NCBI GenBank assembly: GCA_963666215.2
Contig: CAXWPL010000005.1
Coordinates: forward strand, 864,001 to 928,000
DNA length: 64,000 nucleotides
Direction of reading: 5' to 3'
From: Acidobacteriota bacterium
Lineage (GTDB): Bacteria > Acidobacteriota > UBA890 > WLXD01
Shown here piece after piece: positions 1-64,000 of this stretch; the stretch's first letter is position 1; every line of letters begins with the position of its first letter. The notes under the pieces are model-generated. The model did no database searches and was not told the DNA's origin. It saw only the letters and a list, made by a program, of their open reading frames with translations. The position numbers were made by a program, and so were the translations under genes.

Positions 1-810
1 GAGAACTTCCAGAAGCTCTTGCAGCGCAATCCAGCCGCCGAAGTCATCGATGATCAACCGATACTTCTCGAGAGAGCGATGCTCGAAGGGGGCTCGGGGC
101 AACGGCTCGTCGAGCCAGCGGTCGGAGAGAAAACCGCCCGCGAGCGTGCCGTAGGTCAACAGGTGAACGCCACGCTCCACGCAGAGCTTCGCCAGGCCGT
201 TCTCGGGGCGCCGATCGAGCAGGGAGTACTGCACCTGCGCCGCCGTCACCGGAATCCCGCCGTCGAGCAGCTCGCGTAGTCGTTCGGTGTCGAAGTTGGT
301 CACACCCAGACAGCGGATCTTGCCCTCGGTCTGCATCTCCACCAAATGGGCCGCTGCCTCGAGGTACCCGGGAACCGAATAGTCCCACCAGGCGAACTGC
401 ACGAGATCGAGCCGCTCCATCCCCAGCCGACGCAGCGAACGGTGGACGATCCGCCGCACGTAGCTCCGATCGCAACGCGACAGCTCGTCGCGATCGGGAA
501 CGAACTTCGTATGCACCCGAATGGCGTCGGCCGCGCTGGACCCCGCGGCGCCGCCGGCGCCGCGCGCCCGTCGTCGGATCAATCGTCCCAGCAATGACTC
601 GACCCCGGTATAGATATCGGCGCAGTCGAAGGTGTTGAAGCCGGCGTCGACGTAGGTTTCCAGAGCGTCCAGGGCTCGAGCTTCGTCGATTGGCTGACGT
701 GAGTGTCCCTCCGAGAACTGCCAGCAGCCGACGATCAAGCGCGGAATCGAGTAGCCGGGCGCCAGTTCGACACTCGGCAGCTCGGCCGCTTCGTGCACCG
801 GTCGGCCCAT
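1..810 (-). CDS. Aldo/keto reductase, 3' end runs off window
   Basis: Manual translation from ATG at 810: MGRPVHE...IPRLIVGCWQ...GFNTFDCADIY...VHTKFVP...SLRRLGMERLDLVQF...EGKIRCLGVTNF...QVQYSLLDRR. Missing from the ORF track because there is no stop in the window. Confidence 0.9.
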   Translation of the reverse strand, partial: MGRPVHEAAELPSVELAPGYSIPRLIVGCWQFSEGHSRQPIDEARALDALETYVDAGFNTFDCADIYTGVESLLGRLIRRRARGAGGAAGSSAADAIRVHTKFVPDRDELSRCDRSYVRRIVHRSLRRLGMERLDLVQFAWWDYSVPGYLEAAAHLVEMQTEGKIRCLGVTNFDTERLRELLDGGIPVTAAQVQYSLLDRRPENGLAKLCVERGVHLLTYGTLAGGFLSDRWLDEPLPRAPFEHRSLEKYRLIIDDFGGWIALQELLEVL

Positions 811-841
811 GTGATCACCCCTCACGCAATCGGCTCGAGCG

Positions 842-1198
842 TCAATCGTCCCCCGGAGTGACATCCGGGCGAAGCGGCACCACCGTCACGTCGGAATGAC
901 GAAAGGTGGTCTGGCCCGTGCGCGTAATCCGGAACCGCGCGCCGCAGTTGGGATCGGGACAGGCCAGCTCCATGTCAGTCGTCATCCAGTCATTCGACTC
1001 AGTGTGTCGCTGCTTGGCCGGTAGCAAGGGCAGAATGGCGGCCAGCGGATAGAGAGGGAAGGTCTGCCCTGGAGGCAGCGACAGATCCTCACCCGAGAGC
1101 TCGAAATAGTCTCCGACCGCGTGATTACAGACCATCGGCCGGTCGCCCGCCACCACTTCGACGCGCAGGTCGAACAACGTGAACTCGTCGCTTGCCAC
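842..1198 (-). CDS. TIGR04076-family small Cys-containing protein
   Basis: DLRVEVV...CNH..GDYFELSGE...LAAILPLL...ACPDPNC pattern; lies 31 bp upstream of the AKR on the same strand. Confidence 0.75.
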   Translation of the reverse strand: MASDEFTLFDLRVEVVAGDRPMVCNHAVGDYFELSGEDLSLPPGQTFPLYPLAAILPLLPAKQRHTESNDWMTTDMELACPDPNCGARFRITRTGQTTFRHSDVTVVPLRPDVTPGDD

Positions 1199-1308
1199 GA
1201 TCTCCTCCGGTCATTGCCCGACGGGGTTCTCCAATGCCACGCTAGATCGTATGCTCCCGCGATGATCAGCCTGAGTCGCGTCCGCGTCATCACCGCTCGG
1301 TTACGCCG

Positions 1309-2733
1309 TTGCATTCGCGCACAGACACCCCGGCCCACACCTTGCCGGTGAACGACTCGCTGCGCTTCCATGGCGGCGCAGCCGGGGCCCTGGCTCCTTT
1401 CGTTCTGTTTCTTGCCGGCGTCGCCTGGTTGTCGCTGTCGGGCGCACCCGACGAGCGCGGCTTCTGGCCGGTCTTGCTCGCCGCGCTGGCGCTCGGCATG
1501 TTACTGGCTCGCGATCGCGTGGCCTACGCCGACGCGCTGATCACCGGCATGGCACAACGCGTGGTCCTCGCCATGGTCATGGCCTGGCTACTGGCGGGCG
1601 CGTTCGGCAGCGTGATGAACGCGACAGGCTTCGTGGAATCGCTCATTTGGGCGGCGCGGGCCGCCGGCGTCTCTGGCGGCGTCTTCGTGGGCGTGGCCTT
1701 CGTCGTGACCTGCGTCGTCTCAACCGCCACCGGCACCAGCCTGGGTACGGTCTTGATTTGCGGACCCTTGCTCTACCCGGCGGGCGGTGCGCTCGGCGCC
1801 GCGCCTGGCTGGCTGATCGGGGCGATCCTCGGCGGGGCGGTGTTCGGCGACAACATCTCACCCGTGTCCGACACCACGATCGCTTCGGCAGGCACTCAGG
1901 GCGCCGACATTGGTGGGGTGGTGCGCAGCCGCCTGCCCTACGCATTCGCGGCCGCGGCCGTAGCGCTCACCGGCTACATCGCGCTCGGCGGCGGTTCGTC
2001 TCTGGGCGGTGTCGCGGCCGCGCCGGACAACGCTCTTTCGGATCTTTTAAAGAACGCGCTGCCAATGGCGCTCGCACCCGCCATCGTCATCGCGCTGCTG
2101 CTACGCGGCCGGCATCTGCTGCACGGCCTTCTGGCCGGCATTGGCGTGGCATCTATCCTGGGCCTCCTGCTCGGACTCCTGACGCCGAGCGATCTGCTGT
2201 GGATCGACTCCGAGGCCTTCAGCGCCCGCGGACTCATCATCGAAGGCCTCGAGCGTGGCGTCGGCGTGTCGATTCTCACCTTCCTGCTGATGGGCCTGGT
2301 AACCGGCATCGAGCGCTCGGGCCTGGTCGATCGCCTGCTGTCGCGCCTGCACGCTACCGCCACGAGCCCGATGCGGGCGGAGCTGACCATCGTCGGCGCA
2401 ACAACCGCCGTGGTGCTGCTGATCACCCACTCGGCAGTGGCGATCCTCGCGGTCGGGCGCGTGGCCCGCGAAATAGGCCGCGGCGCCGGCCTGAACGGCT
2501 ACCGGCGTGCCAACCTGCTCGACATGACCGTCTGCACCAGCCCCTTCCTGCTGCCGTACATGATCCCGACGATCCTCGCCTCGGCGATGACCGCGAGCGG
2601 CGCCGACGCCGGCATGCCGCGTGTCTCGGCGCTCCAGGTCGGGATGCACAATCTTCATTCGTGGGCGCTCATCGTCGTCCTCGTGGCCGCGGTTGGCACC
2701 GGTTGGGGCCGGGATAATTCGCCAAATTCTTAG
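1309..2733 (+). CDS. Na+/H+ antiporter NhaC-family (MetT-like) transporter
   Basis: Polytopic protein with ATGTSLGT and GAVFGDNISPVSDTTIASA motifs; true start may be GTG at 1348. Confidence 0.85.
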   Translation: MHSRTDTPAHTLPVNDSLRFHGGAAGALAPFVLFLAGVAWLSLSGAPDERGFWPVLLAALALGMLLARDRVAYADALITGMAQRVVLAMVMAWLLAGAFGSVMNATGFVESLIWAARAAGVSGGVFVGVAFVVTCVVSTATGTSLGTVLICGPLLYPAGGALGAAPGWLIGAILGGAVFGDNISPVSDTTIASAGTQGADIGGVVRSRLPYAFAAAAVALTGYIALGGGSSLGGVAAAPDNALSDLLKNALPMALAPAIVIALLLRGRHLLHGLLAGIGVASILGLLLGLLTPSDLLWIDSEAFSARGLIIEGLERGVGVSILTFLLMGLVTGIERSGLVDRLLSRLHATATSPMRAELTIVGATTAVVLLITHSAVAILAVGRVAREIGRGAGLNGYRRANLLDMTVCTSPFLLPYMIPTILASAMTASGADAGMPRVSALQVGMHNLHSWALIVVLVAAVGTGWGRDNSPNS

Positions 2734-2906
2734 TCTTTCATCGCCCCACCCCTGCGCCGTCGACAGCCCTCGCGAGCTCGGCGTTTCATCGCTCCCACAG
2801 CTTGACCACTCTCCGGCCAGCGGCTTGACTACTGGCGAATTCTCGAACGAATCGACAGCGACCCCTCCCCACGAGCCCTACACCCGATCGTCTGGAGCAC
2901 CTCCTG

Positions 2907-5900
2907 ATGCAGTTTTCCCGTGCAACTCGCTTGGTCACCACGGCTACCGCCATCGGCCTTCTCACGCTACTGCCCGGACACGCATGGGCTCAGGGCAGCC
3001 GCCAGGATCTCGATACCGACGACACGTCGCACAACACCGTCGATCCGAAGCTCTTGGAAGGAATGTCGTACCGCTCCACGGGCTTTTCGCGCGGTGGACG
3101 CTCGACCGCTGTCGCTGGCGTCATGGGCGACCCGATGACCTACTACTTCGGCAGCACCGGCGGCGGCGTGTGGAAGACCAGCGACGCGGGTATCAACTGG
3201 AACAACGTCAGCGACACCTTCTTCGGCGTGGGTGCGATCGGTGCGCTCGTGGTGGCACCCTCCGACCCCAACGTGATCTATGCCGGCACCGGCTCCGGCT
3301 GCCCGCGCGGCAACGTGTCGAACGGCGATGGCATCTACCGTTCGACCGACTCGGGCAAGACCTGGAAGCACATCGGCCTGCGCCACGCCGGGCAGATTCC
3401 CAAGATCCGCGTCCACCCGAGCAACCCCGACATCGTGTACGTGGCAGCGCTCGGCCACATCTTCGGACCCAACGAAGACCGCGGTGTGTTCCGCTCGATG
3501 GATGGCGGCGAGAGCTGGGAGAAGGTCCTGTATGTCGACCAAGAGACCGGCTTCTACCAAGTCGTCCTCGATGTCAACAATCCCCGCGTGCTGTACGCGT
3601 CGGCCTGGCGCGCCGAGCGCAAGCCGTGGACGCTGATCTCGGGCAACGAGCAGGGCGGCATCTGGAAGAGCACCGATGCCGGTGACACCTGGGAGAAGCT
3701 CGCTGGCGGCCTCCCCACCGGGCTGCTCGGAAAGATCGACGTGACAGTCTCGCCGGCGAACTCTGATCGTGTGTGGGCGCTCATCGAGGCCGAAGGCGAC
3801 CGCGGTGGCGTTTACCGCTCGGACAACGCCGGGGAAAGCTGGAGCCGGATCAACGGCGAAGCAAACCTGCGGCAGCGCCCCTGGTACTACATCCACATCT
3901 ACGCCGACCCGGTCGACGCCGACACCGTGTACGCGCTCAACACCGGCTTCTACAAGTCGATCGACGGTGGCCGCACCTTCGATACGCAGATCCAGGTGCC
4001 GCACGGCGACAACCACGACCTGTGGGTCAACCCCGACAACCCGAAGAACATGATCAACGGCAACGACGGCGGCGCCAACGTGTCGTTCAACGGTGGGCAA
4101 TCGTGGACCTGGCAGATGAACCAGCCGACCTCCGAGATTTACCGGGTCTTCGTCGACGACGACTGGCCCTACCGCATCTACGGTAGCCAGCAGGACAACT
4201 CGACGATCTCGATCCCGAGCCGCGGCGGCGGCGGCTTTGGAACCTTCCCAGACTGGTACCCGGTCGGCGGCTGCGAATCGGGCCATATCGGTATCGACCC
4301 ACGCGATAACGCCATCGTTTATGCCGGCTGCTATGGCGGCCAGATCAGCCGCATCGACCGCAATCGCGGCACCGCGCGGCAGATCCTCGCCTACCCGCAA
4401 CTGCAGCTCGGGCAGGCGCCCAAGGACCTCGAGTTCCGCTTCCAGTGGAACGCGCCGATCCGCATCTCGCCGCACGATCCGGACGTCGTGTACCACACGT
4501 CGCAGGTGGTGCATCGCACCCGCAACGGCGGCCAGACCTGGGAGGTCATCAGCCCCGATCTGACGACTGACAACCCCGAGACCCAGGAGTACGCGGGAGG
4601 CCCGATCAGCCACGACTCCACCGGCGTCGAGGTCTACAACACGATCTTCGCGTTCGAGGAATCGCCACACACACAGGGACTGATGTGGAGCGGCTCCGAC
4701 GACGGCAAGATCCACCTGTCGCGCGACAGCGGCGCCAGCTGGAGTGACATCACGCCCGACAACATGCCGCCGGGTGGAACGATCAACGTTATCGACCTGT
4801 CGGCGCACGACGCCGGGCGAGCGCATGTTGCCGTCTACCGCTACCGAGAGGGCGACTTCCGTCCCTACATCTTCCAGACGAACGACTACGGCGCCAACTG
4901 GAGCCTGCTCACCGACGGCAACGGGATCCCCGACACCAACTTCACGCGCGCGGTGCGCGAGGATCCGGTTCACCGCGGCTTGATCTTCGCCGGCACCGAG
5001 TACGGCATGTACGTCTCGTTCGACGACGGCGCCAACTGGCAGGACTTCCAGCGCGACCTGCCGGTAACGCCGGTGACCGACATGCAGATCCACCGCGACG
5101 ACCTGGTGGTCTCCACCCAAGGCCGTGGCTTCTGGGTCATGGACGACATCTCGCCGCTGCGGCAGGTCGGCGAGATTGGCGATGCCAGCGCAGTGTTGTT
5201 GGCGCCGCGAGCGGCCTACCGAGGCGGCTCGCTCGGCGGCGCTCAGATTCGCTACTACTTCAACGAAGAGCCGGAAGGCGAGGTCAAGCTCGAGATTCTC
5301 GACGAGATGGGCGAGACGGTCCGAGAATTCACCGCGACCGCAGGCCAGAAGGCTGCGCCGTCCGGTGGCGGTGGGTTCTTCGCCCAGTTCTTCGGGGCCG
5401 GTGGCACCTTCGCCGTCAAGCAGGGCTTCAACGGCTTCCAGTGGAACATGCGCCACGAGAATGTGACCATTCCGCAGGGAGTCGTCCTGTGGGGCTTCGC
5501 ACCCGGAGCCGCCGTGGCACCCGGTTCGTACCAGCTGCGGATGAGCTCCGGTGAATGGAGCCAAACGCAGCCGCTCGAAATCGGCATCAACCCGAAGATC
5601 GGCAAGACCGCGGACGACTTCCAGGCGCAGTACGATTTTCTGCGCATGGTGGGCGGCAGCATCGACGACCTGTACGGCGGTCTCAGCCGCCTACGCGACG
5701 TGAAGTCGCAGTCGACGGCCATCGTCGAGCGCCTCGAGAAGGCCAACGTCGAATCCGACGACGTGGCTGAAGCAGCCGAAGCGATGAACGCGAAGCTCAC
5801 CGAGATCGAGGAACTGCTCACGCAGGTCAAGAGCAAGTCGGGTCAGGACCCGATCAACTTCCCGCCGCAGCTCGACAACCAGCTGGTCGGCGTCTATGGG

Positions 5901-6086
5901 TTCGCGGCGCAATCCGACGATCGGCCGACCGATGGTGCCGTGCGGCGCTTCAACGACCTGAGGCCGCTGCTCGACGAGCTGCTCGAGCGGCTGGAGGGCG
6001 TGCTCGACAGCAGCTTGGCCGCGTTCAACGAGCTTGTCGCGGCCAAAAACGTGCCGCCCGTAGCGGTGGCGAGCGAGTCGGAATAA
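2907..6086 (+). CDS. Secreted BNR/Asp-box (VPS10/sortilin-like) beta-propeller glycosyl-hydrolase-like protein
   Basis: Signal peptide; many SxDxGxTW Asp-boxes (KTSDAGINW, RSTDSGKTW, KSTDAGDTW); RFQWNAPI; helical C-terminus. Confidence 0.85.
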   Translation: MQFSRATRLVTTATAIGLLTLLPGHAWAQGSRQDLDTDDTSHNTVDPKLLEGMSYRSTGFSRGGRSTAVAGVMGDPMTYYFGSTGGGVWKTSDAGINWNNVSDTFFGVGAIGALVVAPSDPNVIYAGTGSGCPRGNVSNGDGIYRSTDSGKTWKHIGLRHAGQIPKIRVHPSNPDIVYVAALGHIFGPNEDRGVFRSMDGGESWEKVLYVDQETGFYQVVLDVNNPRVLYASAWRAERKPWTLISGNEQGGIWKSTDAGDTWEKLAGGLPTGLLGKIDVTVSPANSDRVWALIEAEGDRGGVYRSDNAGESWSRINGEANLRQRPWYYIHIYADPVDADTVYALNTGFYKSIDGGRTFDTQIQVPHGDNHDLWVNPDNPKNMINGNDGGANVSFNGGQSWTWQMNQPTSEIYRVFVDDDWPYRIYGSQQDNSTISIPSRGGGGFGTFPDWYPVGGCESGHIGIDPRDNAIVYAGCYGGQISRIDRNRGTARQILAYPQLQLGQAPKDLEFRFQWNAPIRISPHDPDVVYHTSQVVHRTRNGGQTWEVISPDLTTDNPETQEYAGGPISHDSTGVEVYNTIFAFEESPHTQGLMWSGSDDGKIHLSRDSGASWSDITPDNMPPGGTINVIDLSAHDAGRAHVAVYRYREGDFRPYIFQTNDYGANWSLLTDGNGIPDTNFTRAVREDPVHRGLIFAGTEYGMYVSFDDGANWQDFQRDLPVTPVTDMQIHRDDLVVSTQGRGFWVMDDISPLRQVGEIGDASAVLLAPRAAYRGGSLGGAQIRYYFNEEPEGEVKLEILDEMGETVREFTATAGQKAAPSGGGGFFAQFFGAGGTFAVKQGFNGFQWNMRHENVTIPQGVVLWGFAPGAAVAPGSYQLRMSSGEWSQTQPLEIGINPKIGKTADDFQAQYDFLRMVGGSIDDLYGGLSRLRDVKSQSTAIVERLEKANVESDDVAEAAEAMNAKLTEIEELLTQVKSKSGQDPINFPPQLDNQLVGVYGFAAQSDDRPTDGAVRRFNDLRPLLDELLERLEGVLDSSLAAFNELVAAKNVPPVAVASESE

Positions 6087-6263
6087 GACTGAAGAATCGT
6101 AGCTGCCGAGGCGTAGCGGTGACCGTCGATCTGTGTCTGCGTGACGCGTTGCCGGTGGTGCAAAGCCACGCGGAGAAGCCCATCCAAGACAGCTGACAAC
6201 TGCCGGAAGCGACGCTACGGCTCAGGGCGGCAGTAGCCGCCGGCTCGGCCTCGGCGACTCCGT

Positions 6264-7064
6264 TTAGCTTGTCTGCGCCGACAACCGGATGGCCGTACGA
6301 CGACGCCAGCGCTGCAGCGGCGACCGCCGCGTGAGCCGCTCGGCGGCGAGCTCGAGGCGTGCAGGACGGCCTGGACGAGGGCTAGAGCTGAGGCGAGCGG
6401 TCGGGCCGCCGCTTGTGCCTCGCCAGTAGGAGAACGGCACCACTCCCAGACAAACCTGCGTTACCAGCTCGCCGAGCATCTCCGCCTCGAGAGAGTAGTC
6501 CTGCCAGCGCAGCAGCGCGCGCTCGGCAACCCGGCTGTCGAGCCAGAAGATGATGCGCGTCCGTCCGTTGTCCCTGCACCAACGGCGCTCCTCCACAAGC
6601 AGCAACGTTCGAACCCCACGCTTGCGGTACTCAGGCATCGTATAGGCGTTGTAGACCACACAGGCGGCGGCTCCATCGGACTGATCAATAGCCAGATTCA
6701 ACCAGCCGTCGAAGTGACCGAGAGTCTGGATCCAGATGTAGCCGACGATGGCACCGCCGGCTTCGGCCACCAGGCAAGCCTCGCCCGCCTCCAGGCGCTT
6801 CGCGAAGTAGGGCGAGTCGGCCGGCTGCGCCATGCATACCAGCTCATCGAGGTCGTCGAGGCTGGCCTCGCGGGTTCGGATGTCCGGGTCGTGCGGAATG
6901 TTCGTGAGTGGCCCGACATTGGCGGCGAAGAGCACGTTGCGGCGAGTCTGCCACGCCAGCGAGGGAAGTCGTATCGACACCGGAGCCTCCGAGTTCTTCA
7001 GAGGGAAACGATCGGCAGCGGTCGGGGCGATGCTCCTTGGACCGGTCACCAAACGCGGCGACAT
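6264..7064 (-). CDS. GNAT-family N-acetyltransferase
   Basis: CLVAEAGGAIVGYIW and acetyl-CoA motif A YTMPEYRKRGV; start uncertain. Confidence 0.65.
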   Translation of the reverse strand: MSPRLVTGPRSIAPTAADRFPLKNSEAPVSIRLPSLAWQTRRNVLFAANVGPLTNIPHDPDIRTREASLDDLDELVCMAQPADSPYFAKRLEAGEACLVAEAGGAIVGYIWIQTLGHFDGWLNLAIDQSDGAAACVVYNAYTMPEYRKRGVRTLLLVEERRWCRDNGRTRIIFWLDSRVAERALLRWQDYSLEAEMLGELVTQVCLGVVPFSYWRGTSGGPTARLSSSPRPGRPARLELAAERLTRRSPLQRWRRRTAIRLSAQTS

Positions 7065-7277
7065 CGATGCACGATGCGGCAGCGATAAGAGGCAGTATTC
7101 AACGGCGCCGACCGCTCAGATAGCGATCGGCTACGGCTCGGGAGTCAGATGCGGCCTCACAAGAGCGGTACTCGCAGCGGCTTTCCGCCGCTGGCTGACT
7201 AGGGCGGAAATCGCGGCAGCATGCGAGAACGACGCCGGCCGGCGGCCGACCCGTTGGTGACCGGTCCCGAGGCCCGA

Positions 7278-8237
7278 CTAGTCGAAGAAGGCGACGTCGA
7301 TCCCGACGTCGCGCTCTTGGGCCCGGTCGTAGATCAGCCTTGCCAATGCAAGGTCCTGCACCGCGAGACCCGTCGAGTCGAAGAGCGTGATCTCGTCGTC
7401 CGACTCGCGACCCGCCTTTTCGCCGACAACGATCTCACCGAGCGCTGCGTAGATGCCGTCGCGCGTCAGCGTGCCCTCGTGCAAAGGGACGTTGACCTCA
7501 CCGCTGCCGCAGGCCTGCTCCCAATCGTCGAGAACGATCTTGGCGCAACTCATCAGGGCTCCCTCGACTTCTTGCTTGCCGTGGGCGTCGGCTCCCATGG
7601 CGTTGACGTGGCTGCCGGGCCGCACCCAGTCGGCCTGGACGACCGGCGTGTAGGAGGGCGTGGCGGTGCAGACGATGTCGCAGCCCGCCGCCTCGGCGGC
7701 GTCGCCCACGCGGCCACCGACCTCGTCGGCAAACATCGCGGCCGACTCAGGGTTGGCATCGCAACCGACGACCTCGAGATCGTCATAGACCACGCGTAGC
7801 GCTTGCAGCAACGTTCGCGACTGAACGCCGCAGCCCACGAAACCGGCGCTCTTGGCGTCGGGCCGCGCAAGGTACTTCGACGCCACTCCTGCCGCGGCGC
7901 CCGTGCGGATCGCGGTCAGCAGCGACGCGTCCATAACCGCCAGCGGCACGGCGGTCGTCGGGTCACTCAGAATGTACATGCCGAGCACGGATGGCAGCCC
8001 GTGACGCTCGGGATTGCGCGGGTGAGAGTTGACCCACTTCACCCCGGCGGAGTCGCCCCAGTACGCCGGCATCGCTCTGAAATCGCCGTCGAACTGCGGT
8101 AGGTCGAGGTAGACCTTCACGGGCATTTGGGTCACGCCGCGGCCGTGAGCGGCGAACGCCGCCTCGATCGAGACCACGGCGTCTTTCATCTCGACAACCG
8201 ATCGCACATCCGACTGGGTCAGCACTCGTGTCTTCAT
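7278..8237 (-). CDS. Ornithine cyclodeaminase/mu-crystallin family, archaeal alanine dehydrogenase-like
   Basis: QMPVKVYL, GDFRAMPAY, GVKWVNSHPRNP, RTGAAAGVA, GCGVQS, AMGADAHGKQE, FDSTGLAVQD. Confidence 0.88.
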   Translation of the reverse strand: MKTRVLTQSDVRSVVEMKDAVVSIEAAFAAHGRGVTQMPVKVYLDLPQFDGDFRAMPAYWGDSAGVKWVNSHPRNPERHGLPSVLGMYILSDPTTAVPLAVMDASLLTAIRTGAAAGVASKYLARPDAKSAGFVGCGVQSRTLLQALRVVYDDLEVVGCDANPESAAMFADEVGGRVGDAAEAAGCDIVCTATPSYTPVVQADWVRPGSHVNAMGADAHGKQEVEGALMSCAKIVLDDWEQACGSGEVNVPLHEGTLTRDGIYAALGEIVVGEKAGRESDDEITLFDSTGLAVQDLALARLIYDRAQERDVGIDVAFFD

Positions 8238-8349
8238 GCCGCCAGCCTAGCAAGAAGTCGCGCGAGACTCGTGCCCATCCCCCGCCAACAGAGCAGCTCC
8301 GGGGCCGACGCGCCACGCAACCGGGGGAGCCTTCTCATAAACTCGCTGC

Positions 8350-11127
8350 ATGGGAAGGCTGAGCACTCTGGTCGAGACGTGGCCCCTCGAGCGGCCGCGC
8401 ACCGTGTTATTGATCGCAGCCCTGGCCACTGTCCTCGCGGTTGTGTTGGGTGCGGGTATCGAGTTGCGGACCTCGCGCCGTGAGCTGGTTCCGTCGGGCG
8501 ACCCGGACCAGGCGCGCTACGACGCACTGCTGCGGGAATTCTCCGGTCCATCGCCCGTTATCGTCGCTCTCGAGGCCGCTGACGACGCGCCGAGAGCAGT
8601 CGATCTCGTAGCGCTGCAACAGGCTGCCGACGCCGTCGCCGCTGGGGTCGGGGCGCTGCATGAGGTCGACCTCGTTTTCCATCGATTGGACATCGACTGG
8701 CTGGTCGATCACGCCTTCTACCTCGTCAGCCCCACGGCATTGAGCTCGGCCCTCGACCAGCTCGACGAGCTGACCGGGGGGCCGCAAGAACAGCTCGAGC
8801 TCTCCGGAATCGCGGCGTTCAACGAGCTCCTGGCCGAGCGTGTCGAGATCGCCACGAACAAAGGAACGGGCATCACCGACGGCGGCCACGAGCAAGCAGC
8901 CCGACTGGCCGACGTGCTGCGCTGGGAGCACGAATGGCTCGAGCAGCCGGCCGAGGTCAGCGCCGGGCTGCCCGTCACGCTACCCATGGTCCAGGCGATG
9001 GGAGACACATCGATCACCAACGACGGCTATCTCACGAACCACGCCCACGATCTCTTGTTCCTCTTCGTCTCGCCTCGCGACGGCGCCAACGACCTGACCA
9101 CCGAGAGCAAGTTGGTGCTCGGCATCCGGGACGCAGCGCATGAGGCTCTGCGCCGCCACCCCGGCATCCGCGTGGGCCTCACCGGTCGGCCAGCGATGAG
9201 CGTCGAGGAGATGGCGGCCATCCGCCGTGACGGCCCGGTGACCTCCACGATCGCCATCATCGGCGTCGGATTGCTCTCGGCTCTGGCCTTCCGACGCCGT
9301 CGCCATGCGCTGCTCGGACTCGTGGTTCTGGCCGCCGGCGTGTTGTGGGCCCTGGGAGCGGTGCGCCTCGAGCTCGGCTATCTCAACCTCATCACCACGT
9401 CGCTGATACCGATCCTTGCTGGCGTCGGGATCGACTACGCGGTTCACCCGCTGTCGCAGTACGAGATCGAGAGGAGCGCCGGGCGTGATCAGGCAGCGCG
9501 GCGCGCGCTCGCGACAACGCGAACGCCCATCCTGGTTTCGGCCCTGACAACGTCCGCGGCCTTCTTCTGCTTTCTACTCATGGACTTCCGCGGCTTCGCC
9601 GAGCTCGGCCTGGTTGCGGGCTCAGGCGTGCTGTTGTGCTTGCTGGCCGCCATCATTGTGCTGCCCGCCCTGCTGGCGACCTTCGGCGAAAGCGACGCGA
9701 GCGCCCCTGACTCCACCGCGCGAGCGGCTTTCCTCGATCGCTTCTGGAGACCGCGACTAGCACAACTCGCGTGCGGCGCACCGGGCCTCGTGGTCACGAT
9801 CGCGGTCATCATCACCCTTCTGGCTGCGTGGGGAGCACGGGGAGTCAAGGTCAACACGGCGCTCGTCGACCTTCTCCCCGCCGGGTCGGAGTCGCTTCAC
9901 TACCTCCAGCGCTTGACCGAGGAATCCTCCCTCGGCGCATACTTCAACATCGTCCTGGCGGCGGACCTGCCGGAGCTAGCCGAGTTCGAGCGGCGCGCCA
10001 ACGCCAGCCCGTCGGTTGAGCGATTCGACACCGTGCTGCGATTTCTGCCACCCAATCCGGCCGCCGCCGAGGCGAGCGCCCACCGCGCCGCCGACCTGTT
10101 GGCTCGGATCGACGTGGAGTCAGCGGATCCGTCAGGAGACGTCGAACAAGCGCCTCTGGGTGAACAAGCAGAACAGACCGGGCGGGCAGAACAGGCCGAG
10201 CAGGCCAATCCGGGGCGGCTGGTTGCCTCGCTCCGCCGCCTCGAGGTGACGCTGGCCGACGCTGTTGAGGCGGCGTTCGTATCCGGACTCGCCGAGCTGA
10301 TCGAGCCTCTCGAGAATGCTCGTGCCGAGGCCGAGGCGGCCGCACAGCTGGTCGACGCCGCGGATGAGAGCTCGATGCTCGCCTGGCAGTCAGCCGAGGA
10401 GGTCCTACTACAACGCGCCGCCGGCTGGCTCGGCCAACTGCGCAACGCGGCCGCCGCCCGACCACCCGGCGTCGACGATCTACCTCTGCAAATCGCCGGC
10501 CGCTTCATCACGCGCTCCGGCCGCTATCTCGGCTTCCTGTACCCGAGCGGCAGCATTTTCGACCCACCAACGCTGACTGCGTTCAACGCCGCATCGCGCC
10601 AAATCAACAACGACGTCGTAGGTTTTCCGTTGATGTTCGAGGCGATGTCGGGACGCATCACGGCGGGATTCGTGCGCGCCCTGGGCGCGGCGAGCCTCGT
10701 CGTGCTGCTGTTGCTGCTGGCGCACCTGCGGCGGCTCGGAGACACGCTCATGGTGCTCGTCCCCGTGGTTGTCGGAACGATCTGGATGCTGGGTCTCATG
10801 AGGGTCTTCGAACTGAGCTTCAACCTCGCCAATCTCGTCGCTGTGCCACTCGTGCTCGGCGTAGGAATCGACAGCGGGGTTCACCTCGTGCACCGCTGGG
10901 GCGCCGAGGGACCCCGTCGCATACCAGCCGTCCTCCACGAGACCGGTCGCGGCGTGCTGATCGCCTCGCTGACCACGATGGTGGGCTTCGGCAGCCTCGG
11001 CCTGGCCTCGCACCGCGGCATGTCGAGCCTCGGAATACTGCTGGCGCTCGGTGTGTTTGCCTGCCTCGTTGCCTCGCTGGCGGTGCTGCCAAGCGTCTAC
11101 CTGCTGGCCGGGCGCGCCGAGCGCTAG
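8350..11127 (+). CDS. MMPL/RND lipid transporter (HpnN/BstA-like)
   Basis: Duplicated RND topology with GVGIDYAVH and GVGIDSGVH, SALTTSAAF and SLTTMVGFGSL; adjacent to hopanoid genes. Confidence 0.88.
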   Translation: MGRLSTLVETWPLERPRTVLLIAALATVLAVVLGAGIELRTSRRELVPSGDPDQARYDALLREFSGPSPVIVALEAADDAPRAVDLVALQQAADAVAAGVGALHEVDLVFHRLDIDWLVDHAFYLVSPTALSSALDQLDELTGGPQEQLELSGIAAFNELLAERVEIATNKGTGITDGGHEQAARLADVLRWEHEWLEQPAEVSAGLPVTLPMVQAMGDTSITNDGYLTNHAHDLLFLFVSPRDGANDLTTESKLVLGIRDAAHEALRRHPGIRVGLTGRPAMSVEEMAAIRRDGPVTSTIAIIGVGLLSALAFRRRRHALLGLVVLAAGVLWALGAVRLELGYLNLITTSLIPILAGVGIDYAVHPLSQYEIERSAGRDQAARRALATTRTPILVSALTTSAAFFCFLLMDFRGFAELGLVAGSGVLLCLLAAIIVLPALLATFGESDASAPDSTARAAFLDRFWRPRLAQLACGAPGLVVTIAVIITLLAAWGARGVKVNTALVDLLPAGSESLHYLQRLTEESSLGAYFNIVLAADLPELAEFERRANASPSVERFDTVLRFLPPNPAAAEASAHRAADLLARIDVESADPSGDVEQAPLGEQAEQTGRAEQAEQANPGRLVASLRRLEVTLADAVEAAFVSGLAELIEPLENARAEAEAAAQLVDAADESSMLAWQSAEEVLLQRAAGWLGQLRNAAAARPPGVDDLPLQIAGRFITRSGRYLGFLYPSGSIFDPPTLTAFNAASRQINNDVVGFPLMFEAMSGRITAGFVRALGAASLVVLLLLLAHLRRLGDTLMVLVPVVVGTIWMLGLMRVFELSFNLANLVAVPLVLGVGIDSGVHLVHRWGAEGPRRIPAVLHETGRGVLIASLTTMVGFGSLGLASHRGMSSLGILLALGVFACLVASLAVLPSVYLLAGRAER

Positions 11128-11229
11128 CGGAGCCGGCGGGCTATTCTGAGCTCCTGGCGAAGCTCGGCTCACCCAGCCCTGGCGGGCTACCCCGCCCACC
11201 TGAACACCGGAATCTTCCATCACCGAACC

Positions 11230-12225
11230 ATGGCACCGCACCAGCGTCGGTTGCAACGCCTGAGCCTGCCCATGCCGCACCCCATCGCGGCCCTCGCGGC
11301 TCTGACTGTCCTGCTGCTCGCGACAAGCGCCGGGTCGACAACTCTCGGCGCGGTCGAGCCCTTGCCGCTGGTGAGCGTCGGCAAACAAGCCCGCAGCCAT
11401 CATCTCGTGGCGTGGGCGCCAGGCTATCCCGGCGATACCGCTCAGGCGCAGGAAACCATGGACGGGTTCGCAGCCCTGCTGGCGAGCGCCGCCGGCTGGG
11501 AGGCGCGACGCGTTAGCGCCGAGTATCACGAGACCGAGCAGGGCGGGCTCGAGCGGCTGGCCACCGACGCCACGCTCGCGCTCCTACCCCTGGCTCTTTA
11601 CATCAAACACGGCGAAGAGCTGCAGCTCGAGCCGCTGGCGCAAACCGTCCAGCCGTCGGGATCAGCGAAGGAGTCCTGGAGCCTGGTGGCCGCCCGGGCT
11701 CGCGTGACGGGCCCCGAGGCGCTCGACGGCTGGGAGATCAGCGGGATCCCGAGCTACGCCCCGGCGTTCGTCGCCGGCACGCTGCTCGGCGCCTGGGGAC
11801 AGCTCCCCCAAAGCGCCCGATTCGTGACGTCATCGCGCGTGCTGGCCGCCATCCGGCGAGCTCGCGCCAACGAGAACGTCGCGGTGCTACTCGACGGCGC
11901 CCAAACCGATGCCTTGTCGCGACTGCCGTACGCCGACGAGCTTGAGATCGTCGCGCGCTCGCCGGCGGTAATCTCCGGGCTTCTGGTGAGCGTCGGTGAG
12001 ATCTCGTCAACCGACTCCACGCCGTTGTTCGAGGGTCTCATGCACATCCACGAGCGTCCGGAGTCCGCAGCCGTGCTGCGGACGCTCCGATTGAAGCGAT
12101 TCGAACAGGTCGACACCGACTCACTCGCTGCGAGCATCGTCGCCTACCGGGCAGCGCTTGGCAGTGCTCTGGGTGAGCGCACTGGCGCCACGAACCCTAC
12201 TGACGCCGGTTCCCCGATACGTTGA
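11230..12225 (+). CDS. PhnD/SsuA-like periplasmic substrate-binding protein (BstB-like)
   Basis: Signal-like hydrophobic stretch; APGYPGDTAQAQETMD motif; VAVLLDGAQ...LEIVARSP; stop overlaps the next start. Confidence 0.65.
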   Translation: MAPHQRRLQRLSLPMPHPIAALAALTVLLLATSAGSTTLGAVEPLPLVSVGKQARSHHLVAWAPGYPGDTAQAQETMDGFAALLASAAGWEARRVSAEYHETEQGGLERLATDATLALLPLALYIKHGEELQLEPLAQTVQPSGSAKESWSLVAARARVTGPEALDGWEISGIPSYAPAFVAGTLLGAWGQLPQSARFVTSSRVLAAIRRARANENVAVLLDGAQTDALSRLPYADELEIVARSPAVISGLLVSVGEISSTDSTPLFEGLMHIHERPESAAVLRTLRLKRFEQVDTDSLAASIVAYRAALGSALGERTGATNPTDAGSPIR

Positions 12226-13067
12226 GGCCTTCGTTCCGCAAACCGGGTCGTCGGCCAGGACGGCGAAAGGCCGCGGCGATCGCCGGAGTTGTCGGCATGG
12301 CCGCTGGCGGTTGCGCAGCGGCTCTTCGACCGCCGCCGTCGATGGCCGATCTTGCGGGCGCGGCACCGGGCGCAGAAACGCAGACCGCTGCCGACCTGCT
12401 TGCGGAGGCGGCCCAGGCGTACGCTCGCCGCCCCGACGAAACGGCCGTGCGCCAGGCCGAACAGCTGTGGCTCCGTGCGGCCGCCGCCGATTCTAACGAG
12501 GTAGGAGGCCTGATCGGCGCCGTGCGCGCAAAGGTATGGCTGGCGAACCACCTCGGTGGCGTCGTGAATAAGGCGAGCCGCGAGGACGCGGCCGAGACGG
12601 CCGTTCAGGCCGCTCAGTGGTGCGAAGTTCGTGCCCCCGAGAACCCGGCCTGCGACTACTGGTTGGCGCTGGCGCTGGGGGTGCAGTCGCGCGAGCGCAC
12701 GTCGACCGCTCATAGCGGACTCGACGCCATGGTGGAACGCCTGCGCCGTGCGATTGAATCGAGTCCCGAGCTCGACTCGGCCGGTCCCGACCGCGTGCTG
12801 GCTCGAGTGTTGATCGACGCGCCAGGATGGCCGACGGGTCCGGGAGACCCCGATGAGGGCCTCATACACGCCCAGGCCGCGGTGGCGCGGTTTGGCGACT
12901 ACCCGCCGAACGTTTTGACGCTCGCCAAGGCTCTGGCCAAAGTCGGCCGACGCAGCGAGGCTCGGGAGCAGTATCGGCGCGCCCGTGATGAGGCCCTCCG
13001 AGGGCTCGGTGAATCGCACCCGGACGCCACCGAGTGGCTCGAGGAGGCCAACCGGGGCCTGGAATAA
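12222..13067 (+). CDS. TPR lipoprotein, TRAP-T TatT-like (BstC-like)
   Basis: Lipobox-like MAAGG-C; CDYWLALALG and AGPDRVLARVLIDAPGWPTGPGD; TPR-like helices. Confidence 0.65.
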   Translation: MRPSFRKPGRRPGRRKAAAIAGVVGMAAGGCAAALRPPPSMADLAGAAPGAETQTAADLLAEAAQAYARRPDETAVRQAEQLWLRAAAADSNEVGGLIGAVRAKVWLANHLGGVVNKASREDAAETAVQAAQWCEVRAPENPACDYWLALALGVQSRERTSTAHSGLDAMVERLRRAIESSPELDSAGPDRVLARVLIDAPGWPTGPGDPDEGLIHAQAAVARFGDYPPNVLTLAKALAKVGRRSEAREQYRRARDEALRGLGESHPDATEWLEEANRGLE

Positions 13068-13318
13068 GAAGAGGCCCTGCGATGAATCGCCGCACTCGCC
13101 GCGGATACGCCGGGTCAAGAAGTCGCCGGGCTCAGGGAAGATCCTTGTGGCGTGCCGCGCACGGCTACATCTCGCCGAAAGGCTCGCGCTGCTCCACTTC
13201 GTGAACCCCGGGCGAGGTGCACAGCCGCCGAGGAAAAGTCAGCGCCGTCTCATGGTCGGTATGACCCGCATCGAACGAGCTTGCATCGGGCAGGTGGAGC
13301 AGATTGCCGGATCGGGCA

Positions 13319-14269
13319 TCAGGAAACCGCCTGCGGCACGCGCACGGCCGGTTCGCCACGGTCGAGAGCCTCGTTGAGCGACGCGACGATGGCGTAGACC
13401 TCCGCGCGGCCAATTTTTGCCCCCGCCCCTTCCCGTTGCACGAGCTCGAGCGTCGCGTTGGCGAGGCGTATAGGCAACGCGCAGAAGCCGACCAAGCCGC
13501 GCGGGCCGCCGGCGTCCTGCAGAGCCAGCGTGTACTCGGAGGCGAAACGAAGATCTTCGCGAGCCAGCTCGGTGACCATGTCGAGGCGGATCGACACGGG
13601 CAGGTACGAACGGCCCTCGCGAATGTCGAAGGCCGAATCCCGCAGGATATTGACCAACTGCAACGCCTCACCAAAGCGCGTCGCTCGGCTCCGCAGTACC
13701 CCGGCCACAGGCCGTAGGTGCTCGCGGCCGAGTAAGAAGAGCTCCGTGCTGAGCTCGCCGACGATCCCGGCCACGACGTAGCAGTACTGACGCAAATCGT
13801 CGAGATCGCGTAGCCGCAGTGCGCCATCCACCGTTCGCTCTACGAATCCCGACATCCCCTGCGCCGTCCGTATCGTGTGCTCCACGATGATCTCGCGAGC
13901 TTGCGCGTCGAGTGCCATCAGTGCCTCGAGCACCCGCGGAGTCTCGGCCAGAAGCTCCAGATAGCCGTCGTGCTCGATCGGCGCCTCAGCCGCCCAGCGA
14001 GCGCCGAGTTGCGCGGCCTCTTCGGCGCTTGGCTGCCTGAGAAGCCGGGCCAGGTTGGCCAGGGCATCCACCTGGCGCGGCGGCGTCCAAGCGGCAGCGT
14101 CTTCGAAGGTGTCGGCGATGCGGAACAGAAGATAGGCAACCCCAAGCTCTCGACGTGTGGGCTGAGGCAGCAGAGGAATCGAGAGCGCGAACGTACGGCT
14201 GGTCTTCTCGAGAAGCTCGTCGATGCGATCTCTTTGATCGATCAGATCTGTTCGATCGGGTGGGGCCAT
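13319..14269 (-). CDS. Squalene synthase (squalene/phytoene synthase family, SQS-like)
   Basis: TSRTFALSI, YLLFRIADTFED, YCYVVAGIVG, FGEALQLVNILRD, GRSYLP, FCALP..LA.ATL; start may lie further upstream (ORF open to 14356). Confidence 0.85.
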   Translation of the reverse strand: MAPPDRTDLIDQRDRIDELLEKTSRTFALSIPLLPQPTRRELGVAYLLFRIADTFEDAAAWTPPRQVDALANLARLLRQPSAEEAAQLGARWAAEAPIEHDGYLELLAETPRVLEALMALDAQAREIIVEHTIRTAQGMSGFVERTVDGALRLRDLDDLRQYCYVVAGIVGELSTELFLLGREHLRPVAGVLRSRATRFGEALQLVNILRDSAFDIREGRSYLPVSIRLDMVTELAREDLRFASEYTLALQDAGGPRGLVGFCALPIRLANATLELVQREGAGAKIGRAEVYAIVASLNEALDRGEPAVRVPQAVS

Positions 14270-14467
14270 GACGCGCGCTGATGGTTCTCTTGGTCGATCG
14301 CCGATTGAGGGGAGCCCCCCGCGGGACGCCAGACGCCAGACGCCGGACACCACCACCGGCGACCCCGCCCGCGCAGCTCATTATGCCCTCAACTCGCGAC
14401 CCGAGAGGTGAGCTCGAAAGATTTGTGTACCCCGTCCGCGACCCGCGCCAGGCTCCGACAGGGCGCA

Positions 14468-15289
14468 CTACCTACGGCGAGCCGCGACGCGTGTACCCGC
14501 CTCGCGGCCGCCGGCGAGCAAAGATTCGGCGCGTCCCGGAACGCCACCGTTGCCGATCCACGACTCGATGCCGAGGTGAGCGAGGCGGAACGCGGTCTCG
14601 ACGCGATGATGCATGCCGCCGGTAACGTCGGTGGCGCCGGAGCCACCCACCTGTGCGAGCGCGCGCGCGCTCGCCCGCGAGTTCGAACCGTCCAAGTGTT
14701 CGATGAGCTCCCCCTCTCTATCCAACACGCCGTCAGTATCACCCAACCAGAGAGCCCGCCGCACCTCTTCACCCCGCCGCTGCAACGCACCCGCCAGAGC
14801 CAGCAGCACGGTCTCGGTCGAGCAGATGCAGGCACCGCCATCACGCTCGCGATCGAGCACGACGTCGCCGTAGGTAACGGGTACGAGGCCGGCCCGCAAC
14901 GCCAGCAGCAGCGGCTCCACGCGCACCGCGCGAGGTGTTCCACCCGCCGCCACGAGCGCGCTCGAAGGCGCGAACGAGAACGTCGCCACCCCCGCCGCCT
15001 GCAGCGCGGCGACGACGTGGCGATGCAGATCAGCCGCCGCGCCTTGCGTCCTCGAAATCCCCATCGGACTCGAGCCTCCGCGCTCGATCTGGTGCTCGGC
15101 GGCGACAATGTGGCCGAACGAGCCGCTGCCGTGGGAGAGCACCAGGTGCCGCGGCCGACGCCGCAGACCGCGAGACAGCTCCTCGGCCAGGCGCGCGAGC
15201 TGCGCACGACGCACGGTCCTCGGGCGCCGCTTCACGGTCACGATGCTGCCACCGAGCTTCACCAGCGTGGTGCCGCGCGCCGCCCTCAC
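14468..15289 (-). CDS. ipk: Isopentenyl phosphate kinase (amino-acid-kinase fold)
   Basis: VKLGGSIVTVK, HGSGSFGH, PVTYGDVVLD, DVTGGM; start overlaps the decarboxylase stop. Confidence 0.88.
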   Translation of the reverse strand: MRAARGTTLVKLGGSIVTVKRRPRTVRRAQLARLAEELSRGLRRRPRHLVLSHGSGSFGHIVAAEHQIERGGSSPMGISRTQGAAADLHRHVVAALQAAGVATFSFAPSSALVAAGGTPRAVRVEPLLLALRAGLVPVTYGDVVLDRERDGGACICSTETVLLALAGALQRRGEEVRRALWLGDTDGVLDREGELIEHLDGSNSRASARALAQVGGSGATDVTGGMHHRVETAFRLAHLGIESWIGNGGVPGRAESLLAGGREAGTRVAARRR

Positions 15290-16470
15290 AATCCACCCTC
15301 GGCGAGCAGGTCACGACGCGCTGAGCGTGGGTGAGGGCGATTGTCGCCGGCGTGATGGTCGGGCTGGTCAGGAGCGCGACCACGAGTCGAGTCGGCCTGT
15401 TCCATCGACGCCTCCAGATCCTTCGCGTTGCCGGCTTCTCGCACCGTCGGGCCTTCGCCGTCGAGCGCTCTCGGCCCCGAGCCGACCCGATCGCGAAGCA
15501 CGTCGTGTACGCCTTCAAGCTCGCCCAGAGCCTGCGCAACATCGCGCTCGTCACCAGGCTCACAAATCACGTGAACGTTGGCACCGGCGTCGAGCGTCGC
15601 GTAGGCGCCCACGCCGTCGGCACGCAAACGCCGCACCTGCTCCAGCACGCGCATCGTCGCCGGCGCCCAGTAGAAGATGGGCGGCAGCGACGACATGGCA
15701 ATCAGGTGCAGCTCGATGGCGTCCTCCTCGATGAGCGGCCCGAGGCGCGCCAGCGAGCGCTGTGAGATCGCTTCGCGGACGCCGTGCAATCGCGCGTCGA
15801 GAAGCTGCTGCCGGCGATCGAAATGTGGACTCGTGGTGGCGCGCCGGTGCCCATCCAACGACGACACCTCCTTGGCGCCCAGATCCACGAGAGCTATCAG
15901 GTCGCACAGCTCCCAGTGCGCCGCCGTCGCGATCTGCCGCGCGGCGTGATGGTCGGTGTCCACCGGCCATTCGACGAAGCCGCCAAACACCGACCGCGCC
16001 GCCGAGCCGGAGCCGCTCCGACGAACAAGAACCGAAAGCTCGCCCGCCTCGAGGTCCTCGTCGAGCTCGAGCGAGCGAACGGTCGCCAGCGTCAGCGCGC
16101 AGAAGCCCGAGGCCGACGACGCGATCCCGGCCGATGCCGGGAAGCTGTTGTGGGTGGCGACCCGGAAAGCTCCGAAGCCCCGGTCAGGGCACCTCGAACG
16201 GGCCCACGACCGTAATCGGTCGACGTGCGCCATCACTCGAGTCGCAAACGCACTGGGGGCAGCTTGCAGATCGCCGTTGTCGCTGGCGAGCCACACCTCG
16301 TCCATCGTGGACCCCGAGTCGTGCTCAACCGTGGTCACGCTCACGCACCGAGACAGCGTCATGGAGATCGACCGATTGAGCGGGATGGCCCGCGCCAGAT
16401 CGACGGCGCCCCAGTACTTGATGAAGGCGATATTCGACGGCGCTTCGACGGTCGATCGATGGACGCTCAT
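15286..16470 (-). CDS. mvaD: Mevalonate (di)phosphate decarboxylase, probably mevalonate-5-phosphate decarboxylase
   Basis: APSNIAFIKYWG, NSFPASAGIASSASG, GSGSAARS, TLDAGANVH; VSSLDGH where diphosphate enzymes usually have SxxGM. Confidence 0.88.
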   Translation of the reverse strand: MSVHRSTVEAPSNIAFIKYWGAVDLARAIPLNRSISMTLSRCVSVTTVEHDSGSTMDEVWLASDNGDLQAAPSAFATRVMAHVDRLRSWARSRCPDRGFGAFRVATHNSFPASAGIASSASGFCALTLATVRSLELDEDLEAGELSVLVRRSGSGSAARSVFGGFVEWPVDTDHHAARQIATAAHWELCDLIALVDLGAKEVSSLDGHRRATTSPHFDRRQQLLDARLHGVREAISQRSLARLGPLIEEDAIELHLIAMSSLPPIFYWAPATMRVLEQVRRLRADGVGAYATLDAGANVHVICEPGDERDVAQALGELEGVHDVLRDRVGSGPRALDGEGPTVREAGNAKDLEASMEQADSTRGRAPDQPDHHAGDNRPHPRSARRDLLAEGGL

Positions 16471-17735
16471 GGTGTGACTTCGATCCGCAAGCCATCGACT
16501 CCCAACGGAGCGTCGAAAGCGCGCAGACCGTCAAGATAGCCCAGCCCAGGCAAACCAGCGCTGCGAGTGGCGATCTCGGCTTCGGTCTCCGCCGCAGCAT
16601 CAGAAATCGGCGGGCTCGGCGCCAGCGTCTGAGTCTCACGTCGGTGCGGTATCTCCGGGCCGAGAACCAGGAGCGACCCTGCACCCGGGCCGGCCAGGGA
16701 TCCGGCGCCCGAGATCTTGGCGGCGGACCCACCGGCCTCGATCCGCCGCACGAGCTGGCGAACGGCGGTGGGCACCACACCTAGATTCTCGAGGCACGAT
16801 TGGTAGGAACGCACCGACTCGCGCATGACGTCGTATCTGAGTTGTGAATCTGAATTCGTCGTCGAAGGTTCGATCGCGATCGCCCGCAGAAACCCGCGAG
16901 TTGCCTCCTCCATCGTATCGAGCAGCGCGTCGAAGCCGTCGGGGTCGCGGTCGCGACGAGCCCGAACGTCGGCGACTACGCTTCCGGTGTCCTCGCCAGG
17001 TGGCCCCGTGTGGAACACCTGCAACGACCGCAGGGCAGATATCGAAACCTGCACCACACGGCGCTCCAGCTCCCCGTCAGCGCTCCGGCGCGCCCAGAGG
17101 ACGCCCCCGTGCATCACTGTTGCGGCGTCGACACCGGACGGGCGACCGTGCTGGCAGCGTTCCACCGTAGAGGCCAGGCCTTCGAGGTCGCCGGGCGACG
17201 CGGGGACGGCGAGCACGACGCCGACGGCCGAGCAGACCGCCACGGCCGTCGCGGCGGAGCTGCCGAACCCGGAACCGACCGGTATTTCCGAGTCGATCCG
17301 AAGACGGAGCTCCGGCAGCCGACGAGCCCGGAGCAGCGATGTCGCGCTCGACGCAACAACACCCAATGCCAGCCTCACCGGACTCGAGCGGTCGTCGTCG
17401 CGCAGCAACGCGAATCTGGCCGGCGTTGGCTCGGCGTCGTAGCCCTGCCATAGAGCCAGCCGCGCGGCCGCATGCTCGCGAAGCTCCAACCAGGAAGAGC
17501 GGGCCCGGTACCCGATAGCCGGCAAGTCGATGTCGACGCCGGAGTCTTCAGGCGGTGCCCTGGCACCAACTCTCCGCGCTTGCGCCCGCAACCGTAGGCC
17601 GAAGGCGGCCACCAGGGCCGGACGACCGTACACCACGGCGTGCTCCCCCATGAGGATGAGCTTGGCGGGAACCGAAGCCACAACGGCCGTCGGCAGGTCG
17701 GGCGCGGAGGTGGGGTTCACAATCGCTCCGCCCAC
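16467..17735 (-). CDS. mvk: Mevalonate kinase
   Basis: PAKLILMGEHAVVYG, IPVGSGFGSSAA, HGRPSGVD, KISGAG. Confidence 0.92.
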   Translation of the reverse strand: MGGAIVNPTSAPDLPTAVVASVPAKLILMGEHAVVYGRPALVAAFGLRLRAQARRVGARAPPEDSGVDIDLPAIGYRARSSWLELREHAAARLALWQGYDAEPTPARFALLRDDDRSSPVRLALGVVASSATSLLRARRLPELRLRIDSEIPVGSGFGSSAATAVAVCSAVGVVLAVPASPGDLEGLASTVERCQHGRPSGVDAATVMHGGVLWARRSADGELERRVVQVSISALRSLQVFHTGPPGEDTGSVVADVRARRDRDPDGFDALLDTMEEATRGFLRAIAIEPSTTNSDSQLRYDVMRESVRSYQSCLENLGVVPTAVRQLVRRIEAGGSAAKISGAGSLAGPGAGSLLVLGPEIPHRRETQTLAPSPPISDAAAETEAEIATRSAGLPGLGYLDGLRAFDAPLGVDGLRIEVTP

Positions 17736-17741
17736 GGCGCG

Positions 17742-19163
17742 CTAGTTGTCGATCGTCCGGCCACGCCCGAGTCGCTCGTGGGCCCCAGCCAGGTCCCGCG
17801 AGGTGAACGCGGCCATCAGCGAAAGCTCGCCGGCGAGTACCGCGGCGCCAAGAATCTCAGCCAGCCTGCGAACCGCGTACCCCGGCCGCTCGGGATCGGG
17901 GAGAGCGTTCATCAGCGCCAGCGCCTCGTGTTGTGTTGCGAGCCCGGTACCACCGCCGATCGCCGCAATCGGCACGTCGGGTAGAAAAACCGACACCATC
18001 ACGCTGTCACGATCGCCAGGCGCCCTCTCGATGCAGGTCACCCCCATCGACGCTTCCGCAACGTGAGCGAGATCTTGACCTGTGGCCAGGAAGAATGCCG
18101 CGATAACGTTGGCGAAATGCGCGTTGGCGCCGATCGCCCCGGCGGCGATCGAGCCCAGCAGGTTCTTGCGATACTGCACCTCTGCCAGCGCCGCGGCGTT
18201 GGTCTTGAGGCGCTCGAGGATCTCCTGATTCAGAACCACCTCGGCGTGCACACGTTTGCCCCGGCCTTCCTGGAAGTTGACCGCAGCGGGCTTCTTGTCG
18301 ACGCAGTAATTGCCCGAAAGCGCGACGCAATGCACATCGGTCTCGGGCTCGATGAGCCTATGGACGACGCGGTCGCAAGCGATCGTTGCCATGTTCATTC
18401 CCATGGCGTCGCCTGACTCGAAGCGGAACCGTAAGAACACGGTCGTTCCGAAGGCGTACGATCGGATGTCGAGCAATTTGAGGTGCCCACTCGTACTCTC
18501 CGCGACCTCGCGAATACGATCCTCCGACTCGGTCACCCACGCGATGAAGCGGCGGTTCTCGACGATACCTGTGGTTCTAAACACCGGAGCCCGAGTCATT
18601 CCCACTTCTTCGACTCGAACCGTCGCCCCGCCGGCCGCGCTGATCGCCGAACAGCCTCGATTGATGCTGGCCACCAACGCGCCCTCCGTGGTCGCCAGCG
18701 GCAAGTACACGTCCTCGTCGATGACGTGCTCTCCGAGCACTCTGAGCGGACCCGCAACTCCCATCGGCACCTGCGCCGCGCCGATGAAGTTCTCGCAGTG
18801 GCGGCTCGAGGCTAGCTCTGCGTCGAACGAGTAGTGGCTGATGTGGTCGAAGGAGATCTCGGCGTCCCGAGGCTCACTCGCGCCGGCGGTCCGGTTGGCG
18901 CTGGCGATGTGCCGCACTGCCCGCCGACGCGCTTCCGCCGCATCGGAAGCCGCGATCTCGCCGCCGAGTTGATGCAAACGCCGCTCGCCGGCGACGAGCT
19001 GCTCGACTATCGCATCCAGGCGACCGGCGGAATCCTGCTGCTCGAGCTCGGCGCCCTCATCACTCGAGTCGGCCGTTGATCGAGGGCCCGACTCGGAACA
19101 GTCGACTTCCGGGTCAATCTCCTCCGACGCCCCCGAGATCGACGCGGACACAGGTTCGCTCAT
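17742..19163 (-). CDS. hmgA: HMG-CoA reductase, class I (NADPH, archaeal/eukaryote type)
   Basis: CENFIG, PLATTEGALVAS, GDAMGMNM, SGNYCVDKKP, EGRGK, TGQD, LAGELSLMAA, AHERLGR. Confidence 0.95.
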   Translation of the reverse strand: MSEPVSASISGASEEIDPEVDCSESGPRSTADSSDEGAELEQQDSAGRLDAIVEQLVAGERRLHQLGGEIAASDAAEARRRAVRHIASANRTAGASEPRDAEISFDHISHYSFDAELASSRHCENFIGAAQVPMGVAGPLRVLGEHVIDEDVYLPLATTEGALVASINRGCSAISAAGGATVRVEEVGMTRAPVFRTTGIVENRRFIAWVTESEDRIREVAESTSGHLKLLDIRSYAFGTTVFLRFRFESGDAMGMNMATIACDRVVHRLIEPETDVHCVALSGNYCVDKKPAAVNFQEGRGKRVHAEVVLNQEILERLKTNAAALAEVQYRKNLLGSIAAGAIGANAHFANVIAAFFLATGQDLAHVAEASMGVTCIERAPGDRDSVMVSVFLPDVPIAAIGGGTGLATQHEALALMNALPDPERPGYAVRRLAEILGAAVLAGELSLMAAFTSRDLAGAHERLGRGRTIDN

Positions 19164-19166
19164 CGA

Positions 19167-20300
19167 TCAGATCCTCCGCCGCACCAGCGGCGTGCCTGCA
19201 AGTGACTCGAGGTCTGCCGCGCCAACGCAGAACATACAGATGCGCAGCTCGTGGAGTGTCCTGCGCATCGAGGCGACGACCGTGGCGGCCGATTCGGTGG
19301 CGCCTTGCAGGAACGGCCGCGCCAGCCCGACGATGTCGGCTCCCATCGCAATCGCCTTGCCTACGTCGAGGCCGTTGCGCACGCCACCACTGCCAATCGT
19401 GATCGTGTCGGGCAGCGCCGATACGGCGGCAATGCTGTCGGGTGTAGGCACGCCCCAGTCGGCGAACAGCTCGCCGAGCGCCGCATCGTCGGCCCGAGCG
19501 GCCTCGATTCGGGCCCAACTTGTCCCACCCAACCCAGCGGTGTCAATCACGCGGACTCCTGCGTCGAACAGCTGTCGAGCAACCGTCGGCGACATACCCA
19601 TGCCGATTTCCTTGACGATGACTGGCACCTCGAGCTCCTCGACAACCTTCGCGATCTTCGCCAGCAGATGCGAAAAATTGGTGTCGCCCTCGGGCTGAAT
19701 TGCCTCCTGCAGTGGGTTCAGGTGCAACACCAACGCGTCGGCGCCGATCATCTCCACGGCCTCACGACACTGCGCGACATCGTAGCCGTAATTGAGCTGC
19801 ACCGCTCCTAAATTGGCCAGCAACGGCACGCTGGGCGCCAAATGGCGCACCTGGAAGGTGGAGCGCGCCGACGCTGAGGGATCCTCGATCGCTTTCCGCT
19901 GTGAGCCCACGCCGATCGCGACACCGACCTCCTCCGCTGCGATCGCCAGGTTGCGATTGATCGCGGCCGCCTCGGGCGTACCCCCGGTCATGCAGGAAAC
20001 CAGCAGCGGCGCGTTGAGCTGCTGACTCAGAAACGATGTCGACAGATCGACCGCGGCCATGTCGAGCTCCGGCAGCGCGCGGTGCTCGAACGCGTAGTGG
20101 TCGAAGTAGCGCGCCCCGAGCTGCATGTGCTCGCGCAATGCCAGCTGGATATGCTCCGCCTTGCGATCACGCTGGCCGGCCGCGTCTTCGGAAAGAGCTT
20201 CGCTGGCGCGACCATCGCCGGAAGGACCCACGTCGGAGACGGAGTCGTCGATTAATGTGGTCGAGTCGGTGGGTTTCATGGCGTCAGGATAGGGGCACAT
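19167..20300 (-). CDS. fni: Type 2 isopentenyl-diphosphate isomerase
   Basis: RKAEHI, MTGG, GVGSQR, HLNPLQEAIQPEGDTNF, KEIGMG, GGTSWARIE, SGGVRNG. Confidence 0.95.
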   Translation of the reverse strand: MCPYPDAMKPTDSTTLIDDSVSDVGPSGDGRASEALSEDAAGQRDRKAEHIQLALREHMQLGARYFDHYAFEHRALPELDMAAVDLSTSFLSQQLNAPLLVSCMTGGTPEAAAINRNLAIAAEEVGVAIGVGSQRKAIEDPSASARSTFQVRHLAPSVPLLANLGAVQLNYGYDVAQCREAVEMIGADALVLHLNPLQEAIQPEGDTNFSHLLAKIAKVVEELEVPVIVKEIGMGMSPTVARQLFDAGVRVIDTAGLGGTSWARIEAARADDAALGELFADWGVPTPDSIAAVSALPDTITIGSGGVRNGLDVGKAIAMGADIVGLARPFLQGATESAATVVASMRRTLHELRICMFCVGAADLESLAGTPLVRRRI

Positions 20301-20309
20301 CCGTTGCTG

Positions 20310-21110
20310 TCAAACTTCGTCGCTCCCGGGACGGGTGCCGGCAATGAGCTCTTGGGCGAAGTTCGCCAGGCGCGTAGCGCTGCGGTTCATCCGGGTTCGC
20401 AGACGCAGCAGGGCTGCCACGGAACGCGGCCGCCAGATTGCCTTGCCCACCACCTTGCGCTGATCGATGCTGCCGTCCTGGCGCCGGCAGTCTTCGAGAA
20501 AAGACGGGAGGCTCTCGCCCGCCGTGTCGGTGATCGCTCGCACGATCAGGTACGGAAGCCCATACGCGGTCGCTACTCGCGCGAAACAGGCCGACTCCAT
20601 GTCTACCGCCGCGGGCTGATCGCGCTCGGTCTGCCCCCACCAATGCTGCTTGCCTTCCGGAGTTGCGACGATCTCGTCAACCGTCACCAGGCGACCGAGC
20701 TCGTAGGACTCGCCAGTAACGGCCACCTCCTCGAGCCACTGCAGATCGGGACGCGCCAGAACGTCGTTACCCTCGAGAACCTCACTCGATACGACCAACT
20801 CGCCAACCTTGAGCTTGCCGGATAGGGCTCCGGCAATCCCGAGCGCCAGCACGCGGCGCGGCGTGCACTTCTGGATGAGCTTGCGCAATCCGATATCGGC
20901 GTTGCGCTTGCCATCGCCGGTGACGCAGAGCACCACCGGGACGCCTTGGATGAGCCCTTGTGTGTAGCGTGCCGGGCCGTTCTTGATTTCCACTCGCTCG
21001 CGCACACGTTCGCGCAGGACGACGATCTCGTCCTCCATGGCCGTTACGACCGCAATCAGCTCGTCGCTCTCGGGCTCGCGGCCGCTGGGTCTGGTTGCCC
21101 TACTTGTCAT
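20310..21110 (-). CDS. hpnG: Nucleoside phosphorylase/MTA-SAH nucleosidase fold, HpnG-like
   Basis: AVVTAMEDE, TGDGKRNA, GIAGAL, AVDMESA, VRAITDTAGESLP; downstream of shc-hpnH-hpnA. Confidence 0.7.
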   Translation of the reverse strand: MTSRATRPSGREPESDELIAVVTAMEDEIVVLRERVRERVEIKNGPARYTQGLIQGVPVVLCVTGDGKRNADIGLRKLIQKCTPRRVLALGIAGALSGKLKVGELVVSSEVLEGNDVLARPDLQWLEEVAVTGESYELGRLVTVDEIVATPEGKQHWWGQTERDQPAAVDMESACFARVATAYGLPYLIVRAITDTAGESLPSFLEDCRRQDGSIDQRKVVGKAIWRPRSVAALLRLRTRMNRSATRLANFAQELIAGTRPGSDEV

Positions 21111-21181
21111 AACCGTGATCTCGAAACCACTGCACCGCGCGTTGGAGCGCAGCTTCGACCGGGCTCTGGGGGAGCCCTAGC

Positions 21182-22224
21182 TGTGTTTTCTAAGTAGGTT
21201 GTTCACATCGGGGCTCACTTCTGAGATCAATGGGGTTGTTCAAAAGACTCCACGACCTCAGAAGGAGTGCCCGATGCAGCTGCATGGTAACGCCCGCACG
21301 ACGCCGTATATACGCCGAGAGATGGTCCGCCGAGTCCGGGAGCGGGCGGAGCCCGTGACGGAAACGGCGGCGGCGCTCGGCGTGTCGGCTCGAACGGTTT
21401 ACAAGTGGCTGGATAGATACGAGCGAGAAGGTGAGGCCGGGCTGCTCGATCGATCAAGCCGGCCGACGTGCTGTCCGCACGCAACAAGCGCTGGAGTTGT
21501 GAGGCAGATCGACAAGCTACGTCGGCGGCGACTGACGGCCTGGCAGATCAGCCGAAGGTTGGCTGTGCCGCGCTCGACCGTCTCGGCGTGGCTGAAGCGG
21601 CTCGGACTCGCCAAGCTTGATGCGCTCGAGCCCAAGCCCGAGATCGTTCGCTACGAGTACGAGCACCCCGGTGACCTACTGCACCTGGATACGAAGAAAC
21701 TGGCCCGTATCCGGCGACCTGGACACCGCATCCACGGCGACCGCTCCAAGCGGGCCTACGGCGTCGGCTGGGAGAACGCCCACGTCGCTATCGACGATCA
21801 CTCTCGGGTGGCGTACGTCGAAGTGCTGCCCGCCGAAGACCAACACACCTGCACAGCGTTCCTGCAGCGAGCCGTCGAGCACTTCGCTTCGATGGGAGTA
21901 GCGGTGCGCCGAGTGATGACAGACAACGGGCCTGGCTACGTCTCGAAGCGCTTCAATCGCCTATGCCATCAACTCGAGATCCGGCACATTTACACCCGGC
22001 CCTACACCCCCAGAACCAACGGCAAAGCCGAACGCTTCATCCGCACACTCAAGGAGCAGTGGGCCTACGGCACCTGCTACCAGACCTCAGCTCGACGTAC
22101 TCGAGCTCTACGGCCCTGGCTCAACCACTACAATCGTCACCGTCCCCACGCCGGCATCGGCATGACACCGCCGATCGCTCGGCTCTCAGGGGTGAGTTCG
22201 TGAACAACCTACCTAGAACTCACA
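21182..22224 (+). mobile_element. IS481-family insertion sequence, 1043 bp
   Basis: Ends TGT...ACA; 25-bp terminal IRs match 22/25 (TGTGTTTTCTAAGTAGGTTGTTCAC vs TGTGAGTTCTAGGTAGGTTGTTCAC); direct repeat CCTAGC at 21176-21181 and 22225-22230. Confidence 0.96.
21274..22203 (+). CDS. IS481-family DDE transposase
   Basis: GAAGGAG RBS; HGNARTT, RYEYEHPGDLLHLDTKKL, IDDHSR, TDNG, RPYTPRTNGKAERF, YNRHRPH. Confidence 0.95.
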   Translation: MQLHGNARTTPYIRREMVRRVRERAEPVTETAAALGVSARTVYKWLDRYEREGEAGLLDRSSRPTCCPHATSAGVVRQIDKLRRRRLTAWQISRRLAVPRSTVSAWLKRLGLAKLDALEPKPEIVRYEYEHPGDLLHLDTKKLARIRRPGHRIHGDRSKRAYGVGWENAHVAIDDHSRVAYVEVLPAEDQHTCTAFLQRAVEHFASMGVAVRRVMTDNGPGYVSKRFNRLCHQLEIRHIYTRPYTPRTNGKAERFIRTLKEQWAYGTCYQTSARRTRALRPWLNHYNRHRPHAGIGMTPPIARLSGVSS

Positions 22225-22641
22225 CCTAGCTCCTCGATTGCCCGGCATGGATCGAAGTACATGCGATGGCGCGACATTCGAACCGCCTCAACGGTGACCC
22301 GCGGCTGGCGCCCGAGCAAGCGCGAGGCGCCCTCGTCGCAGCCGAAGGTCGAACGCGATCAAGGGTGCCGGAAACGGCATCGCCGCGCCGGTCAGGGTCT
22401 CCGGCAGCAGCCACCAGATCACCCTCGACGAGCCTCGCGCCCAAGCCTTCGATGTTGTCGCAGCGTGCTCCAGCCCGCACGAGGCAGCGCACCTCGTCAC
22501 CCCGACGATGCAGCGCTTCGGCAACGTGAGAGCCTATGAAACCGGTCGCACCGGTGACGAACGACACAGTCATCGAGCGTATTCAGATCGAGCGGACGGC
22601 TTAGAGAACGCGCCCCGAAGGCGCACCATCGCGGCTCGTGC

Positions 22642-23643
22642 TCAGCCCAGGAAGTTCCACTTGGCCATCCGCAACATGTCGCGAGGGCTCTTGACGAGCT
22701 CCTTGACGACGGAGGCTTCGAAGCCCGAGTGCATGGCGCAGTTCTGGCACCTTCGGTCCTGCCGCGACTCCCAATACTCCCAATCGACCCCCTCCCAGAA
22801 CTCCTCCCAGGTGTCGAAGTACTTCTCGCCAATCAAGTAGCACGGTCCCTTCCAGCCGAGTGGCGTATAGGTAACAGTGCTCCAGGGTGAGCACGAGTAG
22901 TCGCGCATCCCGGCGGCGAACTCGAGAAACATCGGCGTAGAGTTGAGCCGGTATTCCTCTGCGAACTCGAGCACGGGCTTGAACTTGGCCTCGATGTCCC
23001 GGCGAGTCAGGAAGATGTCGCGATCGATCTGCTCGTAGTGGTACCCAGGCGAGATCAGCATGCCGTCGACGCCGAGCGCGGTCATCTGCGAGCACAGCTG
23101 CTCCACCTCGTCGATGTCGGTTTCCTTGAACACCGTCGTGTTGGTGAACACGTGATAGCCGCGCTCGATGCAGGCCTCCACCATCTCCACCGCGGTGTCG
23201 AACACGCCCTCGCGGTCGGTGACGTAGTCGTGGGTCTCGCGCATCCCGTCGAGGTGAACGTTGATCGTCAATCGCTTGTCCGGTGGGACGCAATCGAAGA
23301 GCCTCTTTTCGATCAGCAACGCGTTGGTGCACAGGTAGATATGCTTGCCGCGCTCGATAATTCCCTCGACGAGCTCGGGCAGCTCGGGGTACATGAGCGG
23401 CTCACCACCGCAAATCGAGACAATGGGAGCCTCCGCGGCATCGACGGCGGCCAGACAGCTCTTCAAGGAAAGCCTGTCGACGAGCTTGCCCGTGTGGCGC
23501 TCCGGCGTGCAGCCGATACAGGCCAAGTTGCAGGCGTAGAGAGGCTCGAGCATCAAGACGAACGGATAACGCTCGCGCCCGGCACGTGCATTCCGCCACT
23601 GATGCTTGATGTTGTCGGTGGTGATGTGCAGCGGAAATCGCAT
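22642..23643 (-). CDS. hpnH: Adenosyl-hopene transferase, radical SAM
   Basis: YPFVLMLEPLYACNLACIGC, SICGGEPL, CSPW, PCYL, RCQNCAMHSGFE; starts 10 bp after the shc stop. Confidence 0.93.
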   Translation of the reverse strand: MRFPLHITTDNIKHQWRNARAGRERYPFVLMLEPLYACNLACIGCTPERHTGKLVDRLSLKSCLAAVDAAEAPIVSICGGEPLMYPELPELVEGIIERGKHIYLCTNALLIEKRLFDCVPPDKRLTINVHLDGMRETHDYVTDREGVFDTAVEMVEACIERGYHVFTNTTVFKETDIDEVEQLCSQMTALGVDGMLISPGYHYEQIDRDIFLTRRDIEAKFKPVLEFAEEYRLNSTPMFLEFAAGMRDYSCSPWSTVTYTPLGWKGPCYLIGEKYFDTWEEFWEGVDWEYWESRQDRRCQNCAMHSGFEASVVKELVKSPRDMLRMAKWNFLG

Positions 23644-23652
23644 CGTCGGGCC

Positions 23653-25638
23653 CTAGCCGCGGCCGTCGGTGAGGGCTCGATAAACGCCGAGGGCTTCGAG
23701 AGGGAAATAGGTCGCGTACAAATGGTAGCGCAGGTAGAAAACCTTGGGGAATCCGGTGCCGGTCCAGTACTCGTCGCGCCAGGTGCCGTCCTGCCGCTGC
23801 GTGCGCAGCAGGTGGTCCACTCCGCGGCGCACCGCGTTGGATTCGACGTCCCCCACCCGCAGCAGGCCCAGCAGCCCCCAGGCCGTCTGCGACGCGGTGC
23901 TGTGACCGCGGCCTTTGCTCTCCGGGTCGACGTATGAACCGTACGTCTCGCCCCAGCCGCCGTCGTCGTTCTGGCGTGAGCGAATCCACGCGGTCGCCCG
24001 CTGCACCGCAGGAGCCGACGGGCTCTCGCCCGCCGCGCTGAGAGCCCGCAGCGCCAGCCAGGTCCCGTACAGGTAGTTGCAGCCCCAGCGTCCGTACCAC
24101 GAGCCATCCGGCTCCTGGGTACGCCGGATGAATTCGAGCCCGCGCCGGACGGGCTCGTCGGAGCGATCGAAGCCGTAGCGATGCAGCGCGATCAGCGTGC
24201 GCGACGTGATGTCTGCCGTGCTTGGATCGATCATCGCGTTGTGGTCGGCAAAGGGCACGTAGGTAAGGATTTCCTTGTCGCATCCCTTGTCGAAAGCAGC
24301 CCAGCCGCCGTCGCGGTTCTGCATCGACAGCTGCCATCGCAACGCCCGTTCGATCGCGCCTTTGCGACGGGCTTCCAGCTCCGGCTCATCGAACCTGATG
24401 TGGCTGAGGCACATCAGCGCCTCGGCGGTATCGTCGCAGTCGGGATAGAACTCGTTGGCATACTCGAAGTACCAGCCGCCGGGCTCGACGTGAGGCAACT
24501 TCACTTGCCAATCGCCCGCCTGCTTGACTTCCCTGTCGAGAACCCAGCGCGCTGCCCGCTGCATCGGCGCCGAACCCGGCTCGGTGCCCGCATCGAGCAG
24601 GGCGTTCATTGTCAGCACCGTGTCCCACACCGGCGAGAAGCACGGCTGCAGCCGCAACGTATCGCCCTCCTCGATCTCCAGCTTCTCGAGCTCCTCGAGC
24701 TGCTTGAGAATCAGCGGCTCGTCAACCCTGTGGCCGAGACTATGGAAAGCGTAGATGCAGTTGACAATGGGCGGGAAGATCGCACCGAGGCCGTCGCTGC
24801 TCTCGAGGCGCTCGAGAATCCACTCCTCGGCACGCTCCAATGCACGCTCGCGCAACGGCGTCAGCGACATGCCCTCGGCCATCTTCAGCGAACGATCCAA
24901 CGCGAAGAACAGGCGCCGCCAAATGCGCGCTGTATGCGTGTTGTGCGGCGCCACCGGCAGCCGGGAGCCTTCGACGAGCAGCTCCGGAATATGGGCGTAT
25001 GCCGGAATGTCGCAGAACGGCTTGCGCGCCCAGATGATGCTCAGCGGCACGACGATGGCTCGCGACCACGAGGACATCTCGTAGACGTTGAAATAGAACC
25101 AATTGGGCAGAAGGATGATCTCGGGTGGTACCGCGGGGCAGCGGTCCCAGGGGTACTGGCCGAAGATCGCCAGATAGATCTTCGTGAAGGAGTTGCACGC
25201 CTCGATTCCACCGAGCCGCAGAATCACGCCGCGCGCCGCACGCATGTGGGGCGCGTCGGGATCGTCGCCGAGGAGCTTGAGCACGAGGTAGTTCTTGACC
25301 GAGGCGCTGATTTCGGGCGGGCCGCCCGGGTAGATGGCCCAACCTCCGCCGCTCGGTCCGCCAAGCTGCTTGGCACGGATCGTGTTCCCGGCCTTGCGAG
25401 CCTTCTCGCAGTCGTGGCGGCCGACAAAGTGCATCAGCAGGATGTAATCCGATTCGAGGATCGAATCGCCCTCGAGCTCGGCGCACCAGTGTCCATCTTC
25501 CTACTGAATCGACAGCAGAAAATCTCGCGCGCCGTCGATCACCTGGTCGGCCGTTCGGCCAGCGCTGCTGGCGGCCTCCGGCACCCGCACCAGAGGCACC
25601 CCCGGTGCAGACACAGGTCCCTCGGGCAACTGAGTCAT
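23653..25638 (-). pseudogene. shc: Squalene-hopene cyclase with in-frame TAG at codon 46
   Basis: One frame from ATG 25638: MTQLPE...DFLLSIQ*EDGHWCAELEGDS...; catalytic DCDDTA; QW repeats (QNRDGGW, QEPDGSW, QNDDGGW, QRQDGTW); GTGFPKVFYLRYHLY. Confidence 0.92.
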
Positions 25639-25796
25639 CAGTGTTTTCGAACGTTGAATTGCAGCTACGCGCGCAGCGTGTGAACGGCGCCGAGCCCTAG
25701 GCGGGGCGAGTGTCGTTGTAAGCGGTCGAGCACCCAGCCAGTGTGCGCCCCCAACGCAGGCTCAATAACACTCGATAGCAGCGATACACGGCCGGT

Positions 25797-27185
25797 GTGC
25801 GGCCATCATACCGGGTCGTCGCGGCGACGCGACAGTGGCAGCATGCCAGTTCTCACATGTCGCCATGGGCGGGCGTCGAACGGCTTCGCCGCCTCTGGCG
25901 CATCGTGCTACGTTCGGCGAACATCGCTGACATCCTCCCCTCAGTCGCCCGATCCGATGCCCGACCGATGGACCCGATGGACAGGATTGACAGGATGCGC
26001 GCGGCTCTGGCTCACTGGCTCCTCTCGCCGCTACAGGGAGTCACCCTCGGAAGTTGGCTCCGGCTGCTCGTTGACGTGCGCTTCGCGGTAGACGGGCGAT
26101 ACTGGCCCCGAGCCGGGCTCACGACACTCACGGCCGCCGCCAACTCCGTGCAGGCGCTCATCGAGCGCATCGTCCACGGCCGCGAGCTCGATCGACTGAA
26201 GTCGGCGACGGCCAAGCGCCCGGAAAACCGACGGGCCGAGTCGGAATCGGGGCGTCCCGAGCCATCACCGGTGTTCATTCTCGGCCACTACCGCAGCGGT
26301 ACGACTCACCTGCAGAACCTGTTCGCAACCGACCCGCGCTTGGCGCACCCCAACAGCTATCAGGCAACTTTCCCTCGGACGTTCCTGACCACCGAGTGGC
26401 TCGGCGCTCGCATCGGTGGCCACCTGACGATGCGCAAGCGACCACACGACGACGTCCGGCTCGATCTCCAGGTGCCCACCGAGGACGAGCTTGCTCTCTG
26501 CGCCGACACCTTCCTCTCACCCCACATGGGCTGGCATTTTCCGACCCTCGAGCAACGCTATCGTCGTTATCTGACGTTTCGCGACGCCTCGAGCTCCGAA
26601 CGCGCCCGATGGGTGGCTTCACTCCGCGCGTTCGCCGCCAAGCTCGCCTTCAAGTACGGCAGGCGAATCGTGTTCAAGTCGCCGTGCCACACGGCCCGCG
26701 TGCCACTGCTGCTGGAAGCCTTCCCCGAGGCTCGCTTTGTCCACATTCACCGCCACCCGCTCGAGGTCTTTCTGTCGACACGCAACATGGAGCTCAAGGT
26801 CGCGCCGCTCTTTCAATACCAGGTTGCCCAGCTCGGCGGCACCGAAGAGCTCGAGGCAGCCGCAGAGCTCGACGAGCGCATCCTGTGGCGCTACCGCGCC
26901 ATGTATGAGGCTTTCTTCGAGGACCGCCACCTCATCCGCGAGGGGCGGATCGTCGACCTCGCCTATCATGAGCTGAGCTCCGATCCGGTTGGCACGATGG
27001 CGAAGATCTACGAGTCGCTCGATCTGCCGTCATTGAACGACATCGAACCGCGGCTGCGACGCTACTTGGATTCGCTCGCCGGCTACCAAAAGAACGTCTA
27101 CGGACCGCTGCCGGCGACCACGCGGCAGCTCGTTCGTGAGCAGTGGGGCTTCACCTTCTCCGAGTGGGGATACGACGCGACATGA
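25797..27185 (+). CDS. PAPS-dependent sulfotransferase (Sulfotransfer_3, Stf3-like)
   Basis: PVFILGHYRSGTTHL, FKSPCHTAR, FPEARFVHIHRHP; real start probably about 25968-25995; divergent from shc. Confidence 0.85.
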   Translation: MRPSYRVVAATRQWQHASSHMSPWAGVERLRRLWRIVLRSANIADILPSVARSDARPMDPMDRIDRMRAALAHWLLSPLQGVTLGSWLRLLVDVRFAVDGRYWPRAGLTTLTAAANSVQALIERIVHGRELDRLKSATAKRPENRRAESESGRPEPSPVFILGHYRSGTTHLQNLFATDPRLAHPNSYQATFPRTFLTTEWLGARIGGHLTMRKRPHDDVRLDLQVPTEDELALCADTFLSPHMGWHFPTLEQRYRRYLTFRDASSSERARWVASLRAFAAKLAFKYGRRIVFKSPCHTARVPLLLEAFPEARFVHIHRHPLEVFLSTRNMELKVAPLFQYQVAQLGGTEELEAAAELDERILWRYRAMYEAFFEDRHLIREGRIVDLAYHELSSDPVGTMAKIYESLDLPSLNDIEPRLRRYLDSLAGYQKNVYGPLPATTRQLVREQWGFTFSEWGYDAT

Positions 27186-27222
27186 CTGTTGGCGACAGCC
27201 ACCGGACAACCGAAAGTTGCAC

Positions 27223-28143
27223 ATGGAAATCACGAGTCGGCAGGTAGACATCATCGGCGTTCCAATCGACCTGGGGGCGGGACGACGCGGCGTCGACATG
27301 GGACCGTCGGCGATCCGCGTCGCTCGCGTACAGAAATGTCTCGAAGAGCTCGGGCACGAGGTTGAAGATCTGGGCGATATCACCGTGAGCATTCCCGAGA
27401 CCGAGTCCATCGGCTCCGAGCGGCTGCGCTTCATGGATCCCATTCTGGAGACCTGCCGCGACCTCATGGCCACGGTACGCGACAGTCTGGAAGCCGGTCG
27501 CTTGCCGTTGGTCCTCGGCGGCGACCACAGCATCTCGATCGGCTCGGTTGCTGGAGCCGCCACCCACCTGGCCGTCAACGATGAGCGGTTGGGGGTGCTG
27601 TAGATCGACGCCCATGGCGACTTCAACACGCCTCAGACAACGTCATCAGGAAACATCCACGGAATGTCGCTCGCCGTTTCCTGCAGCCTGGGCAACAACG
27701 AGCTCGTCGAGCTCGGCGAGATACAGCCCAAGGTGGACCCGGCCAACGTGGTTCTCGTCGGCGCACGCGACCTCGATGAGCGCGAAAAGGACAACATCCG
27801 CGACTCCAACATCACTGTCTACACCATGCGGGACATCGACGAGCGGGGCATGGGCGACGTGATGGAGGAGGCGATCGGCATCGTCAGCAACGGTGTGGCC
27901 GGCATCCATGTGTCGTTCGACCTCGACGTGGTCGACCCGGAGTTCGCGCCCGGCACCGGCACCCCGGTCCTCGGTGGCATTTCCTATCGCGAGGCGCACC
28001 TCGCCGCGGAGATGATGGGCGAGCGACGCGACATCGTCAGCATCGACCTCGTCGAGGTCAACCCTGTGCTCGATACCCGCAACCAGACTGCTCGGCTAGC
28101 GGCGGAGCTAGCCCAAGGGTTGCTGGGTAGGCGCATCATCTAG
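27223..28143 (+). pseudogene. rocF: Arginase with in-frame TAG at 27601-27603
   Basis: GVPIDLGAGRRGVDMGP, GGDHS, GVL*IDAHGDFN, SGNIHGM, SFDLDVVDP, PGTGTP; both ORF-track pieces share one frame. Confidence 0.9.
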
Positions 28144-28179
28144 GTCGGTCTGACAGCCACGCCTAACACCGATTGTGGG

Positions 28180-29367
28180 CTACCGCGCGCTGGTGTCGTT
28201 GAGCAGCTCGTACACCCGCTGCACCGTTTGCAACGAGATCCCGGGTGCCGTGAGGTTGGGATAGCTCGCGACGTGGTCGGTCATGTCGACGGTGTTCGCG
28301 GCGTCCTCGGCGCTCGTGCCGGCAGCGTGCTCGGCTCCGATGCGAACCCAAGCATCGCGCAGGAAAGCCTGCAGCTGGTCAATGCGCTCGCGGTCGCCAA
28401 ACGCGCGCCCATGGCCCGGTAGCACCATGTCGAACTCGAGCGCCTTGAGCTCCTCGAGAGTGTCGGCCCACTCGTTCAAGTAACCGTCTCCAGCGTACGG
28501 CAGGCCGCCGGTCATCAGGTCGCCCGTCACCACGATGCGTTCGGCCGGCAAGTACACAACCACGTCGCCGCCCGTGTGCCCGCGACCGAAGAACAGCAGC
28601 TGGATCTCGCGATCGCCGCGATAGAGCCGCATGCGCTGTGCGAGCGTCGCGGTGGGAGCCACGGGAACCACCGAGTCGCTGGCAGTCTTGTAGTTGCGTG
28701 TGATCTCCAGGCGGCGCTCGAGCCGCTCGAGATCCTCTCCCGTCGCGGACTCGAGCCTGGCTTCGAGATCGGCGATCTGCTGCGGCAGCGTGCCGACGAA
28801 CGAGTCATAGGCGCGTCCACTCTTCGACCCCCCGCTCGTCAGCATCTCGCGTGTGAACTCGTGACCGATGATCTCGACGTCGTCGGCGAAAACCTGATTG
28901 CCGTGCGCGTGGTCGAAATGGAAGTGCGTGTTCACCACGGTGCGCACCGGCTTGTCGGTGATCGCTTCGAGCTCGTTGAGCAACGCCCACGCCGCGGCCG
29001 GCGTGATGTGCGAGTCGACGAGCAGCACATCCGACTCGTTGATGATCACCGCGCCATTCGACCCAACGGTGAGGTTGCCGGTGCCCATAACGTGATAGAC
29101 GTCGTCGGTGATCCGCTCGAAGGTGAACGCCTCGCCCTCGAAGCTGGCCCCCGGGGGCGGAGCGGCGGAAGTGGTCTCCGGAGACGGCGACGCCGGCTCG
29201 CCCTCTCCGCCGGCGCAACCGACGATTGGCAGGACGGCGGCGACGACGACCGCAAGCACGGCTTGGCGAAGGTGAACCTGCAACGGGGACCAGGTGGAAC
29301 GACCCATGGGCGGGCTCCGGTTTGTGTCGACTGAGCGGCGTGAGGGCAGAGAGTCTAGCCTCTCCAA
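28180..29367 (-). CDS. MBL-fold metallo-hydrolase, probable lipoprotein
   Basis: NTHFHFDHAHGN, GHTGGD, GDL, PGHG; IVGC lipobox; start uncertain. Confidence 0.85.
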   Translation of the reverse strand: MERLDSLPSRRSVDTNRSPPMGRSTWSPLQVHLRQAVLAVVVAAVLPIVGCAGGEGEPASPSPETTSAAPPPGASFEGEAFTFERITDDVYHVMGTGNLTVGSNGAVIINESDVLLVDSHITPAAAWALLNELEAITDKPVRTVVNTHFHFDHAHGNQVFADDVEIIGHEFTREMLTSGGSKSGRAYDSFVGTLPQQIADLEARLESATGEDLERLERRLEITRNYKTASDSVVPVAPTATLAQRMRLYRGDREIQLLFFGRGHTGGDVVVYLPAERIVVTGDLMTGGLPYAGDGYLNEWADTLEELKALEFDMVLPGHGRAFGDRERIDQLQAFLRDAWVRIGAEHAAGTSAEDAANTVDMTDHVASYPNLTAPGISLQTVQRVYELLNDTSAR

Positions 29368-29418
29368 TGGCAGTCACAACCGGCAGCTCGGAGTTCTGAC
29401 GCCGTCCTCGACTCGCTG

Positions 29419-30309
29419 TTGGGAGCGGCGAATGCGCGCCACACGTTGTGGAGGCCGCTCTGCCCGCCTTTAATCCTTCTGCCACCCTCACCGCATCAGA
29501 ACCTGGGAGACGCTCGCTTGGGGTCCGACTCGGACAAGACTTCTGTGTCATCAGAATCGGCAAGACCGGCACGACTGCCGCGACTGGCGATCGTGCTCGC
29601 GACCACCGTGGTATTCGGTATGGCGGTGACGCTGGGGGCGGCACGAGCGGAACTGCTGTCGCCACTGGCCGCCTTCGGCATCGTTGTCGTCGCTCAAGGA
29701 GTCGGAGGATTCGTTACCGCGCTGGTGGGGTGCATCGCGCTGGCGCTCGAGCGCCGGGCCCGCCGGCCCTTCGACCCCAGACTCGTCGTCGCATCATGCA
29801 CAGGCGCGCTAGTCGTCGGCGTTCTCGTCCTTGCCGCAACCCGCGTATCCGGCCCGAGAATTCACGACATCACAACGAACCCTGCCGACCCACCGGTGTT
29901 CGTCGCCGCACTCGATCACCCCCACAACGCCGGGCGTGATCTGAGCTATCCGCATGGCGATGCAAGGACACCGCAGGAGCAGGCAATCGCCTACGGCGAC
30001 CTTCGCCCGATTCGTGTCGATCTCGAGGCTCGGGCCGCGTTCGCCGCGGCTCTCCGAGTCGCGCAGGCATGCGGCTGGAATATCGTCGCTCGCGACGAGC
30101 CCGCATTGCGCATCGAAGCCACCGACACCACGCGCTGGTTTCGATTTGTCGACGATGTCGTCATTCGCATCCGCCCGAGCGACAGCGGCGCTGTCGTCGA
30201 TCTACGGTCGACGTCGCGCGTCGGCCGGGGTGACATGGGCGCCAACGCGGCACGCATCCGTCGCTTCGCCGCGGCGCTCCTCGCCGACGGTTCAACCAGC
30301 GGCTGCTAG
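29419..30309 (+). CDS. DUF1499-domain membrane protein
   Basis: N-terminal TM helices; IHDITT, IEATDTTRWFRFVDDVVIRI, RSTSRVGRGDMGANAARI; start uncertain. Confidence 0.8.
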   Translation: MGAANARHTLWRPLCPPLILLPPSPHQNLGDARLGSDSDKTSVSSESARPARLPRLAIVLATTVVFGMAVTLGAARAELLSPLAAFGIVVVAQGVGGFVTALVGCIALALERRARRPFDPRLVVASCTGALVVGVLVLAATRVSGPRIHDITTNPADPPVFVAALDHPHNAGRDLSYPHGDARTPQEQAIAYGDLRPIRVDLEARAAFAAALRVAQACGWNIVARDEPALRIEATDTTRWFRFVDDVVIRIRPSDSGAVVDLRSTSRVGRGDMGANAARIRRFAAALLADGSTSGC

Positions 30310-31505
30310 TTGCTTCGGCTCCGAAAGAGCGCGATCGAGCTCGTGTAGCCATGCAGGAAGGTCCGGTCGTTGACCGGACCAATCTCGCCGCTGCAGAAGA
30401 AACCGCCGAGCGGCAGCTTGCCAAGATGCGCTTGGATCAAGCGGCTGTCGTGATCGGGCTCCCCGTAGAGATACTCGCCGCGGCCCAGGCAGGAAAACAT
30501 CAGGGCGCCCAGCGGCGGCTGCCGGTCCTCGGCGCCGGCATACCCGCGCAACAGGGCCTCGAGATCCTGACGGGAAGCGTCGGCGTCACGGACATGGAAC
30601 TGCACCACCTGCCCGGCCTCCACGACCTCGGCCACCGCGATGACCCCCGTCTCGCTATCAACCCCCACCAGGTTGCGAACGAGGAAATCCCCTTGGCTGT
30701 ATTCGGGCAGACCCTCCGTCATCACCACACCGAGAAAAAGCGAGGTTCTGACAAGCCGCCGGTCATGGCGCCCTAGCGACGAGAACAGCTCACCGAGCAG
30801 GTCGGTAGGCCTACGGCCATCGAGCTCGAGGATGCGGTTGCAGAAGGCCTTGGTGACGAAGAGCGGTCCTCCGACTGGCCGACATCCCTGCGCGACAATG
30901 GTGTCGACGTGAAGAGCACCCGAAAGCGCGACACCCACCGCACCCTCGCGGTACAGATCATCGCCGATGAAGAGTGCGTTCCCGCCCGGGGATTGACCGC
31001 CGCTCGCTAGCCCTCCGACCTTCGCTCCGCTCGGATACGCCTCATCCAGCGACGTGAGCAGCGAGCGTGGATCGCAGGAAAACGGATCGGGAAGCAGGAT
31101 GAAGTGAGTCGGGTCGCCGTCGTGTTCCCGGTCGGAGTCTTCGATCACCTCGCCCCACGTATCGGGTCGCTCGCTAACCGCCTCGACCGTGGCGCTGTCC
31201 ATATAGAAGGGTCGGATATCGACACCCGGCAGGACAGCCGCGGTGAGTGATAACGCTGGAGCGTGCTCGACCTCACGACCGGCGCCCACCACGCCGCCCC
31301 CGGAGCAGCCAATCAGCACCGCGCTCGGCACCGCCCGGCGCAGCATCCCGAGCACCTCCTCGTAGTCAGCCGCGTGATGTTCTGAGACGAAGACCAAGAC
31401 CAAGTCAGGCTCGATATCGCCAAGCTCGCTTTGCAGCTCGCGGCGAGCGCACTCCGCGGCTACCTCTACGATTGGCTCTTCGGAAAGCGCCGATGCCCAC
31501 CTCAT
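30306..31505 (-). CDS. FIST N/C-domain protein
   Basis: GCSGGG, DPFS, GGLASG, VAQGCRPVG, QFHVRD, FSCLGRG, GFFCSGEIGP, LHGYT. Confidence 0.9.
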   Translation of the reverse strand: MRWASALSEEPIVEVAAECARRELQSELGDIEPDLVLVFVSEHHAADYEEVLGMLRRAVPSAVLIGCSGGGVVGAGREVEHAPALSLTAAVLPGVDIRPFYMDSATVEAVSERPDTWGEVIEDSDREHDGDPTHFILLPDPFSCDPRSLLTSLDEAYPSGAKVGGLASGGQSPGGNALFIGDDLYREGAVGVALSGALHVDTIVAQGCRPVGGPLFVTKAFCNRILELDGRRPTDLLGELFSSLGRHDRRLVRTSLFLGVVMTEGLPEYSQGDFLVRNLVGVDSETGVIAVAEVVEAGQVVQFHVRDADASRQDLEALLRGYAGAEDRQPPLGALMFSCLGRGEYLYGEPDHDSRLIQAHLGKLPLGGFFCSGEIGPVNDRTFLHGYTSSIALFRSRSN

Positions 31506-31782
31506 TGGAGGCTCCCAGTCTGAGCTCAGGCGTGGATTCGCGCTATGTGCGGCTGTCGCGCACTTGCGCGACTTGCGGCGAGTCTAGCAGGCTGCCGTCT
31601 CGCCGCCCGACACTCCCCTGGCGTCGAGCGCTGCCGTTCCGCAGACTCCGTCTAGATGGTCCGTTGACACGCTGCGGCCGGCAGCCGCTGGTAAGATCCA
31701 GCGACGTTCCCGATCGATACCAACCGACTCTGCGCGCCTGACCTTTCCGGCGATACGCCGCCAACCCAGTCTCGAGCACAAC

Positions 31783-32427
31783 GTGGTCAACGCGATCCGA
31801 CGCTACCTACGACGACGACGCTATGGCGACGAGGTTGTAGTCGTCTCCGGCCTGCCGCGCTCCGGCACCTCGATGATGATGCGGATGCTCGACGCCGCTG
31901 GGTTGGAGATCCTTACCGACCACGAGCGGCGCGCCGACGAAGACAACCCGAAGGGCTACTACGAGCACGAGCGCGTCAAGGATCTGGAGAGCGAAGCCGA
32001 CAAGTCCTGGGTCAGAGAGGCGCGCGGCAAGGTGCTCAAGGTCATCTCGCACCTGCTCAAGGACCTGCCTGACGAGAATTTCTACAACGTCATCTTCATG
32101 CGCCGCGACCTCGACGAGGTCATCGCCTCGCAAAACAAGATGCTCGAGCGCCGCGGCGAGGACAATCCGATCGAGGATGAAAAGGCCAAGAACTACTACC
32201 TGCGGCACCTCGTGCAGGTTCGATTCTTGGTCAAAGATCGCCCGAGCCTGGCCATGCTCGAGGTGCAGTATCGCGAGGCGCTCGAGCAGCCCGAAGAGTT
32301 CGTCCGCAAGATCGATCAGTTTCTCGGCGGCGGCTACGACGTGAAAGCTATGGCCGACGTGGTTGATCGACAGCTGTATCGGAACCGCAAGCGGCAACTC
32401 GAGAAAGACGCGAGCGCTAGCGGCTAG
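31783..32427 (+). CDS. Sulfotransferase-family protein
   Basis: VVSGLPRSGTSMMM, DEDNPKGYYE, IFMRRDLDEVIASQ. Confidence 0.8.
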   Translation: MVNAIRRYLRRRRYGDEVVVVSGLPRSGTSMMMRMLDAAGLEILTDHERRADEDNPKGYYEHERVKDLESEADKSWVREARGKVLKVISHLLKDLPDENFYNVIFMRRDLDEVIASQNKMLERRGEDNPIEDEKAKNYYLRHLVQVRFLVKDRPSLAMLEVQYREALEQPEEFVRKIDQFLGGGYDVKAMADVVDRQLYRNRKRQLEKDASASG

Positions 32428-32446
32428 CGGCTGCCCACTCGCGCGG

Positions 32447-32768
32447 TCAGGCCAGCTTCGCCGGCAGCTCGGCCACCGAGGCCAGGACCAGAGCGGCTTC
32501 CCGACGTCGCGCCGCAGGGTCGACCACGCTCCCCGTCGGCATCTCGCTGGCTCGGCCGCCGGCACCAAGGGTTGCTGCCGCTCTCGGCCAGAGCGGCGCG
32601 CCCCTTCGACGTGGTATTGGTGAGGAAACGTAACTGTAGCGAGGTTTCGCGCAGCCTCGCCATAGCGCTTGCCGCTCCGGCTATCGGCATCTCGTTGTCG
32701 TAGAGCGTGCCGTCGAGATCGAAGACCACGCCCCGAACTCGATTACGCGTCGTCGTCAAGAGCGTCAA
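32447..32768 (-). pseudogene. HAD-IIA hydrolase remnant with internal deletion
   Basis: FDLDGTLY...FLTNTT at the N-terminus, then a typical C-terminal LVLASVAELPAKLA* in another frame within about 320 bp. Confidence 0.7.
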
Positions 32769-33129
32769 CCTGAAGGCGATACCGTTGCGACCCGTGCGAA
32801 GAAGCCGGCCGACGAATACACGCCATCTCGAACCCTGACGAGAACCTCGTTGCGGCCCAGCTCGAGCGCGACCGCGTCCCCGGGCGGATGATCCGGGTTC
32901 ATGCCGAAGTCGTACCAGGCGTAGGGGTCGGTATCGCCGTAACCGCGGAAGCGACCATTGATCCAGATTGCCAGCGCGTCGGTGGTGCTGAACTCCAGCC
33001 GCGCGCTCGTGCCGACCTCCACGTCGATCGTCGTCGCCAGGTAGGCAACGGCTCGCGCGCCGACGAAATCAACCACCCGGCCAGTAAGAATCGCACCGCG
33101 TATTTGCCTCCGCTCGCTCTCACCCCCAT
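32765..33129 (-). pseudogene. Remnant of a secreted protein resembling the C-terminus of the upstream gene
   Basis: ATG at 33129 overlaps the upstream TGA and gives a short signal-like peptide; another frame then gives AYLAT...STTDALAIWING...LELGRNEVLVRV. Confidence 0.5.
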
Positions 33130-34346
33130 CAGTCTCTGCCGCGACTCAGCGGCCCGATGGGCAGAATTCCCAGGCCGTCGCGGTCGTCGATGCGGCCGAT
33201 CAAGCCCCAGCCTCCGAAGGTTTCGGTCACTGCGACCACGAGGGCGTTGTCACCGGCGTTGAGTTGCAGATACAGCGACGCTTGATCGAGTGTGATGAGC
33301 CCCTGCCGGCGCGGAAAGTTGAAGCTGTAGCCGTTGCGAGCCGAATAGATCAATTGGTTGTTGAGGAACACGCTGACATCATCGCTGAAGCCCCGATCGA
33401 GCCGCTTGATCTGTGCAGAAGAGGATCGCAGCAGCAACCGCGCCAGCACGCCGTGGCGGCCGTCCTGTTGTAATCGCGCCCGATGGCGATCGAAGAGCAG
33501 GACACCCGAGGCGTCGACGGCCGTGCTGTCCCAGTTACCGTCCACGATGACCTCGGGAAGTCTGGTGACGGGCTCGTCGTTGTCCACCAGGAACAGCTCG
33601 GACATCGCCCAGCGTCCAAGGATGCCGAGCGAGCGCGTCGGCGTCCGCGACGGCGGAAATCGATAGTTCGTGTCGCCCCGTATCCGCAGGTTCGCCACCG
33701 CCACCGGATAGGAGTCCGTCAGGCCGGCGCTCGGAAAGTTGCTCCACAACTCGATGGTCCCGGAGCGCGGTCCGCGGGCCAGCTGTGGAACGATGAGCTG
33801 CGGGCTCTCTGCTTCTCCAACGAATACCGCTGCCCGCGTGCCTTCAACGACCAGTCGAACGTGCACCCACTCGTCGTGCGCGAACGCGGCAGCCGCTGTG
33901 TAGCCCTCACCGTGATAGATCTGCCAGTTACCGACGCCCTGGAAGGCAGGTGTGTACTGCAGCGCATCGGGCGAGCCCGACTTGTGACCGCGCAGATAGA
34001 TCTCCTCACGGGCACGGTCCGATACAACTCGGAAGCGAATTCCGAGGAAAGCGCGATCACCGGTCAGAGCGACGTCAAAGTCGATCGTTCCGTCCAACAG
34101 CTCCAACGCGGGGAGGCTGGCCTCGGCGTTCCGCATTCGCAATGCGGTCTCGCCCAGAAACGTCTCGACCTTGGCGTCGCCTTCGATCTGCCACTCCTGC
34201 TGATCGAAGGCCAGATCCTGGGCCGGCGCGACCTGCACTCCAGCCTCGACACGGTGCCCAGGTTGGACAAAGACCGTCCCCAGCGCAGCGACCACGGAAC
34301 ACAGGTTGCCGGCCGCTCTTGTTGGATTCATGCCCGACGCGCTCAT
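33129..34346 (-). CDS. Secreted ConA-like/DUF1080-type beta-sandwich protein
   Basis: GTIDFDV, EEIYLR, DALQYTP, WQIYHGEGY, EWVHVRLVVEG, FSDDVSVFLN; start taken as MSASG at 34346. Confidence 0.65.
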   Translation of the reverse strand: MSASGMNPTRAAGNLCSVVAALGTVFVQPGHRVEAGVQVAPAQDLAFDQQEWQIEGDAKVETFLGETALRMRNAEASLPALELLDGTIDFDVALTGDRAFLGIRFRVVSDRAREEIYLRGHKSGSPDALQYTPAFQGVGNWQIYHGEGYTAAAAFAHDEWVHVRLVVEGTRAAVFVGEAESPQLIVPQLARGPRSGTIELWSNFPSAGLTDSYPVAVANLRIRGDTNYRFPPSRTPTRSLGILGRWAMSELFLVDNDEPVTRLPEVIVDGNWDSTAVDASGVLLFDRHRARLQQDGRHGVLARLLLRSSSAQIKRLDRGFSDDVSVFLNNQLIYSARNGYSFNFPRRQGLITLDQASLYLQLNAGDNALVVAVTETFGGWGLIGRIDDRDGLGILPIGPLSRGRD

Positions 34347-34375
34347 CCGCTCATCCCTTTCTCGAGTCCACCCAT

Positions 34376-35095
34376 CTACGGCCGCTCCCCGCTGTTCACG
34401 TCGCCATCGTCGCCGGTGAAGTACGGCATTGTGGCGTGCCCAACGGCACTGATTCCCCTCCGAAGGATCACCTGCCCGAGCGTGCTGGCCAGAATCCTGA
34501 GATCGAGGGCCAGGCTCCCATTGTCGACATACCAAACGTCGTGTTCGAACTTCTCGTTCCACGAAATCGCGTTGCGGCCGTTGATTTGGGCCCATCCCGT
34601 GATACCGGGTAGCACCTCGTGCCGCCGTTTCTGAATCGACGAGTATCGAGGCAAGTACTCCATCAGGAGCGGTCGAGGTCCCACCAGGCTCATCTCGCCT
34701 CGGAAGATGTTGACCAATTCCGGCAACTCGTCAACGCTTGTTGCCCGCAAGAAGCTTCCGAGCCGGGTCAACCGTTCGCTGTCCGGCAGTTGGCGGCCGC
34801 GAGAATCCCGCAAGTCGCGCACGGTGCGGAACTTGTATAGATGGAATGGCTTGCCACGAAGCCCCGGCCGGAGTTGCCGCAAGAAAACCGGGCGACCCAT
34901 GAAAACCAAAACGAGGCAGGCGACGAGGGCGATGACGGGCGCTGTCAACAGGAGAGCGACCGTAGCTCCCAGCCAGTCGAGAGTGCGCTTCTGCCACCGA
35001 GGGTAGCGCCGAGAGATCGCGCGTTCGTAGCTGGGCAACCCCCGAGAACGAGGCCCCCGGCCCGACCCCGAGCGGCCGCGCTGTTCCGTCATCAC
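34376..35095 (-). CDS. Polyprenyl-phosphate glycosyl-1-phosphate transferase (PglC/EpsL-like sugar transferase)
   Basis: KRTLD, YKFRT, FLRATSVDELPEL, GEMSLVGPRP, PGITGWAQING, DVWYV. Confidence 0.92.
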   Translation of the reverse strand: MMTEQRGRSGSGRGPRSRGLPSYERAISRRYPRWQKRTLDWLGATVALLLTAPVIALVACLVLVFMGRPVFLRQLRPGLRGKPFHLYKFRTVRDLRDSRGRQLPDSERLTRLGSFLRATSVDELPELVNIFRGEMSLVGPRPLLMEYLPRYSSIQKRRHEVLPGITGWAQINGRNAISWNEKFEHDVWYVDNGSLALDLRILASTLGQVILRRGISAVGHATMPYFTGDDGDVNSGERP

Positions 35096-35844
35096 GGCGC
35101 GCCAGGGCGCCGTTGCAATGCGAAGGCCTGAATAGGCGCGTAATTCCCAGCCGGTGGTAGAAACGAAAAGAACTTCACGAACTCGCTATTGCGCACCCAG
35201 TCCCCGCGCGTCAGGAGCGGATGGAGCACTCGCGCCACGAAAAAGTGGGAGCTGAGGAAATTGCTCTGCAGGATCTTTGTTTCCCGATCCGGATCGAAAG
35301 ATGCGAGGTCGACGACTTCGAACCAATCGTTAATGTCGCGGAAGAGCTCGTTCTTCTTGAGGTAGAGGTTGTGGTGTGCCGGTTCGATCGCTTCGAGTCC
35401 CATCTCGACACGAGCCTTGTTGTTGTTCTGCAAACCATCGTCGAAACACTCGACCATCAGATAGTGGCCCGCGGGTCGCAGAATTCGCCCGATCTCCCGG
35501 ACAGCTTCGAGCTGAGCCGCGTAGTCGAGGATATTGATCAGGCACCGCTCGGTGTAGACGACATCAAAATAGCCATCTGGGAAGGGTGCTCGTCGAACAT
35601 CCCCTACCTGAATGATGCAACCCTCCAGCTGACGTGCCTGAGCGATCTCCGCGAGCTCCTCGGTGAACTCGAGCCCTTGCAGCTCACACTCGGCGTGTGT
35701 CCGTGACAGGCAATCCAGCGTGTAGCCATTCCCGCATCCTGCATCCAGGACACGTAGGGTTCCTCGGCCCGAGTTGATCCGTATCGTTTCCAGGAACCTG
35801 CCGATGAGCTGAACCTCTTTCGAGCGCACGACTTCCTCGCGCAT
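35092..35844 (-). CDS. Class I SAM-dependent methyltransferase
   Basis: VLDAGCGNG, FDVVYTERCLIN, LRPAG; frame stays open upstream of the Met, so the N-terminus is uncertain. Confidence 0.85.
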   Translation of the reverse strand: MREEVVRSKEVQLIGRFLETIRINSGRGTLRVLDAGCGNGYTLDCLSRTHAECELQGLEFTEELAEIAQARQLEGCIIQVGDVRRAPFPDGYFDVVYTERCLINILDYAAQLEAVREIGRILRPAGHYLMVECFDDGLQNNNKARVEMGLEAIEPAHHNLYLKKNELFRDINDWFEVVDLASFDPDRETKILQSNFLSSHFFVARVLHPLLTRGDWVRNSEFVKFFSFLPPAGNYAPIQAFALQRRPGAP

Positions 35845-36071
35845 CGTCGAGCGCGGCGAGGCGCCACATTCTTCGGCCTCGCGACGGTAATGCTCCCTGA
35901 TCAGAGTGTCGTAGCCCTCCGCCTGGCCCCCGCGTCCGTTCGCTTTCGCGTCTCCAAAAGCCGTACCCGGCTGTCCAACCTCCTAGCGAAAACGTCAGGC
36001 AACGGCGAACCGACCGCGGTTCTCTGATACGCGACGTCGGCGCGGGCCAGACGGCCGCCAACCGCTGCAGT

Positions 36072-36668
36072 TTACGCGGTCGGCCGAGCGGCGGAGGCGC
36101 GACGATGTCGCACGATGGCTGCTAACAGCAACAACCCGACCAACCCCAGCCCTAGCCAGAGCGCGCCGCCAGCGCTGCCGGAGTCTCGCAGGAACTCGTG
36201 AAGGCCAGAACCGGTCGCGCTGAACGCGATGGCACCGGGGGCAATACCCACGGCAGTCGTCCACACGAACGTACGCCGGCGCAGTGTTGTGAGACCCGCG
36301 GCCCAGTTGACCGCGGTGAACGCGACCGTGGGCACGAGGCGCAGCAGGAGCAGCGCCGGCCAGCCGGCGGTCAACGCGGCGGCGTCGGCCCTCTCGAGCC
36401 AGCGTGGCGGAACGAACCTGGCGCAGAGTGGCCGGCCACCGCGGCGAGCGATCTCGAAGCTGATCTGCGCGCCGACCAGAGCGAAGAACCAGGTGACCAA
36501 CGAGCCCCACCACGGGCCGAACGCCATACCGTTGACCACCGCGGGAATCTCGGCGGGGATCGGCAAGATCGCCACCACCACGGTGAACAGCGGCGCAGCC
36601 AGGTAGACGAGGTCGCCGGAGCTCTCAATCCAGCTTCCGAGATCCTCCAACACGGCGTAACCGTCCAC
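36072..36668 (-). CDS. TVP38/TMEM64 (DedA/VTT) membrane protein
   Basis: PIPAEI..VNGMAFG, LRLVP, NWAAG, TAVGIAPG. Confidence 0.85.
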   Translation of the reverse strand: MDGYAVLEDLGSWIESSGDLVYLAAPLFTVVVAILPIPAEIPAVVNGMAFGPWWGSLVTWFFALVGAQISFEIARRGGRPLCARFVPPRWLERADAAALTAGWPALLLLRLVPTVAFTAVNWAAGLTTLRRRTFVWTTAVGIAPGAIAFSATGSGLHEFLRDSGSAGGALWLGLGLVGLLLLAAIVRHRRASAARPTA

Positions 36669-36906
36669 GGGGATGGCGGGGTGGCGGGATCACAAGCAGG
36701 CCAGGGGTCGCGAACCCCCTGCTTCCGGGCGCGTCGACCTACGCCGCGCCCGTCTCCGACTCAGTCCGACGAGTCTACCGCAGCGCCGAAGCTACCCGGC
36801 GAGTCGTTGGCCGAACGGACGCGATTGCGGGCGAACGGCCGTGATCAGGTCGCGCTCGGCCGCTCCCGTGCCGTGTGCCAGGCCTGTGGGTGATCGTCTG
36901 GACGCA

Positions 36907-39616
36907 CTATTCCAAACGCAGGGCCGTGATCGGATCGACCCGCGTCGCTCGGTAGGCCGGCATGCAGCTGGCTATCAGCCCCACCGTCAGCACCAGCAAG
37001 CCGACCGCTACCAGCGTGGCGGGATCGTGTGGAGTCACCTCGAAGAGCAACGTCGCCATCAACGCCCGCGCCGCCCAAAACGCCAACAGCAAGCCGAGCA
37101 CGACGCCGGCGCCGACGCGGGCCATGCTCGAGCGCACGACCAAACGAAGTACCTCGCCCCGCGCGGCACCAAGCGCCAACCGGATGCCAAACTCCCGGGT
37201 CCGCTGCGCCACCGAGTAGGCGACCACACCGTAGACGCCGACCGTACCCAACAGCAGCCCAACGGCGGCAAACGCGGCAAGCAGCAGCAGCGTGAAGCGC
37301 GGCTGGGAGACGATCCCCGCGACAGCTGTCTCCATCGTCTGCAGACCATTGATCGGCAGATCCGGATCGATCGTCCAAACTCTTTGTCGTGCCGCGGCGG
37401 CCAGGGCAAGCGGGTCGCCGCTCGTGCGGATTGCGATGCCGAGGTCGCGATCGAGCCAAGGGCCTCCCGTTTGGACCTCGATGTGCGGCAGGTAAATTCC
37501 CGGCCGCGGCGGCACTCCCGGGCCGCGATTGAGATGGTCCCCCACGACACCGACAACCGTCCTCCAGGTCGTGTCGGTGTTCATCAGCAGCCGCTTGCCG
37601 AGCACTTCCTCGTCGGGCCAGTAGAGCCGAGCCATCGTCTCGGTAACGATCACCGCCGGCGCCGCCACGGCGTCCTCGGGAAGGAACCTCCGGCCGCGCA
37701 GAAGCGGCAAGCCGACGGCCTCGAAATAGTCGCCCACCACGTTGGCGTAGTCGGGCCCCGGGAGGTCGGGGTCGGGCTCGCGACCCTCGACCTGCACGCC
37801 CCAGTTCGACGGGAACCGAATCAGCGGTAGCCAGCTCACCGCCCCGGCCGATTCGACACCGGGCAACGCAGCCACGTCGCCAACCAGTCTCTCGAAGAAG
37901 CCCGTGACGTCGTCGTTAGCCGGGTAGCGCGCGGCAGGAACAAACACGTTGAAGGTCAACCAACGCTGGGTCTCGATGCCGAGATCAACTCGGGTGAGCC
38001 GCCAGAAGCTGCGCGCCATGAGCCCTGCGCCGCTCATGAGGACGAACACGAGGGCCACCTCGGCAACCGCCAGGCCGCCACGGTAGCGCCCCGCGGCCGC
38101 GGAGTGCGTCGAACCGCGATCGCTGCCACCGAGTGATCGAGCCAGGCTCGTACGTCCGGCCCCCAGCGCCGGCACGAGCCCGAATAGCAGGCCAGTCGCG
38201 AGAGTGATCGCCAGCGCAAACACTAGAACATTGCCGTCGAGTTGAATCTCAGCGCTTCGCGGCATGCTGCCTGGCACGAGAGCCATCAGCCCATCGAAGG
38301 TCACGCTCGTAACGATGAGCCCGAACGCTCCGCCAAGCAGCGCGAAGAGCGTGCTCTCGACGAGCAGCTGGCGGACCACGCGCCCGCGTCCCGCGCCGAG
38401 CGCGAAGCGCAGCGCCACTTCACGCTGTCGAGATTCGGCGCGTGCCATCAGGAGGTTGGCAACATTCGTGCACGCGATCAACAGTAGCAATCCCACGGCA
38501 CCGAGCAGGGCCATCAGGGTCGGACGCATGGAGCCGACCATCACGTCGCGCAGCGGTTGAACCCGCGCAACGTGCGTCCCGTCGTGCTCGGGATGGTCGG
38601 CCAGCACGCCGGCGATAACGGCGTCGATTCTTTTGGTCGCTTGCTCGATACCGGTTTCGGGCCGCAACTTGCCGGTGATCGAGCTGCTGTGCGACAGGAA
38701 GTTGGGCGGCGGCGTGCTCGCTGGGTCGAGCGCGAGCGGCAGCCAGACGTCGGTTCCCGGGAAGTAGTCGAACCCCGCGGGCATGATGCCGACGATCGTC
38801 CGTTTGGCGCCATCCACCTGCAGCAGCGCGCCAACGGCTTCGGGGGGCTCCGCCGAGCAACCGCCGCCAAACGCCGTGACTGATCACCACCACAGCATCC
38901 GCGCCGGCGGCGTCTTCCTCGGGCAGAAACGTTCGTCCGTCGGCAGCCGCAACACCGAAGACGTCGAAGAAGTCGTGCATCACGTACGCCGCTGATACCT
39001 GCAGCGGCTCGTCACCGCCACTCAGATTGACGAAGTCGAGCGTGAACCCGGCGATCGACTCGAATACCTCCCCCAGACGATCATCGTCCAGGTAGGCAAC
39101 AATCTCGCCCGGCGAGATCGGGTTGCGGTATTGCCGGTTTTCGGCGTCGCCGTTCCAAACCCGCACAATGCGCTCAGCGTCCTCGTACGGCAGCGGACGC
39201 AGCAGCACACCGTTCACCACGCTGAAAATCGCCGTGTTGGCACCGATCCCGAGCGCCAACGTCAGTACGACGATCGCCGTGAAGCCAGGGTTCAGCCGCG
39301 CCCAGCGAAGCGCGAAGCGAAGATCCGTCAAACAGGACAGGAGCATGTTGCTCAGCCCGGTCGCACTCGCCGAGCGCCCCGCCCTAGCGTGATCCGATTG
39401 AGCGCGGCCGGCGCCGCGCCCGGGGCGAAGAACAGGTGCGATCGAGGCCAGCGTCTGGCGCCAGAACCAGCGGCGCGCCTGGCTGGTCTCACTGGCGGCG
39501 GCGAGCTCGGCATGCTTCTCGGCCAGATCGCCCAGCACCTGATCACGAATGTCACGTGGCAGAATGCTCTGCAGAAACAGCGAAGCCAGCCGCGGCGGAT
39601 GGATGTTGCGCTTCAT
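36907..39616 (-). pseudogene. ADOP-type duplicated MacB/FtsX ABC permease, frameshifted in a G6 run at 38842-38847
   Basis: [54 protein letters not shown]; removing one base restores [15 protein letters not shown]. Confidence 0.88.
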
Positions 39617-40005
39617 CGCGAGCTCCTCGCGGCCTTCGACGGGGTCGTCTCCAGAGAGCCAAGAGTCTCCACATTGAGGTCGATGCCGGCCCAGAAGCTG
39701 TCCAGCTGCTCGCGTGAGCGACGTAGCGCCTGCAATCCAGCTTCCTCGATGTTGAAGAACTTCTTGGCTCGTCCTCCACGAACAGGAGTTGCCTCGCCGA
39801 GAGACGCCGAAAGGTAGCCCTTGCCCTCGAGGCGCGAAAGGGTCACGTAAACCGCCGTAACCGCGACCTCGCGTGGACTGCGCCGCCCGATCTCTTCGTG
39901 AATCGCCTTGCCGTAAGCGTTATCGCCGAGCCGTAGCAAAGCGAGCAGGACAATCTGTTCGAACTCGCCGAGGTACCCGTGGGTTCCCATTCTGCCTCCG
40001 AACAT
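39613..40005 (-). CDS. PadR-family regulator (acidobacterial type)
   Basis: [36 protein letters not shown]; stop overlaps the permease start. Confidence 0.92.
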
Positions 40006-40036
40006 CGTTACGGCCGGCGGACTCGCTGACCCCTAT

Positions 40037-40068
40037 CTTCAACATCGTTTACTTAAACATTGTTTAAG
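40037..40068. promoter_or_regulatory. Palindromic operator-like site upstream of padR
   Basis: Perfect CTTAAACA-T-TGTTTAAG at 40052-40068, plus a degenerate copy CTTCAACA-T-CGTTTACT at 40037-40053. Confidence 0.6.
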
Positions 40069-40107
40069 AAGTTCCGCAAGGGCCGGCTCCTGCTAACCTC
40101 GGCGCCC

Positions 40108-40857
40108 ATGAATCCTGACCCCGAACCTGCCGCGAGCACCCCACTGACCGCGGTCATCTGGGACTTCGACGGCACCCTCGTCGATACCCGCCCGCGCAAC
40201 CTGAGCGTGACTCGCCGTATCGCAGCCGCGCTACTCGGCGCGGACCCTCTGGCCATACCCGCCCTCGCCTCGCAGGAGGCGTACGACGCCGCGCTCGTGA
40301 AGCACCGCACGTGGCGCGACTTCTATCGTCAGGATCTCCGCCTGAACGACAAACAAGTCGGGCGCGCGGCAGCTCTTTGGGGCGAGGTCCACCTCAGCGA
40401 CGTCACGCGATGCGAGCCTTTCGACGGCATGCCACGCGTGCTCGAGCAATTCGGTCATCTGCCGCAGGGCATCGTGTCGAACAACTCGGGCGTCAATATC
40501 AGGGTGATGCTGCGCGACCTCGACCTCGACCATCATTTCAGCCGCGTCGTCGGCTACGAGGGACTCGACGCAAGAACCGAGAAGCCGCACCCACAGGTGC
40601 TGATCGACTGCATCGGTCACCTTACCGACCACGCGCCGGGACGCGTGCTTTACGTGGGCGATCATGAGACCGACATGGAGTGCGCGCTCAACGCCAATGC
40701 TCGATTCCGAGAGAAGAAGATCCCCGTCGAGGTGACCGCGGTCGGCGCGCTCTACGGACCCCACGTCGACGACAGCACCTGGAGCGCATCGCCCTACTAC
40801 CGCGCGTTGACACCCGAGACAATCCTCGACATCGCCCAGGCGATTACCGGACCGTAA
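40108..40857 (+). CDS. HAD-family phosphatase (Gph-like)
   Basis: WDFDGTLVD, IVSNN, KPHP, VGDHETD. Confidence 0.88.
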   Translation: MNPDPEPAASTPLTAVIWDFDGTLVDTRPRNLSVTRRIAAALLGADPLAIPALASQEAYDAALVKHRTWRDFYRQDLRLNDKQVGRAAALWGEVHLSDVTRCEPFDGMPRVLEQFGHLPQGIVSNNSGVNIRVMLRDLDLDHHFSRVVGYEGLDARTEKPHPQVLIDCIGHLTDHAPGRVLYVGDHETDMECALNANARFREKKIPVEVTAVGALYGPHVDDSTWSASPYYRALTPETILDIAQAITGP

Positions 40858-40969
40858 GGAATCGCTTCCATCTCCCGACGGACTCGCAGCATGTGCACCT
40901 TCAAGCATTCGGCCGGCGGCCTGGGCGAGTACCCCAATCCACAACAACAACGCGCAGGAGCGCCGCCTG

Positions 40970-41593
40970 ATGTCTCTCACCGTCCAATCACGCTCCGATC
41001 GAGTCCGTTTCGACTCGCTTGCCACGCCGAGAGCCGCCGCGGCCCTTCCCGCGTGGCTCGCGTGGCTCTCTGTGCTCCCTCTTGTGGCAGTAGCCACAAA
41101 CAGCAACGCCACCGAGCTGGCGAGCGGGGGCGCGCTGGATCCTCGCATCGGAGGGCAAGAAACACCGAGCGACCTGCCCGCGGCGATCGTGGCGTCGGTG
41201 GCGCAGCTCGAGTGGTTGGCCGGCCGCTGGCGTGGGACCTTCGGCGATTCACCGTATGTGGAAGACCGCACCAGCGCGGCTGGCGGCATGATGCTGTGGA
41301 TGGCCAAGACTTTCCGCAATGAAAGCCTTGTCTTCTTCGAGTTCGGCGCCTTCGTCGATGTCGACGGCGGGGTGCTGATGACCCCCTACCCGCGCGGCCA
41401 GCAAGCCGCCAGCTTCACGCTTGTCGAGCTCGAGACCTCGCCACCTCGCGCCGTCTTCGACAATCCCGACAACGACTTCCCTACCCGCTTTGTCTATGAA
41501 CTGACGGGAGACAACAGCATGCGCATCACGCTGCTCGGCGCGGAAGGCGAGGCTGGACGGACCCAGCGCCTGGATCTCGAGCGCCTGCCCTGA
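40970..41593 (+). CDS. Exported DUF6265-like protein
   Basis: LEWLAGRWRG, GGMML, FFEF, AVFDNPDNDFPTRFVY. Confidence 0.65.
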   Translation: MSLTVQSRSDRVRFDSLATPRAAAALPAWLAWLSVLPLVAVATNSNATELASGGALDPRIGGQETPSDLPAAIVASVAQLEWLAGRWRGTFGDSPYVEDRTSAAGGMMLWMAKTFRNESLVFFEFGAFVDVDGGVLMTPYPRGQQAASFTLVELETSPPRAVFDNPDNDFPTRFVYELTGDNSMRITLLGAEGEAGRTQRLDLERLP

Positions 41594-41617
41594 AACCTCC
41601 GTGCTGCGGCGGGTGAG

Positions 41618-42385
41618 CTACATCTCCCACAGGCGAACTCGACGGCGACAACCCTCGCAGCACGCCGCAGCCACGTAGTCGCCAGCCCGGTCGCAACGCG
41701 GCAGAGAAACGAAGCTCCATCGCTCAGGGTCGTCTCCATCCATGTCGGTCCACGCCAGCCGTGGCGGCTCACTTGTCAGGTCGAGTCCGAAAGAGCGCGG
41801 CGGCAGCGACAGCCCGGTTCCGATTGCCTTCAGGTAGGCTTCCTTCAACGTCCACGTGCGGTAGAACGCCTCGCGCCACTCCGCGGGCGGCCGACTCAGC
41901 ACCACCTCACCTTCCTCGGGAACGAAGAATCGCCGCGCCAGGCGCTCAAACGGGCGTTCGGCGCGAGCATGCTCTACGTCGACTCCAAGCTCGGCTCCGG
42001 GTGCCACGCCGATCAGCGCCAGCTCGTGCGAGTGCGAGAGGTTGAACCCGAGCGTCTGTCCCGCCGCGAGCTCTACCAGGTAGGGCTTGCCGTGGTCGCC
42101 GTACGAGAACTGGATGTCGGCGGGCGGCCGGTCGATGTAACGCGCTAGCACGCGACGCAGAGCGTTCTGGCCGGCCGCGAACTGCTCGCGCTTGGCGTCG
42201 ATACGTAGCCGTTCGAGCCGCGCCCGCTCGCGCTCACCCAGCAGTCCGAGGTCGACAGCGAGATCGGCCAACGGAACGCGCCACAGGTCGAGCTCCGTCG
42301 CGTCCGGCGGCCGCCAATCCGACGCACTCCGCCAGCGCCCAGGGTGCTCATCCACCACCCCCGAGACCTCGCTGTGGCGGCTCAT
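41618..42385 (-). CDS. Sfp/HetI-type 4'-phosphopantetheinyl transferase
   Basis: HGKPYL, FNLSHS, LGVDVE, WTLKEAYLKAIGTGL. Confidence 0.92.
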   Translation of the reverse strand: MSRHSEVSGVVDEHPGRWRSASDWRPPDATELDLWRVPLADLAVDLGLLGERERARLERLRIDAKREQFAAGQNALRRVLARYIDRPPADIQFSYGDHGKPYLVELAAGQTLGFNLSHSHELALIGVAPGAELGVDVEHARAERPFERLARRFFVPEEGEVVLSRPPAEWREAFYRTWTLKEAYLKAIGTGLSLPPRSFGLDLTSEPPRLAWTDMDGDDPERWSFVSLPRCDRAGDYVAAACCEGCRRRVRLWEM

Positions 42386-42729
42386 GGCTCGTTTCCCATC
42401 TCTGCAGACTCTCCGACGGCCCCAGTCGTTCGTTTCAAATCACCCGACGTGTCGAGCAGACTCGTGTTGGGCCCACCGTCTCGACCATCTCGCCACTGCC
42501 CACGGTCGCGGTCGAGGCATCGTACACCGGCGGCCTCGGCGGGAATCGAGCGGACAACCGCGGCCAGATCGGGACAGTGAACCACCGACTGCCATCTGCG
42601 CTCGGCTACACTCGGCGCCCTGTTCCCTCACCTTCCAGAGTCGCGCCGAACGACTCCGCTCACCAAGCTGAGCGTGTTGCGCAAGGCGAGAACGACCGCG
42701 GTGGACGAAGCTCTCGAGCGAGTCAACTC

Positions 42730-43338
42730 ATGAAAAGAACCGATCGAGGGGTCGCAGTCGCCCCGATGAGCCCGGCCGCGGCGATCACCGCCGTCGTGCT
42801 CGCGACCCTCGTGGTCGCTTGGGCGACTCCCATGAGCTACGGCGCGCAGGACACGGCGGCATTGCGCTCGGCGTTGCAACGACTGCAGGCTCGCGACCTC
42901 GACGGCCGAGTTTGGAATCTGGAGCGCCTCCAAGGTCGCGTGATCCTCGTCGATTTTTGGGCAAGCTGGTGCGCGCCCTGTCTACGCGAGATCCCCTACA
43001 TGAAGGCCACCCGAGCCCGGGCGGGTCGTGAGAACTTCGAGATCGTCGGCATCAACCTCGATACGTTCAACGAGCAACGTCTGGTGACCTGGTTGGATCA
43101 ACACAACATCGACTGGCCACAAGTACACCAACAGCGCGGTTTCCACGACGACCTGCCGCGGCTGTTCGGCGTCGGCAAGCTGCCGACCTCGTTCCTCCTT
43201 GATCGCCAAGGCCGCGTCCGTGGTGTCGACCTCCGCGGCGCCAAGCTCACTCGAATGGTCCAGGAGCTGGTCGCGGAGTCGCCCTCGGCCGAGACACCTC
43301 AGGCCAACGATTTGCGGCTGAAGCGGCCCTCCAGGTAG
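42730..43338 (+). CDS. TlpA-family redoxin
   Basis: Hydrophobic anchor; LVDFWASWCAPC, VGINLD, LPTSFLLD; start uncertain (ORF open from 42577). Confidence 0.88.
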   Translation: MKRTDRGVAVAPMSPAAAITAVVLATLVVAWATPMSYGAQDTAALRSALQRLQARDLDGRVWNLERLQGRVILVDFWASWCAPCLREIPYMKATRARAGRENFEIVGINLDTFNEQRLVTWLDQHNIDWPQVHQQRGFHDDLPRLFGVGKLPTSFLLDRQGRVRGVDLRGAKLTRMVQELVAESPSAETPQANDLRLKRPSR

Positions 43339-44146
43339 CGGCAGACCGACCGAAAACCGAGCCGCTCGTAGCAGCGCACGGCCGCGACGTTGTCGGCCTG
43401 CACGTTCAGGCCAATCAGCTCGATGCCGGCCACCGACAGGTCTCTGACGATCGCGGCCGCGACGCGGGTGGCGTGTCCGTGACCCCGGTGCTGAGGCCCG
43501 GTTGCTACGTTGCCGATTGCGGCCACGCCATATCGCATCGAGTTCACGTGCACGCCACCCACACGAACGAGCTCCTGGTGCGCTCGAATGCCGTAGCAGG
43601 GACCCAGCTCCAGGAGGTACGGGTCGAAAAATCGGCCCTCGTCCTCTCCGGGCGAGTAGGCGCCCTCGGCATAGAAGCGACAGACCTCGTCGCCGTCATC
43701 GACGCCCAGGCTCACCAGCTGTCCGATCTTCGCCGGCGTGGCCGCCGCGTCGAGCTCGCTCTCGCCTGCGGCCCGCGATCGCGGAAGCGACATCTTGACG
43801 TGCTCCGGCCCGAGCCCACCCGCGTGAGTGCTCCCGAAGACGTTGCCGAGGCCAGTGTCCGTGTGGCGTGGAAGGTGTCGGGAAGCGAGCCGGAGATCGT
43901 GCGCAAAAGGTCGCCCGTGGCGCGATGCCCGGGTGGGCAAACCGCATACACCACCGGCGGCACAACCTTCTCGAGTATCAGGCACACGGCCTCAATCGCC
44001 GCGGTCGCCGGATTGACCTGCCCATACCAGGTGCTGTGCGGCCAGAAGAAGTCGTCGAGATCAGCAAGCGCGTAGACGTCGAGGTCGGCTGCTTGCCGCA
44101 GGTACGACTCGATGGCCGATCGGTTCGCCAGTCGCACGACGTTCAT
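43299..44146 (-). pseudogene. GNAT acetyltransferase, frameshifted near 43860
   Basis: N-part MNVVRL...YALADLDDFFWP in one frame; C-part GGVHV..AAIGNVATGPQHRGHG..NVAAVRCYERLGF in another. Confidence 0.75.
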
Positions 44147-44400
44147 CGTCGCAGTATGCGTTATCGACCGCGTTCCCGATGGTCGCGGTGTGATGCAGGC
44201 CACGGCCACACACATGTCCAGGGCCTCACCCGTGTAACCACCAGCCGACGGTCAGCGAAGTAGACGCAACGCGCAACGGAAGCTCGCGCTAGGAGCCCGG
44301 ATCGACGAGCCCCCAGCAAGAGCGAATCGATGCGTCGGCCCGCGGCGCCGCGGCCCATCCACTCCGTCGTACACGTTGAATTCCCCTGGAGCTTGCACAC

Positions 44401-45057
44401 ATGCGCAAGTACATCGCACTTCGTCTAGCCGCTACGGTGGCTGCCGTACCCTTTCTGACGCTCTCGGCGATCGCCGCCACCCCTTCCAGCGCCGGCCCGG
44501 CCGGCCTTTCCAGCAGTGCTCGCGTCTGGAACGTCGACACGGCGCACACCGAGGTCAACTTCTCGGTGAAGCACTTCTTCACCCCCATCACCGGCAGTTT
44601 CCAGGACTACGACGTCGAGCTGATGTTCGACAAGGACGACCCCGCCAACAGCAAGGTTTCGGCCAGGATTGCCGTCGGAAGTGTCAACACCGGCAACGAG
44701 GGCCGTGACAACCACCTGCGCTCGGACGACTGGTTCGAGGCCGACAAGTACCCCTACATCACGTTCGAGAGTAGCTCGGTCCGGCAGATATCGGAGACGG
44801 CTCTGGTTGCGGTCGGCGACCTCACGATCAAGGACGTCACGCGCAGAGTCGAGTTGCCCATCGAGCTGCTCGGCCTCAAGCAGATTCCCGAGCAGATGCG
44901 CGGCATGATGGGCGGCATCACCGAGGCGGCGGGATTCAGCACTGGGCTCGAGATCAACCGCAACGAGTTCAACGTGGGCGTCGGCTCGTGGGCCGCAACG
45001 ATGATCGTCGGTGACCAGGTGAACATCCAGATCCGCGTCGAGGCCAACCATAAATAG
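44401..45057 (+). CDS. YceI-family polyisoprenoid-binding protein
   Basis: Signal peptide; WNVDTAHTEVNFSVKH, RDNHLRSDDWF, GDLTIKDVT. Confidence 0.92.
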   Translation: MRKYIALRLAATVAAVPFLTLSAIAATPSSAGPAGLSSSARVWNVDTAHTEVNFSVKHFFTPITGSFQDYDVELMFDKDDPANSKVSARIAVGSVNTGNEGRDNHLRSDDWFEADKYPYITFESSSVRQISETALVAVGDLTIKDVTRRVELPIELLGLKQIPEQMRGMMGGITEAAGFSTGLEINRNEFNVGVGSWAATMIVGDQVNIQIRVEANHK

Positions 45058-45103
45058 GCAACGCGGTGGCCGCCGACAGGCAACCTGTCGACAGCGCGTT
45101 CTC

Positions 45104-45136
45104 GGGAGGGGCCGGCTACGACGCCGGCCCTTTCTC
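45104..45136 (+). terminator. Intrinsic terminator-like hairpin after yceI
   Basis: GGGCCGGC-TACGAC-GCCGGCCC followed by TTTCTC; a second hairpin CGACAGG-CAA-CCTGTCG at 45074-45090. Confidence 0.55.
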
Positions 45137-45187
45137 GTTCCTCTGAGCAAGCGTGATTCAGATCCTACGAGCGAAACTGGCGCTGAG

Positions 45188-46624
45188 CTACTGAATGTAG
45201 CCCATGGCTCGCAGGCGCTCGAGATCCTCCTCTTCGAGCTCACGCTCCACCAGCGGGTGCGACGCGGCAAACAGTGCGTTCTCCTCCATCCGCTCGCGCA
45301 GCAACGTTCGCGCCCGTTCGATCTGCTCGGCCGGCCAGTCCGCGGCGCGATCGCGGGCCTCGCCCGGATCGCTCGCGAGGTCGTACACCTCGACCGTGTT
45401 CGCAGCGAAGTCGAAGATGTACTTCGCCGAGTCCACATAGACAGCCTTGATCGTTCCGCGTGCCGGAACCTCCGCGAACGCGAGCTGAGTCCCGAGGTCT
45501 CCCGGCGATACATCCAGCAGCGGCAGGAGGCTGTTGCCGGCGAGCCCTTCGGGAACGGGCAGCGCGGCCGCATCGAGCAGGGTCGGCATCATGTCCACCA
45601 TCTCGGCGAGCACATCGGTGCGACGGCCGGAGTGCTGGCCTCGGGGAAGCTTCAGGATGATCGGCACGTGCAGGAGCTCGCCGTAAAGACTCTCTCCCGC
45701 GTGCTTGTACGTGCCGTGCTCGTAGAACGCCTCGCCGTGGTCCGAAGTGAGCAAGATCAGGGTGTCGTCGTAGCGGCCAGTGCGTTGCAGGTAGTCAACG
45801 GCGTCGCCCACGAGGTTGTCGAGGAACATCAGCTCGCTGTCGTACAGCGCCATCAGCTCGTCGCGATGCTCGGGCAGGAGCTCGAGCCGTTGCATGAATC
45901 GAGACTCCTCGTCGTGATCCCCACCAAGCGGCGGCAGCGTCCGCTCGGTGCGGAACACATCGCGGCGCTCAGCTGGCCGATACGGAAAATGGAGCTTCAA
46001 GAAGTGGAGATACGCGAAGAACGGAGCGTCACGCGTCGCTACTGGCCCCTCGACCCAGTCACTGAAGCGGTCCAGGACCCTACGATCGTTCTTCTTTTCG
46101 ACGTCATAGACGTCGAATCCCTGGGCGAACCCCATGTACTCCGGCATCTGCGCCTGATGGATAAAAGCGGCGGTAGCGTAGCCAGCGCGCTGGAACGCCT
46201 CGGCCAGCGTCGTGTAGTCCTCGGACAGAACATTGCCGCCACGGCGGCCCAAGACGCCACTGGCGATGCCGCCCTCCGGTTCCTGCTCTCGGTCGCCGGT
46301 GGGCACACGGTGCTGGCCGACGTAGAGCGAGCTGAACAGCGACGCAACCGACGGGCGCGTCCAGTTCGACTGCGCCACCGTGCGTTCGAAGACGATCCCG
46401 TCGCGCCCCAGCGCGTCGATCTGGGGCGAAGTCGGCCGTTCGTAGCCATAGGTCCCTAGATGATCGGCGCGTAAACAGTCGAGCAGCAGAACGAGCACGT
46501 TCGGTGTGCCGCTGGTGACGCCATCGCCGTTAGGCAAGCCCCCGCCGCAAGCGCCTGTCAGCACCAGGAACACGAGCGATCCGGAGACCGCTGCCGTCGT
46601 GCGCCTAGTCCGAGGTGAGGGCAT
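45188..46624 (-). CDS. Sulfatase-like alkaline-phosphatase-superfamily lipoprotein
   Basis: PNVLVLLLDCLRADHL, WTRPSVASLFSS, TSDHGE, HVPIILK, VYDLASDPGE, LRAMGY. Confidence 0.85.
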   Translation of the reverse strand: MPSPRTRRTTAAVSGSLVFLVLTGACGGGLPNGDGVTSGTPNVLVLLLDCLRADHLGTYGYERPTSPQIDALGRDGIVFERTVAQSNWTRPSVASLFSSLYVGQHRVPTGDREQEPEGGIASGVLGRRGGNVLSEDYTTLAEAFQRAGYATAAFIHQAQMPEYMGFAQGFDVYDVEKKNDRRVLDRFSDWVEGPVATRDAPFFAYLHFLKLHFPYRPAERRDVFRTERTLPPLGGDHDEESRFMQRLELLPEHRDELMALYDSELMFLDNLVGDAVDYLQRTGRYDDTLILLTSDHGEAFYEHGTYKHAGESLYGELLHVPIILKLPRGQHSGRRTDVLAEMVDMMPTLLDAAALPVPEGLAGNSLLPLLDVSPGDLGTQLAFAEVPARGTIKAVYVDSAKYIFDFAANTVEVYDLASDPGEARDRAADWPAEQIERARTLLRERMEENALFAASHPLVERELEEEDLERLRAMGYIQ

Positions 46625-47627
46625 CAACCCGTCCCGCGAGTAGGTCGGCGATCGGAGCCGTGTGCTCCATGCGCGCCAGCAGAATCTTGGCAACGGCGGT
46701 CATCGGTGTCGCCAGCAGCATCCCGACCACGCCCCACAGCATTCCCCAGACCACCAGCGCCATCAAAATCACGACCGGGTGCAGGTCAAGCGAGTCACCG
46801 ATCACCTTCGGCTCAACAACGTTGCCCATAACGAGCTGGATCGACCCCGGCACCGAAATCGCCAGTATGGCGGCCGTGTTCGAGATTTCCGGCGTCACCA
46901 GGACCACGGGCAGCGGCAGCAACGTCGCCACAATGGAGCCGACGCTGGGAATGAAGTTGAGCAGGAAGGCGGCGAGCCCGAAGACCATCGCCAGTTGCAC
47001 GCCGAGAACCGACAGAACCACACCCACCATGATTCCCGTAGCGGCGGAAATCAGCGCCTTGAAGACGACGTAGCGCTTGATCCTCACCTCGACCTCGCCG
47101 AGCAGGCCGCCCACCGGTTGCACACGAGCCTCGCGAGAGATCATCAGGAAAAGCATGAAGACGAGCACCAGGGCGCCACGGGAAACAATGTCGACGAGCG
47201 CGTTGCCGATACCGACAATCATCCCGCCTATCGTGCCCACGGGGATCTGTTGCAACACCGCGCCGCGATCAATCCCAAAGCGGGTGAGCGGTAACGAGTC
47301 GAGGGTGTTGTTGACGAGAACGGAGATCTGCTGCTGGTAAACGCCGGCATTGGCGATCAGATTTCCCACCGACACCGATACCAACGCGCCGAGCAGCGTC
47401 AGGATGAGAAAGCCGATGCCGAACGCGCCAACCACCGCGAGAATGCGCGGGAACCGCAGCCGGTTCATCTGCACGTCGACCAGCGGCGACAGCCCGAGCG
47501 TGAACAGCAGAGCCAGCACGAACGGAATCAACACCGGACGCAACCAGTACAGCACGCCGGCGACGGCGACGGTCGCGAGGATCAACAGACAGACGGTCTG
47601 GATGCGCTGCTCCCGCTGCACGATCAC
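46605..47627 (-). CDS. AI-2E family transporter
   Basis: LNFIPSVG, VEPKVIGDSLDLHP, WGVVGMLLATP. Confidence 0.9.
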   Translation of the reverse strand: MIVQREQRIQTVCLLILATVAVAGVLYWLRPVLIPFVLALLFTLGLSPLVDVQMNRLRFPRILAVVGAFGIGFLILTLLGALVSVSVGNLIANAGVYQQQISVLVNNTLDSLPLTRFGIDRGAVLQQIPVGTIGGMIVGIGNALVDIVSRGALVLVFMLFLMISREARVQPVGGLLGEVEVRIKRYVVFKALISAATGIMVGVVLSVLGVQLAMVFGLAAFLLNFIPSVGSIVATLLPLPVVLVTPEISNTAAILAISVPGSIQLVMGNVVEPKVIGDSLDLHPVVILMALVVWGMLWGVVGMLLATPMTAVAKILLARMEHTAPIADLLAGRVDALTSD

Positions 47628-47706
47628 GCGGGACGGCTCCAGATCGACGTGCGATCGAAGTCAGCTCGATCGAGTGGGCTGTACCCCACCATCGCGTCCG
47701 GAAGGG

Positions 47707-49512
47707 TCACTCCCCCGTCGTCTCCGTCGGCAGTTCCTGAGAGTCGACGTCCGGGCGCCTCAGGTGCCAGTCGGTTGCTGCTTGGTAGGCGTGCGCCAGT
47801 CGCAGCGCGTCGGCATCGCGGTACAAGCCGCCGATGAACGAGACGCTGACGGGTGTGCCCTCGTCGGTGAATCCGTTGGGAACGACGACGCACGGATGGC
47901 CCGTAAGGTTGGTGGCACCAACCAGGCCGCCGCGGAAGCTCGGCGCCACGAACACGTCGACGTCGCGAATGGCCTCGGAGAACAGCCGCATATACATCGT
48001 CCGTGCTCGGCTCGCCTGAATGTACTCCACGGCGGGAATCATCCGCGCCGTTCGGAAGGTGGTGGGCCACGCTCCCCGGGTCTGTCGGGTCAGCTCGTCG
48101 TCGCGATTCGAGCGCGTCAACTCATCGAACGCCGCGGCCGACTCCGCAACCAGCATGAAGCCAATTGCGTCAACCGGAAAGTCGGGAAGCGCGACCGGAA
48201 CGAGGTCGAGCCCGAGATCGTCGCGCAGCACGCGCAGCGTCTCCAAGTCGTCGGCTCGATTCTCGTAGCTCTCGCCCTCCTCGAACGCGCTCTCCAGAAA
48301 TCCGATCCGCAAATCGTCGAGCGGCCGGTACGGATCCCATCCGAAGGGGACGTCCCGTGCCGAGGGATCGAGACCGTCGGCACCATGGATGGCGGAGAAA
48401 ACCAGCGCGCAATCCTCGGCGCTGCGGCACATCGGTCCGATCTTGTCCATGCTCCAGGAGAGCGCCATGGCGCCGTTCCGGCTAACGCGACCGAACGTCG
48501 GTCGCAACCCGGTTACGCCGTTGCGCGTGCTCGGCGAGACGATGCTGCCACGGGTCTCGGTACCGATACCGAACCCAACGCAGCCGGCGGCCGTTGCCGA
48601 CCCCGGTCCGGCCGACGATCCGCTCGAGCCCTGGTCGATCTTCCAGGGGTTGCGCGTGCGGCCGCCGAACCAGTAGTCGCCCTGAGCCAGCGCACCGAGC
48701 GTGAGCTTGCCCACGAGCACGGCCCCAGCCGCTTCGAGCCGCTGCACGACCGTCGCGTCCTGGTGAATGGTCTGGTCCCTATAGGGAGCCGCTCCCCAGG
48801 TCGTGGGGTAGTCGCGCGTTGCCAGCAGGTCCTTGGCGCCCCACGGAATGCCGTGCAGCGGGCCGCGGTAGTTGCCCGCTGCGATCTCCTGATCGGCGCG
48901 GTGAGCCTGCTTCAGCGCCAGCTCCTCGGTGAGTGTCACCAGAAACTTCAGCTTCGGCTCGTAGCGACGCAAACGCCCCAGGTAAAGCTGAGTGAGCTCG
49001 GTCGAGCTGACCTTTCGGTCACGGACCAGGCTCGACAGGCTGGTGACAGGTAGGAAAGCGAGGTCGTCGCCACTCGGCACACCGCCAACAGGCGGAGCCG
49101 CCGCCCCGCTCACACGCAGCGGTGCGGAACGGTCGGAGGAAGGACTCGACGTCGACAAGACGCTGGCGGTCTCGACCCCCGGCATGGCCGGCTCGAACAC
49201 CAGCGAGGGTGGCACATCGTTCGGAATCTTCAGCTCGCGCAGCGCCGCATAGGAATCCAGGTTGCGTCCCAGTCCGCGACGCATCAGCTCGCGCTCTTCG
49301 TCGGTAAGCTCGAGCCCGGCGATCTTCTCCGCCTCGGCGATCATCGCCGAGGTAATCGGCGACTCGGGCGCCTCTTCTTGGATCCGCGCCCACAGGACGC
49401 CGGGAAAGAGCGTGCCGCTCAGGCCTGCTGCCGAGCACGCGCCCATGAAACGTCGCCGATCGAGCGCACCGTCGCTGGCGTTAGCGTCCCGTCCCAACGT
49501 GTCGTTGCCCAT
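47707..49512 (-). CDS. Amidase-signature family protein with Tat-like signal
   Basis: DRRRF; GPLHGIPWGAKD, GSSGSSAG, GTETRGSI, GLRPTFGRVS. Confidence 0.9.
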   Translation of the reverse strand: MGNDTLGRDANASDGALDRRRFMGACSAAGLSGTLFPGVLWARIQEEAPESPITSAMIAEAEKIAGLELTDEERELMRRGLGRNLDSYAALRELKIPNDVPPSLVFEPAMPGVETASVLSTSSPSSDRSAPLRVSGAAAPPVGGVPSGDDLAFLPVTSLSSLVRDRKVSSTELTQLYLGRLRRYEPKLKFLVTLTEELALKQAHRADQEIAAGNYRGPLHGIPWGAKDLLATRDYPTTWGAAPYRDQTIHQDATVVQRLEAAGAVLVGKLTLGALAQGDYWFGGRTRNPWKIDQGSSGSSAGPGSATAAGCVGFGIGTETRGSIVSPSTRNGVTGLRPTFGRVSRNGAMALSWSMDKIGPMCRSAEDCALVFSAIHGADGLDPSARDVPFGWDPYRPLDDLRIGFLESAFEEGESYENRADDLETLRVLRDDLGLDLVPVALPDFPVDAIGFMLVAESAAAFDELTRSNRDDELTRQTRGAWPTTFRTARMIPAVEYIQASRARTMYMRLFSEAIRDVDVFVAPSFRGGLVGATNLTGHPCVVVPNGFTDEGTPVSVSFIGGLYRDADALRLAHAYQAATDWHLRRPDVDSQELPTETTGE

Positions 49513-49676
49513 GTTTCCTCGCTTGTCGCAGTCGCTCCGCAGCTCGTCGCGGCGCGTGCAGTGAAGGCTGACGCGAGCCTACGCGCTGTCCTCCGGTGCA
49601 ACAAGCGTGGCTGCGACCAGCCTGATGCCCGATGGCACGCCGCGTGCCACAGAATGAAGACGAGTCGGCGCCCTTG

Positions 49677-50042
49677 CTAGGCCGGCTGGACCATCAGGTC
49701 GAGTATTGCCAGCGCCACGATTTTGGCTGCGGCCACCATGTCGTCGACCGCACACCACTCGTCCGGCTGGTGCGCCTGCTCGAGAACGCCCGGCCCATAG
49801 GCCACGCAGTGCTCGATACACGCGTGCCGCGCGAAGTGCTTCTGGTCGTACGTGCCGGGGCTCGCGACGAGCTGGGCCTCACGACCCGTCACCCGCGGGA
49901 TGGCGCGAGCAAGCGCTTCTGGCGGCGTGAAGCGCCCGTCGATGGCCGTCCATCCCCCGTCGACGAAGAGCACGCTGCCGGTGACGTAGCTGGCAGCATC
50001 CGACAGCAGAAAGACGGTCGGCGCGGCGATGTCGCCGATCAC
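49677..50042 (-). pseudogene. Chimeric remnant: SDR C-terminus fused to M20 (ArgE/DapE) C-terminus
   Basis: [22 protein letters not shown] followed directly by SPGTYDQKH...[12 protein letters not shown]. Confidence 0.75.
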
Positions 50043-50085
50043 CGCGTGTACGGCCGCTCGGTGGCAGGTGCCCGCGGGGCCTCGA

Positions 50086-51498
50086 CTACCCGGCTACCGG
50101 TAAACCTGCGCCGCGCAGCGCGTGCATGCCGGCGAAGGCCACCGCGGATGCTAGCAAACCGACGGCGCTCGGATTGAACAGAGCCCCGGCAGCCACGCCA
50201 CCCATGTAGGCCCACGTCCAGCCAGCCACGCCGGCGAACACCGCGGCCAACGCCTCCGGCTGACCGGGGCGCCGCGTGTAGAGACCAGCGACCACAGGCA
50301 CGAACAGACTCACTGTGAGCAAGCCGTAGAACACCTGCAACGAGGAGATCACCGACTGCAGCAGCAGCGCCAGGCTGACGCCAAGCACTCCTCCCAGCAG
50401 CGCACCAAGGCGAGCGACGCGCAGGACGGCTGCATCGTCGGCATCGCGCCTGATGAACCGCTTGTAGAGATCCTCCGACAGCGACGTGGAGAGCATGAAG
50501 AGAATGGCGTCCGACGAGCTCACTTCGGCCGAGAAGACCGCAGCCAAGCCCAATCCGCCGATCAATGCCGGCAGCCCGAGTAGGAGAAGCGTCGGCAGGG
50601 CGTCGTCCGGGTTCGGCAAGTCGGGAGCCACCCCGCGAGCCAGCATTCCTAACAGCACGGGAACAGCCGCGAACAGCAGCAAGCCGACGCCAGCGAGCCC
50701 AACGCCGACGCGCACAGCGCGCTCGTCGCGCGCGCCGTAAACCTTCTGAAGAAGCCCTGGCGAGATGACGAACGCGGGCGCTATGAGCGTCAGGTAGTGC
50801 CACCCCGAGGAACCGCCCCTGGAGAATCTCAGATAGTCGTTGCCGCCGGGCGGGGCTAGCGCGCCGAGGCCTTCGAACAGCGTCCCGTCGCCGAGACCAC
50901 GAAGACCCCATACCAGGGCGAGCGCAAAGCCGACAACCAGCACGCCCAACTGCAGCAGGTTGACCCAGGCCGAGCTGAGCAGACCACCGGCGGAAAAGTA
51001 AATCACCATCACGACGCCACCCAGCAGACAGCCGACCGGACGCGGCACCCCGGCAACCGTATGCAGCACCGCCGCAATCGCTATCAGCTGCGCCGCCAGG
51101 ATGACGATAGTGAGAAACCAAAGCATCCCCGTGGTGACAGCACGCAGGCCGGTGCCGTAGCGCCACTCGAGAAAGTCGCCCACCGTTAGCAGGTTGTTGT
51201 CCTTGGCCACCCGCCAGATGCGCGGCCCCACCCAGAAGGCCAGCACCAACGTGCCTATACCGGCCGAGCCAACCCACCACCAGGCACTCAGGCCGTCTCG
51301 GTAGCCCAACCGTGCGGCGCCGACCGTAGTGCCAGCCCCGATGTTCGCGGCCAGGATGGTTGCGAACAACAGGCCCGGGCCCAGCGCGCGTCCGGCGACG
51401 AAGAAACCGCCGGTGCTGTCGACGCGACGCCCAATCCAAAGGCCGACGGCGATCATCGCCACCGAATAGACCGCTAGCAACGGCAGGTGCAACGTCAC
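50086..51498 (-). CDS. Sodium:solute symporter
   Basis: [46 protein letters not shown]; start taken as GTG 51498 (ORF open to 51528). Confidence 0.9.
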
Positions 51499-51785
51499 CG
51501 CACACTCGCAAGCTGGGCGCAAGGCCACGTGGGAAGGAGCGAGCGTTCGATCCTAGCAGTCGAGGGCGCGGGCGCGCTCGGTGGTTCACGACGCTGCGAA
51601 CGCTGAGAGCGCCACGTGCTCTCTGACCCGAAGCCTGGAACTACGACGGCCGCCCTGGCGACGCGCATGCTCGGCAAGAAAACCTGGCGTTCTCGGGCGA
51701 GAAGCAAGCCGGGTTGTGGGTGCCGGGCAACGGGTCGCCAAACGGGCGGCCGTCATCTTGGTCAGACGTCCATGGGCCGGGCGAT

Positions 51786-51862
51786 TTCCGCGAGTCAGTC
51801 GCGGAACCCATGGAGTTATTCTGAGCCGGTATTAGTCACTTGCAAATAGCATAAGTGACTAA
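51786..51862. repeat. Two perfect inverted repeats at the start of an AT-rich intergenic patch
   Basis: TTCCGCGA-N5-TCGCGGAA at 51786-51806 and TTAGTCACTT-N11-AAGTGACTAA at 51832-51862. Confidence 0.75.
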
Positions 51863-52138
51863 AGATTTGAAAAGAATTTCTTAAATCACCAAATATGATC
51901 AAGTCATCACACAAATAATCCGAGCATCGTGACGATCATCGAGGCTCATGACATGCATGACGGCACCTGTCCAGTAGTCGTGTCGCCGATCCGTACGTGC
52001 TGGCCGCCAGAGTCCGTGCCTGGCGATAACCTGGACAAGAAATTTCAACTGTCGCGCGCCCGCTGTCGCGCAATGGCGCCCTCGGCCGGTTCTGTCCATC
52101 CACCGAGGGGACGCGCCTGGCGCCCACGAGTAGCGCGC

Positions 52139-53908
52139 CTACTGGATCTCGGGTCGCAGATCCAGCAGGTGCCGGGCTTCTTCGGCGACCAGGTCGCCGC
52201 GCGCAGTGGCCTGGTAAAGCTCCCGTAGCTCGGCATGGATCCACGGGCTTGCCGGCCACTCATCGTGCAGCTCTCGGAGGATCGGCTCGGCGCGCCCCAC
52301 GTCTCCGACGCCGCCGCGCCGGTACAACGAGCGCGCCAAGATCCGGCGGCCGAAGAACCCGTCTGGCTCCAGCGCGACCAGCAACTCGCTCGCGTCGACC
52401 GCATCGTCGAATCGCTCCTGATCGAGGAGCACGTCGATGACCTTGCTGTGCGTCGCGGGCAAATACCAGTCGAGCCGCTGCGCCTCGCGCGCCGTGGCAA
52501 GCGCGTCGGCCAACGCGCCGTCCTCCTGCTGCGACCCTGCGAGCGCCAGATAGCCCCACAGCGCACGCGGGTCGAGCTCGACAGCTCGGGCATGGGCGAG
52601 CCGCTCGGCCTCGTGGTCCCCGCGCAGATGATCAATCAATCCACTGGCCACGTGTACCAAGGGATCGGCCGGATCGGTCAGCAAGGCCTCATCCATCTCC
52701 GAGCGGGCGGCCGGCAACTCGTCCATGGTGATAAACTCCCACCTCACGCCTTCGGCGCGAAATCCGATCTTCGCCGCTCGAGCTCGCGCGCACTGCGGAT
52801 CGAGTGTCAGCGCGCGATCGAGAAGCTCCTCGGCCACGGCAACGTCGTTGAGGTCCTGCTGTGCCGCGCCCTGCAGGAGCTGCGCGGCGCGGACCAGCGC
52901 GAGTGTGCCTTCGCGGCTCGTCGTGCCGCGAATCTCCGAGTCGGGACCTACCAGATCAAGCAGGTGGCTGAGACGAGTGAAGACGCTGCGCGCCAGCTCG
53001 GGGAGCCGCAGCTGAGGCTCCGGTATGCGCCAGTCTCCGCGCCAAAGATTGCCGTCGATGGCGTCAACGCTGACAACGATCTCGACAGCAGCCCCGTCCC
53101 GACGAATGCGGCCTCCGACAGTAGCGTCGGCAACAACCGACTCACCACGATCTAGACGCGCTGCCGCGCCGTCGACAACGAGTGCCAACGTGGTCTCGTT
53201 AGCGAGCTGCTCGACAATCAGGTCCGATAGCCGCTGGGCGAGCTCGTTGGACACCCCTTGCCTATCGAGCGGCTCCACCCGCAGTCGTCGCAGGCGAATC
53301 GGCTCTTCGAGCGTCTCGGCTCCTTCGCCGGTGGAGCCTGGAAATCCGCCGTCTCCGGCCCACCAGGCCAGCGCGAAGATGGCGACGGCTCCAATCCCTA
53401 CGAGCAGCCCAGACCGACGCACTCGAGCTCCGCGGACTACAACCGGAGTCGTGGCAAGCAAGGGCTCGGCATTCGGGCCGGGGGCGTTGCCGGCCTGCTG
53501 GTCGCCTCTCGCCGCCGTATCCGGCCGACCTGCGAGGCTCGCCCGCCGATCCACCTCTGGCGCCAGATCGGCGACAAACCGATAGCCGCGCCGCGGCAGC
53601 GTTTGGATAAAGCGCGGGTCGTTCGGATCGTCGCCGAGCGCCTGGCGGATCACGCTGATCGCTTTGGTGAGCGAGTCCTCGGCGACGAACGCGTCGCCCC
53701 ACGCTTCGAGCAGGTCCTCCTTGGTCAACACCGCGCCGGGCCGTTGCAGGAAGAGCTCCAAGACCATGCTCGCCCGTACCGGCAGGACGATCTCCCGGGG
53801 GCCGCTGTACAGCAGCCCTGATCCCCATTCGTAGCGGAAGCCCCCGAACGACGTGGTGCGCGGGCTGTGGGGCAGAAGGTCGCTGTCCGGCGTTTCCGAC
53901 TCTGACAT
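52139..53908 (-). CDS. CadC-like winged-helix, transmembrane and TPR regulator
   Basis: VLTKEDLLEAW..SLTKAISVIRQALGDD..FIQTLPRRGYRF; one TM helix; TPRs. Confidence 0.85.
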   Translation of the reverse strand: MSESETPDSDLLPHSPRTTSFGGFRYEWGSGLLYSGPREIVLPVRASMVLELFLQRPGAVLTKEDLLEAWGDAFVAEDSLTKAISVIRQALGDDPNDPRFIQTLPRRGYRFVADLAPEVDRRASLAGRPDTAARGDQQAGNAPGPNAEPLLATTPVVVRGARVRRSGLLVGIGAVAIFALAWWAGDGGFPGSTGEGAETLEEPIRLRRLRVEPLDRQGVSNELAQRLSDLIVEQLANETTLALVVDGAAARLDRGESVVADATVGGRIRRDGAAVEIVVSVDAIDGNLWRGDWRIPEPQLRLPELARSVFTRLSHLLDLVGPDSEIRGTTSREGTLALVRAAQLLQGAAQQDLNDVAVAEELLDRALTLDPQCARARAAKIGFRAEGVRWEFITMDELPAARSEMDEALLTDPADPLVHVASGLIDHLRGDHEAERLAHARAVELDPRALWGYLALAGSQQEDGALADALATAREAQRLDWYLPATHSKVIDVLLDQERFDDAVDASELLVALEPDGFFGRRILARSLYRRGGVGDVGRAEPILRELHDEWPASPWIHAELRELYQATARGDLVAEEARHLLDLRPEIQ

Positions 53909-54259
53909 CGAAGCCAACGCGCGGCACGGGGTTGCGGCCTGACTCGAGCTCCTGGCCCCGGTTACCGCATCTCCAGTTGCCTCGCCAGAGGTCGGCTGAC
54001 GCCGCGATTCAGCTTTTGTTCAGCGAGCTTTCAGCGATTCGTCGGGCCGCTCTCAGGACTCCTTCGTCGCGCGCGGCAACGATCTCCTGCATGCGGAAGA
54101 CAGTCCATGGGTCCCAAACAAGCACACCCGGTCGGTTGGCGACGCCAGCGTACGGGACCACGCGTTCTTGTTCAACGGGATCTTCACAGCACACGTGGCG
54201 ACCCTCGCCGTCTTCCACCCGCGTTGACTCAGGGTCGTCCCAAGCGCAGGAGAAGCGTT

Positions 54260-55633
54260 ATGTCTCGCAACACTTTGTTTCGCGTCTTGTCTTTGGTCAT
54301 GCTCGTAGCCGCGGCGCCGCCGGCGGCCAACGCCGCACAGGAGCCCTCGAACACACTCGCCACGACCGTCAGCACTGGGGAGCTGGAGGAGGGCGACACG
54401 GTCCTGCTGACCGAGGCTCGGCCCGACGGCTCCTCCTCTGAAAGGAAAGAGGCGCGATTTCTACGCTATGCGAGCGGCAACCTCTTCGTCCTGGTGGACG
54501 AGCAAACCGTCGAGGTACCTGAGGCACGCATTCTGCGGGTCAAAAAGAAGTACAACGACCCGCTCACCAACTCCCTGCTCATCGGTGCCGGGATCATCGG
54601 CGCTGGGTACGTGCTCGGAGCCATCGATGACGCCGGCTGCACCGGCTTGTGCTTCGGCCCCGGATTCACCCTGGTCTTGACCGTGCCCGTGGCGCTGCTC
54701 GCGGTGATCAGCGACCTGGTGCACCGCGGCGAGAAGACCGTGTTCGTGGCCATGTTCGGTCTGTTCGCGGCGTTCGGTTGGCTGCTGCTCGGCGGCCTCG
54801 GTGGAGTGCTTTGGCTCGGTTCGATCGGCCTGCTTTCTGCCGCCCTGGGGGCGCGAGCGTCTCCTCATCTGCTCCTCCGTGCGTACCGGGCCGAGCCGAT
54901 AGCGCCGGCTAGAGCGCCTGGTCTGTTCCGTATTCTCGAGACGCTCGCCGAGCGCGCCGGTCTGCCGGGTGCGCCGCGTCCGTACTACGTCCCGAGCAAC
55001 ATGATCAACGCGTTCGCGGTCGGGTCACGCAGCAACTCCGCAATCGGTATCACCGACGGCCTGTTGCGCGGCTTGCAGCCGCGCGAGATGCAGGCGGTCC
55101 TGGCGCACGAGATCGCGCATGTTGCGAACAACGACGCCTGGGTGCTCGGTCTGGCCGACGTCTTTACTCGTATGGTCAACGTGTTGTCGCGGGTCGGGCA
55201 GCTCATGCTCCTCATCCAGCTGCCGGCCATCCTGCTCGGCAGGCGGCCTCCGTTCTCCTTCGAGCTCTTGTTGCTCATGATCCTGGCGCCGGCGATGAGC
55301 GCGCTGCTGCAGCTGGCGCTGTCGCGCACGCGCGAGTTCGACGCCGACCTCGGCGGTGCCCGACTGACGGGCGATCCCCGCGGGCTTGCAACGGCGCTGC
55401 ACCGCATGGACCAGATGCAAGGCGGCCTCTTCGAGCACCTGCTTCGACCGGGCCGCAACGTCCCCGACCCGTCGCTGCTGCGCACGCATCCACCGACTGC
55501 GGAGCGCGTGCGTCGTCTGCTCGCAATCGAGCAGGAGCTGAAACCCCTCGCCCCTCCGGTGGCGCAGATCGCGCAACTGCGATCGCGGCCACAGGAGCGG
55601 CCGCGCTGGCGCTGGTGGGGGAACTGGTACTGA
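54260..55633 (+). CDS. Hypothetical exported domain fused to HtpX-like M48 zinc protease (possible deletion chimera)
   Basis: AGGAG RBS before ATG 54260; signal peptide; C-part NAFAVG, VLAHEIAH, SRTREFDAD, THPPTAER. Confidence 0.75.
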   Translation: MSRNTLFRVLSLVMLVAAAPPAANAAQEPSNTLATTVSTGELEEGDTVLLTEARPDGSSSERKEARFLRYASGNLFVLVDEQTVEVPEARILRVKKKYNDPLTNSLLIGAGIIGAGYVLGAIDDAGCTGLCFGPGFTLVLTVPVALLAVISDLVHRGEKTVFVAMFGLFAAFGWLLLGGLGGVLWLGSIGLLSAALGARASPHLLLRAYRAEPIAPARAPGLFRILETLAERAGLPGAPRPYYVPSNMINAFAVGSRSNSAIGITDGLLRGLQPREMQAVLAHEIAHVANNDAWVLGLADVFTRMVNVLSRVGQLMLLIQLPAILLGRRPPFSFELLLLMILAPAMSALLQLALSRTREFDADLGGARLTGDPRGLATALHRMDQMQGGLFEHLLRPGRNVPDPSLLRTHPPTAERVRRLLAIEQELKPLAPPVAQIAQLRSRPQERPRWRWWGNWY

Positions 55634-55648
55634 CGGTAAGCGGTAAAC

Positions 55649-55816
55649 ATGAGACACGAGAGGGTTGACCGCGGACACGTCTTCGGCGTTGCCCAGCGGG
55701 TGCTCGACGATCTGGAGCTCCACGGCTCGGCGCTCGTCGCGCGTCCCGAGGGCTCGACGACGAGCACCGACGGCAACCGCTGGCGCCTACGGCTCGAGGC
55801 CACGTTCGCCCTGTAA
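55649..55816 (+). pseudogene. 55-aa ORF, possible beta-barrel C-terminal remnant
   Basis: Ends DGNRWRLRLEATFAL*, an alternating pattern like a terminal outer-membrane beta strand. Confidence 0.3.
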
Positions 55817-55834
55817 GCCGAGGGGAGCTGGCGG

Positions 55835-58687
55835 CTAGTGAGCCGCCGAGGCCGCCTGCCCGGCAAGGCGCTCGAAGCTCTCGGCGGTGGCCGCCGACCA
55901 GCCGCCAATCACCTGCATCACACGGCCCGTGTCGTCGAGCAGTACCGACAGCGGAACGCTGATCCGGCCGCCGACGTACAGATCGGCGACGGCCTGGTCT
56001 TGGCTGACATAAATCGGGTACCGCGCACCGATCTGTTCGACGTAGCCGGCCACGGCGCCGAGTGTCTGGGTATCTATGCTGACGCCGACCAGATCAATGC
56101 CCTGTGCGTCGAAGCTGGACTGCAGACCTTGCAACTCGGGCATCTCGAGTCGGCAGGGCACACACCACGTGGCCCAAAGGTTCACCAGCAGCCGCCGGCC
56201 CGGAGACAACAGCTGACGAAGCGACGCCGGGTCGGGCCCGGCGAGCTTCGCGCCATCCGGGATCTGCTCCTTCGTGAGCATCTGAAGGTCGGGGAACACC
56301 TCGCCAGGCCGGAAAGTCAGGCTGGTCAACAACCGCTCTTCGCTTGAGAGCGGGTCCACCAGCGAGAACCGGCTCTCTGCCACCAGCGAGTTGCGGCCAC
56401 CCTCGGTGATCTCGAGCGTCGTTCCCGCCGGAATCCCCGACCGCCACGACCCTGGCAACCGCGACACGCGCTGCTGGGCGCCGCTCGGCCAGGCAACCTC
56501 TATCCACTCCGCCCCCGAGCTGTCGCCAAGACCGAACAGCAACCGCGGATCGTTCTGCGCCAGGAAGCCCGACCCCGCCGATTTCACCGCGGTCTGAATC
56601 CCAGCCGCCGTCTTGACGCGCACCACGGCACCGAAGGCGTCGAGGCCGCTGGCGGCGCCAATCAGGCGAACGCGCACGAAGCCGCGATCGCTGCCAACGT
56701 TGTTGCGGAACAGCTCGTGCCCGTCGCGCTGCAGCGAGACCAGCACGATGTCGGTGTCGCCGTCGTTGTCGAAATCGGCGAAGGCGGCTCCACGCCCGTC
56801 GCCGATTGAATCGAGGCCCGACACGCCGGAGATGTCGATGAGGCGTTCGCCTCGATCGCTCATCCCGAGGTAGTCGCGCTCATAGCCGCTGAACGACATG
56901 CCTTCCTTGAAGATCGCCGCCATGTGATTGTCGGCGTACTCGGCGTTGCCCGCCTCCTCGATTTCTGCCTGGGCAGCCACAACGTGGCGCCAGAAGGTGC
57001 TTCACGTGTCGTCCATCGTCTTGCCCGAGATGAAGCCATTGGGCGTGTAGACGTCCTGCCATCCGTCGTTGTCGAAATCGAAGAAGCCGCCGCCCCAAGC
57101 CCAGCCGGCCGATATGCCGCCGAGATCTTGTGTGGCGTCGGTGAAGCCGCCCTCGCCGTCGCCGCGGTAAATCGAGTTGCCCGAGGCGAGCTTCTTGAGG
57201 AGCTCCGTGTCGGAGGTCGCACCGGGCAACAGGCGGCTGAGGATCCGGTTGCCGGCGGTCGACGACATGTTGGAGACGTGCAGGTCGAGGCTGCCGTCGT
57301 TGTCGAAGTCGCCAAATGACACGCCCATCCCGTTGCCCGGGTCGAGCACGCCACGCTCGGCCGCCACGTCCCGAAAACGGCCGCCCTCGTTGAGGTACAG
57401 GCCGTTCTCGCCGAAATCGTTGGCCACGTACAGGTCCTGGTCGGCATCACCGTCGATGTCGGCGAACGCCGCAGCATAGCTCCAGCGGCCGTCGCGCACT
57501 CCCCACTCGGAGCCAGCCTCCCGAAACCGCAGGTCTCCCTGGTTGATGAACAGCAGGTTCGGGGTGCCGTTGGTCGCTTGGTGCCAGGAGTTGGGCATCA
57601 CCAGGCCGTAGCGATTGTAGGAGGCCACGTAGACATCGCCGAGCCCGTCGCTATTGACATCGGCAACGGCAACGCTGAAGCCAACCGCGTCGCGATCGAC
57701 ACCGGCGCGCAGCGACACATCAAAAAACCGCAGCGCGCCGTCTGGAATCAAACGGTTCTCGAGAAACATCTGACCACCGACCGAGGCCATGAACAGGTCC
57801 TGGTCACCGTCGTTGTCGGCATCGAAGAAAACGGCGCCGGTCGCCGGCGGAGTGAATCCGAGCAGTGACGACTCCGAGACGTCGACGAAGCCACCGTCGC
57901 CGTCGTTCAAGTACAGGACGTTGCGCTCGACACCCGTGGTCAGGAGGTCGACAAGCCCGTCGTTGTCGACGTCGGCAACAGCAGGACCGTGGGCGATGAC
58001 CGTGTCGTTAGGCGCTGTCCCGAAGTTGGGGAAATGGGTGCCGACGCCCGCGGGTAGGGCGACCTCGTCGAACAGGTCGCGCTCGGCCAGCGTCGAGCGC
58101 ATCGATTCGATGTCAACACGCTCGATCTGCCAGCGGCCCTCCCCCACTCCGCGGGCGGTCATTCGCAGCCATGCCACCATCCATTCGCGTCGGCCCCTTC
58201 CATCCCGGCCAACGATCTTGAACTCGACCCGAGCGGTCCCCAGCTCGTTGTCACCAGGCTCGAACATCGACTCCTTCACCTTGAAGCGCGCATCTTCAAT
58301 GGTGCCGAAGTGAGCCAGGATCGCGCCGAAACGATCGAGAAAGTCGTCACGACCTAGCGCCACCGCGGTCGGCTCGAGTGTCCAGTCGTGGCTCCAGAGC
58401 CAGTCGCGCTGTTGCTCCGGCTCCGCTGGCGCGCCTGGCAGCATCGGACTGACGATGGTATCGGCCCAATGCGACGCGATACGGGCCGCGTCGCGATCCC
58501 GTGTGGCCACCGACAACTCGAGCAGATCGTTAGCGAGCGACTCCGAGAGGTTCTCTAGCCTCTCGAGCGCAGCGCGATCGAGGTCTTGTGACGCGCTCGC
58601 TCCGATGAGCGTCGTCAGCGCCAGAAACGCACCGAGAGCAGCCGCTGGTCGTCGTAGCAATGGGTACCCCAAGCGAGCCCGACTCAT
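55835..58687 (-). CDS. Secreted FG-GAP (CRTAC1-like) + ASPIC/UnbV + TlpA protein with in-frame TGA at codon 562 (candidate Sec)
   Basis: ORFs 57002-58861 and 55835-56980 share one frame: GKTMDDT-TGA-STFWRHVVAAQ; six DxDxDG repeats before the TGA and a seventh after it; LLFGLG..VAWPSG; NLWATWCVPC. Confidence 0.8.
56972..56991 (-). promoter_or_regulatory. Bacterial SECIS-like hairpin 3' of the in-frame UGA
   Basis: mRNA UGA-AGCACCUUCU-GGCGCCAC-GUU-GUGGC-U-GCC; apical loop starts GU, with 18 nt between UGA and loop; one bulged U. Confidence 0.6.
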
Positions 58688-58862
58688 GCCCACATCCTGG
58701 CGGGGAGCTTGATTCGTTCCATAATGAGGATAAGCATATCTTGTATTCCACTTATGCGACAACAAACCCAACGCTTGGTGACCGCGTCGCCGTGAGCCGG
58801 CAAGCGGATTCTCGCAGATCGGCACCTTACTCGGGACCCACCTTGCGGGCAACGCCGCCATC

Positions 58863-59567
58863 CTACGCCTTGCTCCGCGTCGCGACAGGATGAGTCAAGG
58901 CGTAACGCCCGTCGGTGTTGTCTGTTTCTTCCTCCCATCGGCTGTTGATCTCGTCGAACTCGACGAGCGCAATCGATAACTCGCTGGCGATCCAGCCGAG
59001 AGTCCAGTCGAAGCTCGCCAGGCCGCAGCGATCGGCGCGTGCCGCCAGCACGTCCCAGTAGCGTGACTCGCCGCGGCGCCGATCCGGATGCCGCAGGGCA
59101 GGCTCGTCCAGAAGGCCGGACTCGAGGATGCGCCGGACGCTCCCGCGGGTGATGCCAAGGCCACCGCCTTGGATCGAAACCTCGGGCATCCGACCCTGCA
59201 GCGTCCCGAAGATCGACTCTCCGGCAGGCAGGCGATGAAAACGTCGCTGCACCACGCTGTCGGGGTCGATCTTCACCAGATAGTCGGTCGGGCGTTCTTC
59301 GAACAGCACGAGCATGCGCTTCACGGCAGCGCCGCCATGCTCAACGGGCAGAAGGCGATCCTCGAGGTGGAGCTCCACACCGAAGCGGTCGGGGAAGGTC
59401 GACAGGAGGGGGTCGCGGTCGCCATCTGAGCGCACGATCACGCGGGCGTCCGGGTAGCAGGCTCGCAGCTCGCCCAAACAGCGCACCGCCTGCCGGGCGT
59501 CGCGGTGGACCGCCATGAACCAGCACAGATCTTGGTCCACGTAGGAGCGGGTCACGGTCGGACTCAC
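58863..59567 (-). CDS. Hypothetical protein, glycosyltransferase-like
   Basis: VRSDGD, YLVKIDPDS (DxD-like), IQGGGLGIT. Confidence 0.5.
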   Translation of the reverse strand: MSPTVTRSYVDQDLCWFMAVHRDARQAVRCLGELRACYPDARVIVRSDGDRDPLLSTFPDRFGVELHLEDRLLPVEHGGAAVKRMLVLFEERPTDYLVKIDPDSVVQRRFHRLPAGESIFGTLQGRMPEVSIQGGGLGITRGSVRRILESGLLDEPALRHPDRRRGESRYWDVLAARADRCGLASFDWTLGWIASELSIALVEFDEINSRWEEETDNTDGRYALTHPVATRSKA

Positions 59568-59724
59568 GGGCGAGAGGGAGGCATCGACGGCGAGCTGTGG
59601 CGTTACCGACGAGCACCTATCCTGCCAGTGTGCGCCTGGTGTCGCCTACTCTCGTGGCGCCCAAAAGGGCACGATCGCCGTCAAGAAGGGTGTGAACACC
59701 CCCCGTTAACGCTTTCCGCGCGGT

Positions 59725-60722
59725 TCAACTTCCTGCCGTTCGCCGACAACGAAGCTCAACAGGGCATCGAGATCGAAGACAAGCCGGCGCCCGACGGCAC
59801 CTACCGCATGGCTCATCTACGCGCCGTCGACGACGGGTTTTTCCGCACGCTCGGCATCCAGATGCTGGCCGGCAGGCCGCTCGAGCGCGCCGATATGCTG
59901 CCCGGCGTCCCACCGCCGGGCTCCACGGCCCCGGGCGCGGTGGGGGATAGCGCGGTCGCCGCGTCCTCACGGGGGCCGGTCGAGAGCGACCCGGTGAGCG
60001 TGGCCGTGGTCAATCAAACGCTGGCCGAGCGCTACTGGCCCAACGGCGACGCCATCGGCGCACGCTTCCGGGCCGGCGGCGACACGCTGTACCGCGTCGT
60101 CGGGATCGCCCCGGTCCTCAAGTGGCACGGCTTCGACGAGGAGCCGGTGGCCCGCTTCTACATCCCCTACACCGACGATCCGTCGCCACGCGCGGTTTCC
60201 TGCTGCACACCGAGGGCGACCCGCTAGCGCTCGCTCAGAGCGTGCGCCAAGCCGTCCAGCAGCTGGAACCCGACCAGTCCGTCTACGACATCCAGACGAT
60301 GTCGCAACGGCTGCACACGTCGGTGGCGGCCACCCGATTCTCGCTGATGACGCTGATGTCATTCGCGGCGCTCGCCCTGGCGCTCGCCGTGGTCGGAACG
60401 TACGCGGTTTTCTCCTGGCTCGTCAGCCGTCGTTCGGCCGAGATCGGCATCCGCATGGCACTCGGCGCCCGAGCCAGTCAGGTGCAGCGCCTGATGCTCG
60501 GGCAAACCGTTTTCCTTGCTGCGCTCGGCGCCGGGCTCGCCATCTTGGGGTCGCGCCTACTCGCGGGCGTGGTCCTCGAGCTACCTGTTCGAGGTAACTC
60601 CGGGCAACCCGCTCGTGCTCGCGTCGGTAACCGGCCTGCTCGTTGGCGCTGCAGTGCTGGCCACCTGGGCGCCGGCACGCCGCGCGGCGAGTATCGAGCC
60701 GGCCATCGCGCTACGCGACTGA
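59725..60722 (+). pseudogene. ADOP/MacB permease C-terminal remnant with two frameshifts
   Basis: GFFRTLGI..AGR, VVNQTLAERYWP, EIGIRMALGA, PARRAASIEP spread over three frames; N-terminal portion absent. Confidence 0.8.
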
Positions 60723-60827
60723 CGGCGGCCGAGTCGGGAGCGTGCTGGTTGGCGGTCGCAATCGAGCGCCGCCCGGCCCACGACACTTCCCCCACGGGCC
60801 GCTGACGTCGTCGCCAGCGGTCTCGGG

Positions 60828-61568
60828 CTACGACAGAAGCTTCTCGCGTTGTTCCATGCGTCGCAGCCCGAGGAAGGCGAACAGGCAACCAATCGCGAAG
60901 ATCCCCAGGCGATTGAGCAGCACGCGCTCGAGCCAGTAGGGGTTGTTGGTGCCGAGCGGCGGCCTGAACGGGTCGAGGAACAACCAGAAGCTCGTCTCCG
61001 CCAGGAGCTCCGCGCTCAGCAGCACCACGAACAACGACGCCGAGGCAAGCATCGCCGCGGTGTTGGCGCCGCGCACGTACACCGAGTACATGAAGGTCAG
61101 GTTGGCGACGAGGAAGGCGGGCAGGAAAGCGTTCAGCGCCACGCGTACGAAGGGGAACTCGGCGAAGAAGAAGTAGCCTACCGTACTGATCACCAGAAGG
61201 GTGGCGACAAGCACGGCGTAGAGCGCCAGCAGGCGCACCATCCAAATCGCGTAGTGCGCGCTCGCGGTGCCGAAGAGGGTTTCGAGAGTCTGATGGTCGC
61301 GCTCCCTGGCGAGCAGATCCATCGTCAGGTAAATCGCCAGCACGGTGCCAGGGATCTCGACCAGGATGATGCGCGCGTCACTGGCGTTGAATCCCTCGCT
61401 GGGATCGTAGACGACGATGGCGTAGAGAATCGCGTAGTAGATCAGCAGACCTATCGACATGAACAAGGGCTTGCGCCGGAAAGAGATACGGAAGCTCAGC
61501 CGCGCCAGACGCCAGGTGCTCCGCAGCACCTCGCCCCAGCTCAGCAGCCTGGCCTCTGTGGTGCTCAC
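60828..61568 (-). CDS. ABC-2-type permease-like membrane protein
   Basis: About six TM helices; ERDHQTLETLF loop; start overlaps the ATPase-fusion stop. Confidence 0.7.
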   Translation of the reverse strand: MSTTEARLLSWGEVLRSTWRLARLSFRISFRRKPLFMSIGLLIYYAILYAIVVYDPSEGFNASDARIILVEIPGTVLAIYLTMDLLARERDHQTLETLFGTASAHYAIWMVRLLALYAVLVATLLVISTVGYFFFAEFPFVRVALNAFLPAFLVANLTFMYSVYVRGANTAAMLASASLFVVLLSAELLAETSFWLFLDPFRPPLGTNNPYWLERVLLNRLGIFAIGCLFAFLGLRRMEQREKLLS

Positions 61569-64000
61569 GCCGGGCTCCGTTCGCTCTCGAGCAGGTAGAT
61601 GTAGGCGTCCTCGAGCGTCGGCTCGACGTGTTGCGCCTCGACACCCTCCACCTGCGTGGCGCGGGCACTCAGGAAGCGGGCGCGAATACCGTCGGGCGTC
61701 CGCAGCTGGGTGACTACCTTGGCGTTCGTATCGCCCGAGAGCGCGTCGAGACGCTCCTCATCGACGATCGCCTCCCAAACCACTCCAGCCGCCCTCTCTC
61801 TCATTTCTTCGGGGCTGCCGATGTAAAGGATCTTGCCGCGATCGAGCACCGCCAGGCGATTGCAGCTGCCGGCGACGTCCTCGACGATGTGTGTCGAGAA
61901 GATGACGATGCGCTCCTTGCTCAGACTCGCCAACAGGTTGCGAAAGCGGATGCGCTCGACCGGGTCGAGCCCCGCCGTGGGCTCGTCGACGACGACGACC
62001 TGCGGCGTGTGCAGCAAGGTCTGCGCGATCCCGACGCGCTGCCGCATGCCGCCCGAGAACGAGCCGATCACGTCCTCCTGGCGATCTGCCAGATGCACCT
62101 GCTCCAGACACCACTGCACGCGCTCGCGCCGCTCCTCGTCGCCGCGAAAGCCCTCGAGCAGGGCGCGGTACTCGAGGTACTCACACGCGGTCATGTGGTC
62201 GTAGAGGCCGAAGCGTTGCGGCAGGTAGCCGATGACACCGTGAAGACTGCCAAAATCGGCGACCCGCTTGCCGTTGAGCAGCACCGAACCATGCGTGGGT
62301 TCGAGCACCTGACAGACGATGCGCATGAGCGTTGTCTTGCCGGCGCCGTTGGGTCCCAGGAGGCCGAACATACCGCGGCCGATCTCGAGGCTGACTCCGG
62401 CGAGAGCGGCGAACGGGGGCCGCCGTACACCGATGATGGGCACCCGGCCGGCCGCCGCGTAGCTGCGTCGGCGTAACCAGCGTAGCGGCCGCGGCCCACC
62501 CTCGATCTTGTCCGGATTGACCTTGCCGCTACGCACCCTGGCGGCGAGCCAGCGAACAGCCCCCACCGCCAGCCAGATAACAGCGGTGGCGATGGTGACG
62601 GAAGTCAGTCCAACACGCGAGTGGATGTAGGCGAACACGACACCTGCGACAACGACGCGCCCCAGAGCCCGCAGACGCACCGCACCGGGCGGCACCAGCG
62701 CCCCAACAGCACCCGCCATGTTGAGCACCAGGCCCCAGGTCAGCAGGCTGAGAAGATAGACCCAGACAGGATCCTCGAGATAGCTGTGCAGGAACACGAC
62801 GAGCCCCAGGAACAACGACTTGAACACCAACCCCTGGCGAATCTCAGCCGCCGCGACGGGTTCCAGCCCCGCAGCGCGGCGCAGCTCCATGCCGCGCTCG
62901 AAGCGCCCCCATTCGCGGCGGAAGCGGCCCGGCGCGCCATAAAGCTTGGTCAGAGTACGTAGCCTTATGGAGAGGATGGGCTCGTTACGCAGATCTGCAG
63001 CAACGCGCATCCCACGCACGCGCAGCGTCAGCCAGACGAGCGTGAGACAGGCGAACCACAGTGGCAGCACGAGCAGCGAGGTCCAGAACACGCTCTCGTA
63101 GCGGGCATCGAAAACGTAGACCAGCGCCGCGGTAGCGAGCGTCGCCGTGCCGATCCCCAGCCAGCCGATACCACGCAGCCACTCTTTGACCTGGTCGATT
63201 CCCAAGTAGGCCACGGGGATGAAGATCAGCGTCGAGACAGTCGAAACGGCCAGCCCGCCGAGGATCGTGATGGCGAACGGCGGCCACACCTCGTAGTCGA
63301 CGCCCCTTTCGAGCGCCAGCGGCAAAACACCCAGAAGCGTCGTGGCCGAGGTCATCAGCACCGGTCGCACCCGCGAGCGCCCAGCAGCGACCACAGCGCG
63401 CTCACGCCCGAAGCCGCGCGTGCGCAATCTCGAAATCGCATCAATGAGGATGATGCCGTTGTTGACCGCGATCCCGATGAGCACGACGAGGCCGAGCATC
63501 GCCATCGGCGCCGCCTGTGAGGTGAGCCCCGTTCCCGAGAGGAGGAGCGCGAGAATGGCCCCGATCGCCGCGGGTGGCAGCGTGGCGAAGACGACGATCG
63601 GCGAAGAGAACGACTCGAACAGCGCCGCCAGAATCATGTACACGAGGATCGCCGCAACCCCCATCATCCAGTAGTAGACCGTATCTACCACGGCCTCGAT
63701 GACCTCGATCGTGTAGCCAGTCGGCAGTGCCAAGCCCTGGATAACGGATCGCGTCAACTGCCGGGCGGAGTCGAGTCGCGGCTGCGAGCCGGTAACCTCC
63801 TCGAGGAACGCGTAGCTGACAATCACCCGCCGTGCCTGGTTCGTGCGCAAGATCGAGCGACGCCCCTCGTCGATGCGCAGACGCGCCAGCTCCCCCATCG
63901 CCGTCGCGCTGCCAGCGGAGTTCAACACCGGCAGCTGCGACAGATCGGCGAGACGCAGACCTCTGTTGGCGGAGCTACCGGGGCCGCCAACCTCGCCGCC
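61565..64000 (-). CDS. AcrB-type RND domain fused to ABC ATPase (5' end outside window)
   Basis: LAALFES, GIAVNNGIILID, RVRPVLMT, then GPNGAGKTT, GYLPQ, FSGGMRQR, VVVVDEP, STH; frame open to the window edge. Confidence 0.88.
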   Translation of the reverse strand, partial: GGEVGGPGSSANRGLRLADLSQLPVLNSAGSATAMGELARLRIDEGRRSILRTNQARRVIVSYAFLEEVTGSQPRLDSARQLTRSVIQGLALPTGYTIEVIEAVVDTVYYWMMGVAAILVYMILAALFESFSSPIVVFATLPPAAIGAILALLLSGTGLTSQAAPMAMLGLVVLIGIAVNNGIILIDAISRLRTRGFGRERAVVAAGRSRVRPVLMTSATTLLGVLPLALERGVDYEVWPPFAITILGGLAVSTVSTLIFIPVAYLGIDQVKEWLRGIGWLGIGTATLATAALVYVFDARYESVFWTSLLVLPLWFACLTLVWLTLRVRGMRVAADLRNEPILSIRLRTLTKLYGAPGRFRREWGRFERGMELRRAAGLEPVAAAEIRQGLVFKSLFLGLVVFLHSYLEDPVWVYLLSLLTWGLVLNMAGAVGALVPPGAVRLRALGRVVVAGVVFAYIHSRVGLTSVTIATAVIWLAVGAVRWLAARVRSGKVNPDKIEGGPRPLRWLRRRSYAAAGRVPIIGVRRPPFAALAGVSLEIGRGMFGLLGPNGAGKTTLMRIVCQVLEPTHGSVLLNGKRVADFGSLHGVIGYLPQRFGLYDHMTACEYLEYRALLEGFRGDEERRERVQWCLEQVHLADRQEDVIGSFSGGMRQRVGIAQTLLHTPQVVVVDEPTAGLDPVERIRFRNLLASLSKERIVIFSTHIVEDVAGSCNRLAVLDRGKILYIGSPEEMRERAAGVVWEAIVDEERLDALSGDTNAKVVTQLRTPDGIRARFLSARATQVEGVEAQHVEPTLEDAYIYLLESERSPA

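Follow-up and report, generated by a model that had tools for sequence, protein, structure and literature searches.

The window analysed here, a stretch of 64,000 nucleotides, holds on its minus strand a single frame of 950 codons (55835-58687), whose sole in-frame TGA (57002-57004, codon 562) stands in the peptide context ...NGFISGKTMDDT*STFWRHVV.... The sequence-only reading, which had taken two apparent genes for one frame broken by this TGA and nothing else, is borne out in this respect. In the existing gene calls the TGA splits the frame into two proteins, and 55835..56980 appears in the ORF listing as a separate ORF. An AGGA is found in the sequence 8 nt upstream of the ATG, and the alignments of orthologues to the protein start near residues 15-30. 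The region of the probable signal peptide (Table 1) forms a low-confidence N-terminal helix at residues 15-27 in the structure model, and short hydrophobic N-termini are also present in orthologues. The genes in the neighborhood encode an M48 peptidase, an OmpR-C/TPR regulator, an amidase, and MacB/ABC pieces, none of which suggests an operon partner or a substrate.

Table 1. Positions of the predicted selenoprotein gene and its parts in the window
Feature	Position	Strand	Remarks
Whole predicted selenoprotein gene	55835..58687	-	ATG 58685-58687, 950 codons, TAG stop 55835-55837
Probable signal peptide, residues 1 to ~33: MSRARLGYPLLRRPAAALGAFLALTTLIGASAS	58589..58687	-	read from sequence
N-terminal alpha+beta domain, residues ~38-201	58085..58576	-	secondary structure of the model
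FG-GAP beta-propeller with DxDxDG calcium-type loops, residues ~205-660	56708..58075	-	Pfam FG-GAP_3, 4.3e-36
UGA codon 562, predicted to be read as selenocysteine	57002..57004	-	opens helix 562-573
SECIS-like hairpin GGCGCCAC-GUU-GUGGC(U)GCC	56972..56991	-	fits the bSECIS model; covariation
UnbV_ASPIC domain, residues 684-745	56453..56638	-	PF07593, 2.5e-15, 56.5 bits vs cut-off 23.4
TlpA/ResA-like thioredoxin-fold domain, residues 807-926	55910..56269	-	Pfam AhpC-TSA and Redoxin, above cut-offs
CVPC redox motif, Cys842 and Cys845	56153..56164	-	within WCVPC 841-845

Domain architecture of the read-through protein

The N-terminal alpha+beta domain matches no Pfam family at E<=0.01, and that it might adopt an NTF2-like fold is no more than a guess, based on the strand pattern and on the name that one source gives to the homologue P0029. 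The beta-propeller is recognized on the read-through protein in five stretches of FG-GAP_3 (PF13517 at 123.7 bits, above the cut-off), holds invariant Asp columns in its alignment, and matches murine CRTAC1 in Foldseek (9etn_A, E 1.2e-30, TM 0.73 on the target). A two-helix insert bearing the predicted selenocysteine (Sec) interrupts this propeller. The portion encoded after the TGA comprises a DxDxDG blade (residues 638-646), the UnbV domain, and the thioredoxin domain with its WCVPC motif, an order already proposed from the letters and now confirmed by Pfam together with the sequence.

The C-terminal thioredoxin-fold domain scores above the cut-offs of both PF00578 (48.4 bits) and PF08534 (46.9 bits), and its relatives in the PDB include TlpA (1jfu, 3.8e-15) and ResA (4nmu, 2.1e-14), ResA and TlpA being matched by Foldseek as well. 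The scores against the NCBIfam equivalog models fall far below the cut-offs (TlpA 68.5 vs 230, ResA 66.3 vs 170); the domain is related to TlpA and ResA, and is not an equivalog of them. Apart from Sec, Cys842 and Cys845 are the only cysteines of the 950-residue protein (a count of 3 with U taken as C).

The AlphaFold model of the full-length protein (pLDDT 92.6, pTM 0.90) is confident across the TGA junction and places Sec562 as the first residue of helix 562-573, within the two-helix insert. The earlier assignment of Sec to a propeller loop is refined by this model, which puts the residue in the propeller but at the start of a helix in place of a plain loop.

Conservation and decoding of the in-frame TGA

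The TGA is found at the identical alignment column in 63/63 of the TGA-bearing homologous loci examined (27 + 16/16 + 20/20, from separate alignments), which range from 100% down to 27% identity, the latter measured in a whole-protein alignment. These loci include two Verrucomicrobiota MAGs and a paralogue in the source genome (L042), and in every one of them the frame downstream of the TGA is open and homologous. Among 61 relatives, the in-frame TGA is present in 16/16 genome matches at E<=1.7e-213, and across 401 genomes of the phylum in 44/46 matches at E<=1e-160, the two exceptions being an N-terminal fragment at a contig end and one form that lacks the thioredoxin domain. In total, 59 genomes of the 401 sampled hold the TGA form among the matches listed. 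Judging from these alignments, the conservation of the TGA goes far beyond chance, in agreement with the homologue comparison that had been proposed as a check.

The same pattern is visible in the protein databases, where 61 of the best 120 matches (61/62 of the short ones) end exactly at ...DT. Because these proteins stop at the UGA, the family as a whole is misannotated across the phylum.

The depth of this conservation bears directly on whether the TGA is a nonsense lesion or an assembly error in a decaying gene. Such an origin could be imagined from the MacB/ABC pieces at 59.5-64 kb, which lie in different frames, and from the further lesions that the sequence-only reading had suspected in the window. 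Nevertheless, the TGA is common to 63 loci down to 27% identity and to four assemblies, the downstream domains are intact, and the model is confident over the junction, so that a lesion or error is refuted as far as sequence data allow and has a negligible probability. Contigs from four runs belonging to four studies span the gene with 0, 0, 0, and 7 differences, none of them at 57002-57004, thereby answering the earlier concern about a sequencing error, at least one of these runs possibly being the assembly's own source. None of the 24 runs listed is an RNA run. The suspicion of other nonsense lesions was not upheld for the eight further in-frame stops scanned, which were also rejected as Sec candidates, four being ordinary boundaries between unrelated neighboring genes, and four lying in frames without a Pfam match.

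A split gene with a true stop, whose products of 561 and ~381 residues (the second starting at GTG 56978-56980) would assemble, would account for the 61 database proteins ending at ...DT and for the listing of the downstream part as its own ORF. However, in 63/63 loci the two parts share one frame without a gap between them, and the break falls between propeller blades, inside a compact insert. Moreover, the first in-frame start past the UGA lies within the hairpin stem, and no purine-rich ribosome-binding site is seen ahead of it; the stop at this column is always TGA and never TAA or TAG in the 63 loci, and its carriers have Sec machinery. This arrangement is therefore considered very improbable.

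The source genome encodes selA, selB (above the cut-off), selD (with a TGA of its own), and tRNA-Sec(tca), which is what a search for the Sec machinery had been expected to reveal if the sequence-only reading was correct. The machinery also accompanies the gene elsewhere: selA is present in 55/59 genomes with the TGA form, and the remaining four hold selB above the cut-off. These data also weigh on a reading of the UGA as one of the ordinary residues (Trp, Cys, Arg, or Gly), by near-cognate decoding or through a changed code. Such a non-Sec read-through would likewise leave the frame open, and could even be stimulated by the hairpin. Against it, the sole tRNA with anticodon TCA is tRNA-Sec, the carriers have selA or selB, and Trp occupies the column in no homologue, save for the doubtful alignment of L038. 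In addition, TGA terminates ordinary genes of the window (e.g., at 19167-19169 and 20310-20312, where the domains on either side are unrelated) as well as the orthologues L022, L023, L028, L031, and others. A change of the genetic code was rejected on account of these ordinary TGA stops and of the single TCA anticodon, and decoding as a standard amino acid has only a slight chance of being correct.

UGA562 is thus almost certainly read as selenocysteine, according to the sequence comparisons described above. With the mid-gene stop read in this way, the two apparent genes would constitute one exported protein, and, taken as a whole, one gene giving rise to one exported selenoprotein of 950 residues is the best explanation of the locus, and one that can be held with good confidence.

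The occupancy of the Sec column outside the TGA forms is unlike the usual Sec/Cys pattern. Most non-Sec homologues hold Ser, Gly, Asn, Asp, Glu, or Ala at this position, and Cys appears rare in the alignments, being confined to a small minority (P0007, P0012, P0048, and L034, the last with the codon TGT), as the homologue check for TGA or Cys has made clear. The 18 full-length non-Sec database proteins are distributed among Ser (5), Cys (3), Ala (2), Leu (2), Arg (2), Val, Glu, Asp, and Gln.

The hairpin downstream of the UGA

The stem-loop that the sequence-only reading had located 3' of the TGA is present, begins 10 nt past the UGA, and consists of 8 bp with one bulged U and a 3-nt loop beginning with GU (GUU), with a UGA-to-loop spacing of 18 nt and a free energy of -10.9 kcal/mol when folded alone. 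The published bSECIS model describes a loop of 3-9 nt, a stem of 4-16 bp, a G in loop positions 1-2, a distance of 16-37 nt from the UGA, and an MFE <= -7.5 kcal/mol (PMC13188914, section 5), and the hairpin of the window agrees with every one of these criteria. Its likeness to a SECIS element, claimed earlier from the sequence, is in this way supported, and gains further weight from the covariation among Sec forms described below.

Taken singly, the hairpin of the window does not stand out and provides no evidence. Its 48-nt fold reaches a z of -0.48 against dinucleotide shuffles, 61/200 of which fold as well, and 40% of the synonymous recodings of this copy fold as well (with the bulge left unmodelled). 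Rfam returned only a chance match on 56800-57200 (cow-rumen-1, E 7.6). Part of the hairpin arises because the conserved peptide W-R-H/Q-V-V-A uses GC-rich codons, and the non-Sec homologues L054, L146, and L157 hold a similar hairpin.

The comparison across the family is more informative. A hairpin that conforms to the model and places its loop 16-21 nt downstream of the codon is present in 50/62 Sec forms vs 3/28 non-Sec homologues. The covariation score is 0.158 vs 0.078 in shuffles, 0/500 of which reach it. Within the stem, pair 33-43 is C-G in 17, G-U in 3, U-A in 2, and A-U in 1 of 25 Sec loci, and it also occurs as G-C in the WRQVVP forms. L032 holds a hairpin of unrelated sequence at the corresponding position. 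When codons are replaced by synonymous ones, the share of variants that fold as well has a median of 0.077 in the Sec forms vs 0.335 in the non-Sec forms, and shares <=0.05 are reached by 23/62 vs 2/28, respectively. In a bulge-free scan, 9/62 Sec forms miss -7.5 kcal/mol, and L179 is devoid of a hairpin.

According to the proposed mechanism, the ribosome would read UGA562 as selenocysteine, with the hairpin acting as a bacterial SECIS for SelB carrying Sec-tRNA(Sec), the charge of which would be made via SelD and SelA of the same genome. The gene resembles bacterial selenoproteins with an in-ORF SECIS, whose archetype is E. coli fdhF, in the in-frame UGA, the hairpin with a GU loop, the 18 nt spacing, and the presence of selA, selB, selC, and selD. 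Unlike this archetype, Sec is predicted outside a thioredoxin fold or metal centre, and the non-Sec homologues hold mostly Ser, Gly, or Asn.

The predicted selenocysteine, the CxxC domain, and related families

The presence of Sec and of a CxxC domain in one chain had led to the suggestion that the protein recycles its own selenocysteine. Co-occurrence lends support to this idea, and recycling itself stays a matter of inference. The motif [WYF]CxxC is kept in 59/62 Sec forms, and the other three, which are devoid of the thioredoxin domain, read U-R-C or U-T-C. Of the non-Sec forms, 11 have a domain that can be aligned; one of these keeps the CxxC, and the other ten have lost the first Cys. However, the association rests on two independent contrasts on well-supported branches, or three on all branches, and cannot reach significance because these are so few.

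These observations slightly favour a Sec-CxxC relay within one protein. In such a relay, Sec would open a helix, a position that would stabilize its selenolate, and would act as a redox-active nucleophile reacting with an extracytoplasmic substrate. Sec would then be re-reduced via a selenenylsulfide by the fused CxxC domain, which might in turn be recharged by a membrane electron carrier of the DsbD/CcdA type; a DsbD_TM protein is encoded in the source genome.

Alternatively, Sec could be real and play a different role, such as that of a metal or cofactor ligand, with the TlpA-like domain serving another partner, as TlpA does for copper-site proteins. Five non-Sec proteins (P0002, P0003, P0004, P0022, and P0026) keep a CxxC, and the domain can therefore persist without Sec. 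The relatives of the domain in the PDB also include mixed disulfides of TlpA with ScoI and cytochrome oxidase subunit II (4txo, 4txv), and the few independent events behind the association point in the same direction. On the other hand, the retention of CxxC in nearly all Sec forms, the redox-type U-x-C motif of the three domain-less ones, and the loss of the first Cys in most non-Sec forms argue against such a role, as do the lack of a further conserved Cys/His cluster seen near Sec and of other Cys in the mature protein. A function of this kind is unlikely, though it keeps an appreciable share of the probability.

In its operation, the internal relay would resemble that of enzymes with a built-in thioredoxin-like reductant, such as Neisseria PilB (Trx-MsrA-MsrB), which joins an exported catalytic domain and a TlpA-like domain, thought to recycle the catalyst, in one chain. 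The catalytic domains of both proteins are unrelated, and PilB holds no Sec. Compared to TlpA, ResA, and DsbE oxidoreductases, the protein shares the thioredoxin fold, the W-C-x-x-C motif, the exported location, and the presence in its genome of a DsbD/CcdA-type carrier, on which these enzymes depend, and differs in that the domain forms the C-terminus of a 950-residue protein. A TlpA-like domain is also part of known selenoproteins (NF041054, against which the score is 49.5 vs a cut-off of 300). There, Sec stands in for the motif's first Cys, whereas here the motif is CVPC and Sec is predicted 280 residues upstream, in another domain.

With regard to the propeller, the protein is like CRTAC1 and other ASPIC-UnbV proteins (murine CRTAC1, 9etn) in combining an FG-GAP propeller, with its DxDxDG loops, and a subsequent UnbV_ASPIC domain, and unlike CRTAC1 in the helix insert with Sec, the extra N-terminal domain, the fused thioredoxin domain, and the absence of an EGF-like part. 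To our knowledge, no function has been assigned to the bacterial members of the CRTAC1/ASPIC-UnbV family, which would gain a testable redox site.

The earlier remark that this architecture was not known to be characterised agrees with the current catalogues. No entry of the prokaryotic selenoprotein catalogue of 2026, with 119 families and subfamilies (PMC13188914, Table 1), has this architecture, and the NCBIfam selenoprotein models yield only sub-threshold matches to the thioredoxin domain. Similarly, PMC13188914, PMC12013277, PMC13326102, PMC2398784, PMC9312934, and PMC5029168 mention FG-GAP, ASPIC, UnbV, or VCBS nowhere in their main text, though their supplementary tables may hold the family under a different name, and the literature searches brought up no paper devoted to it. 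The predicted selenoprotein family is bacterial, widespread, and absent from current catalogues. Small thioredoxin-fold selenoproteins dominate the present catalogue (PMC13188914, section 7), which, if the prediction is true, would gain a selenoprotein that is large, exported, and built on a catalytic scaffold other than thioredoxin. As the column is rarely Cys, search methods based on Sec/Cys pairs would tend to miss such a family.

A broader and more tentative reading, with a probability somewhat short of even, is that these proteins represent phylum-wide, uncatalogued, secreted propeller selenoenzymes, with Sec at a helix N-cap where the wider family holds residues other than Cys, and with a self-recycling selenol catalyst provided with a fused TlpA-like CxxC domain. 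Loss of Sec would then be followed by decay of the CxxC, and not by a takeover by Cys. As part of this reading, the SECIS may have been recruited from the self-complementary codons of the already conserved W-R-H/Q-V-V-A (UGGCGCCA...UGGCG), which would offer a clean case of a SECIS arising from the codons of a conserved peptide. In the databases, the close full-length homologues go under the name "CRTAC1 family protein" at NCBI, and one of the UGA-shortened proteins bears the name "VCBS repeat-containing protein".

A conserved UGA in a single reading frame

Comparison with homologues strongly argues that the gene described in the table below is a real selenoprotein gene and that its family is widespread. 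The sequence data strongly support both a single gene at this locus and a conserved UGA that, given a SECIS-like hairpin and a Sec-competent genome, would be read through. Reading the minus strand returned the same frame, broken solely by the TGA, that the sequence-only reading had described; Pfam domain positions on the read-through product also bear that reading out in placing a propeller blade downstream of the TGA, together with the UnbV and thioredoxin domains. An M48 family peptidase gene (window 54107-55633, plus strand) converges on the 3' end of the gene, and the neighbours (M48 peptidase, OmpR-C/TPR regulator, amidase and ABC/MacB pieces) give no pointer to a substrate.

Features of the selenoprotein gene (window coordinates or residues of the read-through product)
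Feature	Position	Strand	Description
Selenoprotein gene	ATG 58685-58687 to TAG 55835-55837	-	Single frame, 950 codons
In-frame TGA, codon 562	57002-57004	-	Sole break of the frame; context ...NGFISGKTMDDT*STFWRHVV...
Stem-loop GGCGCCAC-GUU-GUGGC(U)GCC	56972-56991	-	10 nt after the UGA
FG-GAP_3, five stretches	Read-through product	-	Pfam
UnbV_ASPIC	Residues 684-745	-	Pfam
AhpC-TSA/Redoxin with WCVPC	Residues 807-926	-	Pfam

An assembly error or lesion at the TGA is ruled out by four agreeing run contigs together with the conserved TGA in homologues. Contigs from four public runs, each of a different study, contain the entire gene in one piece (0, 0, 0 and 7 differences); some of these runs may be the source of the assembly. 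All four keep the TGA unaltered, with no sense codon in its place. In a protein database search with region 380-780 as query, 62 of the best 120 of 7706 matches at E<=0.001 are shorter than 660 residues, and 61 of these 62, including the window's own product, end exactly at ...NGF[IV]SGxxMxDT, as is characteristic when gene callers take a conserved UGA for a stop; NCBI-derived entries among these best 120 matches likewise stop at the UGA.

At the genome level, an in-frame TGA is present in 16/16 matches at E<=1.7e-213 among 61 relatives. A sample of 401 genomes of the phylum yielded a match at E<=1e-40 in 122, and a TGA in 44 of the 46 matches at E<=1e-160, the two exceptions being a contig-end fragment that ends before the column and a protein from genome G387 with Ser and no thioredoxin domain. 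Every TGA locus checked (63/63, down to 27% whole-protein identity) holds the codon at the same column: 27 among loci L014-L123, 16/16 further orthologues (L124-L139) and 20/20 members of a more distant subfamily (L160-L179). They include two MAGs titled Verrucomicrobiota (L049, L051) and a paralogue in the window's genome (L042), in agreement with the expectation of a conserved TGA or Cys, although Cys itself occurs, among the homologues compared, only in P0007, P0012, P0048 and L034. Three unpublished genomes (G047, G071, G166) are counted in the genome-level tallies, G071 as one of 59 TGA-form genomes and L033, from G047, as one of 28 non-Sec controls; the conclusions are independent of all three.

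The paralogue L042 (G000:C1:764402-769141, match C1:765902-767641; 39% identity by tblastn) reads ...DVDT*PTLWRSVV at this column and holds a thioredoxin domain with ATWCIACQ. An equal-scoring copy is located at G000:C4:467171-468910, and the two places may represent a repeat or an assembly overlap.

The SECIS-like hairpin

The proposed hairpin just 3' of the UGA, with a loop beginning GU, was located and falls within the consensus bacterial SECIS model as set out in section 5 of PMC13188914. It comprises 8 bp, one bulged U and a 3-nt loop (GUU) beginning 18 nt after the UGA, and folds alone at -10.9 kcal/mol. Against dinucleotide shuffles the single copy is unremarkable (z = -0.48), and 40% of synonymous recodings fold equally well when the bulge is left out of the model.

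Comparative evidence is stronger than this single copy. Across 25 Sec loci the stem is 81.5% paired, with pair 33-43 being C-G in 17, G-U in 3, U-A in 2 and A-U in 1, and the covariation score is 0.158 vs 0.078 in shuffles, a value reached by 0/500 shuffles, figures that the relatedness of the loci inflates. Covariation links the wobble base of an Arg codon to the first base of the codon that lies four codons further along: forms with Thr (ACG) have CGU in 5/5 cases (L044, L045, L135, L137, L139), those with Ser (UCG) have CGG or CGA, and those with Pro (CCG) have CGG. Locus L032 bears a hairpin of unrelated sequence at the same place. Hairpins that fit the model and have their loop 16-21 nt past the codon were found in 50/62 Sec forms vs 3/28 non-Sec homologues (L027, which contains an N, was omitted). 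Sec forms also outperform their synonymous recodings in folding (median fraction 0.077; 23/62 at <=0.05), whereas non-Sec forms do not (median 0.335; 2/28 at <=0.05).

Part of the stem is accounted for by the conserved peptide W-R-H/Q-V-V-A in GC-rich codons, and the non-Sec loci L054, L146 and L157 hold such a hairpin. When bulges are left out of the scan, nine Sec forms do not reach the energy threshold and L179 has no hairpin.

Selenium decoding and annotation

The search for selA, selB, selC and selD in the window's genome recovered selA, selB above the curated cut-off, a 98-nt tRNA-Sec with anticodon TCA, and selD (L009, G000:C2:219892-220839). The latter has one in-frame TGA of its own, so the selenophosphate synthetase is probably also a selenoprotein. 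Over the listed rows of the 401-genome search, the TGA form occurs in 59 genomes, 55 of which hold selA at E<=1e-30, vs 301/401 overall; the remaining four (G023, G101, G236, G317), without a good selA, each have selB above the cut-off. In relative G001, the orthologue C1:1153722-1156505 (L018, G001:C1:1152222-1158005) is followed after about 0.7 kb by selA (C1:1157200-1158285), with a corresponding gap of about 4 kb in G007 (C9); selA and the selenoprotein gene are on separate contigs in the window's genome.

TGA also serves as a normal stop in the window's genome: a phosphorylase-like and an FMN-dehydrogenase-like gene of the window both terminate with it, each just ahead of an unrelated gene. 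It is the terminal stop of several orthologues of the selenoprotein gene as well. An isoprenoid/hopanoid row at 17745-25500 (minus strand) comprises genes for phosphorylase-like, FMN-dependent dehydrogenase-like (possibly IDI-2), HMG-CoA reductase, squalene-hopene cyclase and radical SAM/DUF3463 proteins, several of which share one frame with single stops between them as ordinary gene boundaries. At 59505-64000, MacB-like permease pieces in different frames (59505-60227, 60122-60805 and 60849-61598, plus strand) and an ORF fusing an AcrB C-terminal part to an ABC ATPase (61565-63928, minus strand) could be frameshifts or misjoined frames.

The propeller-thioredoxin family is apparently uncatalogued. 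No FG-GAP, UnbV or CRTAC1 architecture stands among the 119 families/subfamilies in Table 1 of a 2026 review (PMC13188914), and term searches in the main texts of PMC13188914, PMC12013277, PMC13326102, PMC2398784, PMC9312934 and PMC5029168 found no mention of the family, which their supplementary tables may list under another name. Literature searches returned no paper on it, and NCBIfam holds no model spanning the Sec region.

Predicted structure and a possible Sec-CxxC relay

In a plausible working model, Sec would act as a redox nucleophile, the fused CxxC domain would reduce it again, and a DsbD-like carrier would recharge that domain; a DsbD/CcdA-type membrane protein, a possible electron donor for the CxxC domain, was found in the window's genome. 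The protein is presumably exported, given its signal-peptide-like N-terminus and its TlpA-type domain, since such domains work outside the cytoplasm.

The AlphaFold2 model (42-row alignment; pLDDT 92.6, pTM 0.90) has residue 562 opening a helix (562-573), one of two inserted between propeller strands. Its top fold match is murine CRTAC1 (9etn_A; E 1.2e-30, TM 0.73 on target), which the model resembles in predicted overall fold, and its C-terminal domain matches ResA and TlpA. At the column, most non-Sec homologues hold Ser, Gly, Asn, Asp, Glu or Ala, which are typical helix N-cap residues, and thioredoxin-type active-site cysteines sit at a helix start; a selenolate at the predicted helix start would be stabilised.

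Cys842 and Cys845 are the only cysteines of the 950-residue protein. A thioredoxin domain with [WYF]CxxC is present in 59 of the 62 Sec forms; in the other three (L175, L176, L178) it is missing and the motif at the Sec is U-R-C or U-T-C, as though a resolving Cys close by had taken over from the fused domain. In these (L175 and L176 on G392:C1, L178 on G112:C1), about 215-225 residues follow the UGA and a Cys lies two residues past Sec. Of the 11 non-Sec forms whose domain could be aligned across the motif, only L145 retains CxxC, the other 10 having AxxC, SxxC or AxxS; five database proteins have CxxC despite no Sec (P0002 (S), P0003 (V), P0004 (L), P0022 (A), P0026 (Q)).

On a FastTree of 86 rows, midpoint-rooted for drawing only and omitting L030, L033 and L064 (poorly aligned) and L039 (too short), Sec needs at least 5 state changes, 4 of them forced by well-supported branches. 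Most non-Sec forms constitute one clade of 20, nested among Sec forms, with L145 just outside, a pattern that fits loss of Sec followed by decay of CxxC. The association between Sec and CxxC thus depends on a small number of events (2 independent contrasts when starred branches are counted, 3 with all branches). Several genomes of this clade of 20 are without selA (G117, G181, G217). At the column, members of the clade (L143-L159, L048, L050, L054, L055) hold Ser, Gly, Asn, Ala, Asp, Glu or Gln; in many of them a thioredoxin-like domain persists minus the first Cys (AxxC, SxxC), and they include MAGs titled Bryobacterales, Acidobacteriales and Gammaproteobacteria.
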